This document shows positions 1-64,000 of a stretch of 64,000 bases of DNA, piece by piece (positions within the stretch are counted from its first letter, which is position 1; each line of letters opens with the position of its first letter). The stretch is taken from contig MU004190.1 of the NCBI GenBank assembly GCA_010093605.1, positions 1,881,599 through 1,945,598 of the forward strand. Direction: 5' to 3'. Both the position numbers and the translations under genes were made by a program. Source of the stretch: Lophium mytilinum (lineage: Eukaryota). The notes under the pieces are model-generated. The model made no database searches and was not told where the DNA came from. It worked only from the letters and a program-made list of their open reading frames with translations.

Positions 1-553
1 ACCGCACCACATGCCAGAACTTCCACCACCGGCCTCGCACCCCCGCGCCGGAGGTGAGCTCGATCCGGCCATCTAGTGTCCCGGCGCGTAGACCGCGCAG
101 CTCGGCGCGTGGCCCATGGCGGGAGATGTGGTAGAGTGTGGTGTCGTCGTCGTAGCGGAGCGCTTCAGGACGCGAGCTTTGCGACGCGGTGGAGAGACGG
201 CGGCATTCCGTGGGTAAGAGATGTCTTATGGAGAGTGTCAGGGGCCGGCCGGATTTTGTGAGGGTTTGGGAGAGCTGGTAGCGCGGTAGAGAGGATGTCG
301 AGCTGGTTGTTGAGGCGTGGATGAGGGGGGCGGCGAGAGTGAGATGGGAGAGCAAGGGGTCTAGGGCGTGGTAGGCGGGTGGGAGGCTCGCTTCGTTGCA
401 TCTTGCGGGTTCTGATGGCGTCAATTGGGTTGGAGGAGCCTGGGACTCCGGTTTTGGGGTGGTGGTGGCATCGTCACCGAAGTATGGGGGCGGGAGATCG
501 TTGTAGGGGTTCAGTCTGGTGTTGAAGGGTTGGATGGATGGGGGGAGCTGCAT
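1..553 (-). CDS. Hypothetical protein, N-terminal part (runs off the left edge)
   Basis: Manual translation from ATG at 553 (MQLPPSIQPFNTRLNPYNDLPPPY...LPPAYH...RYDDDTTLYHI...WWKFWHVVR) is open to position 1. It is absent from the ORF track, presumably because no stop lies in the window. Confidence 0.65.
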   Translation of the reverse strand, partial: MQLPPSIQPFNTRLNPYNDLPPPYFGDDATTTPKPESQAPPTQLTPSEPARCNEASLPPAYHALDPLLSHLTLAAPLIHASTTSSTSSLPRYQLSQTLTKSGRPLTLSIRHLLPTECRRLSTASQSSRPEALRYDDDTTLYHISRHGPRAELRGLRAGTLDGRIELTSGAGVRGRWWKFWHVVR

Positions 554-2312
554 CGTTGGCGGCTCATTGTTGTAGGTTGGTAGATAAGAATATATCTAGG
601 AGAGACGAAAAGTGTGAGGTTTGTAGATGCGATAGAAGAGCATTTAGGTGTTGATTGGGAAACAAGGGCTTTCATGATATCATGAGATTCATGAGATGGA
701 TGGAAAAGCGGGGTCGGAACGGGGATTTTCCATTCGCCGGGACGCCTCAGGCACTAACCTCCTCGACCCCTTCCCGACTTCTCGAAGTCTGTCACATTTT
801 CTCCATCAGCATTTTGTATTTCGACGCAAGGTTTTTCCCTATCTTTGCGCCTACCAGCAAGCTCTGCTACTAGGGTCTGCGACCTTGAAATCAGGCTTAA
901 AGTAATGCTAGCTAACACGCCACCTTCCCTTCCACCTGCTCTCATCGTAGGCTATCAATTGAGAGGTTTTCAGCAATGGGATGGCTCTAGCCCTCCTGAA
1001 TATCGACTTGCCCTGGATCACTACGAATGCTCGGAGTAAAATGAAATTATTTCAAGAACTCAACAGCCCTTGCGTGGTCGTATCCTACTTCTCTCTTGCA
1101 ATCCATCCCCTCCTTGTCTCATTGAGCACAATACCGCATCACTGCCCCGCGTTGTCTGCGCGTGGTTTTCTCTCACCTTTCCAAAAAGTCTTGCTCATCG
1201 GGGTTTCTTTTCCCTATCTTCGCTTTCCTGTCGGGCTTCCGGTGGAAGTGCTCGATGGTGACTCTAGCTGCGCCGAAACCTCTTTGAAAAAGCGGCTCGA
1301 GTCTCACTAAGCTTGTTTTCGACAATGGAGATGCCCGTTCTGTCCTCTGGGGGCATTTTAGAGATGTCGTACTAGTCCAAGCTCTAGAGATCAGAGCGAT
1401 TTTTCTGTATCTAGACATAAGGTTATTGATTATTCCTCCATCAGGACCGCCACACTCGATTCCGACGGGACCAAAACGTGCGCTAAGCCAGCATCCCAGG
1501 CAGCTCGTTCAAGACCAAGAAGAGTTATGCACTAAGCGCGGCCCGGCCCTACGGTATATAGGTAGCTGGGAGTGGCGCAGTCGAAAGTCAAAGCCAACGT
1601 CGGCAATGCGGCGTAAAAACTATCTGTTCCTCTGCTTCATTCGTAATCTCTAGACTCCTTCTACCGGAGAATGCGTACAAACCTTAGGCCTGAAAAGACC
1701 AAGACTGCTCATGCGCATCGCGTATACTGGACGAGGCCGCCTATGTTTCACCACGCTATCTGCAATTACAAAATGACACTTATAAAGCTAGTCACCTCGA
1801 CTATTAGAGTCGATGGCATTCCTCAGCAGCATTTCGCAGTTCCTCAGACGAATTCCGGAGGCCGAGGGTTCTCCAAATCCAAACTCGGTCTAGCTTCACC
1901 CGAAAACTAAAAAACCACATACGACGACATCACATCTCATTAGCAAAAGAAGACGCACTCGAAGATTACGTGGAAAATACGTGGACAATGGCTATAATTA
2001 TGGGTATAGTGGCTCTTCAAACCAAGAAAAGATCAATGTTGAGGCTGCAGGCCCCTTCATCTCCGACCATTTCCAGCCATCTCCGATCCCAGAAACCATA
2101 CGCAAAGCAGAATCATTATGAGAAGCCGCCCGTAAGGTCAACCGCCCAGTCGTTCATAGGCGTCCATCGAACCTTCGCATGCATCTAGTCTATTTGAACC
2201 CTAGTCGAGAGTGGTAGACTGCAGTCATGGGGAAGACACCTAGCACGTGTCGTCGGTGTGGTCTATCACTTTGTTAGCTTCCCCTCCCAAGCAACGAATA
2301 TAAATATTTCAA

Positions 2313-2567
2313 CTAACCCGCCTGGGAATCGTCATCGTCTCCCTTGATATGCTTGCCCGGGAAGATCTCCTTCAAGCGGTCTCGAATAGACTCCCAACGA
2401 GCAGGTCCACCGTTCGGGGAGCTGTTGAGAGTACCGGCAATCTTGTGGCAAGACTCGCCAGCGCTGTACTTCTTCACCACCTCATCATCCATGGCCTTGG
2501 TCCATTTGTTGTTCCAGGTGCCATTGTAGGTATACTTCTTGACCTTGGCAGCAGCGTAGGAAGGCAT
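2313..2567 (-). CDS. Small 84-aa protein with a Myb/SANT- or HTH-like motif
   Basis: ORF MPSYAAAKVKK...NKWTKAMDDEVVKKYSAGESCHKIAGTLN...RWESIRDRLKEI fits a WT-x-x-x-D...G-x-S-x-x-x-IA helix-turn-helix pattern. C-ending codon bias; TATA-like TATTTAA about 190 nt upstream. Confidence 0.55.
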   Translation of the reverse strand: MPSYAAAKVKKYTYNGTWNNKWTKAMDDEVVKKYSAGESCHKIAGTLNSSPNGGPARWESIRDRLKEIFPGKHIKGDDDDSQAG

Positions 2568-3609
2568 GACGAGTGATAAGACTGAAGAAGACTAGGCAAC
2601 GAGTTAGTATAGCTCGATAGGGGGTTGTCAGTCCTTCGCTTACTTTGGTTGTGTGGGTTGAGTGTTGGAATGTGGGATGTTGGTGTGGTGGGTGTGGTTG
2701 CGAGTTGTGGTTGTGGGGTTGATGGAAAAGACTATTCCTCAAGTGAAGGAGGTCCTTAAATATGCATTTCTGGGGAGGGACTTGGGGATCACCAGTGAAC
2801 TGTAGGAGTTACTGCGCCGCCCGCCAATCCGTCCACTCACCCGGCGCTGGCACTGCAGGCAGTGAATGTCACTTATGTGCTTTCTAGGTGCCAGCGAGGC
2901 CCCCTGGCGTGCAACCACGCGTTGAATGCCCGCCTAGCTCACCAAAAGTAGCCACATCGACGGGGCCCTAATCACAGCAGCACCGAAGGCGATAGTATCA
3001 CTGTGAGCCCCTTTTTGGAGACCGTCGATATATTGCGTCTGTTGGAAAAGTTTATACTCATCTTGAGCGGATACCGGTGGATCCTCGACGCCATAGCTAT
3101 TGAGCCTTCTTACCGATGCATGTGGACTCGTAATCTGTAAGCAGGAGGCGAATCCCGAGAGCAAGTCAAGGCATTTCTTGCCATGGCAAAAGAAGATCCA
3201 GAATTCTACCATCAACGCCTGAGCGGGTTTGACATCCCAGGAAATATGTTGTCCTATGTCTTGAGGGGTATTAGTCTCGCGCTGAAGCTTGCACGGTTGA
3301 TGACAAGTCATAATGGTTTATAGCTCCCGAATGACCATATGGAGAGGGCAACTGATGTCCTGATATTATAGCAAGAGCTGCAATCAACATTTTATGTCAC
3401 AAATGGTCATTTTTGGAGACAAAGAGTGAATTTCAATGTTACAAAGATTGAAAGGCTAGTCCTTCCGGCATTTTTCTCGCCTCTTAGTATAGTTGCCTCC
3501 TACAACCTTCGCTTGAATTACCATTATTTGCGCCACACTCTTCCTTTCGGCCCAAGTACATCATCTCCCTCTTTAAGTCTCAAACGCTTAGGACCTCGGA
3601 CGATTGCGT

Positions 3610-4571
3610 TCACTTGCGACAAGGGATGCGCAAGACTTCGGGCTCCAGATGCAAGCGATCGGAGATCTCGTCATAGGCAGATGCCATGATAGGCCTCTCA
3701 AAGTGAGCTAACGTGCGGGGCTCCACATTTTGTTGTCCAAACGCCACCAAGTATTTTACCATTCTTTCCGCCAGCTCTGTCTTCTGCTCCGGTGTACCAA
3801 GGACCTTAACTCTGTGATCGAAATGCTTTCCTAATGCACATTGCACCAATTCTATGGTGATAAGAGGCCTCAAGCTCGCTGGTGTGTCATCTGGCAGGCT
3901 GAGATCATACACCAATTCCACCTCGAATGGGCGACGTTCCAGGAAAGCATGGACGATTCGACTCAGAAAGAGCAGCATGTCCTCGCGTACAGTCTCATAT
4001 TTTAGTCCGTAGTGTGTCTCGTCTGCCCACGCGCATTCCATCCGGAAATCCGTCATGGCTAGCTGTTCCTCGATGCCCCTCTGATTATTGTTCTCCCTGT
4101 CTTGCTTCGCGAGATGAATACCGAAGAACCAGATGGCGCTGGAGAGGATGTATAACGGTCCGAGAGCTTTTTTCAAGTCTCGGCCGGAGGAAGTAGTTTG
4201 AACGAGGAGGTATAGGGGATCCTGATGCAAGGCGGCCATGCGGATCTTCAAGAGCGCTTGTGCCTCTTCTCGGACTTGCTTGCATGTGGCTAGAATGGCT
4301 GTGTTGAAAGTCCAGTCGCGTAGGAAACAATCGTCGGTGTCTGGGAGGGAGTCATTGAGTGGAGAAGGAATGTTGCTCATATTAGGAAGACATTCGTAGA
4401 CCATGAGTCGGATGTCTTTCGGGAGGTCCATGAAGCGGAAAGCATCACTTGATGGGCCGTTGGATGCGCCTGAAGAGGCCGCTGAAGCTTCTAAGTGATT
4501 AGAAACTACCAAGAAAGGGTGGAGGGCAACTCACTGGGAAGTTTTTGTCTGGTATACCATTTCGTCGTCAT
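3610..4571 (-). CDS. F-box-like (FxFxDLPxxIRxxVY) hypothetical protein
   Basis: Motif FRFMDLPKDIRLMVYECL and ILATCKQVREEA. Predicted first exon 4535-4571 and intron 4491-4534 (GTGAGT...CTAAT...TAG). Confidence 0.7.
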
Positions 4572-4965
4572 GTCCCATTGACCTCCGGATCTAGAGACCT
4601 TGCCTGGTTCCGTCGTTTTCTTGGATCTAGCCATCCTGCGAAGCTTTGGTTGCTGGCGTGTAGCTGGGCCTTGCTCTGGCGGCGGTGGTGAGAGAGTCGT
4701 TGAATGGAAACGTGCACTCCTGCTTGAGCGAGTGTTGTTGTTACAACCTTAGGCTGCACGGGATTGAGAGGAGTCACTAGAAAGGTGGGTGATCAGGCGT
4801 GCGGACGAACCACTGTTTACAGAGCGGTGTAGACGCACTTCACCGTCAAATTCCCCCAACGCACTTTGTAAAGCTGCACGTCTGCACTCTTCCGTACCTC
4901 GACCCAGACACAACCAGCTCAGAGCTTCCAACCCACTGCAACATCACAATCTCATCTACACCACC

Positions 4966-5925
4966 ATGCCCGTCTCATCCGTTGCACGCCACCATGACCT
5001 GGACGACAGAGGCGAGGGCGTCAACAAGTACGTCTCTCTCCATTCCAGCATGACCTTCATCCAACTAACCTTTCGACCTAGTCACTCATCCTCTGCCAGA
5101 CCCTCCCAGCTGGGAAACAGAGAAAGACCGTTCCCATTCCTCGGCCTGCCCAAAGAACTACGTCTGAAAGTCTACGAGAACATTCCTGAAGTCACGAAGC
5201 GGCCTCTCCCTTTAAACCTCAAGAACGAGCCCACAGATGAGATATACTGGCGACAATGGACAATCGACACCGCGATTCTCGACACAAACAAAACGATCAG
5301 TCATGAAGCGTCTGCCGTTCTCTGGCAGATTGTGACCAGGTTGCAGGCCGAGACCATGATCCTCGAAGTCATCGTCCACTCCGCCAAAGACCCCAGCCCT
5401 CAATTCCTCAACTCTCCTGGCACGCCCTCCATATTCGTCGACATCGTTCCGGTCGTGTACAGTGCTCTCATCATGAACCTCCCACTTCGGCCTTTAACCC
5501 TTATTGGCAGGGCAGGATGCTTCCTACAATCTTATGCGAAATGGTGCGAACTTGCTCGACTGACCCCCGTCGAATACGAGGCAGACAGATCAGAGGCAAA
5601 TTGGCTGCTCCATCGCACGCTGATGTGCGAGAACTTGGAGATACACCTCCTCTACGACTCTAACGCCTGCTCTGTCTTAAGCATATGCTTCAAGATACTC
5701 CAGGTCCTAGCGGTAGCTCACCTAGCTCGATCTCTACCCACTGACGGTGCAACTGGATACGCGGTAAAGATGGGATATGGTATCAAAGTGGCCGAGAGGG
5801 GAGGAGGAGAGCTGCTGCTGCCGGAAGAGTTTGCCGAGAAGCACAAGGACAGCCTGCCTCTAGAGTATTTCAATATGCTCACTGGGATATCACAGCCCCC
5901 AAGTGTCTTCCGCTTCTTCCGCTGA
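4966..5925 (+). CDS. F-box-like (FPFLGLPxELRxxVY) hypothetical protein, paralogue of the divergent neighbour
   Basis: FPFLGLPKELRLKVYENI and WTIDTAILDTNKTISHEA, aligning with WTFNTAILATCKQVREEA of 3610-4571. Probable intron ~5028-5081. Confidence 0.7.
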   Translation: MPVSSVARHHDLDDRGEGVNKYVSLHSSMTFIQLTFRPSHSSSARPSQLGNRERPFPFLGLPKELRLKVYENIPEVTKRPLPLNLKNEPTDEIYWRQWTIDTAILDTNKTISHEASAVLWQIVTRLQAETMILEVIVHSAKDPSPQFLNSPGTPSIFVDIVPVVYSALIMNLPLRPLTLIGRAGCFLQSYAKWCELARLTPVEYEADRSEANWLLHRTLMCENLEIHLLYDSNACSVLSICFKILQVLAVAHLARSLPTDGATGYAVKMGYGIKVAERGGGELLLPEEFAEKHKDSLPLEYFNMLTGISQPPSVFRFFR

Positions 5926-6074
5926 TCTTATGTTGCAAGATAAGAAGAAATAGACAAGCGGCGTGGTGGATACACACCCTGAACTAGATTAGGGCTCAAA
6001 TCTTTCTTGTTCCTGCATTTGTGACCGTGAGACTCCTTTTCGTTATGCAGCCTCGGAGTGATGTAATTAACTAC

Positions 6075-6481
6075 GGCACTCTGAGCACTCGATGCCGCCG
6101 TAAGGAGTACCCCGTAGAGCTAGTAGCTGGGCCGTTAAAAGGCAGTCCAATTTTCACTGCATTGAATTTAACATCATATCTAGGTGTATAAACAGCAGCA
6201 AGCTGTGATTGACCTCGATGTAGGCTTCATTTTGACGGCTCGATAGCACTGGAAGGAGTGCCCCGTAAAGTTAGTAGCTGGGCCATTAAAAGGTAGTCTA
6301 ATCTCCAACATATTGAATTTGACATCATTTCTATGTATATAGAAGACTGCAAGCTGTAATTAACCGCGATGTAGGCTTTGTTTTGATTGCTTGATAGCAC
6401 TAGAAGGAGTACCCTATAGAGCTAGTAGCTGGGCCGTTAGACGATGGTCCGATTTCCAATATATCGAACTTGACATTATAT
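6075..6481 (+). repeat. Tandem array 1 of a ~151-bp repeat (~2.6 copies)
   Basis: Anchor AAGGAGT(A/G)CCC...TAGTAGCTGGGCC recurs at ~6102, ~6253 and ~6404. Confidence 0.9.
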
Positions 6482-6628
6482 CCAAAACGAAACTTTTGGG
6501 ATTTCCCGCCGCCACATGGCATTTTTTCCAGTCTTGACAACGGTATACCACCGTCAGGAGGACCCCAGCTGTCAAGCCGCCGCCCAGTCAAAAGGTTGCC
6601 CATATTAGGAAGGCAGATCTTTCTGCTC

Positions 6629-8548
6629 TCAACGTATAAGAACTGACTCTGTCCCATTTCGTACTATTTCCGTTTTCTTAGCCTCCGGTGCGATTGGCAA
6701 AAGTCTCAAACTCGGAACGTACTTCTGGAGGCCCTACAACGATCTGATCAGCTCAATATTCCATGGGCAACAATTTCGACATGGCCAGAGTACTTACTAA
6801 AGCGCAAGAAAGACATGCCAATAACTCCGCTTCCTCAAAAGTGGCGGACATACTGGCACCCCAGGACACAGAGTCATCCCCCTTCAGTCGGCAATTCGTA
6901 ATAGCCATCTCCTGAGTCGTACCACTCTCCGCCCATTTCCGCTCGACAACCTCAAAGGAAAGCTGAAGGCCAGTTCCAATCGCCAACGCGCTGGAAACTG
7001 CAGCGGCAATACCGTCTGCGCTACCGCGAATGTCCCTCGCAAGTCCATTGATGAGAATTGTCGCACAAATCTCAACCTGGCCACTCCTCCCTCGGGCACG
7101 ATATCCATGCTTTAGAATTCTTGCATCTATCTGCCGAACATGGTAGGTTTCCAGGAAAAGATCTTGAATATCAACCGGCGACAGGACTCGGCCAACCTTG
7201 TCTGAGGCACTCTTAACAATCTTCGAGAAGTCCTGCTGGAGAGCCTTCGGCAAATCCAAGTCCACACTCCTCTGCAACGCCCACGCCACGCCACCCTTCC
7301 CACTCTGTGAATTGACCCTGATGACCGACTCATACGTTGCACCTATATCCTTCGGATCAAGAGGAAGATAGGGCACCGTCCAAATGTTCTTCCTATCAGA
7401 CGTCGGGATCTCCCACATCTTGAAGCCTTTATTGATGGCATCCTGATGGCTCCCGCTATACGCTAGGAAGACTGAGTCTCCAGCGTAAGGTGCACGCATG
7501 TGAACGGGAATCCGCGTGAGCCTTTCTACCGTCTTTCGGATTGCTGGGAGATCTGAGAAATCGAGCTCAGGGTTGACTCCTTGGGTGTAAAGGTTCAAGG
7601 CCAGCGTCACAAGGTCCACATTACCAGTCCTCTCGCCGTTCCCGAAGAGACACCCCTCCACTCGAGTAGCGCCCGCGAGTTGACCTAGCTCTGCTGCTGC
7701 AACTGCGCAGCCGCGGTCATTGTGTGGATGCAAGGAGACGACGACGGAGTCATGAGGGAAAGCACGGCAGAAGAGCTCTACTTGATCGGCAAAAGTGTTG
7801 GGAGTGCTCATCTCGACCGTAGCAGGAAGATTCAGGATCACTGGAGTCTCCGATGTTGGATTCCAGGCCTCGCGAACAGCATCGCACAACGCGATGGCGT
7901 ATGATGTATCGGTATCTGAAAAGGCTTCGGGACTGAACATCAGATTCCAGCTCGTGCTCTGCCGATCAGGGTCGTCTTTGGTGATTGACTTGGTGTAGCG
8001 GACGCAGTCCACAGCCAAATCAAAGACGTCCTGCCGCGACAACCCGAAGATGGTGGATTGAAACGCGTCGCTAGACGCAATGTAGAGACTGATAATCGCC
8101 TTCTTTGCACCGGTAACACTCTCGACTGTCCGCTTGATCAATTCGCGACGACACGGCGAGAGGACCTGTAACCATACATCTTCGGGTACAGCGTTTGGCG
8201 TCTCGACAAGCTGGCGCGTGAAATTGAATTCCGTGTTTGAGGCGCTCGGGAAGGCGACGTCGATTTCTTTAAAGCCCATCCGAACTAGGAGGTCAAAGTA
8301 GATCTGTTTTTCTGCTACGGTCATTGGGTGGGCTAGGCTTTGGTTACCGTCGCGGAGGTCTGTAGCGAGCCATCTTGGCGATTTTGTGATGGTTTTGGAG
8401 GGCCAGGTTCGGTCTGGGAGAGAAGGGGGAGCGAAAGGGGCGTATTTCGCGGACGGGTCGCGGAGCCTGGTGGGGGTTAGATCTCGAAGTATACGACTTT
8501 CTGCAAAGCACCGTTCTAGAAAAGTAAGGTTTCCACTTACATTGGCAT
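6629..8548 (-). CDS. LEU4: 2-isopropylmalate synthase-like (divergent LEU4/LeuA paralogue)
   Basis: Spliced start MPMLRDPSAKY...RWLATDLRDGNQSL (intron 8467-8540); motifs FSPE, NLPATVEMS, SLHPHNDRG, GERTGNVDL, SGSHQDAI, RVNSQSGKGG. Predicted 3' intron ~6734-6797. Confidence 0.93.
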
Positions 8549-8712
8549 GGTGGCTTTGGATGGAATTGATTTTGAGGAGCTGAAAAAAAGGTGTACAATG
8601 TCCAAATTTCTTTTGGCGGACACTTATTGGGATCTCCTCGAAGGGACGTCAAATTAGGGATGTTCCCATCAGTACCCCTTGCACACGATCTAAGCAGCCG
8701 AGTTTCCGATTT

Positions 8713-8808
8713 CGGTCCGCATTTTCGGATCGGTGTGATCGATAGGTTGATTGGACGCTCTAACCGAGCGGACCGCTTGTTAGCTTTTCGAGAACCCAGC
8801 TCGGACCG
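8713..8808. promoter_or_regulatory. Three CGG(A/T)CCG sites in the divergent synthase/dioxygenase promoter (putative Zn2Cys6 sites)
   Basis: CGGTCCG 8713-8719, CGGACCG 8769-8775 and 8802-8808. The same motif occurs upstream of the isomerase and aminotransferase genes. Confidence 0.55.
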
Positions 8809-9005
8809 CGGTGACTGCTGTGTCATCCCCGGAATCTGTGTCCTGTTTCGGGTTAGACATGAGAATCTCGTTTATTATGCTCATGTGCCTCTGGACGCAG
8901 CTCCTGTATATCAAGGATACCTTTGCAGGCACATAATATATCAAGGGCCTAACTTTCCAGTTTCCACTCTCATTGCCTTGCCGTTGTTAAAATCCTCTCT
9001 GCGAA

Positions 9006-10128
9006 ATGTCACCACCAATCCCGATTCTTGATGCTGCTTCCATGGCCAAAGGAACGGGCGAAGAAAGGGCAGCGTTTGGCCATAAGTTCCTCGAGAGTAT
9101 GACCGAATATGGATTTGTGAAACTTGTCAACCACACTGTTCCGCTTCCTGTCGTTGAAGATACGTTCAGCAAAGTAGAATCTCTTACCAAAGAAGTTTTC
9201 AAATACTAATGTTTTTTAGATCAAGCAATTTTTCAAGTTGCCTTTTGACGTAAAGAGGCCAACGATCAATGATCCAAAGAAGGGACAGCAACGTGGCTGG
9301 AGCCCCCCTGGCGAGGAAAAGACATGGTGGTTAGAGAGCAACACTGGGGACGTCGAGTCTCCTCGCTTCAGCGATAACAAGGTAACTTCATCTAGCCATC
9401 ACATTCATTGTTTAACTCATGACTGAACATTGCTTCAGGAAAGCTTCGACTGCGGGGATCCCAAGGACAAGCAGTTCCCGAACCAATGGCCTACTGAGTC
9501 TGCTCTTCCGGGTTACCAATCTACCATGGACCAGTTTTACTACGACTGCGGCCAGCTCTGCGTCGACCTGCTAGAGGTTCTCGCCGCTCAAATGAATCTT
9601 GACCCAAAGCTCTTTTCGTCCAAGTGCACCAACGAAGCCAGCACAATCCGCATCAACCACTTCCCACCCATCGACCGGCAAACCCTCGAAAGCGGCCAGG
9701 TCAGCCGTATCTGGCCCCACAACGACTTCGGCATCATATCCCTCGTTTTCCCCGACCGAACCGGGGGCTTAGAGTACGAAGACCGTGAGAACCCTGGCAC
9801 CTTCATCCCAATGCCGTACAGCGGCGACGACGAGGTAGTCGTTATCATCTCAGAGACCTTCCAGCGATGGACGAACGGCGCTGTGAGACCAGGCTTACAC
9901 CGCGTGACCAAGCCTGTTGACATGGTCGGGGATGTTGTTCCGGAAAGATGGAGTCTGGTGTACTTCTGTAAAGCTGATAGACATATAAATGTTGGGCCGT
10001 TGGAGGAGTTTGTGGGACCAGAGAGGCAGCCACTGTATGAGGATCTGACGGCGCTGGAGTATCAGGCGATGCGGAATGCGGTACACTATCCTGAGCCGGT
10101 AGCGGAGGGGGTTTCGGTGGAGGCGTAG
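9006..10128 (+). CDS. 2-oxoglutarate/Fe(II)-dependent dioxygenase (IPNS-like fold)
   Basis: YGFVKLVNH N-terminal motif, HxD (PHNDFG), distal His (GLHRV), RxS (RWSLVYF). Introns 9174-9219 and 9382-9438. Confidence 0.92.
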
Positions 10129-10129
10129 A

Positions 10130-10950
10130 CTTACATGTTTTGACTGATTAGCTAGCTGCTAGCCGGGCCACTCCTCACAGTGGTAGTCAATGAGAATGAG
10201 TATAGGTTGGATAGGTAGATATCCGAGTACCGATCCTTGTGTTCAGGCATTCAATATTATACTGCCTTTTGCTCATTAGCTACATACTTGCGGGACCACT
10301 CTCTACAGTGGTGATTAGTGTGCAAGAGGAAGCCGAATCAGTAGTATGCTCGTGCTCGTGAACATATGATCTAGCACAGGATATGCTACACCTGGTCCAA
10401 TGGAGATTGAATATTCTTTAGGCCTGTTGGATACTCGCTTGCTGAAGGGCTCTATACGGCAGCATGAATCATGCAAAAGCACTGTCTGAGCAGTAGGAAA
10501 GCCTTGCTCCTAGCTTATAGCTTGGTGTTACAACCGTCCAAATTGATGCACTAGATCTCAGATGACCCTTTGACTACTCAGATGCCTGCTAGCAGGCCAC
10601 TCTTCACGGTGGTGTTAAGCCAACAAAAGCGAAGCCTACTCAGGAGTATGTCCTATGTCCATGTGCATGAAATAAAAAGCAGCCCCTACTGTGTCACGAG
10701 ACCGACACTCAACAATAGATGGCGTTTAGGCCGACGGGCAACCTGCTACCTTGAAAGCTCTCATACAAAAATAAGCCCAGGTAGAGCCACGACAGTAGTA
10801 GAATCTTATGACCAAATCAACGACTTCAAACAGATTGCCTCAATAGGGGTATACCTACTTTCACAAACATGCTCATGATGCAAATTGAAGGAAAATCCAG
10901 TAGGCCATTGGTCTGGTACGCTGCCTACTAACTGATCTACAGTTTAGAGT
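10130..10950 (-). repeat. Tandem array 2 of the ~151-bp repeat (degenerate, ~5 copies, opposite orientation to array 1)
   Basis: Anchor CCACTC-like...CAGTGGT at ~10168, 10296, 10447 and 10597. The sequence GTGGTGTTAAGCCAACAAAAGCGAAGCCTAC (10609) matches the reverse complement of array 1 (GTGCTATCAAGCAATCAAAACAAAGCCTAC). Confidence 0.7.
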
Positions 10951-11090
10951 CGTCTCAAGGAAGGAGTTTAGTCTGAGTAGAGTAATGTTCCTGTGGCTGA
11001 GCTTAATCTCACATCCCACAAGGCATCATCCTTCAGTCCTCTTCACCAGCACTGAGGCTGAGGGACCGGGCTCTCGCTGTATCAGTACTT

Positions 11091-12011
11091 TCATGCTCCT
11101 GTAGGTGACTGCCCCCCCTGAACCGCCAGCTTGCTTGGCACCCCAACGGTACCATCATCTGCCTCTTGCATAATCCAACGCGTACCTGCAGTCTCAAGCT
11201 CGGTACCGAACGCGCCTTCACACCACAAGAGCTTCAATGCGAGTTCGATAGGTCTCCATCGCAGAAGGCTAGAGCGAAGCAATTCCGCATGTACTCTCAA
11301 TTCAGCGTGACGCTCCGCCACAATCGGGTCCAAGTTTTCATAAACCTTTGCCGCCTCCTTAATTCTCTTCACTAGATCGCGAACGTATTCCTGGATTTGT
11401 AGCATAGTAATGCCTTGAGAGCCAGCCCCAGCCTCGATCTCGGTCTTCCACCCCGTGAGCATGTCGTGCTTAATCGTCAGGGTGAAGATTGGAGGCTGGC
11501 AGCAAAGCGCACGTTGCCATTTGCCGGCTGGGGCATCCAAGAGCGTCGTGACCCAATCGTGTTCATCGAAGTAGCCGAGCAAGTGATCAAACCTTGGATC
11601 CCCAGCTTGGCCATAGTGATCCCCTGTTAGACACCACGTGCTCGTTCCCGGGAGCAGGACGATTGGAGGTTGGCGCTGCGTCAGCATGCGGAGAAGCATT
11701 GGGTGCCACTGACGGCCGATCACAGGCGGCACTCGATAGACAGCGTCGTTGGGAAAGGCGGCGGACTTGGGAAGCAAGAAGCCGGGGACACGCAGTGTTG
11801 GGGCCTCTGAGAGTGGAACGAAGAACAGTTTTTGTTGGATGGGTAGACTGCCGTCGATGATGTCGCGCCACTGCTTGCATACGCGCGAGGCCGAGATGAC
11901 CTCAGAGAACGGCAAATACTGGAAGATGTTTTCGACCAGCTCGACGATATGGCCTACGCGCTCGGAGGCAGGCATTCCGGCGCTGGTCTTGTTGGCGTCG
12001 CTAGTGCTCAT
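11091..12011 (-). CDS. F-box domain protein
   Basis: Intronless 306-aa ORF with IVELVENIFQYLPFSEVISASRVCKQWRDIIDGSLPIQQKLFF. Confidence 0.85.
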   Translation of the reverse strand: MSTSDANKTSAGMPASERVGHIVELVENIFQYLPFSEVISASRVCKQWRDIIDGSLPIQQKLFFVPLSEAPTLRVPGFLLPKSAAFPNDAVYRVPPVIGRQWHPMLLRMLTQRQPPIVLLPGTSTWCLTGDHYGQAGDPRFDHLLGYFDEHDWVTTLLDAPAGKWQRALCCQPPIFTLTIKHDMLTGWKTEIEAGAGSQGITMLQIQEYVRDLVKRIKEAAKVYENLDPIVAERHAELRVHAELLRSSLLRWRPIELALKLLWCEGAFGTELETAGTRWIMQEADDGTVGVPSKLAVQGGQSPTGA

Positions 12012-12289
12012 GGTGAGAGACCGATCTGAGCTTTGCTGCCGAGACGTCAGGGAAGGTAAGTGGTTGTGGGATCCCCGTTTCGAGGGCTGTGTTATGATGC
12101 TGAGTTGTTAGTCCTGATTAGGTGAGATTTGTGCGGAGGGAGAAATTAGGGTAACGTTGTTGATAGACTGTCGGTTGCCCGGTGACTACGGAGCGGCGAT
12201 ACAAGTCAAGACTTCTACACTTCTGCTGTGCCTCGCCGCCCACCCCGCCCCTCGGGTGAAGTTGGAGGGCCTGCCATATAGTCTGGCAG

Positions 12290-12572
12290 TGTCGATAAGA
12301 CTGTCATTTAACAGTTTGCCTGCTCAACGGCCAGGCTACCCCCAACAGTTGTGTTAAGTAGGCAAAATCAGGGCAAAGCAGAAATAACTCCATGTGCCCG
12401 CACTTATAGCCCAGTACTGTAGATGTCAAAGTTTAAGGAGTAGAGATTAGTCTGCTTTTTAATTAATTGCCTGCTCAGCCGCCAGGCTACCTCTAATAGT
12501 GGTGCTAAGAGGGCAAGTCGGAGTAGAACTGTATTAAGTCTGTGCGCCCATATATGTGGCCCAAGACTGTAC
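12290..12572 (-). repeat. Tandem array 3 of the ~151-bp repeat (~1.8 copies)
   Basis: TTGCCTGCTCA...GCCAGGCTACC at 12316 and 12467 (151 bp apart). GATGTCAAA...GAGATTAGTCTGCTTTTTAA matches the reverse complement of array 1. Confidence 0.8.
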
Positions 12573-12582
12573 CGCTGCAGTA

Positions 12583-13267
12583 CCGTATGGCGTTTCCCTA
12601 GATCCCTAACACAGAATCAGCATCGAGCCAGCAGCCTCTCTACAGTAAAACAATGTTGCAGCTAATTTTACATATGTGCCATGTTCCAATGGAGGCAAAG
12701 TAGCACCTAACATGGAGTTACTACTCTAACTTGGAGTTTTTCCAAACATGAATAATTAATCCGAACATAAACGGTTTTTCCGAACAGCGCCCCAACAGCG
12801 GCTGGGCAGCACGGCACACAGGTATGCATGCCACTGTCCACCACCCTACCATGCGCAATAGCTCGCGCAATATGCTGCGAAATGTAGGATACGTCTAGGT
12901 AAACTTTCTTTGCTAGGAATTAATATAGTATTCTTATTTTAATAGCGTTGCTACTTTCTAAGAGCAACCTCTAGCGAAATCTCTAATAATACGTGAGACT
13001 GCTAGTAGCATGCTAACCCCGAATTTACGCCAAACATGGAATTTTGCTGAACATGAAGTTATAATACAACAGACTCGCACAGCGGACCTAGAATTATATA
13101 GAGAATATATAATTAGGTAAACTATGCAGTTACATTTAACAAAGTTAAATAGAATATGGCGTCTACACAGTATTGTACCTAAAAGTAAGTAGATACGTGA
13201 TTCGGCGCGGATATACTTTCAACTCCGTGCCAACCCCTAGTTCAGGATCTAGGGAAACGCCATACGG
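12583..13267. mobile_element. Non-autonomous Tc1/mariner-type element (MITE), TA target duplication
   Basis: Perfect 23-bp TIR CCGTATGGCGTTTCCCTAGATCC at both ends, flanked by TA at 12581-12582 and 13268-13269. AT/TA-rich interior, no transposase. Confidence 0.85.
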
Positions 13268-13563
13268 TATATTACGTGACTTCGGACCAGCGTTGAAGAT
13301 AGTATCGGATCCCAGCAATCCGAACACTACTGTGCTCCCAACTATGGATCCGAAGATGACGCATCCACCTTACTCATCCGACTGCTCGGATCCCGACCGG
13401 ACCGAACTTTACGTCAACGGTTACACCTACTTGTTAGCTGGTCCGATCGGTGACACTGGCTTCTTGCTGACAGGGAACGGGTTTGTACGACCTCCTAGCA
13501 ATTCCCGTATCGATTAAAAGACAAATCCAAGACTGCTCGAATTAACAACTTCGCGTCGAAACT

Positions 13564-15950
13564 ATGATAACCACAAAGAAGCCACGAACTCTCTATGAGA
13601 AAATCTTCGATGACCATGTTGTCGTAGAGCGAGATGATGGCACAGTCCTGCTCTATATCGACCGCCATCTGATCCACGAAGTCACTTCCCCAGTACGGAA
13701 ACTCAAATATGCCCTCGAATTTTCAGATACTAGTCTGACTCTTCCACATAGCAAGCTTTCAACGGTTTAGCTTCTCGATCGCTCCCTGTCCGCCAACCCA
13801 CCCTCCAGCTCGCCACCTCCGATCACAACGTTCCCACCACCCCGCGCCCCTATCCCGTGTCCCCGTCCACATACCTCCGCCTCCCCGCCTCACGGCTCCA
13901 GGTCCAAACCCTTGAACGCAACGTCCGGACGCACAAGATCCCCTACCTAGGGCTGAACTCCCGTCGGCAGGGAATCGTGCACGTGATAGGTCCAGAGCTG
14001 GGATTCACGCTCCCCGGTACCACCATCGTGTGCGGAGATAGCCATACAAGTACCCATGGCGCATTTGGAGCACTAGCATGGGGCATTGGTACAAGCGAGG
14101 TGGAGCATGTGTTTGCGACGCAGACGGTCGTGGTGACGAGGTGGGGAAACATGAGAGTTGAAGTAGGCGGGGCTTTAGCAGGAGGTGTAAGCAGTAAAGA
14201 CCTGATGATGCATATCATTGGGACGATAGGTGTGTGCCATTGTAGACCCGTGACTTAAGTGAAGCTGACCGAATGCCCAGGCACGGCGGGGGGCACGGGA
14301 ATGGTGATTGAATTCGCCGGCCCCGTGATCCGAAATATGAGTATGGAGAGTCGGATGGCGCTATGCAATATGTCCATCGAGGCAGGGGCTCGAGCTGGAT
14401 TGATAGCGCCGGATGAGATGACATTCGAGTACGTGAAGGGACGACCTCTGGCACCGACCGGTCCACAGTGGAAGGACGCACTGAAATACTGGAAGCACCT
14501 CTATTCAGATCCTGGAGCCCTTTTTGATAAGACAGTGCGGATTGATGCCACAGCGGTGATGCCCACGGTCACATGGGGCACCTCTCCGGAACAGGTCGTG
14601 TCAATCACCGGCTCGGTTCCAGCTCCAGAAGACTTCGAAGACCTGGTAAAACAAGAGAGTTGCCGGCAGGCGTTGAAATACATGGGCCTAGAAGCCGGCA
14701 CGAAAATGACAGACATCACAGTCGACAAAGTCTTCATAGGCTCATGCACCAACGCTCGACTGGAAGACTTTCGCATCGCCGCTCAGATCGTTCGTGGGAA
14801 GCGGATATCGCCCAATCTCAAACTCGCTCTTGCTGTTCCGGGGTCTGGGGCAGTGAAAAGGGCTGCGGAGTGCGAAGGAATTGATACTATTTTCAAGCAA
14901 GCTGGATTCCAGTGGCGAGAAGCGGGGTGTAGCTTATGCGTGGGCTTGAATGAGGACGCGTTACTGCCCTTCGAACGATGCGCGAGTACGAGTAATCGGA
15001 ATTTTGAGAGCCGCCAAGGAACGGCGGGCAGAACGCATTTAGTTTCTCCAGCGGTCGCCGCTGCGACTGCGATTCGTGGCACGCTGGCTGATGTGCGTCT
15101 TGAAACCACAATGCGATCGGAGGAGGTCTTCGAGGCAATATATGCGTCCGAGAGCGAAGAAGAAGTCGAGAGCGGAAGTGAGGTAAGCGATCCGGAAGTT
15201 AACGCCATTGGCGAACCTAGCGCAGCTCCAGTGGCACGAGGATTGCAGACATCAGCATACTCCACTACTATTCGTGGCAGTGTCGCCATCATCGAGCGCT
15301 CGAATATCGACACAGACGCCATCTTCCCGAAGCAGTTCTGCACCACTATCGAACGTAAAGGACTGGGCGATTGCCTGTTCCAGAATCTCCGCTACTACCC
15401 TGACGGGAAACCTAAAGCGGACTTCATTCTGAACCAGAAGGACCACCGTAACGCTAGTTTCCTGTTAGCCACAGGCCCAAACTTCGGCTGTGGCAGCTCT
15501 CGGGAGCATGCTGTCTGGGCGCTGCAGGATTTCGGGTTCCAGTGCATCTTTGCACCCAGCTTCGCCGATATCTTCTACAACAATTCATTCAAGAATGGGC
15601 TTCTTTTAGTGAAGTTAGACGCCGTACTGATAGCTCGAGTTGTCGAAGCGGTTGGACTGGGACAACAAGTCCAAGTCAATCTTGCTGATCAGGTGTTATT
15701 GGACGAGAGTGGTTCTATGATTGGAAGATTTGATATTGAAAAACACCGGAAGAAAGAACTGATTGACGGCATAGGGGAGATTGAGGTCAGTCTAGCAACA
15801 GTCGAGAGTATTGAGAACTTCGAGAAAGATAGGGGAGCAGCACGGCCTTGGATTGATCAATCGGTGCGCGATGGGTGGAGTTCGAAGTTGGCGAGGGAGG
15901 TCAAGGGAAGGAAACAAACTCGCGCGCAGCCAACGTCTTTAGAATGGTAA
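13564..15950 (+). CDS. LEU1: 3-isopropylmalate dehydratase/isomerase-like, fused large+small subunit (divergent LEU1 paralogue)
   Basis: [68 protein letters not shown]. Introns ~13693-13751 and ~14230-14280. Confidence 0.93.
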
Positions 15951-16047
15951 TGATATTGCAGACCCTCTTTCGATGATCTTGCACAAAGAAAATATGGTTA
16001 CTGCAAAGAGCATTAGGAGAAGCGAGGGTACAGAAAGGTTTCAATAT

Positions 16048-18301
16048 TTAACGAGCGTCTAAAAAATCAAAATTGTCAAAAGAGTCTTTATCAAGTGAAG
16101 GAGTATTGAAAATGCTATCCGGCACGTCTTGAGGGAAATCGAAGTACCCCGTGGAGGGAAAAGATGAGATGTCGAGCTCAAAATTTGCATTCAAGCCAGG
16201 ATCCGTTGGGGTGGAAAGAAAGTCGTCGGAGCCTATCGACGACTCATTGGATTGGCCCGCCAGGTCCATAGCTTCTCCGGTGTTGAGTTTGCGGTGCGCC
16301 ATCAAGTAAAGCTCGCTGATATCTTCGAATAGATTCGGAGCTGCAGATTCATTGGTGCTGAGTCTTCCAAAGTACCCGCAAGCCATGCCAAGGAAAGGCA
16401 GGCAGTCCTTCCCCACTTCTTGCTTGCAAATGGAGATGAAGATTACGACGGCAGAAAGAAGCGGTATGAATATGCGGTGCCTACGGCAGATCAATAACTA
16501 AGCCTTCGGTCTGCGACGGTACGGTATCAATACTTACCAGTCTAGCTCGTGATCATCGAGGCGGAAGTAGTGTGTCCAAAGAAGTACCCCCTTTGCCAGT
16601 TCGATGCAATGGTCGCGGCTCGAAGCGTACGCCGTAGTTGCATCTGACACGACATTGTGTTCGATGACCGCCCAGCGGTGAATGGCGAAGGATGCCTCTA
16701 CATATTTCAGAAAGATGTCTGATGGAATGCATGTATCCCAAGACCGATTCTGAAAAGCTGACGAATCAAGGTTACTGTCTGGGCGGTAAGCGGCCGGTAT
16801 GGACATTCTCCACGCCTCTAGCATCTTGGAAAGCCGATCGATAGCGGCCAGAATTTCAGAGCGACTCATTCTCAGAGCTGCGTGGCTGTATAGTGTCTTA
16901 ACAATGACGGAACAGAGCCGGGCGTAACGGTAATGGACAACGTCCCAGCCTGCTCGGCTATCGTCTGTGGAAAATATAGAGTCTCGCCGCTTCGAAGGTG
17001 CAAGGAAGACAATAAGGTCGTCATCAATCATGGAATGACTGCCGAATCGTAAACTGAACGGCTTCTCAATAGAGTAGAGGAGCCAAAAGACTCGTTGGAT
17101 CTCTTGTTGCTGATTATCGTCAACTGCTGTTGAGAAAGGGCTTTTCGGAGCTTTTGAGATGAGCTCTTGAATCGTATGGATTGCTTGCGATAAGATTGAT
17201 CTCATCAATGATACATTACGGTGCTGTCTTAGATAAAGGGCTAACACCGTCAGAGCCTGTAGTTTCAAAAACGACGGTTGCCCATCTGTGAGGTCGTTGC
17301 GGTGCTGCAGTGCACGTGCGAAGTATTGGGAAGGCCAATAGATGGCTTTGGCGTGTATGGGATTGCATCGTGGAGAGTCCTTGCGAATTGCGCTGCGGCA
17401 TCCGATTGCGAGGACTCCATTGAGCAGTGTGTACTCGTCTTGATCGACAGTGCTGGACGAGGCGGCAACTGTAGCTACGATATCTTCGATGTGTTGACGC
17501 CTGACGAACGAAGGATGACCATAGCAGCTGTTGAAGAAGACATTGATGAAGTGCGTAGTTTCTGGATCTGCATATGATGGGATAGAATCCCCTTGGTTTT
17601 GAGAGTTGACAGTCTCGGGAATTCGCCGTGACTTCGTCCATGTTTGCTTTGACAAGACCGAGAGATGGTCTTTCGACGGCGGACTTTCTGAGAACCGGTC
17701 AATGAACTGCAATGGGCCTAATGATGAGAAATCGGTGCATAGATCCTCAGCCCACGACTTGCTCCACCCGTGGTCAGCCCTGACGGGAATGTCATGATCG
17801 AGCGGATGGTGGTCGTTTTCAGTCCTTGACGGGGAGTCAAATAATTGCCAACCATCTCTTTCAACTGCGAACGCGCTGGGCTCAAGGATGTCGTCCAGGA
17901 TGATATCGGGGATGCTGGGTATGTCCTGGGAGTTGCCGCTGAGGCTCGATAGACGATTGGAAGTGTTGCGCAATAGCTCCCAGCTGGCTACGTTGCGTTC
18001 GGATAGTGTCGGTGTTATGGGCTGGCTGAATCTTCTTTCTATAGTCTGCTGGGAAGTCTGGTATGAGCATATTAGTGCTGATTTCTGCGATGGAGAAAGC
18101 GTCAGCGACAGAATAAATGTCGTCGTATGTATAGAGAGGATCTTTACCATGCATTGAGAACACGTTGACGACCCGTCGCCTGCAAAGGTCAGTGAGAATC
18201 ACATAGCATTGGAACCTAAGCTTACATCTGACTTTTCGTAGCCTACAATTATGACAGGCACCTTTGCGACGTGTAATCTTACGAGCGCTTTTCCAATCCA
18301 T
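16048..18301 (-). CDS. Zn(II)2Cys6 transcription factor with fungal-specific TF domain
   Basis: Spliced N-terminus ACHNCRLRKVRCDGSSTCSQCMKSALICSY has all six Cys; downstream RVFWLLYSIEK motif. Last intron near 16480-16537. Confidence 0.88.
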
Positions 18302-19380
18302 AATAGCAAGCGATGGCAAGTAGGCGGATATGGTGGCGAGGCCTCATCTATGCCAAAAGGATGATGACACCCCCGTGTAGTCGACGAATGGGACGAACAC
18401 TTCTCAATGCTTAATGAAGTAACGAAAGAAGCATACTTAGGGTGTTTGTGAGAGTCTTGGGGGACATGGGTTCTCCAGGATGCCAAGCTGACTTTAACGA
18501 CGTGCGGGATGTAAGCAGAGAACCGAGTAGTGTCCTGGAGTAAGCGATGATGAGTAGATGCTGCACTGAGAGTAGATCTGATCCTGCAGGCTATAACATG
18601 GGGGCAGCTTGGGTCCGCAGACTAAGCTTATAGTGTTGTGTAACCCACCTACAGAATCCTGGTTGATGGAAGTCGGTCGAGAAGCTTACCCAACAATGAA
18701 ACGTATAGACGCGGAGAAGCTGTGACGGATATGTGGGTTGTAAGCCACGTAAGTCACCCCTTTTGGAGAACGGATTGGTCTGCAAACTGCTGACAGATGA
18801 AGGACTGATCTACTAGCTTATTTTAGGGTACCATACACCGACTCTTTGGAGTCGGGTTCGACCCATGTTTCTTTGTTCATGGGCCATGTTACCGAAAGAC
18901 AGTTTACAAATTGCCCCATGTCGTGCAACGTAACGCATGCTGAGGCAACAGTCTGAAGCCTGAGCAGGAGAAAGCTACCTGAAAGAGGTCAAGGTAACTC
19001 TGACAGTCGTTGTTTTCAAGGTTAAGAGCTCTATCGAATACGTATGGATAGTGGTGACCAATGGAGCCTTTGCATGGCTTCGAGCCTTCTGAGATGCAGG
19101 GAAGTCTCATAGCAGATTAAATGTCCCGCAATTGCACGATGTTGCACAAATAGAAATGGGCAAAAAGGAAAGAATCATAGGGACCGACATCATACATGTG
19201 CGGGGACTTACATATCCCAACCAATTGTAGAGAGTTCTAGGAGCGCTTCACGAATGGGGAGAACATAGCGGAGCGATTGCTTGATCGAAAAGTGCTCAGT
19301 GCTGAGAATTGACAGACAGATCGCAATTTCGAACCGTCTTTTCAAGATGGCTTAATCTAATAGGAATGATTCAAAGCATC

Positions 19381-20620
19381 CTACCTACTGATACGATCGA
19401 CAATCACGCTCCATTCATGTTCTTCAACACCATACTGCCTATGCTCGATCCAGTTTTTCATCAATGTAGCCACTTTCCCTGCGTTCTGCGTAGGAGCGAG
19501 GCCGCAATCCACCAAGTCTTCTTTCCACTTGATAGCCTTGACAGGGCTAACGACAGCAGCGGTTCCTGTGCCGAAAACTTCGACCGAACTCCCGGTCTGC
19601 GAGGCGCGAGCCACCTCCGCCATGCATATTCTACGCTCGCTGATGACCCAACCGAGTGGTTGAAGTCGTTCACGGGCGAGGCTTAAAACACAATCGCGCG
19701 TGACGCCAGGTAGAATCATGCCATCTAACGGCGGTGTGACGATTTCGAACTTGTCGTGCCCTGGAACTCGAAGTACGATAAAAAGGTTCATAGTTCCAGC
19801 TTCGGTTATGTCGTCATCATCTCCAAAAAGCCAAAGCAGTTGTTGAAACCCGCGTCCCTGAGCCGCCTTCTCCGGAGCAATACAGGGTGCGTAGTTCCCA
19901 CCAATCTTTTGATTGCCGGCCCCTCCTGGCCATGCTCGAGTGGCATACGAGCTACTCGCTGCTTCAAGCCAAATGGGTTTGAAGCCAGCAGAAAAGTAGG
20001 GTCCGACAGGGGAGGCTACCATGTAGAGAAGGGCTGAAGTAGGTGCGGAGACCCCAAGCCCACGATTCGTACCAATAAGTACTGGACGGAGATAGAGCGA
20101 ATATCCTGGGCGTATGGAGATAAACTTTGCTTCAAGCTTGACAAATTCTGCGATCAGCTTCAGTAACTCTTCAGAGTTGAACTCAGGTAGCGCTATTCTG
20201 GCTGCCGACTTGTTGAAGCGTTCGAGATTCGCATGAGGCCGAAATAGCCTAATCTGGCCCGTTGAATCCTTGTAGGCCTTCATGCCCTCGAAACATTCAA
20301 ATCCATAATGGAAAACGCAAGCAGTCGGGTCGAGAGAGATTTCCTGGTAGGGGATGATGCGCGGCCGCTGCCACCCATAGTCTGAGGTCCACTGGATTTG
20401 AAGCATGTGGTCTCGAAAACAGATTAGTGTGGCCTACAGCAACCACAATTTCGTGCTCAAGCTTACCTGTGACATGCTTTCCGAAAGCAAGGTCTTCATC
20501 GGGAGGTGCTCTAGACGGATGGGAATTCTGCGTGACTTGTAGTAAAGAGGCATCAAGTGCTGCGGGTGAAGGAAGCGTCTGGACGTACTCCGGAGAGGTG
20601 GCGAGGAGTGCTGGGGCCAT
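19381..20620 (-). CDS. Branched-chain amino acid aminotransferase (PLP class IV)
   Basis: FHYGFECFEGMKAY, LYLRP, catalytic Lys in KIGGNY, EAGTMN, ILPGVTR, GTAAVVSPV. Start MAPALLATS at 20620; intron ~20413-20467. Confidence 0.93.
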
Positions 20621-21362
20621 ACTGCGCAAGGCTACATCTACACCATAGCCGCCGTTCTTGCAAGCTTTCCATAGGCTCTTATTCCCGTGCTGGGCGACCC
20701 ATGGGACGCGGATCGAGGGTCCGACTGCCGCAAAACAAAGCGCTTGACGGTACGGTCCGTTCGGACCGCAACGGTTCGGTGGATAGGGGTACGTGCATAG
20801 CGTTGACACATAGGAACACTTTTTTTCGGCATCGCCGGAGGACGCTTGCTGCCTGCTTATGGTGGCAAGGGGTTTGGTTTTGGAAATCTGCTGTGCGACA
20901 TCGGAATTGGCGGCAAGTAAGCACGGCGGGTCCTTGCAGAAGCCCCGGGGGGGATATTGTTGGATACGGGGTGTTTTAGCGACATATGCATCGAGCACCT
21001 GCTGGTGGCGAGCCGCATTGCTCGTGAGGTGTGATGGACAGAGGAGGAGGAGAGGTCCTCACTGAGGATTTGGGGATCTCTTGGCGAGAATGAGTCAGCA
21101 GCACGTCTTCAATTAAGGTTCGTGCGTATTCTATTCTCTTTCACGCTCTAACGTCATCCAACCATCCACGCCCTTCGATTGATCCAAGGTTAGCTTATGG
21201 GCCGCCTGAAACACTGGTCCCCGCTGCATCCCGACTGACGGTGGGATGAAAGCCTCTACACTTGCCATCAGGAAGCTTCGAGCCACCTTCGAGAACTTTT
21301 TCTTACGGCAGGTTCAATTCTAAACTTCTCCCAGGATCTTTCATTGTACATATCTCTTTACG

Positions 21363-22892
21363 ATGTCTGACAGCTGCGCAGAGCTTACCGCTCTCCCATC
21401 CGTATCGCACAAGAATCCCGAGTGCCTAGATCCAACTGCCGTCCGACCTGGAAACGATACAATTGGAAATGAAGATGGCTTAGTATCAAAGGAGGTCATC
21501 GGCGATGAGCCCGATGCGATCGAACAAGTCTCCGAGTCACACTCTTCCCATGGCCAAGAATTTTCCCTTCCTCCTGTCGATGGTGGAAAAGATGCATGGC
21601 TCTTCTTGGCGGCTTGCTTCGTGGTTGAGGCTCTTGTCTGGGGTATGTCAAACCCACTTCCACGCTCATGCCACGGTTCTAACGAAAATCCTAGGTTTTC
21701 CCTTTTCGTACGGTGTATTCCAAGACTACTATTCAACCCACGAGCCGTTCCAAGGGTCGAGCAATATCGCCGTGATCGGCACTTGCGCAATGGTGAGCAG
21801 GACACCAAAAGGCCCAGGGCCATTACTAAAGTTCACCAGGGCATCATGTATCTCGACTTGCCCATCGTGTTCGCCATTCTTCGCCGTTGGCCACGTTCTC
21901 AACGTTACGCGACTGTAGGCGGCCTGCTCGTTATGTGCCTAGCTCTCGCTCTCAGTGCCTTCTCAACCAACACCAACCACCTGATTGTCACCCAAGGCGT
22001 TATTTACGCTATCGGCGGCAGCTTTGCTTACTCCCCTTGCATCCTATATATGGATGAATGGTTTGTAAGGAGGAAGGGTCTGGCTTATGGCATCATGTGG
22101 GCTGGCACCGGCCTGGCGGGCGTCGTCCTTCCGCTCTTCATGCAATGGCTGCTGAATGCATACGGCTACCGCACCACGCTCCGGGTATGGGCCATCTGCC
22201 TCTTCGTCCTGACAGCTCCGCTTCTGTACTTCGTCAAGCCCCGGATCCCGGTCGCGCAGACCCACCAGCCTCGTCCACTCGACTTCGGCTTCTGGCTCAC
22301 GTCCACATTCGGAGTGCTGCAGACCTGCAACGTCATCGAAGCACTCGGCTTCTTCCTTCCGTCGATCTACCTTCCGTCATACGCACGAAGTTTGGGCGCC
22401 TCGAGTGCTCTTGCCTCGCTGACTGTCGTTCTCTTCAACGTCGCCTCCGTCTTTGGCTGCGTGCTCATGGGCTCCATCGTCGACAAGTGGCACGTCACTA
22501 CCTGCATCCTGATCTCCACCATCGGCTCAACCATCAGCGTCTTCATCATTTGGGGGTTCTCCATGTGTCTACCACCGCTGTACATCTTCTGCCTCGTCTA
22601 CGGACTCTTCGCGGGAAGTTTCACGAGCACGTGGCCAGGGATTATGCGCGAAGTGCAGAAGAAGAAAACGAGGGCAGACCCGAGTATGGTTTTTGCGTGC
22701 CTGGCTGCTGGAAGAGGCATTGGCAATGTGGCGTCGGGCCCCTTGAGCGAGGTCTTGATTCGAGGCATGCCTTGGCGTGGAGATGTAGCCTTCGGGTACG
22801 GGAGTGGCTATGGCATACTGATCGTTTTCACAGGTATCACTGCGTTCTTCGGAGGTGCCAGCATTTTCGGAAGACGCATTGGCTGGGTATAG
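21363..22892 (+). CDS. MFS transporter, monocarboxylate porter family
   Basis: PPVDGGKDAW, WFVRRKGLAYGIMWAGTG, YLPSYARSLG and multiple TM segments. Introns ~21644-21694 and ~21793-21839. Confidence 0.9.
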   Translation: MSDSCAELTALPSVSHKNPECLDPTAVRPGNDTIGNEDGLVSKEVIGDEPDAIEQVSESHSSHGQEFSLPPVDGGKDAWLFLAACFVVEALVWGMSNPLPRSCHGSNENPRFSLFVRCIPRLLFNPRAVPRVEQYRRDRHLRNGEQDTKRPRAITKVHQGIMYLDLPIVFAILRRWPRSQRYATVGGLLVMCLALALSAFSTNTNHLIVTQGVIYAIGGSFAYSPCILYMDEWFVRRKGLAYGIMWAGTGLAGVVLPLFMQWLLNAYGYRTTLRVWAICLFVLTAPLLYFVKPRIPVAQTHQPRPLDFGFWLTSTFGVLQTCNVIEALGFFLPSIYLPSYARSLGASSALASLTVVLFNVASVFGCVLMGSIVDKWHVTTCILISTIGSTISVFIIWGFSMCLPPLYIFCLVYGLFAGSFTSTWPGIMREVQKKKTRADPSMVFACLAAGRGIGNVASGPLSEVLIRGMPWRGDVAFGYGSGYGILIVFTGITAFFGGASIFGRRIGWV

Positions 22893-23094
22893 ATTTCTAC
22901 TGACGCCCTGGACAGCCGCATTCTAGATTCAATATTTTCACGTTGGGGCAGGGAAGTAGAAGTTTCTTTCATCAAAAATTCGGCTAGGAACATCAAATGG
23001 GATAGATACCATCAAAAATCCAATATGCGGCATTCAATTTCAAGCTAAACACCAAGGATATCTTCCATATAATGTTCACAGATCTTGCTGCAGT

Positions 23095-24843
23095 CTATTC
23101 TGCAGTCCACAACTCCGCTCCCTTCTCCAGCCACTCATCAACTGGTGCTTTCTTTGAGTCGGCGAGCTTCACGCGCTGAGTCAGTCGCTCAACAACTGGC
23201 AATTCCTCCGAGCTATTTGGCTCCGATGGCTTTGGCGTCGCTCTCTTCGTAATTTTCACATACTTCCCTGTCGCCGGGTAGGCCTCTTTCTCCGGCTTGG
23301 CCGGCCCTTTCTCCCACCACGAAGGAAACGCTGGCACCGAGTGTCTCCAGAACCTGATCTTCCCGTCGTGATCCAGATTGACATAAGTCTCCTTCTCTTT
23401 CAAGAAATGGATGCCCAGGGGCGTATACCCATCCGTCACCTGCCCCTGCGTCTTCAAAAATCCCTCCTTCGCATTACTGAAGCGGTCCCAAACAACGACG
23501 CTCCCATCAGAACACCCAACCGCCAACTTGGCATCATCAAGCCACTTAACGCTATTAAGGTCCGCCATGGACCCGAACTTCCGACCCCCCTCTTCTTTCT
23601 TCAATTTGATCTCCATCACCGCCCCATCCGTCTCCAACGGCCTCCAGACGTACGCGCTTGGCGACCCAGTGCCAATCGCGATATAGCACCCATCCGCCGT
23701 CCACGCCAGACTCCTTGCCCAGTGGTTCAGCTTCTGCGGGAACGTAGCGTTACACCCACCCGTCTCCACATCGAGCACCTTGATAACACCCCCGTTCTTA
23801 CTACTCCACACGATTTGCTTACCATCCGGCGAAAACGCGGCTGTCCAGCATTGCCCACGGCTGTCCTCGGTCACCCAGGTTAGCGAACCGGTGTAGGCGT
23901 CGTGCATCCGCATCGTCCCGTCCCACGACACGGTCGCGATGCGGGTCCCATTGGGGCTGAAGCCGGCCCACGTGATCGTGTCAGTGTGGCCGTGGAGTCT
24001 GTATAGCTCTTTCCCGGCATTGAGGTCCCACACGCCGATCCACGGCGCATCATCCACGTCGCGGATGTCGGAGGGCGTGCTCGCGTCGCTCGTAAGGTAG
24101 AGCAGGCGTGAGCCGTCCGGGCTGATGGGGTCGCCGCCGACAAAACGCGCCACAGGGATGATGGTGTTGTGGGCGATGTGGTGCTCCGTTTCCGCCTTCT
24201 TCAGAGCAGTTTCAATATCTGCTGCCAACGTTGAGCGGCCTATGAAGTCGGACGACCATTCGTGGTGGGTGGTGAGGTCGGCGGAGATGCTGGCGAGGGC
24301 TTTTGCGGCGAGGGCGGGGGCGTCGAGGGGCTCGTCTTCGTCGAGCAGACGGCCGTTCTTGTCGAGGTCCCATATTACGAGGCTGGCGCCCTCTGCGTAC
24401 CGGCCGCTGGAGGGGACGGAGCAGATGAGGGTGTATTTGGGCCCACCGTTCAGCGTTTCGTCTTCGGGGCTGGATTCTAGCTCTGTCTCGCTGATGTCTT
24501 CGCCGCGCCGGTCTATGGGCCGGAAGAAGACGTTGCCGCATCCATCGAGGGTCTGCCTTAGTTCTTTGCTTTCGAGGTCATACACGTAGATCTTCTTCCC
24601 GGCGCTGACGGCGAATAGAGCTTCGTCTCCACTTACAGCGCTGTACATACTGTGGTAATGGCCCGCATCATCGCCTAGAGGAACCGAGATGGTTCTACTG
24701 GACGGGCAGCAGTCCCAGGTGAACGGATGCCCTGACGCCCAGTCGGCGGATTCATTGGCGATGCGGAAGTCGTGGTTGGGATCGATGGCGAAGCTCCAGC
24801 CGGCGAGAAATTGGCCGCGGCTTAGGCTTGTGCCGGAGGGCAT
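23095..24843 (-). CDS. WD40-repeat protein
   Basis: LHGHTDTITWAGFSPNGTRIATVSWDGTMRMHD, AAFSPDGKQI, GCSDGSVVVWD; intronless 582 aa. Confidence 0.85.
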   Translation of the reverse strand: MPSGTSLSRGQFLAGWSFAIDPNHDFRIANESADWASGHPFTWDCCPSSRTISVPLGDDAGHYHSMYSAVSGDEALFAVSAGKKIYVYDLESKELRQTLDGCGNVFFRPIDRRGEDISETELESSPEDETLNGGPKYTLICSVPSSGRYAEGASLVIWDLDKNGRLLDEDEPLDAPALAAKALASISADLTTHHEWSSDFIGRSTLAADIETALKKAETEHHIAHNTIIPVARFVGGDPISPDGSRLLYLTSDASTPSDIRDVDDAPWIGVWDLNAGKELYRLHGHTDTITWAGFSPNGTRIATVSWDGTMRMHDAYTGSLTWVTEDSRGQCWTAAFSPDGKQIVWSSKNGGVIKVLDVETGGCNATFPQKLNHWARSLAWTADGCYIAIGTGSPSAYVWRPLETDGAVMEIKLKKEEGGRKFGSMADLNSVKWLDDAKLAVGCSDGSVVVWDRFSNAKEGFLKTQGQVTDGYTPLGIHFLKEKETYVNLDHDGKIRFWRHSVPAFPSWWEKGPAKPEKEAYPATGKYVKITKRATPKPSEPNSSEELPVVERLTQRVKLADSKKAPVDEWLEKGAELWTAE

Positions 24844-25563
24844 TTTGAAGAGCGAAGGGGTTTTTTTGGGTGAAAGTGAAGGGGACTTGAGGAAAATTTG
24901 AACGAATCTTTGGGATGAAGAGGTTGGGAGAGAAAGCTACTTGGTGTTCTTACTTTATTTGGTTGCCTAGAGGTGGAGGTTGAACGTTGACAGGGGATCG
25001 GCATGACGTTTGGAGGCGGAAAAGGTGGCGTTCGCCTCGAGATTCAGGCACCGTGGCACCTCTATGTCTCTCATGTCTCCCTCAGCCTCATCTATCAACA
25101 TATACACACACAGTATCTGCTGCTTTTCTTAGTAAATCGTGACGCATTCTAGCCTTCAGCGTTACTCCCATTTCCGCATTACTGCCATTTTAGCTTCAAC
25201 GCAAACCCACATCATTCTGTTCTCAAATATCCAAACGCCACATTGCGAAATCCACCTAGGTAGGTTCGCGGAGGGCAGCAGCGCGACATCAACCCTAAAG
25301 CAGAGGTTACACTGAATCCACTAACATCAAGCCTTGACTTTCGCAATACGATTCACAGTAGAGTCCCTACCATACGCGGTCGCATTTTTGGGCACCTTTC
25401 TTGCTCTCGCTCATCCTCAGATCGCGACTCCGCAACACTTGCATTTGCAACGACTCTCCCTCCACAATAATGACCACTCTTGTTGAACCTCGCACGGGTG
25501 AGTTGGCATTTCGGACGACAATCGACGACTACGAAGCCATGAGGTACAATCTAGATTTGCTAC

Positions 25564-26436
25564 CTATTTCCCAGCCACCGCTTTAATATCAGTCGGTATA
25601 CCAACACGCCTACTCCAATTTGACATGCAGTTCATGCCACGTCTAGCCAGATCACGAATATCTTCGTCCTGATTGCCGTCTTGATATAGTGCCTGGAGTT
25701 TCTGGTGCCACAAGGCCCACCTTTCCATACTGAACCCTTCCGACCCCTTCTGGAGCGAGAGTATCGCTAGCCTATAGCCTGCGTACCGGAACCATGCCAC
25801 AGCTGCAGGAAGATACTTGGCTATAGTTGTTGTTGTTGTTGTCGTTAAAGATCCAGATATGTCTTCCCTAGCCGATCCCGACTGTCCATTCGCATCTCCA
25901 TCCTCCAAAACGACACCGAAGACGCGCAACGCGCAGATGCACAGTTCTGGCGCCCTCACGCCCAGTGCCACGAGTCTTGCCATGAAAGCTGCAAGGTTGC
26001 AGCATTCGTCAACGCTCATGCCCTGATGCTTGGACTGCCAGAACGCATCCATATCTTGAACGATGTACGGGAGGTCGGACCAAATGTTCCCATCCTCCGT
26101 CACCGCAGAATGCTCGTCGGATTCTAAGGACCCGAGTTCTCGCGCGAGTATCACTTCTGTGGCCAGCCGGTCTTGTGCCGGGTGATCCTCAGGAATAACG
26201 CTGGCAGCTCGCGCGAACGTGTACCAGAGGTCGTGCAGGTCGAACTCGATTTTCCAAAGCGGCTGGAGCGGAAAGCGGTGTGTTACGCTGCGGATTGTGG
26301 AGCGTGTGGTGCCCCAGAGACCACCAGCGTCTTCAGGATTGGCGGTCAATACTGCCTTCGATGCATGGCCATCCCTTCTGAGCTTGAGGCGACGGCTGAA
26401 ACTGCGGCGGCGCTTGAGCTCTTCGACGTCAACCAT
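25564..26436 (-). CDS. DUF3632-like hypothetical protein
   Basis: HPAQDRL, IWSDLPY, NLAAFMARL, AAVAWFRYAG, GFSMERWALW motifs typical of this fungal family (recognised from memory). Confidence 0.7.
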   Translation of the reverse strand: MVDVEELKRRRSFSRRLKLRRDGHASKAVLTANPEDAGGLWGTTRSTIRSVTHRFPLQPLWKIEFDLHDLWYTFARAASVIPEDHPAQDRLATEVILARELGSLESDEHSAVTEDGNIWSDLPYIVQDMDAFWQSKHQGMSVDECCNLAAFMARLVALGVRAPELCICALRVFGVVLEDGDANGQSGSAREDISGSLTTTTTTTIAKYLPAAVAWFRYAGYRLAILSLQKGSEGFSMERWALWHQKLQALYQDGNQDEDIRDLARRGMNCMSNWSRRVGIPTDIKAVAGK

Positions 26437-28281
26437 GCTGGAAGAAATGATCTAAGCAACTTGTTTATATTTTTGGAGGGCAATAAGAGAGGCAATGGGT
26501 TCTTATAGCAAGCGAAGGAGGAATTAGGCCCATGACGCAAATTGGCCACCTGTACCGGCAGGGATGAGCAGCCGGAACCCTTCAGTTTCCGATTTCACAT
26601 GTCCTAGTATCTCACTGCTTACTTCTCCGTCCCGCAACCTACGTCAAATCTATAAGCCTTACTGGGAATAAGCTGGGGCAGGATTATTCTAACAGATCCA
26701 CAATTGACAGATGACATGAAAACGAATCAATTCGAGCATGGCACATGGAAAACTCTACAGGTTTAAATCTACGCTTTGTGTATTCTAGCTACAGCGATTG
26801 CTTTTGCTGCGAATTTGGCCCTATCCTCAATCTTTCGTTATTTGCTCAATAAGTCCCCGTTCATTCAGATGCCGGTTTTCGCAAACCTTTCTAACTGCAA
26901 TCAGCTGAAGGTGGTTCGATCGCGTCGTCGTATTCGCAGGCATTGCCGTCGTTAAAGCACTAAGGGGAAGATAATATATCAGCTATAGAAACTGGATGCG
27001 TAGGGATATTGACCCTTATGATAGATACTTTAGAGCAAGAAAGTGATTCGACAACACCCTCATCTTCCGTTTGGTAATAGCACAGCCCATAGCCATCTGC
27101 CCCTAGGTTGGGTTTACAAGTCTGCGTTGAAGGTCAGTGCGGAATCTTTTCGAAGCAGTGCTGGGGAAATGTACACCCTGATGTACTTCGCGCTTGGAGG
27201 ATTCCTGGAATGGAGCTACGCTCACAATCAAGCACACAGCAAAGAGGAGGGTGGCTTGGAGTAGAAGCATGGCGGAAGTTTAAGTGACACGGAAAAAGCT
27301 ATTCGCGCGGTTAAAATCAAATGTACGGAAAATACGGGAAAGTCTAAATGGATTCAAGCCGATGGATACTTCTTTGATCGGAGACACGTCCCGCTCGGAG
27401 CTTTATACATTTGTGTTTCTGTTATCCATTATAACGGCTCGTCCGTTTTCGAAGTTGGCTCTTACGATATGCTGGTACGCCGGACGAACTCCCCCTTCGT
27501 TCTTTTTGCGATGTCGATCCACTGCGGCACAGGAGTAAGGCAAACCTATCGCAGACAACACCGAACATACAGCTGCGAGATCGCTCAGGTGATATCCATC
27601 CATTTCTGGCCTCAGACTTCAGTGATCAGCGGAATATATGAATCGTAACTTACAATGCTGGCGAAAAACTCCAGTGTCGTCAACCAGTCAACGTCCTACC
27701 CACTTAATACATTATGTTAGTTACCTTGAAGCGGATTCAAATGCCTGCCATTACGGTGGATACCAGCTGTCGATCTTTCTGCAAATGGCGTCTCAGGAGA
27801 AATCCAATATCATGACTTCTGTTTCCAATTAGACCGATTATTAACTGTTACCAGAGTACCTCCCAGGAGGTAAATAAGTGGTGCCACGTAATGGATCGTG
27901 CGACTCTATTGATGTTACCGTAAGAAGGGCTCAGAATTTGCGTGGCCAAGCATGAAGGATTATCGTTTGGTCAGTGCGACCAAGCAGCTATTGTAGGATG
28001 CTGCCTTCAATGCTGAGAACGGGTTGTAACGGAAGATACGGAAGGCATCTGCTCAACCGGAAGAGGAAGAGCGTGGTATATCGTCCGACTCTGCGCATTT
28101 TCCATGAAGGAATATATAAAGCTCTCCCAACCGACGTCGTTTAACAAGCTACTTGCTCACCACATTACTTCACTCCCAAGAACTTTTCGACAAAGAATCT
28201 CCTTGACACAAGTAAGCCTTAGATACAACCCGCCATGGACGAAGTCTAAAAACCAACGCGACAGCGTACCTTAAGTCCATA

Positions 28282-28663
28282 ATGAAGCTCTCTTTCACCG
28301 TTCTCGCAACAACCCTAGCCTTTGCTGGTTTCTCTATGGCGCAAGTCGGACCTTGCTACAACCAGTATGGAAAATGACTCATTCCTATCAGGTTCCAACT
28401 ATGAAACCACCAATAACAGAGCAGATCCGGACCACGGTGTTGGTAACTACTGTTACTGTGAAGGAGACGGTAGGTTCCGCTCTTCATGACAGCTTGGCAT
28501 GCACTGATGCGGCGAGGTATAGGCATATGTTATTTCGAGAATTCAGACGGCAATGACCCCTCCTAGCAGTAACGTCTATCCCTGCTGGACAGCTGGCATT
28601 TGGTATGTGGCCAACAGTCGGAGCGCTGCGCGCTTGACTAAAAGCTGGCTTGCAGTTGTTTGA
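28282..28663 (+). CDS. Small secreted cysteine-rich protein (possibly frameshifted)
   Basis: TATA ATATATAAA ~28112; signal peptide MKLSFTVLATTLAFAGFSMA; spliced QVGPCYNQ|ADPDHGVGNYCYCEGDG|ICYFENSDG. A PPSSNVYPC segment follows in a shifted frame. The 3' end is uncertain. Confidence 0.55.
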
Positions 28664-30489
28664 AGCTACGCTCGCTCGCTATTCGATTGAGAGTATGCGG
28701 CACTGGCATGCATTACCGGGGGTATAGGGGTACGTAGGTGGACTCGGGAGCCTTTCTTGACGTCGTAGTGGCGGGAACTAGGACCAGTGAATTAGAACAA
28801 AAACAACGAGTAACAGCCCACTTTTCAGGATTCCGCTTGCTTTCCGCTGTGTGAAATGCAATTGTTTATTCAAATACCGGGGATCAAGTCTAAGGAACGA
28901 CGCTTTCTGACAAGGTCTCTGTAATAACACCATCGTCCTTTTGAAGGAAATATTCCTCCATTTGGTAAAATAGTCCGGTAGGAAGAAAGAGGAATATCAA
29001 ATGTGCGGCGTAGCATCCCAACGCTTGCTACGCCGCATGGTTGCATACCTAACCAAATGAAACGAGTGGAGAGACCAGAGCGAAAGTATTGGGGAGAACT
29101 GGGACAGAGAACAGGCGGCGAAGGACGTCGAACGCCAGTTCTCGGGTAAGAAGTTCAGTAAGAAGATGAGGACAACTCTGCGGCTTTCCTAAATGAATAC
29201 CGCAGCACGATTAGCTGATCGAAACCGTCCTGTCGCTACCGAGATCGACGCTGGAAGAATAAGTTGGTCAACGCAACGCCCTGATCAACGCGATTGAAGA
29301 GGTGTTAGTATTCAGTAAGAAAAGGCCGAACATGTGCTTCCTCTATCTTGGGAACGAAAACATAGGGCCTACGGCCCTACACAGCTAATAGGATTTATGA
29401 TAATGATGCCGCTCGCTGAATCGAGGATCCCGTAACAGCCTCAACTCTGTTGCCTGCTGCATCAACCACGGCTGGTTCCTGTACGAGAAGATGTCGTTCG
29501 CGGCACGCTGCAGGGCAACACATGGGTAGCTCCGGCCACTGTGGAGCGAATTCCTATCAGCACGTATCAAGCAAGATGCATATTCTACTACAAGCATGAG
29601 CTACATTGCGGCACAGCAGTACGGTCATTTCGGCAACGTCCGGAGCTCTCGCTCAACCCGACCTTTCCCAATCCTCCTTTCTCTCACCCATCTTTCACGT
29701 CAACTCCGGCAAATGGTGAGGTGGGTTAGAGTGGGCGCTGGTGTACGTTTCAGTACGTGACTCAATATTTGCACGTTAGCTGTCCACAGCGTGAAAAGGG
29801 CATAATACTTGATCAAACCATGAAAGTACCGTCATCTCGCAATTACACGATGAATACCGCCGCACTAATTACCGTCCAGCGCGGAACAGACCCAATAGCT
29901 CGCAGAACGTCCGGAAGATCCTGCCAGCCCGCATGTGGAAAGCGGGATGTTGGAATGAATGGAAGCACACTGGAAGTGCAAGCACAGGTCCAGAAGACAT
30001 GCATATCTCAACCAGAAGAAATGGTTGAAGAGGACGACGACGATGTTGTTCATGACGCCGAGGACCATCTACTTATAACAAGCTGAATGGATTGCACGGC
30101 TAAACCAGCACGTTGCAGCTTGCAGAGAATACGGGTGCGTTCAATGTGCCTTCGTCTCAGCGCATCATTATTTGAGGACTATCGAACCAGTCAATTACTG
30201 TCCACTTTCCCTTCACTTACTGGCCATGTCAATATCTAATAAGGCACAAGTTCGTTCATCTCGCTCTTTTAGTGTAGTTCGGTCCGTCGGTGGAAAAGGA
30301 AAATTGTAATACGTCCAACAAAGGGACTGGATCATGTTTCTCAGAGAAATACAGCTCTGGGTAGAGCAAGCTAGGGAGCGTTACATGCACGATCATATAC
30401 AGGGATCTCGGTGGAAGTTATTCAAGTGCTACCGTGATAGCCATATGTACAAGAACTGTATCCATACATCGTCCAAAGTTACGGTTCCA

Positions 30490-31554
30490 TCACTTCACCA
30501 GCACCATCCGCCCGGCGACTTTTCCTGCCTTCAGCAAACCCATTGCCTCATTTACTGAGTCCCACTCCATCTTCTGCACTGGCACTGGATTTAGCTTTCC
30601 GTCCTTCGCCAGCTGGACAAGTGTTCGCAACTGCTCCAGATTTCCAGTAATGTTTGAATAGATTGTTAGGCCCTTGAAGATGTTCGCCACGAGCGACATC
30701 TCGATGGAGCCTCCCATGACACCAACCTGCACCCACTTCGCTCCTTTGGCGACCAGATTGTTCACCATGGCAGCGGTGCCGGAGCTGTTGACGAAGTCGA
30801 TCACGGCGATGACTGGGCCATTGGTGGCTGTCAGGATGGCTTCGGCTGGGTCGGGGCCAAAGGAATTGACGGTGCGTGTTGCACCGGCTGCGGCGGCACC
30901 AGCCAGTTTCTCATCGCTGATATCCGCAACAACGATGTTTCTATGGCCTAACGATTTCAAGATGGCCATGGCGGCAAGTCCTAGACCTCCGGCGCCAATG
31001 AGGAGGACGGGCTCATTCGACGGCAGCGGCATGACCTTGGTGACTGCGCTGAGGGTCGTGATTCCGGCACAACCAAAGGTGCATGCTACGGCAGGATCGA
31101 GATTCCCCAGCTCGACGAGGTACTTTGGGTGCGGCACAACGACGTATTCGGCGAAGCCGCCATTCCGTAGCGTGCCGAGCCCTCTTTGAGCTGCGCACAA
31201 GTTGTCTTCTTCCTGGGTGCAGCGGGTGCAAGAGCCACAGCCCAGCCACGGATACACGATCTGCTTGGAACCCACCGCGACGGCCGCTGCGTCTGGTCCG
31301 ACGCCGGCAACCTCCCCGAGGATCTCATGTCCCAATGCAACCGGTAATTGAATGCCCCGGTCCTTGACGTAGAAGCGCTTTCCCCCGCCGATATCGTAGA
31401 AGCCCTCGGCGGTGTGGAGATCGGAATGGCAGACGCCCGCGTGCGTGACCTTTACCAAGATCTCAGTGCCGGTGGGCGCTGGCACGGGCTGGCGAATCTT
31501 CTGCAGCGGCTTGTCCCACTCGGTGAGGGCCCAGACGTCCATCTCGTGTGCCAT
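30490..31554 (-). CDS. Zn-dependent medium-chain alcohol dehydrogenase, ChnD (6-hydroxyhexanoate dehydrogenase)-like
   Basis: GVCHSDLH, GHEILG, CGSCTRC...NLC, GAGGLG; insertion EGFYDIGGGKRFYVKDRG. Intronless; start taken at MAHEMDVW. Confidence 0.9.
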   Translation of the reverse strand: MAHEMDVWALTEWDKPLQKIRQPVPAPTGTEILVKVTHAGVCHSDLHTAEGFYDIGGGKRFYVKDRGIQLPVALGHEILGEVAGVGPDAAAVAVGSKQIVYPWLGCGSCTRCTQEEDNLCAAQRGLGTLRNGGFAEYVVVPHPKYLVELGNLDPAVACTFGCAGITTLSAVTKVMPLPSNEPVLLIGAGGLGLAAMAILKSLGHRNIVVADISDEKLAGAAAAGATRTVNSFGPDPAEAILTATNGPVIAVIDFVNSSGTAAMVNNLVAKGAKWVQVGVMGGSIEMSLVANIFKGLTIYSNITGNLEQLRTLVQLAKDGKLNPVPVQKMEWDSVNEAMGLLKAGKVAGRMVLVK

Positions 31555-32427
31555 TCGGGTGGTTGGCGGCACAGTCTCTGTGCTGCGAAGGTAGTTGAGT
31601 ATGGCTAGCAGCAACGTGCCTTGTTTATCTTGTGAGCGAAGTGCTGCGGCGCCGGCGCTAGGGCGGAAGTAAGATGCTCGTCGGCGCGGGCCGAGCTCGG
31701 GCTGCAGCACGCACAGCAGCGTCGAGTCGCGATCGGCCGTCATACAGTACAACATGGGCAATAGAATAACATGCCAGCAAAATTGATCTTAGCGAAATAC
31801 AATGCCAGAAAACGCCATGGGGACCGTGTAGGACCGAGACCATGCCAATACAGGCCTAGAAGCTAGCTTCTAAGCTCAATTAAGCACACCCCTGGTCCTC
31901 CACCGTCCCCATGGCGTTTCCTGGCATTGCACAACTATATACAGGCCTCGGCCGTAGTATTAAGGCTCAATTTGCACGTGCCGTGCATCACGTAATTGCC
32001 TGCGCAGGAAGCACACCGCCATCACCACCACGCCGTAGAGGGCCTCTACCTAAGCCTCCAAATCGCACCAGGCTCTATAGGATCAATTCCAATAGATCAG
32101 CGCCTCTAAGGCCCTCCTGGAGGCGCTCAACAAGCGCCAAATTGCCCAAATTAGTAATAGATATACGGGTTGAGTTGTTAAGGATGCAGGCGAGCTGCCA
32201 CGCCGTAGGAAGCTGTAGAGGAGTGGATTTGCAGGCTTCGTGGGCCTCATCCGGTTAGAAGAGCTACAGACCGACTTTTGCTGTAGCTGCACCAAGGATC
32301 TATCTACTCGTATTCCTACACCGTGTCAGTAATGAAAAAGTGATGAAAATCAACGGATTTTAATGCCGTGAAGCCGTGAGAACTCACCATATAGAGGCCC
32401 TTTCCGTGCCTTTTTAGAGGCCTCATC

Positions 32428-32508
32428 GCCATCATCCTGCAGCGTTGCCATCATTCTACAGCCTTGCCATCATCGTGCAGCCTTGCCATCATCGTGCAGC
32501 CTTGCCAT
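32428..32508 (+). repeat. 19-bp minisatellite (~4 copies) in the MULE 5' region
   Basis: Repeated GCCATCATCGTGCAGCCTT and variants. Confidence 0.85.
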
Positions 32509-32546
32509 TAAGCTTCATACTTCCCATTCTCTCCATCATCATCGCC

Positions 32547-34716
32547 ATGGAGTCCTCCGGTGTTCCTAAGGTCGGTAAGGCCTACGGTACCTTCCAGGAG
32601 ATCAAGGACCTCTGCCGTGAGGTTGCTGCAGAGGGAGGATGGAGAATCAAGGTTCTCGTGAGTGATAAGACTCGAATTGACCTGCGATGCGGTGCCATCG
32701 TGCCATGCCCGTGGCGCCTCTATGCAACTCAGCGAGTTAATAACACAATTAAGGTTCGAAAGCTCATCAACAAGCACCACTGCATCGGCGCACCGCCCCC
32801 TCAGCGCCTGGAACAGTCGCGATTGAAGTTCCTAGTTAATCACCTTCCTCTCCTTGGCTCCATCAACCGGAAGACGCCGACGGGCGACATCCAGGCGCTG
32901 GCTGCGATGCATCTAGGAGGCCCGATCAACGACTTCATGGCGCGCCAGGCGCGTCGAATAATAGCCGGCGAGGACGAGAGGTCCATTGAGGATAACTACA
33001 CGAAGATTCCGGAGTATTTGGAGCGCCTCAAGGTCGAGAATCCTGGTGTTTCTACTAATCTAGTGCTTCATCGCGGTGCCTTCCAGCGCGCCTTTATGTG
33101 CCCAGAGGAGAGCAAGAGCTTCCTCATCTTCAGCCTCAGATGGCTCGGCCTCGACGGAACGCACCTAAGGAACGGGTACAAGAATATAGTGTTGATTGCG
33201 ATTGGAAGAGACCAGAACAACAAGGTCTATCCGCTTGCCTGGGCAGTCGTAGAGAGCGAGAACAATAAGACGTGGGCGTGGTTTGTAAGGAAGCTGAAGG
33301 AGGCGTTGCCCGGGCTTAAGGAGGGCTCAAAGTACACCGTTTGTTCGTAAGTTCAATTTTCGTTGTTTGTTGACGAATTTCGAGTAGACATCCGTGCGTT
33401 TGTTTATGGCGGGGACAACAAGTAGAAACGCGTCGATTTTGGTGAGAAATCGCGTGTTTTGTACGCGAGGTCCCATCACAACAAACAATGCACGGATGGA
33501 TACGAAAATCACAACAGCCCCCTCTCGATTTCCGCACCCCCCTCCGCAACAGCGCCTACACCTCTCGATTTCCTTCCACATACTCCTCGACGCCGCAGTC
33601 AATTTCTACGCCTATTTTTGCAGTCCCCGTCGACTACGCTGTCCTACACAGTGGATCCTTCAAAAATGCACCTGCTTACACCGTTTTTTTCGCAGCAATC
33701 GCGATAAAGGCCTCCAAAACGCCATTGACAGTCTCCTTCCTCGCCACCATGGTGTCTACTGCGTCTGGCACCTGGCAGAGAACGTCAAGAAGCACTACGG
33801 CGCTGCCTGCTCGAAGCTCTTCTTCCAACTAGCCCTCGCCGCCGAACAGGCCGAATTTAATCGAGTGATGGCCAAGATCACGTCCTTAAGGCCCGCCGCC
33901 GCGGCCTATATCAACGCCATAGACTCGCGGCGATGGGCGATAAAGGACACGCCTGCGAGGCGCTTCGGCCATGTCACAAGCGGTGCAAATGAGTCCTTCA
34001 ATGCGACTATCCGGGGCGACAGAGAGCTATTAACACTGCGCCTTTTAGTGTCTCTATGGAGCCGTGTAATAGAGATGCGCGCCCAAAGGTACGCTCTGGC
34101 CACGGCTCATCAGGCTGAGCTCATGCGTGTTCCTCCTAGAGAGGCATGGGGGCATACTCAATCCTTCACGCCCTTTAGGCAAAAGCTCCTAAAGCGCAAC
34201 CTCCAGGAGGCCACAGGCTACAAGTGTCGGATTAATGCGCACGTCGCGCTTAATCACGATGCCCACGCGGCCACCGTTCAGCATCATTTTAACGCCAAGG
34301 TCCACATTGTAAGGCTCAATCGGAAGGAATGCACCTGCAGAGAGTTCCAGAATCACGAGTTTCCATGCCGCCATGCCATCGTCGTCATCTTCGCCATTAG
34401 AAGACGTGTTAGCCACTACTATAGCCACATCTACAAGACTCACATGTGGAAGAACAGCTACGCCTCTATACTCATTGAGGGCCAGCCGGAACGTCGATTG
34501 ATGCAGCCGGTGAGAGTTAATAACCTCCTGCCAGGCCCTTCCTCTCAACCGCCTCCAAAAAAGAAGCAAGCAGGCGCTGCGCAGCGCAAGAGGAAGCAAT
34601 TCGGCGACCGCTATTCGGACGGAAGGGCGACTATTAGAAATAAGTGTGGAATCTGTGGAGAAACAGGGCACAATGCGCGCAGTAGGCGTAAGTGCAGAGG
34701 CTATCCAACCATCTAA
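32547..34716 (+). CDS. MULE transposase
   Basis: N-terminal C-x5-CPW...H-x-C zinc motif, LDGTHL, PLAWAVVESEN, CVWHL, ANESFN, SWIM CTC...FPCRH and C-terminal CGICGETGHN. Intron 33347-33695. Confidence 0.92.
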
Positions 34717-35271
34717 TTTGGATCAAAATTGGACGATTTTTAATGGAGAAATGGGGTTTTTATCTATTTCTATATATTTGGATGCTAACGATGGGGAATA
34801 TAGGCCGTTTTCGCGGTCCCATAGGCTGTTTTCCCTTGGTTGGAGCATATTAGGCCGATTTCATTGATTTCCTTACGTTCTACAGAGGTGCGGCGGCAGC
34901 GGCCGATCACGTGTATCACGAAATCAAGGTTCAACACCACGCCGAGGCCTGTATATAGTTGTGCAATGCCAGGAAACGCCATGGGGACGGTGGAGGACCA
35001 GGGGTGTGCTCAATTAAGCTTAGAAGCTAGCTTCTAGGCCTGTATTGGCATGGTCTCGGTCCTACACGGTCCCCATGGCGTTTTCTGGCATTGTATTGCG
35101 CCAAGGATGAATTTGCTGGCATGTTATTCTATTGCCCGTACAACATGCATCTCCGAGCGCGCGGCTGCACGGCACGGGCTGCACGGCACGCACTGCACGG
35201 CGCCTCTCCACCGCGTCGGTTCTGGCCGATGGGCCCTGCAGCGCGGTGCAGAGCGGGGTGGGGTGGGTGGT

Positions 35272-35845
35272 GGGCAATAGTTTTCGATGCCAGCGAAAAC
35301 GCTCTTGGCGTTTTTCACTACCATGGAACGCCTTAAAGACACCGGCGCTCACGTTCCAAGCTAGAAACGGCTGTTAGCGTTAAGCTCCTATGTCTATGTA
35401 GCGTTCTACAGCAATGCACAACTCCCTAGCAGTAATAACTAGATGTTTTAGCACTAAATGGAAAACAGCTTATATCGCCTGGATGGCCTAGTTTCGCTAT
35501 TCTAGTATTATTCTGTAAGTGCTGGTGAAGAGTGTATAGAGTAGGATAAAGGAAGAAGGGCGGGTAACGGGAAAAGATAAGGGGCCGCCCTATATTAGTA
35601 GAGCAACCACCTAAATAATATAATAACCAGCCGCCCCCTAACTTCCTCTGTGTCTCTAAGTATTCTCTCTTATAAGCCTAGGGCAGTTATGCACTGCTGC
35701 ATAGACGCTGGGGTAGGGGCCTAATGCTAATGCGCAGTGATCCCTTACTGTTTTAGCATCGGGCAACGCCTCTAGCGTTGTGGAGGCGCCTCATGGTAGC
35801 GAAAGACAGAAATGTGTTTTTCGCTGGCATTGAAAACTATTGCTC
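35272..35845. mobile_element. Non-autonomous MULE-like element
   Basis: TIRs GGGCAATAGTTTTCGATGCCAGCGAAAA and TTTTCGCTGGCATTGAAAACTATTGCTC; 10-bp TSD GGTGGGTGGT (35262-35271 and 35846-35855); TA-rich interior. Confidence 0.85.
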
Positions 35846-36013
35846 GGTGGGTGGTGGGGCTCGGGAGACTGCCGAAGTTCGTTTGAGGCAGACGGAGGAG
35901 CTTCGGGCATGGCAACCACACGGCCGCACAGCTCCAAGCTCTTAACCCAGCCCCTTCATATGGCCTTGCCTTGACCCAATTCTGAACCAGGCACTGCACT
36001 GGACTTCGCAAAG

Positions 36014-37538
36014 ATGGGCATCGAGAAACTGAATCCGAAAGACTACAACAAACTGTTTCTGAACGGCCAGTACGTTGCCGCCAAGAGCAAAGAGACATAC
36101 AGCCTCAAAAATCCCAAAGACAACACCGCGGTCATCGACGATGTGCCCATTGCCGGGCCGGAAGACGTCGACGCCGCCGTGAAGTATGCCGAAGAGGCCT
36201 TCCACGGGCCTTGGAGTAAATTCACAGCGATCCAGCGGACCGAGTGCTTTCTTAAATTGGCGGCGCTGCTTGACGAAGAGCTCACGCCAATTCTGACGCT
36301 GGACTCGCAGACCTCGGGCATCCCCATCTCCCTGGCCCCAGTCCGTGAGCGGGGTTATATCAGGAATTGCGTGTTGTACTATGCAGGATGGACCGACAAG
36401 CAGAAAGGAGACTACTTTCCCGATGATGATGGTAAGTGGAGAAGGTGGACAAAGGTTCGTGACTGCAGCTAATGCGAAGTGCATTTCAGGCTACGTAAAA
36501 CTTGTTCGACATGAACCGCTTGGCGTGTGCTGTGCCATTAACCCTTTCAATGCTCCTTTGGCAACCCTTTTCCTGAAGTCTGCTCCGGCACTCGCCACCG
36601 GGAACGTCATGATTGTGAAACCTAGCGAGAAGACGCCTCTGGGAACCTTGGCTGCTGCACAACTATTTCTCAAGGCCGGCTTTCCTCCTGGAGTCCTCCA
36701 AGTCATCACAGGAGCCGGTTCTACGGGCGCTTTGCTTGCCGAGCACATGAAGATCCGCAAGGTCAGCTTTACGGGCTCAGTGACGACAGGCAGGAGGGTC
36801 CAGATCGCTGCTGCTAAGAGCAACTTGAAGCGCGTCACGCTTGAATTGGGAGGCAAGAGCCCAGCCGTCGTCTTCGATGATGCGAATCTCGAAAACGCCG
36901 TAACATGGACCGTGAATTCAATTTTGATACGAAGTGGCCAGCTTTGCGTAGCTCCCTCAAGAGTCTATGTCCAGAAGGGAATCGCGGAGAAGTTCATCGA
37001 CGCCTATAAGAAGAAGATGTCGGCAGCTGCGGATAATCTGGGGGACCCCCAGGATCCTAACGTTACTATGGGGCCCATGGTTGATGCAGCTCAGCTTGAG
37101 CGGGTCAAAGGCATGGTAGAGCGGGGAAAGTCCGAGGCTGAGCTGGTGGTCGGAGGCAACCAGCGCGGTGATACAGGGTGTTTCATGGAACCAACCGTGT
37201 TTCTAAATCCGAAGAGTGACGCTGAGATCTATCGAAATGAGATATTCGGCCCAGTCAGCGTCATCAAGACATTCGAGACCGAGGAAGAAGTTCTCAAGCT
37301 AGCTAACGACACCGAGTTCGGTCTCATGGCTGGAGTATTCACAAAGGACATCAACCGAGCTTTGCGTATGTCCTCCGGCATGGAAGCAGGTGTTGTTGGT
37401 GTCAATTGCGTCAGTCTGCAAAATATGCAAGCGCCGTTTGGCGGCAAGAAGCAGAGTGGTATTGGGCGAGAGATGGGTGAGTATGCCTTGAGGTTATTTA
37501 CTGAACCGAAGACAGTCCTGATCAATATGGCCGCATGA
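36014..37538 (+). CDS. Aldehyde dehydrogenase
   Basis: PFNAP, KPSEKTP, SFTGS, LELGGKSP, catalytic Cys in GQLCVA, EIFGPV, PFGGKKQSGIGRE. Intron 36432-36489. Confidence 0.95.
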
Positions 37539-37831
37539 TAAGCGGTGGTTGCTGCACCAGAATATAATATTTTGAATATGTGCATTTTCTCAGTTGATTC
37601 TATTTGAGCGAACACTCTGCCACAATCATCAGTCCCCAGAGCTTGATTACCAGAATCACAACCACCCCTATATTTCGATCAGATGATTGATTCATAGGGC
37701 CGATGCTCTGATTCAAGACTTCTCATCTTGCAGCTCCCAAACAGCGAACATGTCAAATGTGCCCCACAAAACGCTCCAGAAGTATCAAGTGAATGGAGAA
37801 AAGTTCATATAGTAGATGTAAGCAATGAATA

Positions 37832-38839
37832 CTATTCTATTAAAAACCTGTCAATAACGAATTCTTTAATGTGCGCTGCTAGTTCATCAGCCGCCTCCAT
37901 GGGAGACCAGTGCGCACAATCAAGAACAACCTCTTTCAAGTCAGGCACGAGACCCATGTCTCTCGCTGGCGCCATCATCTCTGGCACACAGACGGCATCT
38001 TTTGAACATAAGAAGAGCAAAGTAGGCACCTCAATGGCCAAGTTGCCCTTCGAAATGGTTGAATCAGACTCCGACTGTATGTTCGAAGCAGTGGCCTTGT
38101 ACATCTGCAATGCGGGAGCGAATCCCTCCTCGCTTTTGAACTGCTTCATGAACTCTTCCTTCCGTCCTAGCTGGCTGGCGTACGGTTTCAACGGCACCTC
38201 CTCAGAGCCGAGCAAGAAATGGCGGAAAGCATTGGGAACGCAGAACAGCTTCTTCATCCAGTCATCCACATCGCCGTGTAACGCTAGCCACATCCTTTCT
38301 AGATTGGCGTCAATGATCTCAGCAGCATCCGGTGCAGTGAAAAGCTCCCAATATGAAAATTGTGGATACCCTAAAGCTTTTTCCGTAATTTCATTCACGG
38401 CAGCGAGGTCAAATGGCGCATCTGACGGGACCAAATACGGGGTGTTGACGAGAGCTACGCCAACGAAGAGCTCGCGTTTGTGAAGATAGGCACGTTGAGC
38501 GAGTGCGCTGCCCCAGTCATGTCCAATGATGATAGAGGATTCAGCTTTCTCGGCCTTGAGGATGTCCTCGAGGTCGTCTGCTTGGTCTTTGTATGCGTAC
38601 AGCTTCGTATCGGAGGGCTTATCTGTACCCGCGTATCCCAGGCAGTCCGGGACTATGATCCTATTGGGTAGACTGCGTAGTGTGGCGACCACGCCGGACC
38701 AGAGATGCGCCGAATCGGGGAAGCCGTGGATGAAGAAAAGTACCGGGTGCTGCGTCGTGGATTCGTCGTAGGGAGAGACATAGTAAGTGTACTTGAGCGA
38801 GCGACGCGTGGTGAGCACTTTTTGCTGGAGAAAGTCCAT
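37832..38839 (-). CDS. Alpha/beta-fold epoxide hydrolase
   Basis: HGFP oxyanion motif, GYAGT, GHDWG (Asp nucleophile), candidate lid tyrosines in SYW and QMY, C-terminal AHW. Confidence 0.85.
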   Translation of the reverse strand: MDFLQQKVLTTRRSLKYTYYVSPYDESTTQHPVLFFIHGFPDSAHLWSGVVATLRSLPNRIIVPDCLGYAGTDKPSDTKLYAYKDQADDLEDILKAEKAESSIIIGHDWGSALAQRAYLHKRELFVGVALVNTPYLVPSDAPFDLAAVNEITEKALGYPQFSYWELFTAPDAAEIIDANLERMWLALHGDVDDWMKKLFCVPNAFRHFLLGSEEVPLKPYASQLGRKEEFMKQFKSEEGFAPALQMYKATASNIQSESDSTISKGNLAIEVPTLLFLCSKDAVCVPEMMAPARDMGLVPDLKEVVLDCAHWSPMEAADELAAHIKEFVIDRFLIE

Positions 38840-39496
38840 TTCAAGGGACAGATTGATGTTCGAAATCGGGAGCTCTTGTCAAAGTCACGTGCCAGACTCT
38901 AGAAAGGCACTCTACTAGCAAGGAAGTCGACCTCCAAAGAGATCCCGGAACTTTACGAGTCCCATAAAAACGCTGTTTTCTCAATGTTTATAGACTTACC
39001 CGTGAGTATTTGCTGATGGTCGGAAATGTCGGACCGAAGTGCAAGAGTCTGTAGCACATGCCTCGGAGCTTGAATAGTCCTTACCCTACTGTGTGGCCCT
39101 GATGATCGACGAACTAGAGTAACAGTTTTCCGAGCAATATGCTTCCCCAGACAGCTTAGTCCGGGGTAGAACGAGCTATCAACCCACAAAAGGGGAATGC
39201 GTCATGCACAAAAGGTCGAGCTGCTTCTCGATTGGCCAATTTTCTTCGGATATGCGATGATTCGAGTAGCCTAGCTTTTCCGTAACCCCAGCTTCTCCGC
39301 AGAGGTATTCTAGCTATGCACGAAATTCTCCCTCCTTCAATAAGTCATCTAGCTTGGCTTGAGCGAGAATTGGAAAAGACGTTTCTTGATCGGCCTACTG
39401 ATAAAAGTCTCCCCTCTCGCCTTCCCTATGCATTGAGTAATTGAACTTTCCCCGTCTCGCTCAGAAACATCAGCTGGCAGCTGCGAACAACAAAAC

Positions 39497-42148
39497 ATGC
39501 GCGCCAAAAGCAACTTCAAAGTCGTCATTGGCGGTGGCAGCATCACCGGCCTCGCGCTGGCGAACATGCTGCAACTCTACGATATAGACTTCGTTGTGCT
39601 TGAGTCGTATCCAATCATTGCACCCCAGGTCGGCGCAAGCATCGGTATGCTACCGCACGGTAACAGGATTTTGGACCAGCTTGGCCTGTACCAAAAGATT
39701 CTTGAGCTGTGTCCTCCTTTGGACTCATTTCATTTTCGTGATCCCACTGGCAATATCATATGCGAGTTCCGAGGCATGAACAGTTCTATGCACGAGAGGT
39801 CAGTTTGTGCTATCAGCTGTGGAAGATGCGTCTCTAAGTTGTATCTCTAGGCACGGCTATCCCATAACGTTCTTGGATCGCCAGATGGTGCTTCAAGTCC
39901 TATATGACAACATTCGAGACAAGTCGAAGATTCTCGTAAACAAAAAGGTCCACAGTGTGAAGATGACCGATGATGGAGTGGCTGTGAAAACGTCTGACGG
40001 CTTCACTTACGAAGGTGACATCCTAGTTGGGGCGGATGGAATCCATAGCTCCGTTAGGGAGGAGATGTGGAGAATCGCAAATGACTTGTCACCTGGATGG
40101 ATCCCAGTCGACGAGCGTTCCTGTGAGTATAAGAGTTTCCCTCAAATCACTCGTCTAATTTGACTAACTTGATTCAGCGGTCCCGTGCGATTATGGGTGC
40201 ATCTTCGGGATCTCCAACCCATGCGAGGGCATTGAGCCAGGCGCATCGAACTCTGTCTTCAGAAAACACGAGTCCTATGTGATCAACGGCGGTCCCGAAG
40301 GTCGTGTCTATTGGTTCTACTTCTTCAAATTGACACAGCGCGCATACGGCGATGACATCCCGACATACACGAAGGAGGACGAGAAAAGAATACTCACAGA
40401 GCGAGAAGACGACAATATCACCCCAACTCTGAAGTTCAAGGATCTCATAGATGCGAGAATAACTTCGGTCTTGGTGCCCTTGCAGGAATACGTCTTCAGA
40501 CAATGGTATTACAAGCGAATCATCACTATTGGCGATGCTGCGCACAAGGTACGTGTGTCGGATCACGGTAGCACTAAGCCAAGTTGACCATTGTTAGTTC
40601 CATCCGATCGCAGGTCACGGTGGTAACGCTTGCGTAGAATCAGCAGCTGTGCTAGTCAATGCACTTCAAAAGGTGCTTTCCAAGTCACCGGGTGTAAAGC
40701 CTACACTGCAGCAGATCGAGCACGCATTCGCCACGACCCAGTCAATTCGACAAGCAAGGACTACCATTCTGAAGGAGCATTCCCATGAGCAACAGCGAAC
40801 TGAACTACTCGACACACCTTTCCATCAGTTTGCAGCTTTCCACCTGTTGCCCCTGACTGACACGGAGGACGTCACTTTCAATTTCTCCCGCAATATGCCG
40901 CTCGCAGAAAAACTGAATAGCCCAAAGATCAGTCCAAAACCCAGGCTTGTACCATATAAGGACGAGCTGCTGAGTAGTCCCGTGCCTCGTGGTTCAAAGA
41001 AATGGTACTTCATGGGGTTTTACCTTCTCATTGCTGGACTCGTGCATTATGGAATGTGGATACGGTCTGCTCACTACGGTCTTGGAGATCATATAGGAGC
41101 TATTGTCAAGACTGGGAAATTTTCGTACGATCCCAATTTTCCTCTCAAGTGCAGCTATACGGGAGTAGAATACATCGACGATTATCTCGTGTTTCTAGCC
41201 GCAGCATACATGCCAGGTTTGAACAACTGGGACCGAAACTTTGGAATGTTGCAGATGTATTTCCTCGGAATGCTGATACAGCCGATTGCGATATGGGCTG
41301 TGGAGGCATATCGCAAACGCAACATGCTGACGCCGGTGTCATTGTGAGTTGTTTAAGGTATCTTTTCTCCGTCAACCTCATTGCTAACATATTATTGCAG
41401 AATCACAATCTGGCTCTCACTTGTCCAATGGGCTGGGGTGGGAATCTACATGCCGATCTATTATGCCGCATACACGTTTATTTCCGAGCCCGAAACCTAC
41501 TGGTGGCCACTCAACCGTGAGGTTCCGATCCAATTTGCCGCAACACTGCCATGGGCCGTAATAATCGGCTATGCGCTTCCTACGGTCCTACTGTTCGTGC
41601 CTTGGAAAGACCCCTATACGCTCCAAAACTTCGAGGCTCTTTGGCAAATATCTCCCATGCTCGTCCCACTCATCTGCGGCATCCTCGCCTACTTCTACAA
41701 GAAGAGACACAACGTCGTCCCTACCGCGAAGAAGGCCAAGCAGACTTTCCCAGACATCACGCATCTCAAGACGCTCTACATTATCACCGGAGTACTTGGC
41801 TTGGTGCTGCATGTCTATTGCCTTGCGAAGATCTTCTCATCATCCGAATTGAGCATGGCATCTGTCTTCTGGCCCGATTTCGCTACAAAGCCAAAGGCAC
41901 TCGGTGAGGGCCTCCGAACCATCTTTCTGGCAGACTTCTGGGGCTTCGAAATCGCCACTTACGCGTGGCTGTGCATGGCAGCTTGGGATTTGAAGCGCAT
42001 GGGTAGGACGGCTGTTGCTATAGGCCAGTCATCGGCTCTTATTGCGTTGAGCAGTCTTTTCCTAGGTCCTGGAGCGACCATGTCCGCGGTTTGGTACTGG
42101 AGGGAAGGTGCACTGGCTGAGACTTGTTTCGCGAAAGGGCTGAACTAA
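39497..42148 (+). CDS. FAD-dependent monooxygenase (epoxidase-type) with a C-terminal multi-TM CtvD-like domain
   Basis: IGGGSITG, VGADGIHS, IGDAAHK-FHP-GHGGN. C-terminal YTGVEYIDDYL...VEAYRKRN...QWAGVGIYMPIY. Introns ~39799-39850, 40123-40177, 40549-40597, 41344-41400. Confidence 0.85.
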
Positions 42149-42899
42149 GCATTAGGTGTTTACTACTTGTCGAGGTACAAGAGATGAAATGCTGAAGATT
42201 TTGGAACGTGCAGACTCATCATGCCTCCGCAGGGAGGCTCAGCTGGTGGATCTGCTGTAAGCTTTGACTTCACATGTAGTTTTTGTCAGGTGATTCCGCT
42301 CAGGCTACTTGGTTCTTGGCGCTGGCTAATACTATAGCCGCCAAGCTCGGAGGATGCATAAAGAATCAACACCACTTTCTTGCAATGATCAGTACTTCTG
42401 CATGCCTTCATGATACTAGTTCTCCACAGGCAATGCAAAAAGCTTTCTGTTTTCTATTGCGTGGTAAATATACTGAAATTTCACCAAGAACGGCAACGTT
42501 GGACGCGTAGGTTCAACAGTTCATTTGCCGGGAGTAATGCCCCGGATGAAGTCGGTCATGGCCGATGATCGACAATACCGTCCAGCTCTGCGGATAGAAG
42601 ATCTGTGACAAGTCTCGGCGCCCGCCGAATACGTGCACCAGCGCGCGGAAATTTCCGAGGTGCTACACCGGGTAATCTGATTTCGGCCAGGAAGACGCAG
42701 ACCGAAGAGACCCTTGTTTTGATACGGGACCTTACCAGGGTTTCAGAATATCATCCCCAGAATCCGGGGACCCCAGGGATAGAAACATTCTTGGCGGTTT
42801 GCATGATAAGCCAACGAGTCGCGACCCCACAGTATATACTCTCATCTTTTCCACATCAAGACGCTACTCACTCTACCACGCATCATAACCGCCACTACC

Positions 42900-44810
42900 A
42901 TGGAAACCTACAGTTGGTACAATATTTCGGTAAGTATTTTGACTGGCAGTCCATGTCATCTCCCAGCCGGACACTGATGAATTGCAGGTGGTGTGCTTTG
43001 CAGCCTTTGGGTCTCTCTTCACTGGCTACTCCCTCGCTGTGTTTGCCTTCACCATAGGCCAGCCAACTTTCTATACCTCGCTTGGTCTTGTATCGGATCC
43101 TACCTCTCCCGGATACAGCCACACGAACGACATAATTGGGGCAGCCAATGGTGTATTTTTCGGTACCGGCTTCTTTGGGTGCTTCCTCGCGGGCTGGGCA
43201 GGAAACCGCTTCGGGAGGATCAATGGCTTCCGTATCGCTGCCGTGACAGGAATCATCGGAGGCGCACTTCAATGCGGATCGCAATCGCCAGCAATGGTTC
43301 GCTTTTCAACGTCTTGCAAGCTTTCATGCTTAGTCTGGTTCACTAATATGAAACAGTTCTTGGTTGCGAGAGCAGTGGCTGGGTTAGCAGCAGGCCACAC
43401 GATGGCCGCTATGCCTACTTATTTCACCGAAGTGTCACCTCCTCATTCTCGGGGCTTGATCACTGGCGCCCACGGAATGTTCATTAATATTGGATATTGT
43501 ACAGCGGGGTGGATAGGGTATGTATGCAAGTAATCAAGGGATGTCTCATTGCTGATTGCACTATATCAGATTCGGATGCTACTTTACCCCTGGTTCTACG
43601 TTTGCATGGAGATTCCCCTTTGCACTAGTCATTCTTTGGGCTCTTTGTCTGCTTGCAGGATCTTTTTACGGTAAGTGACCTCCGCTTCATGTAGAAGCCG
43701 CGGCGAAAAGTTCTAACTTTCTGCAGTACCGGAAAGCCCAAGATTTTTAGTGCAACGGGATAATCAAGAGAAAGCTTTCGAGATTCTCGTCCGACTTCAT
43801 AGCGATCCTCGAGATGCAAACAATACATTTGCTCATCAAGAACTGCAAGAGATTGTAGAAAGGGGTCAGGCAGAGAAAGAACTTATCAGGGTTGATGGGA
43901 GATGGCGGCTCTTCACGAAGAAGACCAATTTTCGAAGACTCATCCTTGCATGCATGGTGATGATAGGAGGCCAGAATATTGGTCCCCTCGTCATCAATAA
44001 CTACAACGTTCGGCTCTATGGCTCACTCGGTCTGGGAGCTACGAAGTCGCTGCTCTTGTCTGCGGTTTACAATACCATTGGCTTGATTTTCGCAAGCGTC
44101 GGTGCTTCCATCTCGGATCGTCTTGGACGGAGAAAGGCTATGGGCGAGTCTTGGCCCCTCTTTGATTCTAATTAACTCCACTAATCGTGGGAACAGTGAC
44201 TGGCTACGTGGCAGTAACATGTGTCTTTGCTACCTTAACGGGAATGATTGCCCAATACAACAACACACCATCAAAGGGCTGGGCTGCGGCTGCTGTAACC
44301 ATGGTCTATCTTTACGTGGTTTGGTGAGATCTCTTTGAGTCGGAGAATAAGACACCTCGCTAACGTAGACATTCCTCTAGCTACAACTCTTTTATTGATC
44401 TCAACCAATTCACAATTGCAACAGAGATCTTTCCGACCCATCTTCGAAACCAGGCATCGGCCATCGCCATCAGTGGCCTTTTCTTGGCAGATATTCTTTG
44501 GCTGAACCTTCTTCCAACAGCTACGGCCAATATTGGCTGGAAGTACTACTTGGTGTTCGTATGTCTGGCTGTTTGTCACACTATTTACCTGGGTTTCCAG
44601 CTTCCTGAGGTATGCGCAACTTTCCCAAATCCAAGAGTTTCAGAACTGTTCTAATATTACGCGCAGACGGCTGGTTGGCATCTTGAAGAAATGGACCTTG
44701 CGATGACTGGTATTGATCATACTCAAAATCCTGATCATGACTTAAAGGGCGTGAACGACCCTGAATCAAATCACATTGAGGCTCTTGGCGAAGTTAAAAA
44801 TGGGCAGTGA
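42900..44810 (+). CDS. MFS sugar-porter family transporter
   Basis: NRFGR, EVSPPHSRG, PESPRFL, DRLGRR, EIFPTHLR, PETAGWHLEEMD across about 8 introns. Confidence 0.88.
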
Positions 44811-45357
44811 AAACAGACAGAGAGGCGAAGTGAATGCGACCACACTTTTTTATTTGATTTACGGATTGTGGATGAAATCAAGGGCCATCAGCTTTCTTAT
44901 TCTGGTCATACGTAGTCAGCAGTATAGGATAACATACAGCAAGCTTTTACTGTCAGAATGCTGATGCGGAACGCCCAGTGATCATTCCAGAAAAGCTGTG
45001 GCTATCTGTTGTTTGCTCAACTTATTGATCAAAGACATTTCTCATGTTGAAAATGCCTGGGCGTAATACATTTCAACAGGACCTAGCCGAAAGCGTGTTA
45101 CTTCGGCGTTTGGACGAGATGGAAGGCGTGTGTGTCTCTGCTCGAGTTAGACTCTATGCAATTGCCGTTATGGGCAAGGAAAGAGGCGAGGTACGTATCT
45201 GCGAAGACCGCTATCTCCTTCTGTTGGGATGAGAAGCGGTAAAGTCCTCTCCACTGTCGTAGATGTGCGCTCTGTGTATGACAAAGAAGGAGCTGGTTAC
45301 ATAATAATACACGTTCGTCATTGTCTGAAACACCGCAAGTCTATCAGTCTACACTAT

Positions 45358-47084
45358 CTATAAAGTAATAGGAAGCTTTGACTGCTTGTCAGTATAATGC
45401 ACCACCGTAAATCCCTCCAACGTTGCCAAAGCTTCGCGACATTCACGTTCATATTGTTCTATTCCTCCCAAGTAGACCAACTGCTCCCGCTTCTTACCTG
45501 GGATGTTCGATCCCATATACCAGGAATCGGTCAATGGCAACAGCGTTTTGTCGTTTGCATCCTGGATTGCTTGCTTCCATTTCTCCTCGGCATTTCGCTT
45601 CGGCTCGACAGATTTGATAGCTTCACTCTGCATCTTCTTGAGCAAATCGACGACAATGTCTACTTGGCTTTCTATGAACACTGGGCCGTTCGTAAACGCT
45701 GTCGGCGCTGTTCTGAGCGTCAGTGGGGTCAGCTGTAGGATGGAATAAGAGTCTTGCCTTGAGGCCCATATATCATAAACAGATTCGGGCAGCCACTACT
45801 GCAGAGACCCAAATGGGTGAAGACGCCATCCTTCCATCTTTCTCGGAAAGTCACACCGTCTTTGCCATGGATATTCATATTTGTGAGACTTCCAGTCATT
45901 GCATCAAAGCCAGTAGCCATCACGATGGTGTCGAACTCGCGTTCCACCCCATCTTTGCAAATGATGCCCTTTTCCGTTATTTCCAGGATGGCATTGGCTT
46001 TCAGGTCAACGACGTCAACATTGTCCTGGTCGATACACTCATAGTAGTCCTGCTCCAGACTGCTTCGCTTCGTCCCAAAGGCAAAGGGCGCCTCTTTAGG
46101 CACTAGGAAAGCCAATTTCTCGGGATTCTTCAGCCTCGGGCGCGTCTTCTTCGCCCAGAACTCATACATGAGCTTGTTAGCCCTCTGATCGACCAAGAAG
46201 TCCCGATAGTTCGCTTGGTTGAAGTTGAATCCGCCGCGGTTCCATAGCTCCTCCCAGAGCTCTTCGCGTTCTTCATCATTCAAGTCAAACACGGAGCCGA
46301 CTTGAGGATCGTAGCCAAGCCCAGACTTGGTCTTACGGCAGTGGGCAAACATGCTGCGGTACGTGGCCTTGCTGATACGTTGCTCGAATTCGTCCAGCGG
46401 ACGCTGGAACATGGGCAACGAGATGCTGGCAGTGCGAATGTAGACAGTCAGTTGGCGTGCCTCCTTTGCTATCTCTTGAGTACACTGAACCGCAGTTGCG
46501 CCCGATCCAACGACGGCCACACGCTTGTCTTTCGTATCCGCAACCTCAGGCCAGCGGGTTGAATGGATAAGCTGGCCCTTGAAACTATCTAGGCCTTTGA
46601 AGTCGGGATAGTGTGGCTTGAACGAGCTGCCAGTGGCGCAAATAAGGTACTTGCATACGGCTTTCTTCCCACTCTCGGTTGTGACGGTCCATCTTGCAAA
46701 CGATTCGTCGTACGTTGCGTTCACGACATTGGCGGAATAGGTTATGTCTTTCGACAGATGCAGGGTGTCGTCTACATGCTTGAAGTAGGCTTTCAACTCG
46801 TCTCCGCTTGGGAATCGCTCAGACCAGGTCCATTTTCGCCAGACTTCGGGCATCGAGAATTGGTAGTAAGGAATCTCGGAATCAACGCGGGCTCCAGGGT
46901 AGTTGTTCCAATGCCAGACTCCGCCAAGAGTAGAGCCTGCTTCAAAAACATGAACCCGGTAACCCAGGCGACGGAGCTGGTAGAGTCCGTAGCATCCGCC
47001 GAAGCCAGCACCGATGATGAGGACATCGAGCTCGCCTGCCCCGCTGTCGCCGTTGGTCATGGAGTTTGCGGAAGCGGAAGGCAT
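45358..47084 (-). CDS. Baeyer-Villiger monooxygenase 1 (type I)
   Basis: GAGFGG, GGVWHWNNYPGARVDSE, fingerprint FKGQLIHSTRWP, GSGATA, ATGFD. GC-AG intron 45708-45757. Confidence 0.93.
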
Positions 47085-47589
47085 GTCGAAACTCGGCTAC
47101 GGATGAGGAACTGTTGTACCCGCGAAAATGCAGAACACGTCAAAGATGTCTAGTCGCGCAAGACAAATCACATCAATGAAGCTTTAGAATGAATCGTAAG
47201 ATATAGAGCGATATTTCAATGGGTCGGTTGTAGTCGGACAATGTCCTTGCGCGCCGAACGATGTTGGCCTGACCGTCCATGGCCTGACTGGACGATGCCG
47301 ACACAGCCAGTAGTATGTGCTAGCTGCATCATGGTGAGGGGCGGAGAGGGATATCCCTGGGCCTGGGGCGAAGCGAAATGCGGAGTACTCTAGTCTCTCC
47401 GCTGCAGTGGCGCCGGATATCCGGCCCTTGCCGAGGTGCCTCAACTGCATCTCCATGGTCGGGAACAATAGCCGACCGCTGTAGTGGTGTGATGCGTAGC
47501 AACACGCAGTCCTTTGGGGCTTTGAACGTTAACAAGTTCATTCGCGCCGCTGCCATTGCTCCTCTACCGCCTTCCACGTGCTGTTAACC

Positions 47590-48818
47590 ATGAGTGCTGC
47601 TCCGCGGACCAACTTTCCCAATGGGATGCTCGCAGGTTAGTCTTCTAGTCTTAGTGCAGAACTGGCGGTTGAGCTAATCAAGTTCGATATCAGGGCAGAC
47701 CGCTATCATCACAGGCGCGGCTCAGGGCATAGGTGCTGAAACCGCTGCGATCCTCGCACACGAGGGGTGCAAGGTTGTGATCGCCGACATCGACGCCGGT
47801 ATTTCTCCATCGAAATACTAGAGCGGAAATTATGCTAATTCTGAGTGTAGGAAAGGCCGAGAAGACTGCGCAGGCCATCATTTCTGAAGGTGGCTCTGCG
47901 ATCGCGGTTGGGGGAGACATCACAAATAATGAGTCTATCGACAAGCTGATACAGCAGACCGTGGAATTCAGCAACGGTAAGATTCATATCATCATCAATA
48001 ATGCAGGCTACGCATGGGATGATCCCGTTGAGAAGATTGGTGACAAGCAGTGGGGTGAGTGATTCCTCCAATCTAGCGTCTTTGTTTGCTTCTGATAGAG
48101 CAAGACACCATCATTGCGCTGCATAATACGGCACCATTCAAACTCGTGCGGGCGGCAGCACCATATTTTATGGTCAAAGACGGCGAGCCGAGATCAATCG
48201 TTAATATCTCGTCGACATCCGGCATTCACGGTAATGCTGGGCAAGCCAGCTATGCTCTGGCTAAGGCAGGATTGGTTGGCCTCACGAAGACACTAGCCCA
48301 AGAATGGGGACCTGAGTATGGAGTGAGAGCCAACAGTATGTATCCAATTCAAGGGTTACCCTAATACTGTTGACGCTGATTATTCCCACTACAGCTGTCG
48401 CTTTCGGAGCCATTAAGACTAGACTCACGCAGGCTCCCGCAGAAGAAAGCTTTGTAATCAGGGCAGATGGCACTAAGCACGCTGTTGGATTCCATGGCGG
48501 CTACGACGAAGAGGAGAAATGGTTAGTGCGCCCGCTCATCTGAATCTGTCTGCTTGAGCTCACCTGCCTGTCTGCATAGGGTTGGCGATATTCCTCTCCG
48601 CCGGATCGGATCCCCCACCGACGCTGGGCGAGCTATTCTGGCAGTAGTATCTCCGCTTTTCTCATACGTGACTGGCCAGGTAAGTCAGACAATCATCTGC
48701 GGCCATAAACATTCTAATCGCCTCTTATTCAGACAATCATGGTAAGCGCTCTTCACTGGGCTCTCAAAACTCAGGCAGTAACAATAGAAAGGTCTCGGGG
48801 GGTAGAGGTGGTATGTAG
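47590..48818 (+). CDS. Short-chain dehydrogenase/reductase (classical SDR)
   Basis: TGAAQGIG, INNAG, NISSTSG, YALAK, YVTGQ|TIM|VSGG; multi-intron with a 9-nt microexon at 48733-48741. Confidence 0.85.
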
Positions 48819-49091
48819 CGTGAAAGACATCCGTGTGATAGAACGCCATTTACATAGAGACGCTAAAATAAATCTATGCCCAAATTTCAATGGAATAATG
48901 ATATTTAAGAATGTTGATTGATTGGCAAGTCATTTATCTATAGGTTAAATTTCAATGAGCTAACGCCAGTTCCCCTCTGGTCACAAATATCAGGTATTGT
49001 CAATAGTCAGGAATTGTATGGTTTGTGTTGAAAGGTGAGGTGCATCTCTATGAAATAGAGGAACAGCGTCGCTGAGAAGTCATAGATACTG

Positions 49092-50831
49092 CTACAACGC
49101 CGCTACCGCTTTCTTGGGCAAGGAAGATGCGATGCCGTCGCTCTTTGCCTCAACGCCCGCGGCAGGAAAGAAGTTCATACTCGCCCAATTGGACTTGTAC
49201 TCATTCTCGAGCCAAGAAGCCCAAGTCGGGACACCACCGAAATAAAATAACACAGTAGAAATCTTTCCAGGTATGTTCGCACCGACGAACCAAGCGTGAT
49301 TCGCTTTGGCAGACTCTGCAAATAGGGTAGCTCTAAAGGCCTCATCGAGCTGCGAAGACCACGCGTCCACCGCCTTCTGCGTAACTTCAATTTTGGCGAG
49401 ATTGTTCTTTTGCATGTGCTGAATGGTCTTGCCAATCCAATTCACTTCGATGTCCAAGACAATTGGCATATTCCCAAAGGGTATATGGGGACCACAGACG
49501 AGAAACATATTAGGAAATCTAGGGACGAGGGTTCCGGCGAACGTTTCGAGGCTTTTTGACCAAATTTCTCCCAGTGATGCGTTTTGACTGCCACGAACGT
49601 CCATCTCAGCAAGTGCACCAGTGGCGGCATCGAAACCCAGGGCGAAAATGATGATGTCGAACTCGTATTTAGCTCCGGAGTTGGTCTGGATGCCATTTTC
49701 GTACATGTCAATTTCGTCATGACTTATGTCCACCAACTTTACGTTCGGCCGATTGTATGCCTCGTAGTAGAAATGTCCACAGGGCGGACGCTTTGATAGA
49801 AAGGGATATTTGGGAGACAGCAACTCCGCCGTGGCCGGGTCTTTGACGACGGCGGCAATCTTGCGGCGAATATACTCCGAGGCAACGTCATTGGACTCCT
49901 GGTCGGTGAAGAGATCATCGAATGTCTCAAACTGATAATGGAAGCCACCATTTTCCCAGCCGGAGTCCAAGACTTGTTTGATCTTGTCGGCGTCTCCCAC
50001 ACTCTTGATGGTGTGGCCAGTGGAGTTCATGGCCAATCCAAACGGATGTTCTTGTGCTTGTTTCCAGTTGGCATTGAAGCCTTGCTTGATATCGACAGCT
50101 TGATACTCGTCGATTACATAATTGCGGCCGGGAAGCACGTAGTTCGGTGTGCGCTGGAACACAGTCAACTGCTTGGCTATGGGGGCGATCTTGGGGATTA
50201 TCTGGACGCCGGTGGCGCCAGTTCCGACAACGGCGACGCGCTTTCCGCGAAAATCGATCTTGTCCTTGGGCCAGGTAGATGACTGGTACCACTTCCCTTT
50301 GTACGACTTGAGGCCCGCGAAGGGAGGTTCCTTGGCAATCGACAATGGTCCAGTGGCGGCGAGGAAGTAGCGGCAAGTCGAGGACGACCCCTTGGCGGTG
50401 GTGATGGTCCATAAATTGTCGCTGTCGCTATAGTGCGCAGCTTTGATTTCTGTATTGAAATCGATCTGTTTGCGCAGATCGAAGCGATCTGAGTTCTTAG
50501 AATTAGAGGCTGGCCAAATGGAGGGGTTGGGACAGAACTAACCCACAACACGGCCCATATACTGCTGGACCTCTTGCTGAGAAGGATACCGTTCGCTGTA
50601 TTGCCACTCCTCCCTCACCTCTGGCGCGAAGTTCAGAGCGTAAACCCAGGCCTCACTATCCGTCCGGGCTCCTGGGTAGCGGTTCCAGTACCACGCCCCG
50701 CCTACGTCTGATCCAGCCTCGAAACATTTTGCAGTCAGGCCTTGCTGGCCCAGTTCCCAGAGCGACCGGATGCCAGAGAAGCCAGCGCCGGCGACAATGG
50801 CATCGTAGTCTGCGGTCTTGGGTGAAGTCAT
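49092..50831 (-). CDS. Baeyer-Villiger monooxygenase 2 (type I, variant fingerprint)
   Basis: [45 protein letters not shown]. Intron 50489-50542. Confidence 0.92.
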
Positions 50832-51238
50832 GGGTATGCAGGTTGGTGACGCCGGTCGGGTTTCGATCAGGGCTTCAGCTACTGAGGCACGATTTACTCT
50901 GTTGTCAAGATATCAAATATCAAATGTCTGGGGATTCGATCTCAGCAGTATCTACTATGCGTAGGCCTAGGTTCGCGCGTGAGGATGTGCCTGACGCGTC
51001 GCAGCGGCTGGCATGGGTATGGATAACGGCCCGGCGTGGACCGAGACGAGGAAATCCGGGCCATTGCATCTTGACGGACAGCAGTTGGCCATGCTGGTAT
51101 TTCCGAGGGTGCTGTGCCACTGCTGGAGGGTGTCTGCTCGGATCCCAAGAAGTGCGGAGAAGCGGGGGCGGCGGCTTGGGGCAGCGGCGTGCAGCGATTT
51201 GCACGGGGATCTCGAGACGAGCTGCCGGCGATGCCCTA

Positions 51239-51464
51239 CCGTATGCTCTCGAAACAGTGAGACGCCACTCTTGGCACGCTATCTCAAGCATAAATTTTCA
51301 GCGTATCACGTCAACGCCAGCGACATGAATTGTGGGCCACCCGCCCCTGAGCCAGTCTGACAACTCCGCTAGGAGTCTGCTAGGATCTACCCCCAACGCT
51401 TTTTAGTTTAGGGGATCGACTAGCGGTGCCAAGCCTGGAGTCTCACTGTTTCCAGAGCATACGG
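51239..51464. mobile_element. MITE with TA target duplication (Tc1/mariner-type)
   Basis: ~50-bp imperfect TIR CCGTATGCTCT(C/G)GAAACAGTGAGAC...CTTGGCAC; TA at 51237-51238 and 51465-51466. Confidence 0.8.
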
Positions 51465-51705
51465 TAGCCTGTCGGCGTTGGCCGACGCGCACCCCGCGCG
51501 ACCGGGCGTCCTTGCCGTCGCCGCGTGCAGCGCACGCGGCTGCACGCGATGCCCGCCGTGCCCAATTCCCCACATTTCTCCACGCCTACCCCATGGGGCG
51601 CCGGCTAATGAGGCCCTCGTCGGTCGACATCCCCGAGCAACGTTGGCCGTCCTCCTCCTCTGAACGTCCACGCCATCTTGTGTGTGCCTCTGTCAACCTG
51701 ATCCA

Positions 51706-53877
51706 ATGCCTTTGCCAACGGCGGAGCGACCTGGGGCTTCGGGGCCCTTGCATCGTGCTTCAGTCGCCTGCAAGACGTGTCGCCTGCGCAAGGTCAAGGC
51801 AAGCCTCCCGCTCTCTGCACCGTCTCGCATCCCCACTGACGCTTGCTCTCCAGTGCGATGCCCAGTTCGCCCCGTCAGAAGAAGGGTGTGGCCCATGTCG
51901 GCGCGCTGGGCAGCAATGCCTGCTCGACCCTCAGTCGGATGGGAGACGACGCACCTCAGTCAGCCGCAAGTTCGTCGCCGACCTCCAACAGCGCATACAG
52001 ATGCTCGAAGCCCTCAACCAGGGCCTTCCCCCCCACAGGTTCGTGCTCTCTGCACCAAGCACAATGCATCCTCCGTCGCACCGGACTTTCATGCGCGGTG
52101 CATGGCTGACTGTCTCCAGCACTGTGCCATCGACCAACTCCGCTGGCGCAGCACCTATTTCAAGCACCTCTACTCTCATGTCGCCGCCCGCTCTGCCTGC
52201 TTCAACCTTGCTCAACCGAGAGTCCCCAGAAAACGTCCCTGGTGGATCACCAACCTTCTTCGGCGCGACATCTCACCCCCACGTCACGTCACCCGGCGAC
52301 GAGGCTTGGCCCGCTTCCTTCGACGACGACGTCGATGCAGTCGGCATTGATCTCGACACGACCTCACCTCGTCTGCGGGACCACCTGCTCCAGGCCTACT
52401 TCAAGTACCAGACTCTGTGGGTAGACGTTGTCAACAAGGAAACCTTCCTGACCCACCGCGCAAACGGCGACCGCCCCCGGTGGTACTCCAAGTTCCTGGA
52501 AAACGCCATGCTAGCATGCGGAACCCGTCTGAGCACCTCGAAAGCGGTACGTGCGCTAGGTGTCAAGTATCTGGCGTGGGCCAAGGATGAAGTCTTGCGA
52601 GCCATGGCCGAGCCCACGCCCGCAAACCTGCAGGGCTTCTTGCTTCTGAGTGAATATGAAGTCACGCAGGGCAATGACCGCCCGGGCTGGATGTTTTGTG
52701 GTAAGTGTACTTGCGACGAACAGCCGCGAACCGTGTTCGGCTGACTGATGCAGGCGTGGCGTGTCGTATGCTGTCGGATCTGGGCCTTCACGAGCTTGCA
52801 AGCATCACTGGTCCCCCCCAGGCCGTCCAAGAGTCTGCCAAAGAAAGTGACCTTGCCTACGGTCTCTTATCCGCTTGCGTCGTCTACGAAGGAGTCTGGA
52901 CGCTCTATCTCGGCAGGCCAAGCTCCATCCCATCATCAGTCATGAACGTCGCAGCTTCGCGCTGCAAGGCGGGGCGCAAGTCGGATGCGCCATGGCTCAA
53001 TGCCTGGGTAGGGCTCTGTGTACCAATGGCGGAGATATCCCACGTACTGAACGAAGAATCGATCCGCGACTCTGACAGAGCGGCTTCGCTGCGCAAGCTT
53101 TTCAGTCAAGTCGAGGAGTGGTATGAAAACCTCCCGCCAGATCTCTCATACGACGAGAAGCGTCTGATCAATTTGGACCTTGCTGGATACGGCCTGCATA
53201 CGCAGTACTGCAAAGTCCAGATACTCCTGCGGCAAGCACTGGCCAGGCCCTCGAACTCTAAAAAGCGGCGCCACTCCCAAATCGCACGCGAAAAAGAGCC
53301 TCTGCCACCCTCTGACAATACGAATGATATAATCTACAAGTACGCAGTCCGCATAGCCCGCCTGGTTGTCACATATCGCGAAGGGTTTGGGGTAGAGGAG
53401 ATACCGTCCATTATGCTCGACAACGCCGTGGTGGCAGCCACGGAGATGTTACGACACCTCCGGAAGGCCGACGACGCCCCAGGAATGCAACAGCAGACGG
53501 TTTGGCTCCGCTACCTGCTCAAGAGCCTGGAAACTGTGCAACCACACTTCCCAATCGTGCGACGCATGCTCGATTCTCTGAAACAGATTTGCGGAGACAA
53601 CAGCCCGCTTTGCAGAATGTTCCCTTCCGCACGTCGGAACTCTGTCCACGCTCCTGCTCTTGGCCTACCGGCACAGAGTGACTCGTCATTCCAGGCCAGC
53701 CCCAGGCCAAATGTTGCCCAAGAAGTCTCGATTGGCGGCGGAGCCGGTGCAGAGATTGTCTGGGATAACATCGATTGCGATAGTATCTTCTCGTTTGGTA
53801 GATTTGACGACTTTGTGCTTCCGGACATCGCTCCTTCCGACTCTCTGATATCGCATCTAGCGCAGCAAGTCACCTGA
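51706..53877 (+). CDS. Zn(II)2Cys6 transcription factor
   Basis: RASVACKTCRLRKVK|CDAQFAPSEEGCGPCRRAGQQC across GC-AG intron 51799-51853; fungal TF domain GWMFCG|VACRMLSDLGLH, YLGRPSSI. Confidence 0.88.
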
Positions 53878-53961
53878 AATGCCGAAGCACGCCTTTGACA
53901 AGACATTATGTTATGGGCTCGGGCTTTGCCCGTGCCCTTAGCCTAGGGCCTATCAGGCCTG

Positions 53962-54083
53962 GGGCCTTGGCGGCGGCGCCGTGAGACGTGCGCGCCATAG
54001 CAGTGGCAGTTGCGAACGTATTGGGCGGTGTCATTCGACATCCCATCCTAATGGTAGTCGCGGCGGATAATCTGGAAGGTCGT
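53962..54083 (-). pseudogene. Fragment of an LTR-retrotransposon integrase zinc-binding region
   Basis: TFQIIRRDYH*DGMSNDTAQYVRNCHC...RRRRQG matches the R-x-Y-x-W-x-GM-x-x-D-x-x-x-YVRNC pattern, with Trp changed to TAG. Confidence 0.5.
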
Positions 54084-54376
54084 GGAATTGGGCGTCAAAC
54101 TGGTGATGGGTGCCAGAGGTTGGCTTGGCGGAGTTGGTGCCGTATGTGCCCTGTTTGGTGATATGGCGGTCTTTGTCGACATGGGCCGCATTACAATACT
54201 CCTTCCAGGCGCGGAAGGCGCGGCGAACGTCTGGGTTCGCTGCGAACAGGTGGTCGTCTATATCGCATGTCTTCTTCCCACGATAGCAGGCCTCGTAAGC
54301 CGAGCCGGGGCCGGGGACGCACTTAGCCTATATAAACTTTTTTATTAATATAATATACTTATAGTATATTATTCTA

Positions 54377-55299
54377 GGGTAATACTAACTCTATATTCTC
54401 TTTTTACTTAAATTATACCTCTTTTTAACTCTAGTTATACCCCCCTTCTATTTAATTATCTAATTAGCTTAGTAGATTACTCTAAGACCTTTAATTTACT
54501 TACTAATATTTCTTACTAATTTTAAAATACTCTCTCTAAACCCTAAATATAGTATAGCTATAAATAATTACCTTTTTATTCTTATTCTTATTCTTATTCT
54601 TATTCTTATTCTTATTCTTATTCTTATTTTTATTCTTATTTTTATTTTTATTTTTAATTTATATCTATATCTATACTATACCTAGATTTATATCTACTAC
54701 TATATTTAGGCCTATATCTACTACTATATCTAGGCCTATATCTACTACTATATCTACTACTTAGCTTAAAGTAAAAAATACTATAGAAAAAGCTAGTACT
54801 ATAGAAGAAGGCTATATAGTAGTAATAGAGGTAGTAGTAATATAGTAGAGCTAGGCTTAATATAAAGAGGCTATAATAAAATAAAGTTTTAACTATTTTA
54901 GTATACTTCTAGGCGTATAGATATATATATAGTAATATAATAGCCTATATTAATAGAAAATAAAAAATATATATAGTAAAATAAATATACTATATAGCTT
55001 TACTATAACTATAGCCTTATATATAGCCTTATATATAGTTTTATATATAGCCTATATATATAGCCTTATATATAGTATATAGCCTTATTTATAGCTTTAT
55101 ATATAGCTAAATATAGGCTATTAAAAATAGTAGAAATATATAATAAAATAGTAAGGCTATATAGCCTACCTATTTTAAGTACTAAAGTAGTAATTTAAGC
55201 CCTTTAAGCTAATTAGATAATTAGATAGAAGGGGGGTATAACTAGAGTTAAAAAGAGATATAATTTAAGTAAAAAGAAGGTATAGAGTTAGTATTACTC
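54377..55299. mobile_element. RIP-degraded non-autonomous TIR element
   Basis: ~95-bp TIRs (GGGTAATACTAACTC...TAATTAGCTTA and its inverse ending GAGTTAGTATTACTC); 8-bp TSD TTATTCTA. Confidence 0.75.
54576..54655. repeat. (CTTATT)n hexanucleotide microsatellite decaying to (TTTATT)n
   Basis: Directly visible tandem run. Confidence 0.9.
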
Positions 55300-55390
55300 T
55301 TATTCTATTATAGGTCTCTAGTATAAGTTTATTTTTATTTAAATTATTTTTAATATTATATTTACTAGCCTTCTAAAAAGTATAATAAAA

Positions 55391-56191
55391 GGCTAGTACT
55401 AGATAGCTAACCTCTTTTTACTATTTAGCTAATACTATATTTCTATTTAGCCTATATATCTATCTAAAGACCTTTTACTATATTTTAATTAGCTTAAAGA
55501 GCTTAAAGAAAGCTCTAGCCTTTTACTTAATATATATATAGTCTTTCTATTTAATATATAGGCTATATAGCCTTACTATTTAGTATATAGCTATATAACT
55601 ATATATCTATCTACCTAGAAGAATATCTAAACTATTAATTTTATATTTAATTAAGGCTTTTTTTCTATTACTACTAGCCTATAAGTATCTATATAAAGTT
55701 CTTATTAATAAGATTCTCTATATATTTATTAAAATTCTTATTAGCTACCTTATAAGCTACCTTATAAGGCTATAGTAGAGCTATTAACTATACTATACTT
55801 TCTATAATAGGTTATAAACTCTATATCTATACTTCTAGTAAAGTAATCTTTTACTTAAAATCTACCTTTATATTTATATATTACTTCTTAGTAGAAGGGC
55901 CTAGTATTAAGTTTTTTAGTAGCCTACTATACTTTCTAGGCTAGTAATTAGGTAGCGGCTATAGCTCTATAAATAGTTCCTCTATAATATTAAAGAAGGT
56001 AGAGAAGGTAGAGAAGTAGGCTATTAAGTATATAAATATATAAATTTAAAATCTATCTATACTCTAAAGAAGCCGGCCTAATAAGTAAGCTAATTAAAAT
56101 ATAGTAAAAGGTTCTTAGATAGATATATAGGCTAAATAGAAATATAGTATTAGCTAAATAGTAAAAAGAGGTTAGCTACCTAGTACTAGCC
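55391..56191. mobile_element. Second RIP-degraded TIR element
   Basis: ~105-bp TIRs (GGCTAGTACTAG...TAATTAGCTTA and its inverse); 8-bp TSD TAATAAAA. Confidence 0.75.
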
Positions 56192-56999
56192 TAATAAAAA
56201 GGTATATTTTATATAATATTAGTTTCTATTATAGTACTACTAAAAAGTAACTTATATAGCTAAAGAAATTTAGGTTTAATCTAGTACTATAGTTATAGTA
56301 GTAACTTCTACTATTACTATTTATAGTACTAGTAGTATAAAAGCCTAGTATAGTTTTAATATAAATAGCTATAGTAACTAAAATATACTAGAAAAAAATA
56401 ATAATTAAATATAGAGATTAAAAGAAATTATAAAATATTATATAAAAAAAAATAGTTATAAAACTAAGTAGCTAGTTTTACTATAGCGCTATAAAAGAGT
56501 ATAATTAAAAAGTAATTTTACTTTTTAATACTAGCTACTTATACTTTTATAAGCTAATATTATCTATAAAGTTTAATACTATCTTTCTTTTTTTTAAAGT
56601 TCTATATTTTTATAGAATAGCTATAGAATATAAGTATATAAATTACTCTCTAGTATTTATCTAAGTTACTTTTAATAACCTTTATATAATTAGTATAATA
56701 GATTATACTCTACTCTCTAGTTATATATTTACCTATTACTAGCCTTCTACCTCTATATCTATTATATTATCTAGCGCCGCCTATATACTAGCCCGCCTAG
56801 TATCTATATATCTCTCTTCTCTATATATATAGTTTCTATCTAAAAGCCTCTCTTTCTACTTCTTATATAACCTCTTAAAATTAATCTATTTAGTTATCTT
56901 ATACTACTAAGCTTCTCTATACTATAACTATAATATTAGATTATATCTAATACTCTAACTAGTACTAATTCTTTTTTACTATTACTATTTTAAACCTTA

Positions 57000-59900
57000 A
57001 TTTTTATTTACTAAGCTATTTAATAAGCTTAGTTTATATATCTATATAACTATATCTATAATACTAAAAGAGTATATAGCTATACTACTTTATTTTACTA
57101 AGTACTATTACTATAGACTTTATAATAAGTAATCTACTACCTCTACTAGGCGCTAGAGCCTCTACTAGTAACCTAGAATCTAGATATTCTAGGCGTAGTA
57201 GCTTATAATTATTCTTTTACTTTCTACTAACTTATATATAGTTCTATATACTCTCTAAGTCTTCTTATAAGACTTTAAAGAGCGCGCCCCTCTAAAAGCT
57301 AACTAAAAAAGATATCTAGTAGTCTACTTAAAAAGATACCTAGTAGTCTATCTAAACTATATATATAGATACTTAGCTAATCTAAGAAAAAAAGAATTAG
57401 CTTACCTAAAATAAAGATACTACTAAAGATAATTATATTAATAACTCTATATATACTCTAGACCTACTAGTCTATAGCTCTATTATTAAGTACTATACTT
57501 CTAGCTATAGCTATAACCTAGGTATATTTCTTAACTCTATTAATAATATTACTAAATTTCTAGACTATTTACTTCTACCTAGTAATAAATAGTTTAATAG
57601 CTTAATTAAGATTATAGACTCTTAGAACTTTCTTATATAAGTTTAAGCTAATTCTATCTACTTCTTCTATATTCTTAAAAGCTATTAAGCTACTACTAAG
57701 ATTCTTTAGTAAATATATAAGAATAACTAGAAAGCGCAGTATAAGCTTTAAGATAAAATTAGAGTTCTTAAAGATAAATATAATAAAAAGAATAATAAGT
57801 TAGAAGCTATATATAAGAAACTTAAATACCTACTTAATATTAAAACTAAACTAGAAGAATATAAAAATAAACTCTATACTTATAAGAAGATAGTAGCTTT
57901 ACTTAATAAAACTATTACTTCTCTTAATATAGATATTAAAGCCTAGTAGAAGAACTATATCTAAGCTAATAAGTAATTCTTAAAGTAAGAAAGAATTATT
58001 AAACGCCTTATAGCTAACCTTACTTAAGTAGCTAAGAATAAGTATAAATATAATACGCGCCTTACTACTCTAGAGAATAAAATTAAAATACTATAAATAC
58101 TTTAGTATACTTCTATATTTATACCTATAGTAGCCTTTTTTATAATAACGCTCTCTATAGTACTCTATTCTATTATACCTTCTATTAACTCTATTATAGT
58201 AGTAGCTAAAGATCTACTTATCTTTCTTAATAAAGTAATCTATTTAGAAGAAGTATAAGCTAATAATAGCCCCTTAGTAGGCTATAATACTAATTAATCT
58301 TACTATACTATAGAGTATATAAATAAAAGTTAAGCTTACTATACCTTAAACTATATATGCGGTTGCTATAACTCTAGCCCGCCCTTATTTAATAATAGAA
58401 GCCCCCCTTATTACTATAATTATATATATAGTCTATCTTATTATTATAATTACTTCTATAAGTATTACTTTTATTAATACTTATACTTATACTTATAATT
58501 ATACTTATAATTATATTTATAAAATATAAGCTATTACTATTACTAAAACCTCTATATTAAGACGTTTTAAGATTATTAAAATCTTAGTATTACTTTAAAT
58601 AAAGTTTCTTATATAGAAGATAAGTTCTAGCCCTATTTAAATAAGTTTAAAGGTAATAAAAATAAGTACTCTAAGTTCTATTATAGATTTCTAAATAAAG
58701 TTAACTATAGTAGCTATACTATATAATTTAGTAAGCCTCTATATCTTATATACCTTAGTAAATAACTTACTAGTATACCCCTTAAAGGCTTCCGTGCCTA
58801 ATAAAATAGCTACTAGCCCTTTCTTACTATTTAGAAAGCTATAGTATTCTTAGACTTCTAATATAATAACCCTAATAAAATTAGTACTACTAAGAATAAG
58901 CTTTATAAACTTATCTAGATAAATAGTATAATACCTAATTATATATAGAAACTAATAAAATTATATATAATTTACCTTCTAGACTATAAAGACTATAATA
59001 ATATCTATAACCTTAAATAGAAACTCTATCTAGATATTATTACTAGCGCTATTTTAGGTAAAGGTTTTACTACTAATTTATAGTATATTAATACTGCATA
59101 TAAATAGCTCTATAATAATAGTATTAATAAGAATATATAACCTAATAACTATAGCTTTAGTAACTTTAACTATAACTAGCCCTAACGCTTTAATTATAAT
59201 AGCCGTAACTATAATAACTATAATTATTATAACTATAACTATAATTATAACTATAACTATACTCTATACCTTTTAACTACTACTACTATCTCTATAACCT
59301 AAAAGAATATTAAGATTATACCTCTTTCTAACTAGGCCCCCCCTAATAAACTCTATAAAGGTAATAAAGAAGTACTTATAAAAGAAGATAAGTATTTCTA
59401 CTACTATCTTTCTAAGTACTTTACCTAAAATCTATACTACTCTATAAATTAACTTAATAAATTAGGCTTTACTACTTACTAGATAGATATATCTCTAGCA
59501 CCCTATTTTAATAATTATACTACTTGCGTTAAAGAACTTTTAAATAATAATAATAGTTTTAATAACTATAAAACCCTTAATAATAAGCGTAGCTCTAGCT
59601 ACTCTAAAGGTAAAGGTTCTAAGGGAGGTTTTTAGAGAAAAGTAAGGTTATAAACTATAGTTGCGGTCTATAATACTAAAAGAACTTAGTTATAGAAAAT
59701 TTTTAATATAGAAGGATTATTATTTTAGTAGCCTTTTTAAGTAAAGTATAATAGAAACTATTTTAAAATAAAGATAGAGAATTTAATATTAAGTAGGTAA
59801 ATAATATAGTTCTTTTAGTAATAGTATAAACCTATAGAAAAGAATAACCTATAAAAATAATAAAAATTAATTCTTATTTTAATTATAGAGCTACTAATTT

Positions 59901-60500
59901 ATTTACTAGTACTAAGTTTATATATCTAGTAAATCTACCTCTAAAACCCCTTAAAAAAGCCTAAGTTCTTAAACTAGCTAATAGATTAGCTATTACCTAA
60001 AAAGTAATATATAAAGCCCTTCTTAGTATAAATATAAATAGCTATTAGAGCTATTACTAGGCTTATATTACTAACCTAGAAGACTATAATATTATTATAG
60101 AACTTAACTAGCTTTAAGAATATAACCTAGCTATTAACTAGAAAGCTAGATATCTAGATTTTATATATTCTTATTATAAGCCCTATAAGAACTATATATA
60201 CTATTTTAACTATAACTCTATTACTATTTAGGTAAATAGTATATATTCTTATAATATACCTAATAATTACTATAACTTTATAGACTAGAAATCTATTAGT
60301 ATAGACGCCTATCTATAAATCTACTATAATACTCTACTATAATACTTAGGCTTAGGTTTAGAGATATTACTAATATTTTTCTCTTTTTTTTTAAAAATAA
60401 CTACTCTATAAAGTACTACTAGCGTATTCTAAGCTTTTTATAAAGATATAGAAATTATTTACTACCTTATATTTTAGATATCTAAAGAAATATTAAAACG
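57000..60500 (+). mobile_element. RIP-degraded Ty3/Gypsy gag-protease relic (boundaries approximate)
   Basis: ~59870-60150 reads FNYRATNLF...LKLANRL...AYITNLENYNIIIELN*L*EYNLAIN*K. Reversing RIP changes gives the retroviral protease pattern D-x-GAT...LADG...YDIIxGxDWL-x-x-HNPxIDW. Confidence 0.6.
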
Positions 60501-60509
60501 CTAGAATAA

Positions 60510-61360
60510 TAATATTTTAGTATATTAATATACTATAATATTTTTCTTTAAACTTCTCTTTAAATTGCGTTTTAACCTCTTTATACTATACTATAGATTT
60601 AAGTATAATAATATACTAGAATAATTATTAAAATATAGCTATATACTAGAACTATAATATTTTAGTATATTAATATACTATAATATTTTTCTTTAGACTT
60701 CTCTTTAAATTGCGTTTTAACCTCTTTATACTATACTATAGATTTAAGTATAATAATATACTAGAATAATTTTTAAGATATAGCTATATACTAGAACTAT
60801 AATATTTTAGCATATTAATATGCTATAATATTTTTCTTTAAATTCTTCTTTAAATTATATTTTATCTCTTTATACTATACTATAGATTTAAGTATAATAA
60901 TATACTAGAATAATCTTTAAGATGTAGCTATATACTAGAACTATAATATTTTAGTATATTAATATACTATAATATTTTTCTTTAGACTCTTCTTTAAATT
61001 ATATTTTAATCTCTTTATACTATACTATAGATTTAAGTATAATAATATACTAGAATAATCTTTAAAATATAGCTATATGCTAGAACTATAATATTTTAGT
61101 ATATTAATATACTATAATATTTTTCTTTAGACTCTTCTTTAAATTGCGTTTTAATTTCTTTATACTATACTATAGATTTAAGTATATTAATATACTAGAA
61201 TAATCTTTAAAACGTAGCTATATACTAGAACTATAATATTTTTATATTTAAATATGCTAGAATAATATTTAAAATATAACTATATACTAGAACTATAATA
61301 TTTTAGTATATTAATATACTATAACATTTTTCTTTAGACTTCTCTTTAAATTATATTATA
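60510..61360 (+). repeat. Tandem repeat with ~145-bp period (~5.5 copies)
   Basis: Anchor TAG(T/C)ATATTAATAT at ~60518, 60663, 60808, 60952 and 61097. Confidence 0.9.
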
Positions 61361-61399
61361 ACTTTTAGCTTTTATATTCTCTTTAGACTCTCTTTAAGA

Positions 61400-61990
61400 T
61401 CTATTATTATAAGCTAGACTTTTTCTTACTTTACTAATATCTCTATTATCTTTAAACTCTTTCCTATCTTACTAATATCTCTATTATCTTTAGACTCTCT
61501 CTTACCTCTTTAGCTTCTCTTCTACCTTGCTAATATCTCTATTATCTTTAGACTCTCTCTTACCTTATTAGCCTCTTCTCTACCTTACTAATATTTTTAT
61601 TATCTTTAGACTCTTTTTTACCTTATTAGCCTCTCCTCTACCTTACTAATATCTTTATTATCTTTAGACTCTCTCTTACCTCTTTAGTCTCTTCTCTATC
61701 TTATTAATATCTCTATTATCTTTAGACTCTATTTAAGATATATTATAAAGAGAATAGAGAGTAAGGTAATATTAGAAAGATAAAAGAGAGTATAAAGATA
61801 ATAGAAATATTAGTAAGGTAAGAGAGAGTCTAAAGATAATAGAAATATTAGTAAGGTAGAGAAGAGGCTAATAAGGTAAGAGAGAGTCTAAAGATAATAA
61901 AGATATTAGTAAGGTAGAAAAGGCTATAGATAAGGTAAGAGAGAGTCTAAAGATAATAGAGATATTAATAAGGTAAGAGAGAGTCTAGCT
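61400..61990. repeat. ~60-bp tandem units arranged as two inverted arrays (foldback)
   Basis: CTTACTAATATCTCTATTATCTTTAGACTCTCTCTTACC units at 61430-61730 and reverse-complement units GGTAAGAGAGAGTCTAAAGATAATAG at ~61790-61990. Confidence 0.8.
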
Positions 61991-64000
61991 AAGCTACTTA
62001 GTATATCTCTCTTCTTTTTTCTTAATATATTATAAAGTTTAATTATAAAAATATCTTCTTTAGATACTCTCTTATCTCTAGAAGTTTTATTATATATCTT
62101 TTTTTTCTTTCTCTATAATTTTATTTTCTTAATTTAATAAATTCTTTCTATTTTCTACTACTATTAACCTAGAGTATTATACTCTATCTTATCTATATAA
62201 AATCTCTCTTATATTTAATTATTTTCTTTAATCTATCTTACTATTTCTATAATTAGCGCTAATAAGCTATCTTTAATAACCTTTAAAAGTACTATAGCCC
62301 TAGCTAGATTATTATAGTTTTCTTTTACTAATAATATTTATTTATACTCTATCTTATAATTCTTTAGAGCCGCCTTATTAGTATTTATCTATATAATCTT
62401 ATAATCTACTTATTTATATACTACGCCTGCTAAGTTGTATATAAGTAGTTTTAATGCAGTAATCTTAAAAGTAGTACTAATAATAAGAAGAGCGTCTAGG
62501 GCAGCTAATAGATTAGCTTTAGTAACTAATCTAATAGCTTCTTTATTATAATTTAGCCTATTATAGAAAGATACTTACGGCCTTAGCTATTTAATTATAT
62601 ATAGGTGTTTTTCTTAAGAGACTCTAGCTAGTTTAATCTTTTAATATTTTCTATATAATAGGCTTATAGGTCTCTTAAATAGATCTACCTCTAGATAGAA
62701 AATATTACTATAGTTTCTATATACTATATAATCTAAGAAACTATAAAGCTAAATAGTAATTAGCTAAGAACTATCTTATAGTAATAGTGTAGCGAAGGAA
62801 AGAAAAGAAAGCTAGACCTTAAGGCTGTTAATATTCTAGGTATAGAGTTAGAGCAGCCTACTATAAGAAGCTAAAGACGCAAGTATATAATAAAAAGAAG
62901 TAGGTTAAGCTACCTTAAATAGAAGGTATAGTAACTAAATTATATTATAAAAAGCCTTAGTATAAGCTAGAATATTATAGATAGTCTTATAAAAGAGTGC
63001 CTTACCTAAAATAAAAGAGGTTAAGCTATACTAGAAAAGACCTAATAATAACTAGAAATCTAGAACTAAGTAGAATTAGTAGATATTTAATTATCTCTTA
63101 TTTTAAGAGCTTTCTTACTACCTATAGATATAGATATACCTGCACTAACTATAATAAGAATATATTATTTTATGCGTAGTACTATATAAATGCAATTAAG
63201 TAACTTAGTCTAAAAAGAATCTACTCTATCTTTATTAAAGATATAAAGCTATAGTAGTAGATCTATTAGACTTCTATATTTAGTATTAGTAAATAGATAA
63301 AGTAAGGCTCTACTAGTCTACTAGGCGCTACTATAGAGATATTAAGGTAAGATATATATTAGGTTTAAATACTAAAGTACTAACTAGTAAACTAGTAAAA
63401 TAAAGTTTTATTATTTCTAGTATATATATATACTCTAATTAGTTATTTATCTAGTAACTTACTAAAAAATAAAATACTATCTAATATATTTATACTAGCC
63501 TTTATACCTAATATATTTATATCTATTTCTCCCTAAAATAATTATAGGTAATAAGACTTAAGATAAAGAGCGCTACTACTAGCAGCTCTAGCTAGCTATA
63601 AGTATAGTTACGTTCTTTATTATTACTAATTATACTAAAGAGAATATATAGTTTTATAAGGTAGCTATAAATATAGTTCTAGACTTTAAAAAGCTTATAT
63701 TTTCTATAGTACTAGACTATAAGTTAACTATATATATATTTCTTATAAATAATACTAATTAATATTAGGTTTCTCTAAATACTCTTATTCTAATTAAAGT
63801 AAATTTAATTAGGTCTATTTATATATAACGCTAAGAGTATAATTATAGGTAATAATACTATAATATTAGATAAAGGTAAAAAGTCTCTAGTTAGGGCTAC
63901 TAAATAGAATACTATTACTACTATTAATAATGCTAATAAGTCTAATACTAAAAAGAAGACTAAGGAAGTTAAGGAGGAAAAGGTAGAAAAGCTAAAAAGT

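Follow-up and report, generated by a model that had tools for sequence, protein, structure and literature searches.

A recurring fungal cluster of leucine-pathway paralogues and a UcsF-like dioxygenase, with an unusual amino acid as its probable product

Genes and a shared promoter motif at the locus

We analyzed a stretch of 64,000 nucleotides from Lophium mytilinum (the window), in which a first-pass annotation had described a cluster of six genes. Genes were called by a Pfam scan and spliced models were built by hand, and this yielded Pfam domains and spliced models for all six, which lie intact between positions 6753 and 22892. All 10 introns of the hand-built models have GT..AG borders and are 46-74 nt long. 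The features are as follows:

8548-6753, minus strand: IPMS-like (LEU4-like) synthase, 573 aa (exons 8548-8541 and 8466-6753)
8549-9005, unstranded: bidirectional synthase/dioxygenase promoter with CGGWCCG at 8713-8719, 8769-8775, and 8802-8808
9006-10128, plus strand: 2OG-Fe(II) dioxygenase, 339 aa (exons 9006-9173, 9220-9381, and 9439-10128), Pfam DIOX_N and 2OG-FeII_Oxy
11091-12107, minus strand: F-box ORF between the dioxygenase and the aconitase-like gene
13398-13404, unstranded: CGGACCG site lying 166 bp ahead of the start codon of the isomerase
13564-15950, plus strand: aconitase/3-isopropylmalate dehydratase (LEU1)-like isomerase, 758 aa (exons 13564-13692, 13752-14229, and 14281-15950)
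18301-16534, minus strand: Zn2Cys6 factor, 552 aa (exons 18301-18226, 18179-18148, and 18084-16534)
20620-19381, minus strand: class IV (branched-chain) aminotransferase, BCAT, 394 aa (exons 20620-20467 and 20411-19381)
20753-20768, unstranded: two adjacent CGGWCCG sites (20753 and 20762) between the BCAT and MFS start codons
21363-22892, plus strand: MFS transporter, 476 aa (exons 21363-21642, 21695-21792, and 21840-22892)

Pfam assigns HMGL-like (4.2e-71) and IPMS_D2 (5.7e-29) domains to the synthase, Aconitase and Aconitase_C to the isomerase (large and small domains fused), Aminotran_4 (2.2e-29) to the BCAT, MFS_1 (2.5e-20) to the transporter, and Fungal_trans to the factor, whose CX2CX6CX5CX2CX6C motif is visible once the gene is spliced. 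The isomerase model equals a L. mytilinum protein (P0121, 758 aa) letter for letter, and the synthase model is identical to another (P0001) through residue 540. The BCAT intron 20412-20466 is spliced out in an RNA-like contig of run X3 that spans 19248-21034; both MFS coding introns are likewise spliced out in an RNA-like X3 contig, which adds a 5'UTR intron at 21116-21191. The F-box ORF is absent from the earlier gene list. Pfam scanning of 12 ORFs and a further 35 outer ORFs detected neither an NRPS nor a PKS nor an isopropylmalate dehydrogenase (IPMDH), and the earlier statement that the window lacks all three holds for these ORFs. Outside 6600-25000 there are 67 ORFs of 110 aa or longer; the scan took in 35 of these, and most of the other 32 are antisense or overlapping.

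The cluster genes had also been said to share a promoter motif, which was not named; we identified it, by inspection, as the palindrome CGGWCCG, which two relatives conserve. Of the 10 sites in 64 kb, 6 lie in 2655 bp of cluster-promoter sequence, spread over three promoters (binomial 9e-7, post hoc). The whole-window count is weak on its own (10 versus 4.5 expected, with 10 reached by 4 of 100 shuffles). The pattern recurs independently in both relatives: cluster promoters hold 4 of the 7 sites on a metagenome contig, L003 (5e-4), and 4 of the 5 on a second relative, L001 (1e-3); the synthase/dioxygenase intergenic region carries the motif three times in L003 and four times in L001, and a further L003 site, at 11442, precedes the isomerase match there by ~157 bp. 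When the window, L001, and L003 are aligned, the motif is the sole conserved island of the synthase/dioxygenase promoter. The 64-kb scan found no CGGWCCG upstream of the Zn2Cys6 factor gene. The BCAT RNA-like contig extends over the two sites between BCAT and MFS, which for this reason may not serve as an upstream element there. We infer that CGGWCCG provides candidate binding sites for the factor.

Substrate-reading positions of the synthase, isomerase, and dioxygenase

In a 53-row tree, housekeeping LEU4 forms a single clade of 19 rows (SH-aLRT 100, branch length 1.02), and the window synthase falls among the 34 paralogue rows, within an 11-row clade (support 99). Among the 120 matches listed, the LeuA_dimer Pfam domain is absent in 58 and present in 62, and Delitschia and Lasiodiplodia each have one synthase with it and one without. 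At the position of Mt-LeuA His167, which we take to be equivalent to H97 of E. coli LeuA, serine occurs in 56/56 paralogue rows (the window and 55 others, with 3 rows under 480 aa left out) and histidine in 62/62 housekeeping rows. An E. coli LeuA with His97 changed to Ala accepts longer 2-keto acids, according to the available portion of one study (PMC3370425). Compared with Mt-LeuA, the paralogues retain L143, Y169, S216, E218, N250, P252, T254, H285, and H287, and R80 and D81 are retained in the 33 rows that cover both positions. The C-terminal 199 aa of the window synthase gave no match to LeuA_dimer (PF08502) at E up to 10, and the same domain search matched housekeeping P0055 at 1.8e-21. 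A structural model of the synthase aligns with leucine-bound Mt LeuA (3fig) at Z 39.4 over 469 residues (rmsd 14.4), spanning model residues 21-563 and chain residues 59-643; as modeled, the fold of the allosteric domain is retained though its sequence has diverged past Pfam detection.

The window isomerase lies in a 14-row clade (support 100), apart from a 19-row housekeeping clade (support 100). Among the matches listed, FCTT is the recognition-loop sequence of 24 of 28 paralogue rows, and 87 of the 92 others have FLKT; sequence comparison finds the Fe-S cysteine motifs retained. No Aspergillus or Penicillium isomerase paralogue was present among the 120 matches listed; both genera have the synthase/dioxygenase pair. 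The earlier reading of these two genes as repurposed LEU4 and LEU1 copies is supported by our gene trees and by both changes, His to Ser and FLKT to FCTT. As judged from sequence, the synthase is a paralogue outside the housekeeping LEU4 clade with an altered substrate pocket, and the isomerase is a paralogue outside the housekeeping LEU1 clade with an altered substrate-recognition loop; both keep their catalytic residues.

The dioxygenase is identical to Mytilinidion P0241 at 327 of 339 residues (96%), the highest identity to Mytilinidion of the three enzymes compared (synthase 91%, isomerase 86%). Its HxD...H iron triad and RxS 2OG site (H204, D206, H264, R280, and S282) are invariant across 18 relatives. 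The subfamily comprises 41 matches, 65-97% identical among the best-scoring 24 and 43% at the weakest, and relatives whose neighbor is an NRPS (L005) or a distant synthase (L006) reach only 38-40% identity. The best solved relative is UcsF (9ktp; profile E 1.9e-82, single sequence 1.6e-69), matched over dioxygenase residues 5-322. The sequence comparison supports grouping the enzyme with UcsF-type free-amino-acid C-H oxidases. An amino-acid substrate is not certain, because the second-best solved relative is a thymine dioxygenase. UcsF is described as oxidizing L-isoleucine at C5 en route to 3-methylproline. The available portion of PMC8233208 has UcsF and DetxE converting free L-Ile to 4-methyl-pyrroline-5-carboxylate, with general P5C reductases completing the conversion.

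Recurrence of the cluster across Pezizomycotina

The cluster had been regarded as an orphan, which the search for co-occurrence in other fungi contradicts: synthase and dioxygenase occur together, usually with the isomerase, in at least five Pezizomycotina classes (Dothideo-, Lecanoro-, Leotio-, Eurotio-, and Sordariomycetes). Judged from neighboring locus tags or shared small contigs, the three genes are linked in Mytilinidion, Delitschia (a 17.6-kb contig), Lachnellula (57 kb), Teloschistes, Xanthoria, Paraconiothyrium, Kalmusia, Talaromyces rugulosus, and Aspergillus nanangensis, and on further contigs. Synthase and dioxygenase tags are adjacent in Teloschistes and A. nanangensis, and L001 carries the two genes as a divergent pair. 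L003 repeats the order of the window, with synthase (minus), dioxygenase (plus), isomerase (plus), and factor (minus), the last a relative of the window factor (53% over 158 aa) in the same position and orientation; none of its 7 ORFs scanned has an Iso_dh domain, and housekeeping Brix and DEAD helicase genes lie 3.1 kb past the synthase. The conserved core is synthase and dioxygenase, with isomerase and factor, and the linkage of BCAT and MFS is known from the window alone. L003 stops inside the factor gene. The Aspergillus and Penicillium matches listed suggest a minimal unit of two genes, synthase and dioxygenase, which fits an amino-acid scheme less obviously.

Proposed pathway, competing readings, and known systems

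We propose that the cluster, under the control of its factor and independently of an NRPS, lengthens a 2-oxo acid by one carbon and then oxidizes a C-H bond of an aliphatic amino acid, and we put the probability of this reading at about one half; that the cluster makes an unusual amino acid of some kind is probable. In this scheme, the Zn2Cys6 factor would bind CGGWCCG palindromes in the structural-gene promoters. The LEU4 paralogue would join acetyl-CoA to a 2-oxo acid of greater bulk than 2-oxoisovalerate, proposed because the pocket histidine is replaced by serine, and the LEU1 paralogue, with its altered recognition loop, would isomerize the 2-alkylmalate. Oxidative decarboxylation is not encoded in the cluster and would presumably fall to housekeeping Leu2, after which the class IV aminotransferase would give an aliphatic amino acid one carbon longer. 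The UcsF-like Fe/2OG dioxygenase could then oxidize an unactivated C-H of the free amino acid to a hydroxy amino acid; alternatively, a second oxidation would produce an aldehyde that cyclizes to an alkyl-pyrroline or -piperideine carboxylate, which general reductases could convert to an alkyl-proline or alkyl-pipecolate. The MFS transporter would export the product. Substrates, order of steps, and product are inferred throughout. Elongation with oxidation was also the core of the first-pass annotation, which the paralogues, the dioxygenase class, the motif, and the lack of NRPS and IPMDH in the scanned ORFs support in part; its orphan status does not hold.

A different reading has the dioxygenase act on an alkylmalate rather than an amino acid. 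In one version, it would oxidize the C2 alcohol of 3-alkylmalate to a ketone, with spontaneous loss of CO2, and so replace the missing IPMDH; in another, it would hydroxylate 2-alkylmalate, and the MFS transporter would carry the resulting modified hydroxy-dicarboxylic acid out of the cell. UcsF-type enzymes do take an alcohol carbon on to a carbonyl, as the available portion of PMC8233208 describes. Synthase and dioxygenase are the most constant unit, with neighboring tags in Teloschistes and A. nanangensis and a divergent arrangement on a common promoter in the window, L001, L003, and more distantly L006. Also in its favor, no dehydrogenase paralogue occurs in the scanned ORFs of the window or L003, the Eurotiales seem to be without the isomerase paralogue among the matches listed, and the dioxygenase is the most conserved of the set. 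Against it, the characterized close relatives that the searches named, UcsF and DetxE, all use free amino acids, an aminotransferase bearing the cluster motif points to an amino acid as the end product, and we know of no Fe/2OG enzyme that substitutes for IPMDH. We consider this reading unlikely, though not negligible. A bolder form, which we also consider unlikely, makes the synthase/dioxygenase pair a new way to run the elongation cycle, in which the UcsF-like dioxygenase, in place of an NAD-dependent IPMDH, decarboxylates 3-alkylmalate oxidatively, or otherwise oxidizes an alkylmalate. If such dioxygenase-run elongation were true, the cluster family, patchy over five Pezizomycotina classes, would make a free metabolite not yet described, for example an antimetabolite of the alkyl-proline or alkyl-pipecolate type.

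It is also improbable, in our judgment, that no new chain length is made and that the paralogues serve instead as a second, deregulated leucine branch, providing leucine or its oxo acid in excess; the dioxygenase would then act as EcdK and UcsF do and turn leucine or isoleucine into 5-hydroxyleucine or a methylproline. The allosteric domain lies beyond Pfam detection, no dedicated dehydrogenase would be needed if the intermediate were ordinary 3-isopropylmalate, and UcsF-type enzymes act on proteinogenic Ile (available portion of PMC8233208). However, the His167-to-Ser and FLKT-to-FCTT changes are clade-fixed and lie at substrate-reading sites, and the allosteric-domain fold is retained in the 3fig model alignment, so feedback may still operate. 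That these are ordinary housekeeping leucine genes, or neighbors by chance without a common function, is compatible with transcription of BCAT and MFS in the one RNA-like run (X3) but is contradicted by gene trees that place synthase and isomerase outside the housekeeping clades, by synteny in many distant fungi, and by a common motif conserved in relatives, and we set it aside as highly improbable.

Several known systems come close to the cluster. The hty genes of echinocandin B encode a synthase (HtyA), an aconitase (HtyD), a dehydrogenase (HtyC), and a transaminase (HtyB) that lead to L-homotyrosine, and 2OG dioxygenases tailor amino acids in the same pathway (available portions of PMC8948627 and PMC7778625). 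Compared by gene content and description rather than by HtyA-D sequences, both systems cluster IPMS-like, aconitase-like, and transaminase paralogues, which add one carbon to a 2-oxo acid in hty and would do so in the window. The scanned ORFs of the window yielded neither a dehydrogenase paralogue nor a P450 or NRPS. The window cluster also brings a dedicated Zn2Cys6 factor and MFS transporter, its dioxygenase and synthase are a constant divergent pair, and its substrate is probably aliphatic. The AMT cluster for AM-toxin in Alternaria alternata, located on an accessory chromosome, is likewise a Dothideomycete cluster of leucine-pathway paralogues, including a class IV aminotransferase, for non-proteinogenic amino acids. 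It places BCAT, IPMDH, IPMS, and aconitase-family paralogues beside the NRPS AMT1; it thus differs from the window in its dehydrogenase paralogue and NRPSs, and the AMT table includes no UcsF-like dioxygenase (available portion of PMC5561558). Because the window has no IPMDH paralogue among the scanned ORFs, whereas hty and AMT have one, its elongation cycle is incomplete as encoded.

Methylthioalkylmalate synthase (MAM) of Brassicaceae is an IPMS paralogue recruited to specialized metabolism via pocket substitutions and a changed C-terminal domain. Our synthase model aligns with BjuMAM1.1 (6e1j) at Z 31.1 over 341 residues (rmsd 9.0); the plant enzyme arose independently and lost its regulatory domain, whereas the window synthase, as modeled, keeps the fold of this domain. 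UcsF (UCS1025A) and DetxE (destruxin) belong to the fold family of the window dioxygenase, which matches UcsF full-length with ligands intact, but their genes belong to NRPS or PKS-NRPS clusters and their substrate is a proteinogenic amino acid, whereas the window subfamily is tied to a synthase paralogue; in the destruxin case, the cluster needs no reductase (available portion of PMC8233208). A. alternata also makes AMHA, which leads to sec-pentyl-tenuazonic acid, through IPMS, isomerase, dehydrogenase, and BCAT acting on a non-native 2-oxo acid, another Dothideomycete route by leucine-type enzymes to a free non-proteinogenic aliphatic amino acid; as far as the available portion of PMC12140367 describes it, that pathway uses ordinary branched-chain enzymes, with no dedicated clustered paralogues and no dioxygenase.

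Our literature search found no paper on this cluster family, and the fungal amino-acid homologation cassettes we met there, hty and AMT, both serve NRPS products. The window cluster, by contrast, stands by itself, with no NRPS in the scanned ORFs; it has no dehydrogenase there, a putatively C-H-oxidizing dioxygenase, and its own regulator with a conserved candidate binding site, and it is found again in Pezizomycotina of lichen-forming, saprotrophic, and plant-associated habit. An NRPS-free cluster that recurs in this way therefore points to a widespread small metabolite, one that would escape standard cluster finders, since these look for NRPS, PKS, and terpene genes. The natural pocket variants, His to Ser in the synthase and FLKT to FCTT in the isomerase, may be useful for engineered keto-acid elongation.

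Gene content and divergence of the leucine-pathway paralogues

Genes were called by Pfam on long reading frames, and spliced models were built by hand; their introns (n = 10) are all GT..AG and 46-74 nt in size. The genes listed by the first-pass annotation stood up in Pfam and in the spliced models, and its inventory lacked only an F-box ORF.

Genes of the cluster (coordinates, strand, description)
8548-6753, minus: 2-isopropylmalate-synthase-like, 573 aa, HMGL-like and IPMS_D2 (Pfam, spliced model)
9006-10128, plus: Fe/2OG dioxygenase, 339 aa (Pfam, spliced model)
11091-12107, minus: F-box ORF, 338 aa (Pfam E 2.4e-9)
13564-15950, plus: 3-isopropylmalate-dehydratase-like (isomerase), 758 aa
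18301-16534, minus: Zn2Cys6 factor, 552 aa; CX2CX6CX5CX2CX6C visible only once spliced
20620-19381, minus: class IV aminotransferase (BCAT), 394 aa
21363-22892, plus: MFS transporter, 476 aa

The isomerase model is identical throughout to the 758-aa database protein P0121 of Lophium mytilinum. The synthase model agrees with P0001 of the same species through residue 540 of 573, beyond which the public model removes as an intron a stretch that is retained in the Mytilinidion relative P0002.

We compared the synthase with its 120 best database matches. The LeuA allosteric-domain Pfam family is missing from 58 of these (ranks 1-48 and 10 lower-ranked matches), which measure roughly 500-625 aa and share 52-98% identity with the window synthase; it is present in the remaining 62, mostly 590-650 aa in size and at 51-54% identity. 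Delitschia confertaspora and Lasiodiplodia theobromae each contribute one synthase of either kind to these matches. In a 53-row tree (quick IQ-TREE search, SH-aLRT only, without bootstraps), 19 housekeeping LEU4 rows form a single clade (support 100, branch length 1.02). Mytilinidion, Lachnellula, three Teloschistales, three Didymosphaeriaceae, and two metagenome loci join the window synthase in an 11-row clade (99), whose sister clade (98) comprises 14 rows from Aspergillus, Penicillium, Talaromyces, and Chaetomium. The candidate HtyA of Aspergillus mulundensis (P0029) groups with other section Nidulantes rows.

To read the substrate pocket, we aligned the window synthase to M. tuberculosis (Mt) LeuA (1sr9) and extracted the equivalent columns from 118 sequences, the paralogue rows being the window synthase and 55 matches (three matches of <480 aa were excluded). 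All 56 paralogue rows have a serine at the position of Mt LeuA His167 and all 62 housekeeping rows a histidine, whereas L143, Y169, S216, E218, N250, P252, T254, H285, and H287 are retained in both sets. R80 and D81 are retained wherever a paralogue row extends that far (33 rows); the remaining 23 are N-terminally short models. His167 is reportedly the counterpart of E. coli LeuA His97 (Zhang et al. 2008). When added to S139G, the H97A change in E. coli LeuA allows longer 2-keto acids to be accepted (accessible text of PMC3370425). As judged from the tree and these columns, the synthase is a paralogue outside the housekeeping clade with a changed substrate pocket, the pocket roles being drawn partly from earlier literature.

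The LeuA_dimer profile had no match up to E 10 in the C-terminal 199 aa of the window synthase, versus 1.8e-21 in the housekeeping synthase P0055. An AlphaFold model of P0002 (30-row alignment, mean pLDDT 76.4) nevertheless contains two beta-beta-beta-alpha units at 454-560 (block pLDDT 82-95), and its residues 21-563 align with residues 59-643 of leucine-bound Mt LeuA (3fig; Z 39.4, 469 aligned), with an rmsd of 14.4 that is high because the domains are placed differently. Loss of the regulatory domain is ruled out by the two predicted units and the full-length alignment to 3fig; in the predicted structure, the allosteric domain fold of the synthase is retained.

The isomerase gave a parallel result. 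Among the 120 matches listed, those at 53-84% identity lack the Pfam families PF27434 and PF27512, while nearly all housekeeping rows (51-55% identity) have at least one of the two, PF27434. A 36-row tree (quick search without bootstraps) placed 19 housekeeping rows in one clade (100) and the window isomerase in a 14-row clade (100), whose taxa largely match those of its counterpart in the synthase tree. Long branches were flagged in the trees (Hymenoscyphus, the metagenome locus L006, and Macrophomina). In isopropylmalate and homoaconitate isomerases, a small-domain loop determines substrate choice. Of the 28 paralogue rows, 24 have FCTT as this recognition loop (HCTT, YCTT, FITT, and FCKT in the other four), versus FLKT in 87 of the 92 other rows; Conoideocrella, one of the five exceptions, falls with the paralogues in the tree. 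In the alignment, all three Fe-S cysteine positions are retained. By its place in the tree, the isomerase is likewise a paralogue outside the housekeeping clade. The proposal that both enzymes are repurposed leucine-pathway paralogues is supported by their separation from the housekeeping clades, by the serine in place of His167, and by the FCTT loop.

Only 41 database proteins matched the dioxygenase at E 0.001 in a word-limited search (43-97% identity), and the 24 best-scoring of them (64-97%) come from five classes. The window and Mytilinidion enzymes share 327 of 339 residues, and the HxD...H triad and RxS site are invariant in 18 aligned relatives. The nearest solved structure is UcsF (9ktp), matched over nearly the full length (E 1.9e-82 by profile, 1.6e-69 by single sequence), followed by thymine dioxygenase (5e-48 and 1.6e-37); a paper on the 9ktp structure was not found in the literature. 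UcsF and DetxE, which are 42% identical, convert free L-isoleucine to 4-methyl-pyrroline-5-carboxylate, and 3-methylproline is finished by general P5C reductases (accessible text of PMC8233208). By sequence, the dioxygenase is a member of the UcsF/DetxE family.

Recurrence in other fungi and a shared promoter palindrome

We read linkage from the locus tags and contig sizes attached to database matches; an equal contig size is a mere proxy for the same contig and carries no distance information for Mb-sized contigs.

Linkage of cluster genes in other fungi
Teloschistes flavicans: Q9202_005014 / 005015 and LQ352_003052 / 003050, neighbouring tags
Aspergillus nanangensis: FE257_005509 / 005508, neighbouring tags
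Paraconiothyrium brasiliense: SLS60_008646 / 008644, neighbouring tags
Kalmusia: N0V90_008727 / 008728, neighbouring tags
Xanthoria sp. 1: L6R42_002627 / 002629, neighbouring tags
Talaromyces rugulosus: TRUGW13939_08758 / 08759, neighbouring tags
Delitschia: 17.6-kb contig, synthase, dioxygenase, and isomerase together
Lachnellula suecica: 57-kb contig, synthase, dioxygenase, and isomerase together
Two further contigs: 14.0 kb and 38.2 kb, synthase, dioxygenase, and isomerase on each

Seven metagenome loci, retrieved by the dioxygenase profile, were read with local tblastn and Pfam. One of them, L003, has the gene order and orientation of the window.

Genes of metagenome locus L003
7792-9459, minus: synthase
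9890-11043, plus: dioxygenase
11599-13931, plus: isomerase
14413-14883, minus: relative of the Zn2Cys6 factor

Past the L003 synthase, a stretch of 3.1 kb leads to Brix and DEAD-helicase genes. The F-box ORF sits between the dioxygenase and isomerase genes in the window; the corresponding L003 gap is ~550 bp and has no F-box gene, and the ORF was probably inserted here and has nothing to do with the pathway. L001 carries a divergent synthase/dioxygenase pair. In L006 (1-6919) the pair is distant (50% and 38% identity) and has an arginase alongside, and L005 (1-11331) holds a 40% dioxygenase relative near a P450, an ABC transporter, and an NRPS A-T-C stretch; these two may be echinocandin-like or hty-like clusters. 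Within the 20.8 kb of L004, which has a 67% dioxygenase relative, no synthase match was found (tblastn; Pfam on 14 of the 19 ORFs that reach 130 aa), and L007 is too short. No Aspergillus or Penicillium isomerase paralogue occurs among the 120 matches listed, which hints that Eurotiales may do with the synthase/dioxygenase pair alone. Given this linkage in many fungi and metagenome loci, the cluster is not the orphan it was first taken for: its constant core is the synthase and dioxygenase, often joined by the isomerase. Dothideomycete rows surround those of the lichen-forming Teloschistales and of the Leotiomycete Lachnellula in both paralogue trees. Together with the patchy distribution, this nesting would fit either horizontal cluster transfer or an old duplication followed by many losses.

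A CGG-N1-CCG palindrome is the type of site bound by Zn2Cys6 dimers. The window contains 10 CGGWCCG sites (shuffle mean 4.5; 10 reached by 4 of 100 shuffles), six of which fall in cluster promoters totalling 2655 bp (binomial P 9e-7, a post hoc test): three in the 457-bp synthase/dioxygenase spacer, one 166 bp upstream of the isomerase ATG, and two between BCAT and MFS. The pattern recurs independently in L003, where 4 of 7 sites (P 5e-4) are so placed, three within the 424-bp spacer and one ~157 bp upstream of the isomerase, and in L001, whose spacer holds 4 of 5 sites (P 1e-3). L006, a distant relative, has none. The motif is the sole conserved island in a three-way spacer alignment. The first-pass annotation spoke of a shared promoter motif but did not name one; CGGWCCG, present in three cluster promoters, is such a motif. 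No CGGWCCG lies upstream of the factor gene itself, and no k-mer of 7-10 is common to four promoter stretches that include the factor promoter. Two CGGACCG copies 19 bp apart also occur inside the dioxygenase CDS of L003 (10910, 10929) and L002 (989, 1008); the window has none there.

A proposed pathway and its alternatives

We propose that the factor would induce the cluster genes via CGGWCCG, and that the two paralogues, aided by a borrowed dehydrogenase, would lengthen by one carbon a 2-oxo acid bulkier than 2-oxoisovalerate. Transamination would follow elongation, a UcsF-like oxidation would yield a hydroxylated or cyclised amino acid, and the product would then be exported. For factor-controlled elongation, transamination, oxidation, and export taken as a whole, we put the odds at about even (0.5). 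The cluster would work like the hty (echinocandin) and AMT (AM-toxin) homologation cassettes (accessible text of PMC8948627, PMC7778625, and PMC5561558), but their dehydrogenase paralogue and NRPS link were not seen in the window ORFs scanned. No study of this cluster family was found in the literature searched.

Consistent with the first-pass annotation, which reported no NRPS, PKS, or isopropylmalate dehydrogenase in the window, Pfam scans of 12 + 35 window ORFs gave no match to an Iso_dh, NRPS, or PKS domain. The dioxygenase might instead act on the alkylmalate, possibly in place of the dehydrogenase, which we consider unlikely. Slightly more doubtful still is a deregulated leucine branch that supplies a leucine/isoleucine oxidase. 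A set of housekeeping genes or a chance neighbourhood is contradicted, and we give it almost no credence. The cluster itself has no P5C- or imine-reductase-like gene; 8-14 kb off lie genes for an alcohol dehydrogenase (30493-31788) and, beyond a MULE transposase, an aldehyde dehydrogenase (35975-37535).

Transcripts and flanking DNA

RNA-like contigs came from sequencing run X3, whose label of RNA is a guess only, yet the contigs are spliced. They have 0 mismatches; precisely the BCAT intron (20412-20466) and the two MFS coding introns are missing from them, and they reveal an extra intron in the MFS 5'UTR (21116-21191). They do not cover 7168-11839 and 12424-18847 (synthase, dioxygenase, F-box, isomerase, factor) and are uninformative on expression there. 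The BCAT contig extends to 21034, implying a 5'UTR of ~414 nt, so with the MFS 5'UTR intron, the divergent BCAT and MFS transcripts almost abut. Both BCAT-side CGGWCCG sites fall inside this BCAT leader. BCAT reached a top full-length identity of 56% in a search of representative proteins, and its Atlas matches are generic BCAT clusters only. BCAT and MFS are linked to the core by adjacency and motif only, in one genome, that of the window.

The window is fungal, with a GC of 0.47-0.59 outside its AT-rich part; GC falls sharply to 0.21-0.28 at 54001-64000, which by composition looks like a RIP-degraded repeat block. A second gene group, possibly related, spans 30493-53874. Besides the Zn-alcohol and aldehyde dehydrogenases, it comprises an alpha/beta hydrolase (37835-38878), a sugar-type MFS (42943-44172), two flavin monooxygenases (45732-47096 and 49095-50537), and a frame whose cysteine pattern resembles that of Zn2Cys6 factors (51664-52347). 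At 32418-34713 (plus strand) there are frames for a MULE transposase and a SWIM zinc finger. In the dioxygenase-isomerase spacer, immediately upstream of the motif site at 13398, a 689-bp element (12581-13269) ends in 30-nt inverted repeats that are 93% complementary and adjoins a 72-nt direct repeat pair (12294-12516). DNA contig depth at the element is 294-708 versus 175, and it is therefore multi-copy.

Follow-up and report, generated by a model that had tools for sequence, protein, structure and literature searches.

The DNA analysed here (the window, a stretch of 64,000 nucleotides from Lophium mytilinum) carries a gene whose product is, judged from its sequence, a long-form 2-isopropylmalate synthase (IPMS), an altered second copy beside the normal IPMS. 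The gene lies on the minus strand, as do all of its features given below, and has been delimited by translation from the ATG at 8548 to the stop codon at 6753, with a single intron of 74 nt and a product of 573 aa. The originally predicted span of 6798-8324 falls inside this gene, which has turned out to be larger (6753-8548) and interrupted at 8467-8540. Exon 1 (8541-8548, ATGCCAAT, encoding Met-Pro-Me..) and the putative intron (8467-8540, GTAAGT ... CTAAC ... CAG) have been read off the sequence, and exon 2 including the stop codon (6753-8466) is an open frame with Pfam and PDB matches. Once the two exons are spliced, the protein begins with MPM-LRDPSAKY; its orthologue in Mytilinidion (P0003) begins with MPMLRDPSQKY, which supports the join, and in the Lophium protein P0002 three residues precede LRDPS. 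Residue numbers in the following (1-570) refer to the exon 2 product, and 3 has to be added for the full 573-aa protein. The exon 2 product matches the Pfam families HMGL-like (PF00682, 3e-71) and IPMS_D2 (PF22615, 5e-29) and is related to Mycobacterium tuberculosis (Mt) LeuA (PDB 1sr9) with E 1e-148 in phmmer, and the top Foldseek matches of the predicted model, 1sr9, 3hps and 3fig, extend over the full length. A look-up in the ESM Atlas led to generic IPMS clusters and nothing more specific. An identity as citramalate or homocitrate synthase was dropped, as PDB members of these families score merely E 1e-8 to 1e-5; the pocket substitutions described below lead to smaller or hydrophobic residues, unlike the residues that we presume for those enzymes.

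Divergently oriented to the synthase, a UcsF-like Fe(II)/2-oxoglutarate dioxygenase is found at 9006-10128 (plus strand; exons 9006-9173, 9220-9381 and 9439-10128; Pfam DIOX_N and 2OG-FeII_Oxy). It is followed by a Leu1-type 3-isopropylmalate isomerase with fused large and small subunits (13561-15950, plus strand, approximate exon ends; Pfam Aconitase and Aconitase_C), of which one of several introns has been read off the sequence at about 14231-14281, and whose small-subunit part matches small subunits of isopropylmalate isomerases (IPMI) in the PDB with E 5e-36. An F-box gene is located between dioxygenase and isomerase. Further along the window are a fungal-specific transcription factor (16537-18621, minus strand, ORF-based and approximate; Fungal_trans 4e-10), a class IV (branched-chain) aminotransferase (approximately 19384-20640, minus strand, with the main exon at 19384-20433 and an N-terminal exon upstream; Aminotran_4 2e-29), and an MFS transporter (21324-22892, plus strand, ORF-based; MFS_1 2.5e-20). 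Among the window ORFs scanned with Pfam, i.e., 39 selected ORFs of at least 68 aa (36 of them from 63 ORFs of at least 130 aa) and 103 gap ORFs of at least 65 aa, no isopropylmalate dehydrogenase (Iso_dh), no P5C reductase and no NRPS (Condensation, AMP-binding) was seen. A role of the synthase as self-resistance copy of a target enzyme has been judged unlikely in view of the joint duplication of three pathway steps.

Active site and side-chain pocket

The catalytic equipment of the synthase is complete. The motifs DLRDGNQ (8340-8360; Arg38/Asp39, equivalent to Mt R80/D81) and HPHNDRG (7710-7730; His246/His248, equivalent to the metal ligands Mt H285/H287) are intact as originally predicted, and equivalents of R80, D81, E218, T254, H285, H287, H379 and Y410 are all present. 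Arg80/Asp81, Glu218 and His285/His287 are conserved in both clades introduced below wherever the alignment rows cover the column, and H340 and Y366, at the positions of His379 and Tyr410 in the post-catalytic subdomain, are invariant in the alignment of the query and its best 120 hits. With all catalytic residues and an intact frame of 1.7 kb, the enzyme is therefore probably active.

The original prediction had described a replacement of the pocket His by Ser, and translation has confirmed it: the stretch KKAIISLYIASS (8070-8105) contains the codon of Ser126 (8088-8090), which is aligned with Mt His167 by phmmer and with Escherichia coli (Ec) His97 by BLASTP, as well as in the clade alignment, so that the residue equivalence assumed there is also right. 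Equally, LMFSPE is found in place of (F/Y)E(F/Y)SPE at 7926-7943 and is aligned by phmmer on F213-E214-Y215-S216-P217-E218 of 1sr9, with Met176 replacing E214 (Ec E137), and with Ser178 (S216) and the catalytic Glu180 (E218) being kept. Leu211 (7833-7835), beside Asn212 (Mt N250), stands where canonical enzymes have Phe; the conserved pocket neighbours Glu214, Phe249 and Thr219 are thus substituted in addition to His167. BLASTP against LeuA of E. coli K-12 places Ser on His97 and Met on Glu137, and Ser139, Asn167 and Pro169 are kept.

How far these changes reach into the pocket depends on the residues that line it. The 2-oxoisovalerate pocket comprises Leu143, His167, Tyr169, Ser216, Asn250 and Pro252, and of these six only His167 has been changed (to Ser), L143, Y169, S216, N250 and P252 being unchanged. 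Four positions (H97, S139, N167 and P169) have been engineered in E. coli LeuA, and one of them (H97) differs here, so that the enlarged pocket of the original prediction is suggested to a modest degree. With five of six pocket residues and three of four engineered positions unchanged, the pocket may be just slightly changed, and 2-oxoisovalerate may remain a good substrate. The exchange H97A in E. coli LeuA has been described to give longer-chain products (PMC3370425). Compared with the engineered enzyme (H97A/S139G/N167A/P169A/G462D), the query shares the changed His97 position, but has Ser instead of Ala, pairs it with Glu137 to Met, and leaves S139, N167 and P169 untouched.

A fungal paralogue lineage with serine at position 167

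The query was aligned with its best 120 database hits, 58 without a LeuA_dimer Pfam match and 62 canonical. Position 167 is Ser in all 59 paralogue rows (query included) and His in all 62 canonical ones; position 214 is Met in 55 and Val in 4 of the 59 paralogue rows vs Glu in every canonical row (62/62); and Leu at position 249 and Ala at position 219, each in 58 of 59 paralogue rows, face Phe and Thr, each in 62 of 62. The clade-specific substitutions gather at or beside known pocket positions, and the Ser at position 167 is not due to chance. When the query was aligned with 150 representatives of 50%-identity clusters, 125 rows had a residue at this position, His in 107 and another residue in 18; Ser occurred in two rows, the query and the representative of its own clade. 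The representatives of the other non-His lineages carry species names and no functional names. The Ser-bearing sequences (below, the S-clade) are monophyletic with an SH-aLRT of 100 in a tree of 56 S rows vs 12 canonical ones, and have a support of 99 in a wider tree. The losses claimed for the synthase in the original prediction are hence real as substitutions; they are ancient signatures of a paralogue clade and not peculiar to one gene.

Canonical IPMS with a LeuA_dimer domain is also present in Lophium mytilinum (P0146) and Mytilinidion resinicola (P0132), and both kinds occur in Delitschia, Lasiodiplodia and Diplodia. Its separate clade and the canonical copy in the same species indicate that the query is not orthologous to the housekeeping leucine enzyme; its identity to canonical fungal enzymes amounts to 51-54%. 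The S-clade ranges over Dothideomycetes, lichen-forming Lecanoromycetes, Leotiomycetes, Eurotiomycetes and Sordariomycetes, and its members among the best 120 hits are mostly annotated as '2-isopropylmalate synthase', 'aldolase' or 'pyruvate carboxyltransferase'. That the gene is a duplicate without function or in decay, as the degenerate sequence of the regulatory domain might suggest, is hardly conceivable: the frame is intact, all catalytic residues are kept, the catalytic domain retains 75% identity across a clade spanning five Ascomycota classes, and the substitutions are strictly conserved instead of random, as is the linkage to the dioxygenase. In genome mining, S-clade paralogues can be told from housekeeping IPMS by a Ser aligned with His167 in combination with LMFSPE.

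In the wider tree, the sister of the S-clade is a second, more remodelled fungal clade (joint support 96), in which H167 is replaced by F/L, S216 by G, N250 by G/C/S and P252 by A, and of which Diplodia corticola has a member in addition to an S-clade gene. With its much larger pocket changes, this second clade is the better candidate for aromatic substrates, which bears on a reading of the S-clade enzyme as a synthase of the HtyA/AMT7 type, extending an aryl-pyruvate (4-hydroxyphenylpyruvate or phenylpyruvate) to homotyrosine or homophenylalanine. One S-clade member stems from Aspergillus mulundensis, an echinocandin producer. Moreover, an IPMS-like synthase is described to be combined with an aconitase and a transaminase in both the hty and the AMT cassettes (PMC7778625, PMC4294208, PMC8102738). 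HtyA/GloH (homotyrosine of echinocandin/pneumocandin) and AMT7 (AM-toxin) are reported as IPMS paralogues that lengthen a 2-oxo acid for a non-proteinogenic amino acid, and their combination with an aconitase-type isomerase and an aminotransferase recurs in the cluster studied here. The same descriptions, on which the comparison with these cassettes is based, give them their own isopropylmalate dehydrogenase and NRPS, whereas neither is found in 54 kb here, nor among the scanned window ORFs. Neither the single-sequence nor the S-clade profile search has returned a protein named HtyA, GloH or AMT7, or one from Glarea or the Alternaria apple pathotype, among the best 120 hits, and S216, N250 and P252 are kept in the S-clade pocket. 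Extension of an aryl-pyruvate is thus regarded as highly improbable.

A literature search on homologated amino acids and fungal IPMS has found no paper on this clade, and a separate search for the locus tags CHGG_10714-10718 gave no paper either. In the parts considered of a study on S-TeA in Alternaria, the IPMS is assigned to the general branched-chain amino-acid pathway. IPMS-type enzymes that extend a 2-oxo acid by one carbon ('+1') are already known, and it is the widespread S-clade lineage that seems unstudied.

A shortened and divergent regulatory domain

The C-terminal, regulatory-type domain of the synthase (residues 450-563; 6777-7118) is shortened and divergent and has no Pfam match. 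LeuA_dimer (PF08502) is absent from the query even at E<=10, as compared to 1.8e-21 for a canonical fungal IPMS. As claimed in the original prediction, IRGSADGIAAA (6999-7031) stands in place of G-x-GNGP; within it, GSADGI (7008-7025) is aligned by phmmer on G529-S530-G531-N532-G533-P534 of 1sr9, which also bears out the proposed equivalence of this loop, and is located at a strand-to-helix junction (helix 486-498) of the AF2 model. In this model, the domain is predicted as beta-beta-beta-alpha twice with a pLDDT of about 90. The fold still being predicted, the regulatory domain is present, though its LeuA_dimer sequence signature is absent; what had been called lost is thus the GxGNGP signature, the domain itself being altered.

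Within the S-clade, the mean pairwise identity is 0.375 for the C-terminal domain vs 0.752 for the catalytic domain, compared to 0.670 (regulatory) vs 0.840 (catalytic) in canonical enzymes, the median length is 140 aa vs 198 aa, a shortening by about 58 aa, and the GxGNGP loop varies throughout. Identities and model together describe a fast-evolving domain that is kept as a fold. Canonical long-form IPMS (fungal Leu4/LeuC type; Mt LeuA, PDB 1sr9/3fig) has the three-part architecture, the fold and the catalytic and metal residues in common with the query and differs from it by His167, Glu214, Phe249 and Thr219 in place of Ser, Met, Leu and Ala, by the GxGNGP loop and by the longer, Pfam-recognisable C-terminal domain. 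Insensitivity to leucine is likely; with the twofold beta-beta-beta-alpha arrangement still predicted, however, the domain might bind another ligand or effector, or leucine in a different manner.

Similar changes have arisen independently in neofunctionalised IPMS of plants, i.e., methylthioalkylmalate synthase (MAM, PDB 6e1j), the isobutylmalate synthase (IBMS) PcIBMS1 of patchouli, tomato IPMS3 and apple citramalate synthase, which like the S-clade combine pocket substitutions with a lost or decayed leucine regulation, but descend from the short (E. coli/plant) type and are changed at other pocket positions. For MAM, these are presumably S216G and P252G. The pocket change described for IBMS is at the Leu143 equivalent, unlike in the query, and PcIBMS1 is reported to keep a divergent C-terminal domain and to be insensitive to 10 mM Leu (bioRxiv 10.1101/2021.09.28.462264).

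The altered domain would also suit a deregulated supply of leucine, in which 2-oxoisovalerate is still condensed, freed from feedback, and excess leucine or 2-oxoisocaproate is provided, with the dioxygenase leading via 5-oxidised leucine to 4-methylproline. The conserved L143, Y169, S216, N250 and P252 and the lost leucine-site loop fit such a route, the dioxygenase family is described to work on ordinary branched-chain amino acids (PMC8233208), and feedback-free IPMS isoforms of plants are reported to raise Leu-derived products (bioRxiv 10.1101/2021.09.28.462264; PMC12994207). Changes of the regulatory domain alone would, however, suffice for an escape from feedback, yet His167 and Glu214, invariant in all 62 canonical fungal enzymes and also in those of the bacterial loci L008-L021 in which the motifs have been found, are both absent from every one of the 59 S-clade rows. 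Both residues being replaced clade-wide, an unchanged substrate is hard to explain. The isomerase paralogue differs in its substrate loop as well, with PKQFCTT in those of the window and of locus L002 as against P(K/A)(Q/V)FL in the small subunits of three bacterial IPMI, which supports a changed substrate weakly. Taken together, we regard a mere leucine supply as unlikely.

Candidate pathway and conserved linkage to a dioxygenase

The neighbouring dioxygenase gives an indication of what the synthase might be used for. UcsF itself resembles EcdK. Exon 3 of the neighbour alone matches UcsF (PDB 9ktp) with E 2e-52, and the dioxygenase orthologue P0153, which is 97% identical, with E 1.6e-69. The architecture of DIOX_N and 2OG-FeII_Oxy that marks UcsF (UCS1025A) and DetxE (destruxin) is present in the neighbour, together with a close similarity to UcsF. 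Enzymes of the UcsF/DetxE family are described to act on free branched-chain amino acids, oxidising the terminal methyl so that a cyclic imine results; UcsF and DetxE convert free L-isoleucine to 4-methyl-pyrroline-5-carboxylate, from which housekeeping P5C reductase (P5CR) gives 3-methylproline (PMC8233208). Their substrate is thus proteinogenic isoleucine, and the account in this source describes no pairing with an IPMS paralogue.

On these grounds, we lean towards a scheme in which the S-clade enzyme has moved from leucine synthesis to specialised metabolism, and the cluster probably builds an unusual amino acid that is one carbon longer than a normal one. The synthase would keep the Claisen condensation of acetyl-CoA with a 2-oxo acid to a 2-alkylmalate. 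Since the far end of its side-chain pocket appears remodelled (with Ser for His, Met for Glu, Leu for Phe and Ala for Thr) and the leucine-sensing loop is gone, the substrate would most likely be a 2-oxo acid other or larger than 2-oxoisovalerate, and the enzyme would not be shut off by leucine. The Leu1-type isomerase of the cluster, a housekeeping isopropylmalate dehydrogenase and the aminotransferase of the cluster would complete the extension by one carbon, giving a homo-amino acid that is non-proteinogenic and probably aliphatic. Oxidation of one of its methyl groups, terminal or on a branch, would be the task of the tightly linked dioxygenase, and spontaneous cyclisation and reduction by a housekeeping P5C reductase would lead to an imino acid of the alkyl-proline or methyl-pipecolate type, which the MFS pump would export or a synthetase encoded elsewhere would use. 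As drawn, the pathway leans on housekeeping enzymes of the host, no Iso_dh or P5C reductase having been seen in the window.

The closest match in pathway logic is the MypK/MypL/MypE pathway of mycoplanecin from Actinoplanes. There, the IPMS-like MypK is reported to elongate C6 2-oxo acids, with a clustered isomerase part and transaminase, with the dehydrogenase LeuB as well as LeuC from primary metabolism, and with the 2OG hydroxylase MypE and ProC converting homoisoleucine to 4-ethylproline, and the bacterial pathway has been reconstituted (PMC10817943). It differs in being bacterial, in a hydroxylase of the GriE type instead of the UcsF type, and in the described presence of a dedicated dehydrogenase MypF and an NRPS. 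The missing dehydrogenase could alternatively mean that the pathway ends at an alkylmalate or alkylmaleate without oxidative decarboxylation, in the style of belactosin and cystargolide, with the dioxygenase acting on the diacid; bacterial beta-lactone clusters are described to make 3-isopropyl- or 3-sec-butylmalate blocks via an IPMS homologue (PMC11408123). Such an end point would leave poorly accounted for both the aminotransferase of the cluster and the dioxygenase, whose family oxidises amino acids; the two favour an amino-acid product. No methyltransferase, ATP-grasp or beta-lactone synthetase occurs among the scanned window ORFs, and in the case of mycoplanecin the lack of a LeuB in the cluster does not stand in the way (PMC10817943). 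We consider a diacid end point highly improbable. The original prediction is partly supported as a whole, and the clade and the neighbours of the gene add weight to the specialised elongation synthase, probably insensitive to leucine, that it proposed.

More tentatively, the Ser/Met synthase and its UcsF-like partner could mark a widespread route, not found described in the literature searched, from a branched-chain 2-oxo acid via a homo-amino acid to a new imino acid of the alkyl-proline/methyl-pipecolate type, which in L. mytilinum would be free and exported without a peptide synthetase; the synthase would then represent a natural minimal '+1' enzyme (His to Ser, Glu to Met) that ignores leucine. 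Metabolic engineering relies widely on '+1' elongation enzymes derived from IPMS, which also supply unusual amino acids in drugs such as echinocandins and mycoplanecins. Here, a conserved lineage of fungal enzymes, whose compact pocket signature is unlike the engineered one, is tied to a specific tailoring oxygenase, which makes a small testable cassette of about 16 kb and six genes, and offers a search for a new non-proteinogenic amino acid together with a naturally deregulated synthase.

The linkage itself extends to other genomes. Counting the distinct S-type loci that have a readable gene upstream of the synthase in the candidate position of the dioxygenase, the divergent pair is present in four of four (window, L001, L002 and L007), and L002 carries the isomerase too. 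Orthologues of synthase and dioxygenase lie on longest contigs of equal size in 15 taxa or assemblies, co-location in these other genomes being mostly deduced from the equal contig size instead of read DNA, and in Teloschistes flavicans and Aspergillus nanangensis the two genes have neighbouring locus tags. Three near-identical loci (L004, L005 and L006) represent one further S-type locus, in which an MFS gene is located upstream of the synthase instead, and L006 contains three 2OG oxygenase ORFs elsewhere in the locus.

Gene structure and pocket residues of the synthase

The synthase, related to 2-isopropylmalate synthase (IPMS), occupies a long open frame on the minus strand (6753-8648) with no Met ahead of the catalytic domain. 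The start is placed in a short first exon, ATGCCAAT, read on the minus strand at 8548-8541 and followed by a 74-nt intron (8540-8467, minus strand, GTAAGT...CTAAC...CAG), so that the spliced product begins MPM-LRDPSAKY... and comprises 573 aa. This two-exon model is supported by the Mytilinidion resinicola orthologue, which starts with MPMLRDPSQKY, and by the annotated Lophium mytilinum protein P0002, whose residues 1-537 match exon 2 identically (exon 2 numbering) with three extra residues ahead. Residues are numbered here on exon 2 (1-570); the full protein number is three higher. Past residue 537 (6753-6860) the gene model of P0002 leaves the open frame and closes with unrelated sequence. 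The uninterrupted frame reads ...FEEAELLACLSCAL..., which agrees with both the Mytilinidion protein and the consensus of the clade; the C-terminal intron annotated in P0002 is probably wrong. Many database entries of the same clade are 500-520 aa long and lack the N-terminus, probably owing to the 8-nt first exon.

The motifs named in the original prediction have all been found in place when their coordinates were checked by translation, and the proposed Ser at the pocket-His position is confirmed by phmmer alignment to M. tuberculosis (Mt) LeuA (1sr9, E 1e-148), which sets Ser126 on His167, a residue presumably lining the isopropyl pocket of IPMS. In the same alignment L175-M-F-S-P-E180 pairs with Mt F213-E-Y-S-P-E218 and G481-S-A-D-G-I486 with Mt G529-S-G-N-G-P534, and Arg80, Asp81, Leu143, Tyr169, Ser216, Glu218, Asn250, Pro252, Thr254, His285 and His287 (Mt numbering) are retained. 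BLASTP against E. coli K-12 LeuA places Ser126 on His97 and Met176 on Glu137, with Ser139, Asn167 and Pro169 retained. For engineered LeuA, His97Ala has been described as one substitution enabling longer 2-oxo acids, and G462D as abolishing feedback (PMC3370425).

A clade-wide signature and its relatives

The best 120 database hits of the synthase comprise 58 without and 62 with a precomputed LeuA_dimer domain. The query and the former 58 carry Ser at Mt position 167 (59/59), Met (55) or Val (4) at 214, Ala at 219 (58/59) and Leu at 249 (58/59), whereas all 62 of the latter have His, Glu, Thr and Phe, respectively; the canonical loop G-x-G-(N/T/S)-G-(P/A) likewise gives way to variable sequence in the group without LeuA_dimer. 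The altered His and feedback motif are therefore present as originally proposed, but they are not a private loss of this gene, the signature being common to a whole clade of paralogues (S-clade). In a maximum-likelihood tree of 68 rows of at least 480 aa, with shorter rows left out, the split from canonical enzymes received an SH-aLRT of 100; the query's subclade (25 rows) contains Dothideomycetes, lichen fungi and Leotiomycetes, and its sister (19 rows) Aspergillus, Penicillium, Talaromyces and Chaetomium. An S-clade profile search has added six further members and beyond them canonical enzymes only, among these P0146 of Lophium mytilinum and P0132 of Mytilinidion resinicola; both species thus carry the S-clade gene as a second paralogue.

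In a wider alignment of the query and 150 representatives of 50%-identity clusters, 125 rows have a residue in the His167 column (107 His, 18 non-His), and the only two with Ser are the query and the representative of its own clade. A second fungal lineage, including Penicillium atrosanguineum, Diplodia corticola and Pseudocercospora musae, is much more remodelled (His167 to Phe/Leu, Glu214 to Gly/Asn/Ser, Ser216 to Gly, Asn250 to Gly/Cys/Ser, Pro252 to Ala), which echoes the engineered E. coli mutations; the pocket is drastically opened in its proteins P0274, P0275, P0292, P0323, P0359 and P0361, and some members, possibly fusions, reach 740-1080 aa. Further variants without this His have been seen in basidiomycetes (Trametes, Lentinula) and Xenorhabdus. 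A 45-row tree recovers the S-clade (support 99) with the remodelled lineage plus one Colletotrichum sequence as sister (87), both jointly (96) outside canonical ascomycete IPMS. An S-clade gene and a gene of the remodelled lineage coexist in Diplodia corticola, together with, judged from relatives, a canonical copy. We suspect that the aryl-pyruvate enzymes HtyA and AMT7 belong to the heavily remodelled lineage; no protein named HtyA and none from Glarea appeared among the best 120 matches of the single-sequence or S-clade profile search.

A divergent regulatory domain

The last 150 residues of the synthase gave no Pfam match even at E<=10, compared with a LeuA_dimer match of 1.8e-21 in one canonical fungal IPMS. 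Mean pairwise identity falls from 0.752 in the catalytic domain to 0.375 in the C-terminal part of the S-clade, against 0.840 and 0.670 in canonical enzymes, and the C-terminal part is shorter (median 140 versus 198 aa). The AlphaFold2 model (54-row alignment, mean pLDDT 84.9, pTM 0.80) nevertheless predicts beta-beta-beta-alpha twice at residues 450-563 (pLDDT about 90), and full-length M. tuberculosis LeuA ranks top in Foldseek. The original claim of a lost leucine-feedback motif thus holds for the loop, in which GxGNGP is replaced by GSADGI, but not for the regulatory fold, which is still predicted. GSADGI is modelled precisely at a strand-to-helix junction; the leucine carboxylate has been placed between the N-termini of two regulatory-domain helices (PMC11057210). 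Because the predicted fold is retained with divergent sequence, the domain appears to have been kept while its ligand loop was free to vary, perhaps serving dimer formation and substrate binding. A tested example of this proposed state, domain kept and leucine ignored, is patchouli PcIBMS1, reported to retain the C-terminal domain and to be insensitive to 10 mM leucine (bioRxiv 10.1101/2021.09.28.462264).

The dioxygenase partnership and a putative homologation pathway

Pfam scans of 39 larger and 103 gap ORFs in the window have identified, around the synthase, a DIOX_N/2OG-FeII dioxygenase divergent from it (9006-10128), an F-box gene, an isopropylmalate isomerase of the fused Leu1 type (about 13561-15950, with its intron read), a fungal transcription factor, a class IV aminotransferase (19384-20640) and an MFS transporter; Iso_dh, P5C reductase, condensation and adenylation domains were absent from these ORFs. 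Exon 3 of the dioxygenase alone matches UcsF (PDB 9ktp) at E 2e-52, and the Mytilinidion orthologue over full length at 1.6e-69. UcsF and its relative DetxE have been reported to convert free L-isoleucine to 4-methyl-pyrroline-5-carboxylate, with 3-methylproline completed by a housekeeping P5C reductase (PMC8233208).

A divergent dioxygenase also adjoins the S-type gene in metagenome contigs L001 (synthase identity 75%), L002 (71%) and L007 (50%), joined in L002 by the isomerase and then housekeeping genes, and in Teloschistes flavicans and Aspergillus nanangensis the two genes bear neighbouring locus tags. Indirectly, dioxygenase orthologues (64-97% identity) and S-clade synthases share an equal longest-contig size in 13 taxa or assemblies, as do a dioxygenase homologue (49-51%) and synthase in two more. 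Contigs L004, L005 and L006 carry near-identical synthases (56-60% identity to the query, motif SLCFSPE) in an NRPS-like setting with three 2OG oxygenases, a P5C reductase, an AMP-binding ORF and an MFS gene, so that the arrangement resembles the window's cassette with a link to an NRPS; in L006 (1-15400) the AMP-binding ORF is cut by the contig end, and the P5C reductase is one that the window cassette lacks. The isomerases of the window and of L002 (1030-3413) show the small-subunit loop PKQFCTT, set against ..FL.. in three bacterial small subunits, a weak hint, from bacterial comparison, that the pathway's second enzyme may have changed specificity to match.

The cassette is best fitted by a homologation pathway, in which synthase, isomerase and aminotransferase would extend a 2-oxo acid to an amino acid that the dioxygenase would then oxidise for cyclisation. 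The closest precedent is the reconstituted mycoplanecin pathway, for which it is reported that the IPMS-like MypK elongates 4-methyl-2-oxopentanoate, 2-oxohexanoate and 3-methyl-2-oxopentanoate, that LeuB and LeuC are taken from primary metabolism, and that homoisoleucine becomes 4-ethylproline via a 2OG hydroxylase and ProC (PMC10817943). Since LeuB is borrowed there, the main objection, the missing dehydrogenase, falls away; against homologation it counts that the synthase keeps five of the six residues lining the 2-oxoisovalerate pocket and that only one of four positions engineered in E. coli LeuA is altered. The chief rival, in which leucine made free of feedback would pass to a leucine oxidase and on to 4-methylproline, is considered unlikely because it leaves unexplained the clade-wide replacement of His167 and Glu214, both invariant in canonical enzymes. 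IPMS paralogues that have lost feedback and been recruited to elongate 2-oxo acids are well known from fungi, bacteria and plants; the S-clade's own features are the Ser/Met pocket signature and the conserved partnership with a UcsF-like dioxygenase. The clade bears no functional name in the database rows examined and was not found in the open-access full texts searched.

Beyond the cassette, MULE transposase and SWIM zinc-finger domains on two adjacent ORFs (32418-34716) suggest a Mutator-like transposon before the next genes. A redox and transport run (36297-50537) comprises aldehyde dehydrogenase, alpha/beta hydrolase, FAD-binding fragments, a sugar-type transporter split by introns, two flavin monooxygenase-like ORFs and a short-chain dehydrogenase, and may be a second metabolic cluster. 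At about 54000-64000 the GC content falls abruptly from about 58% to 21-28%. The resulting AT-rich block spans at least 10 kb, resembles what repeat-induced point mutation leaves behind and marks the limit of the window's gene-rich part.
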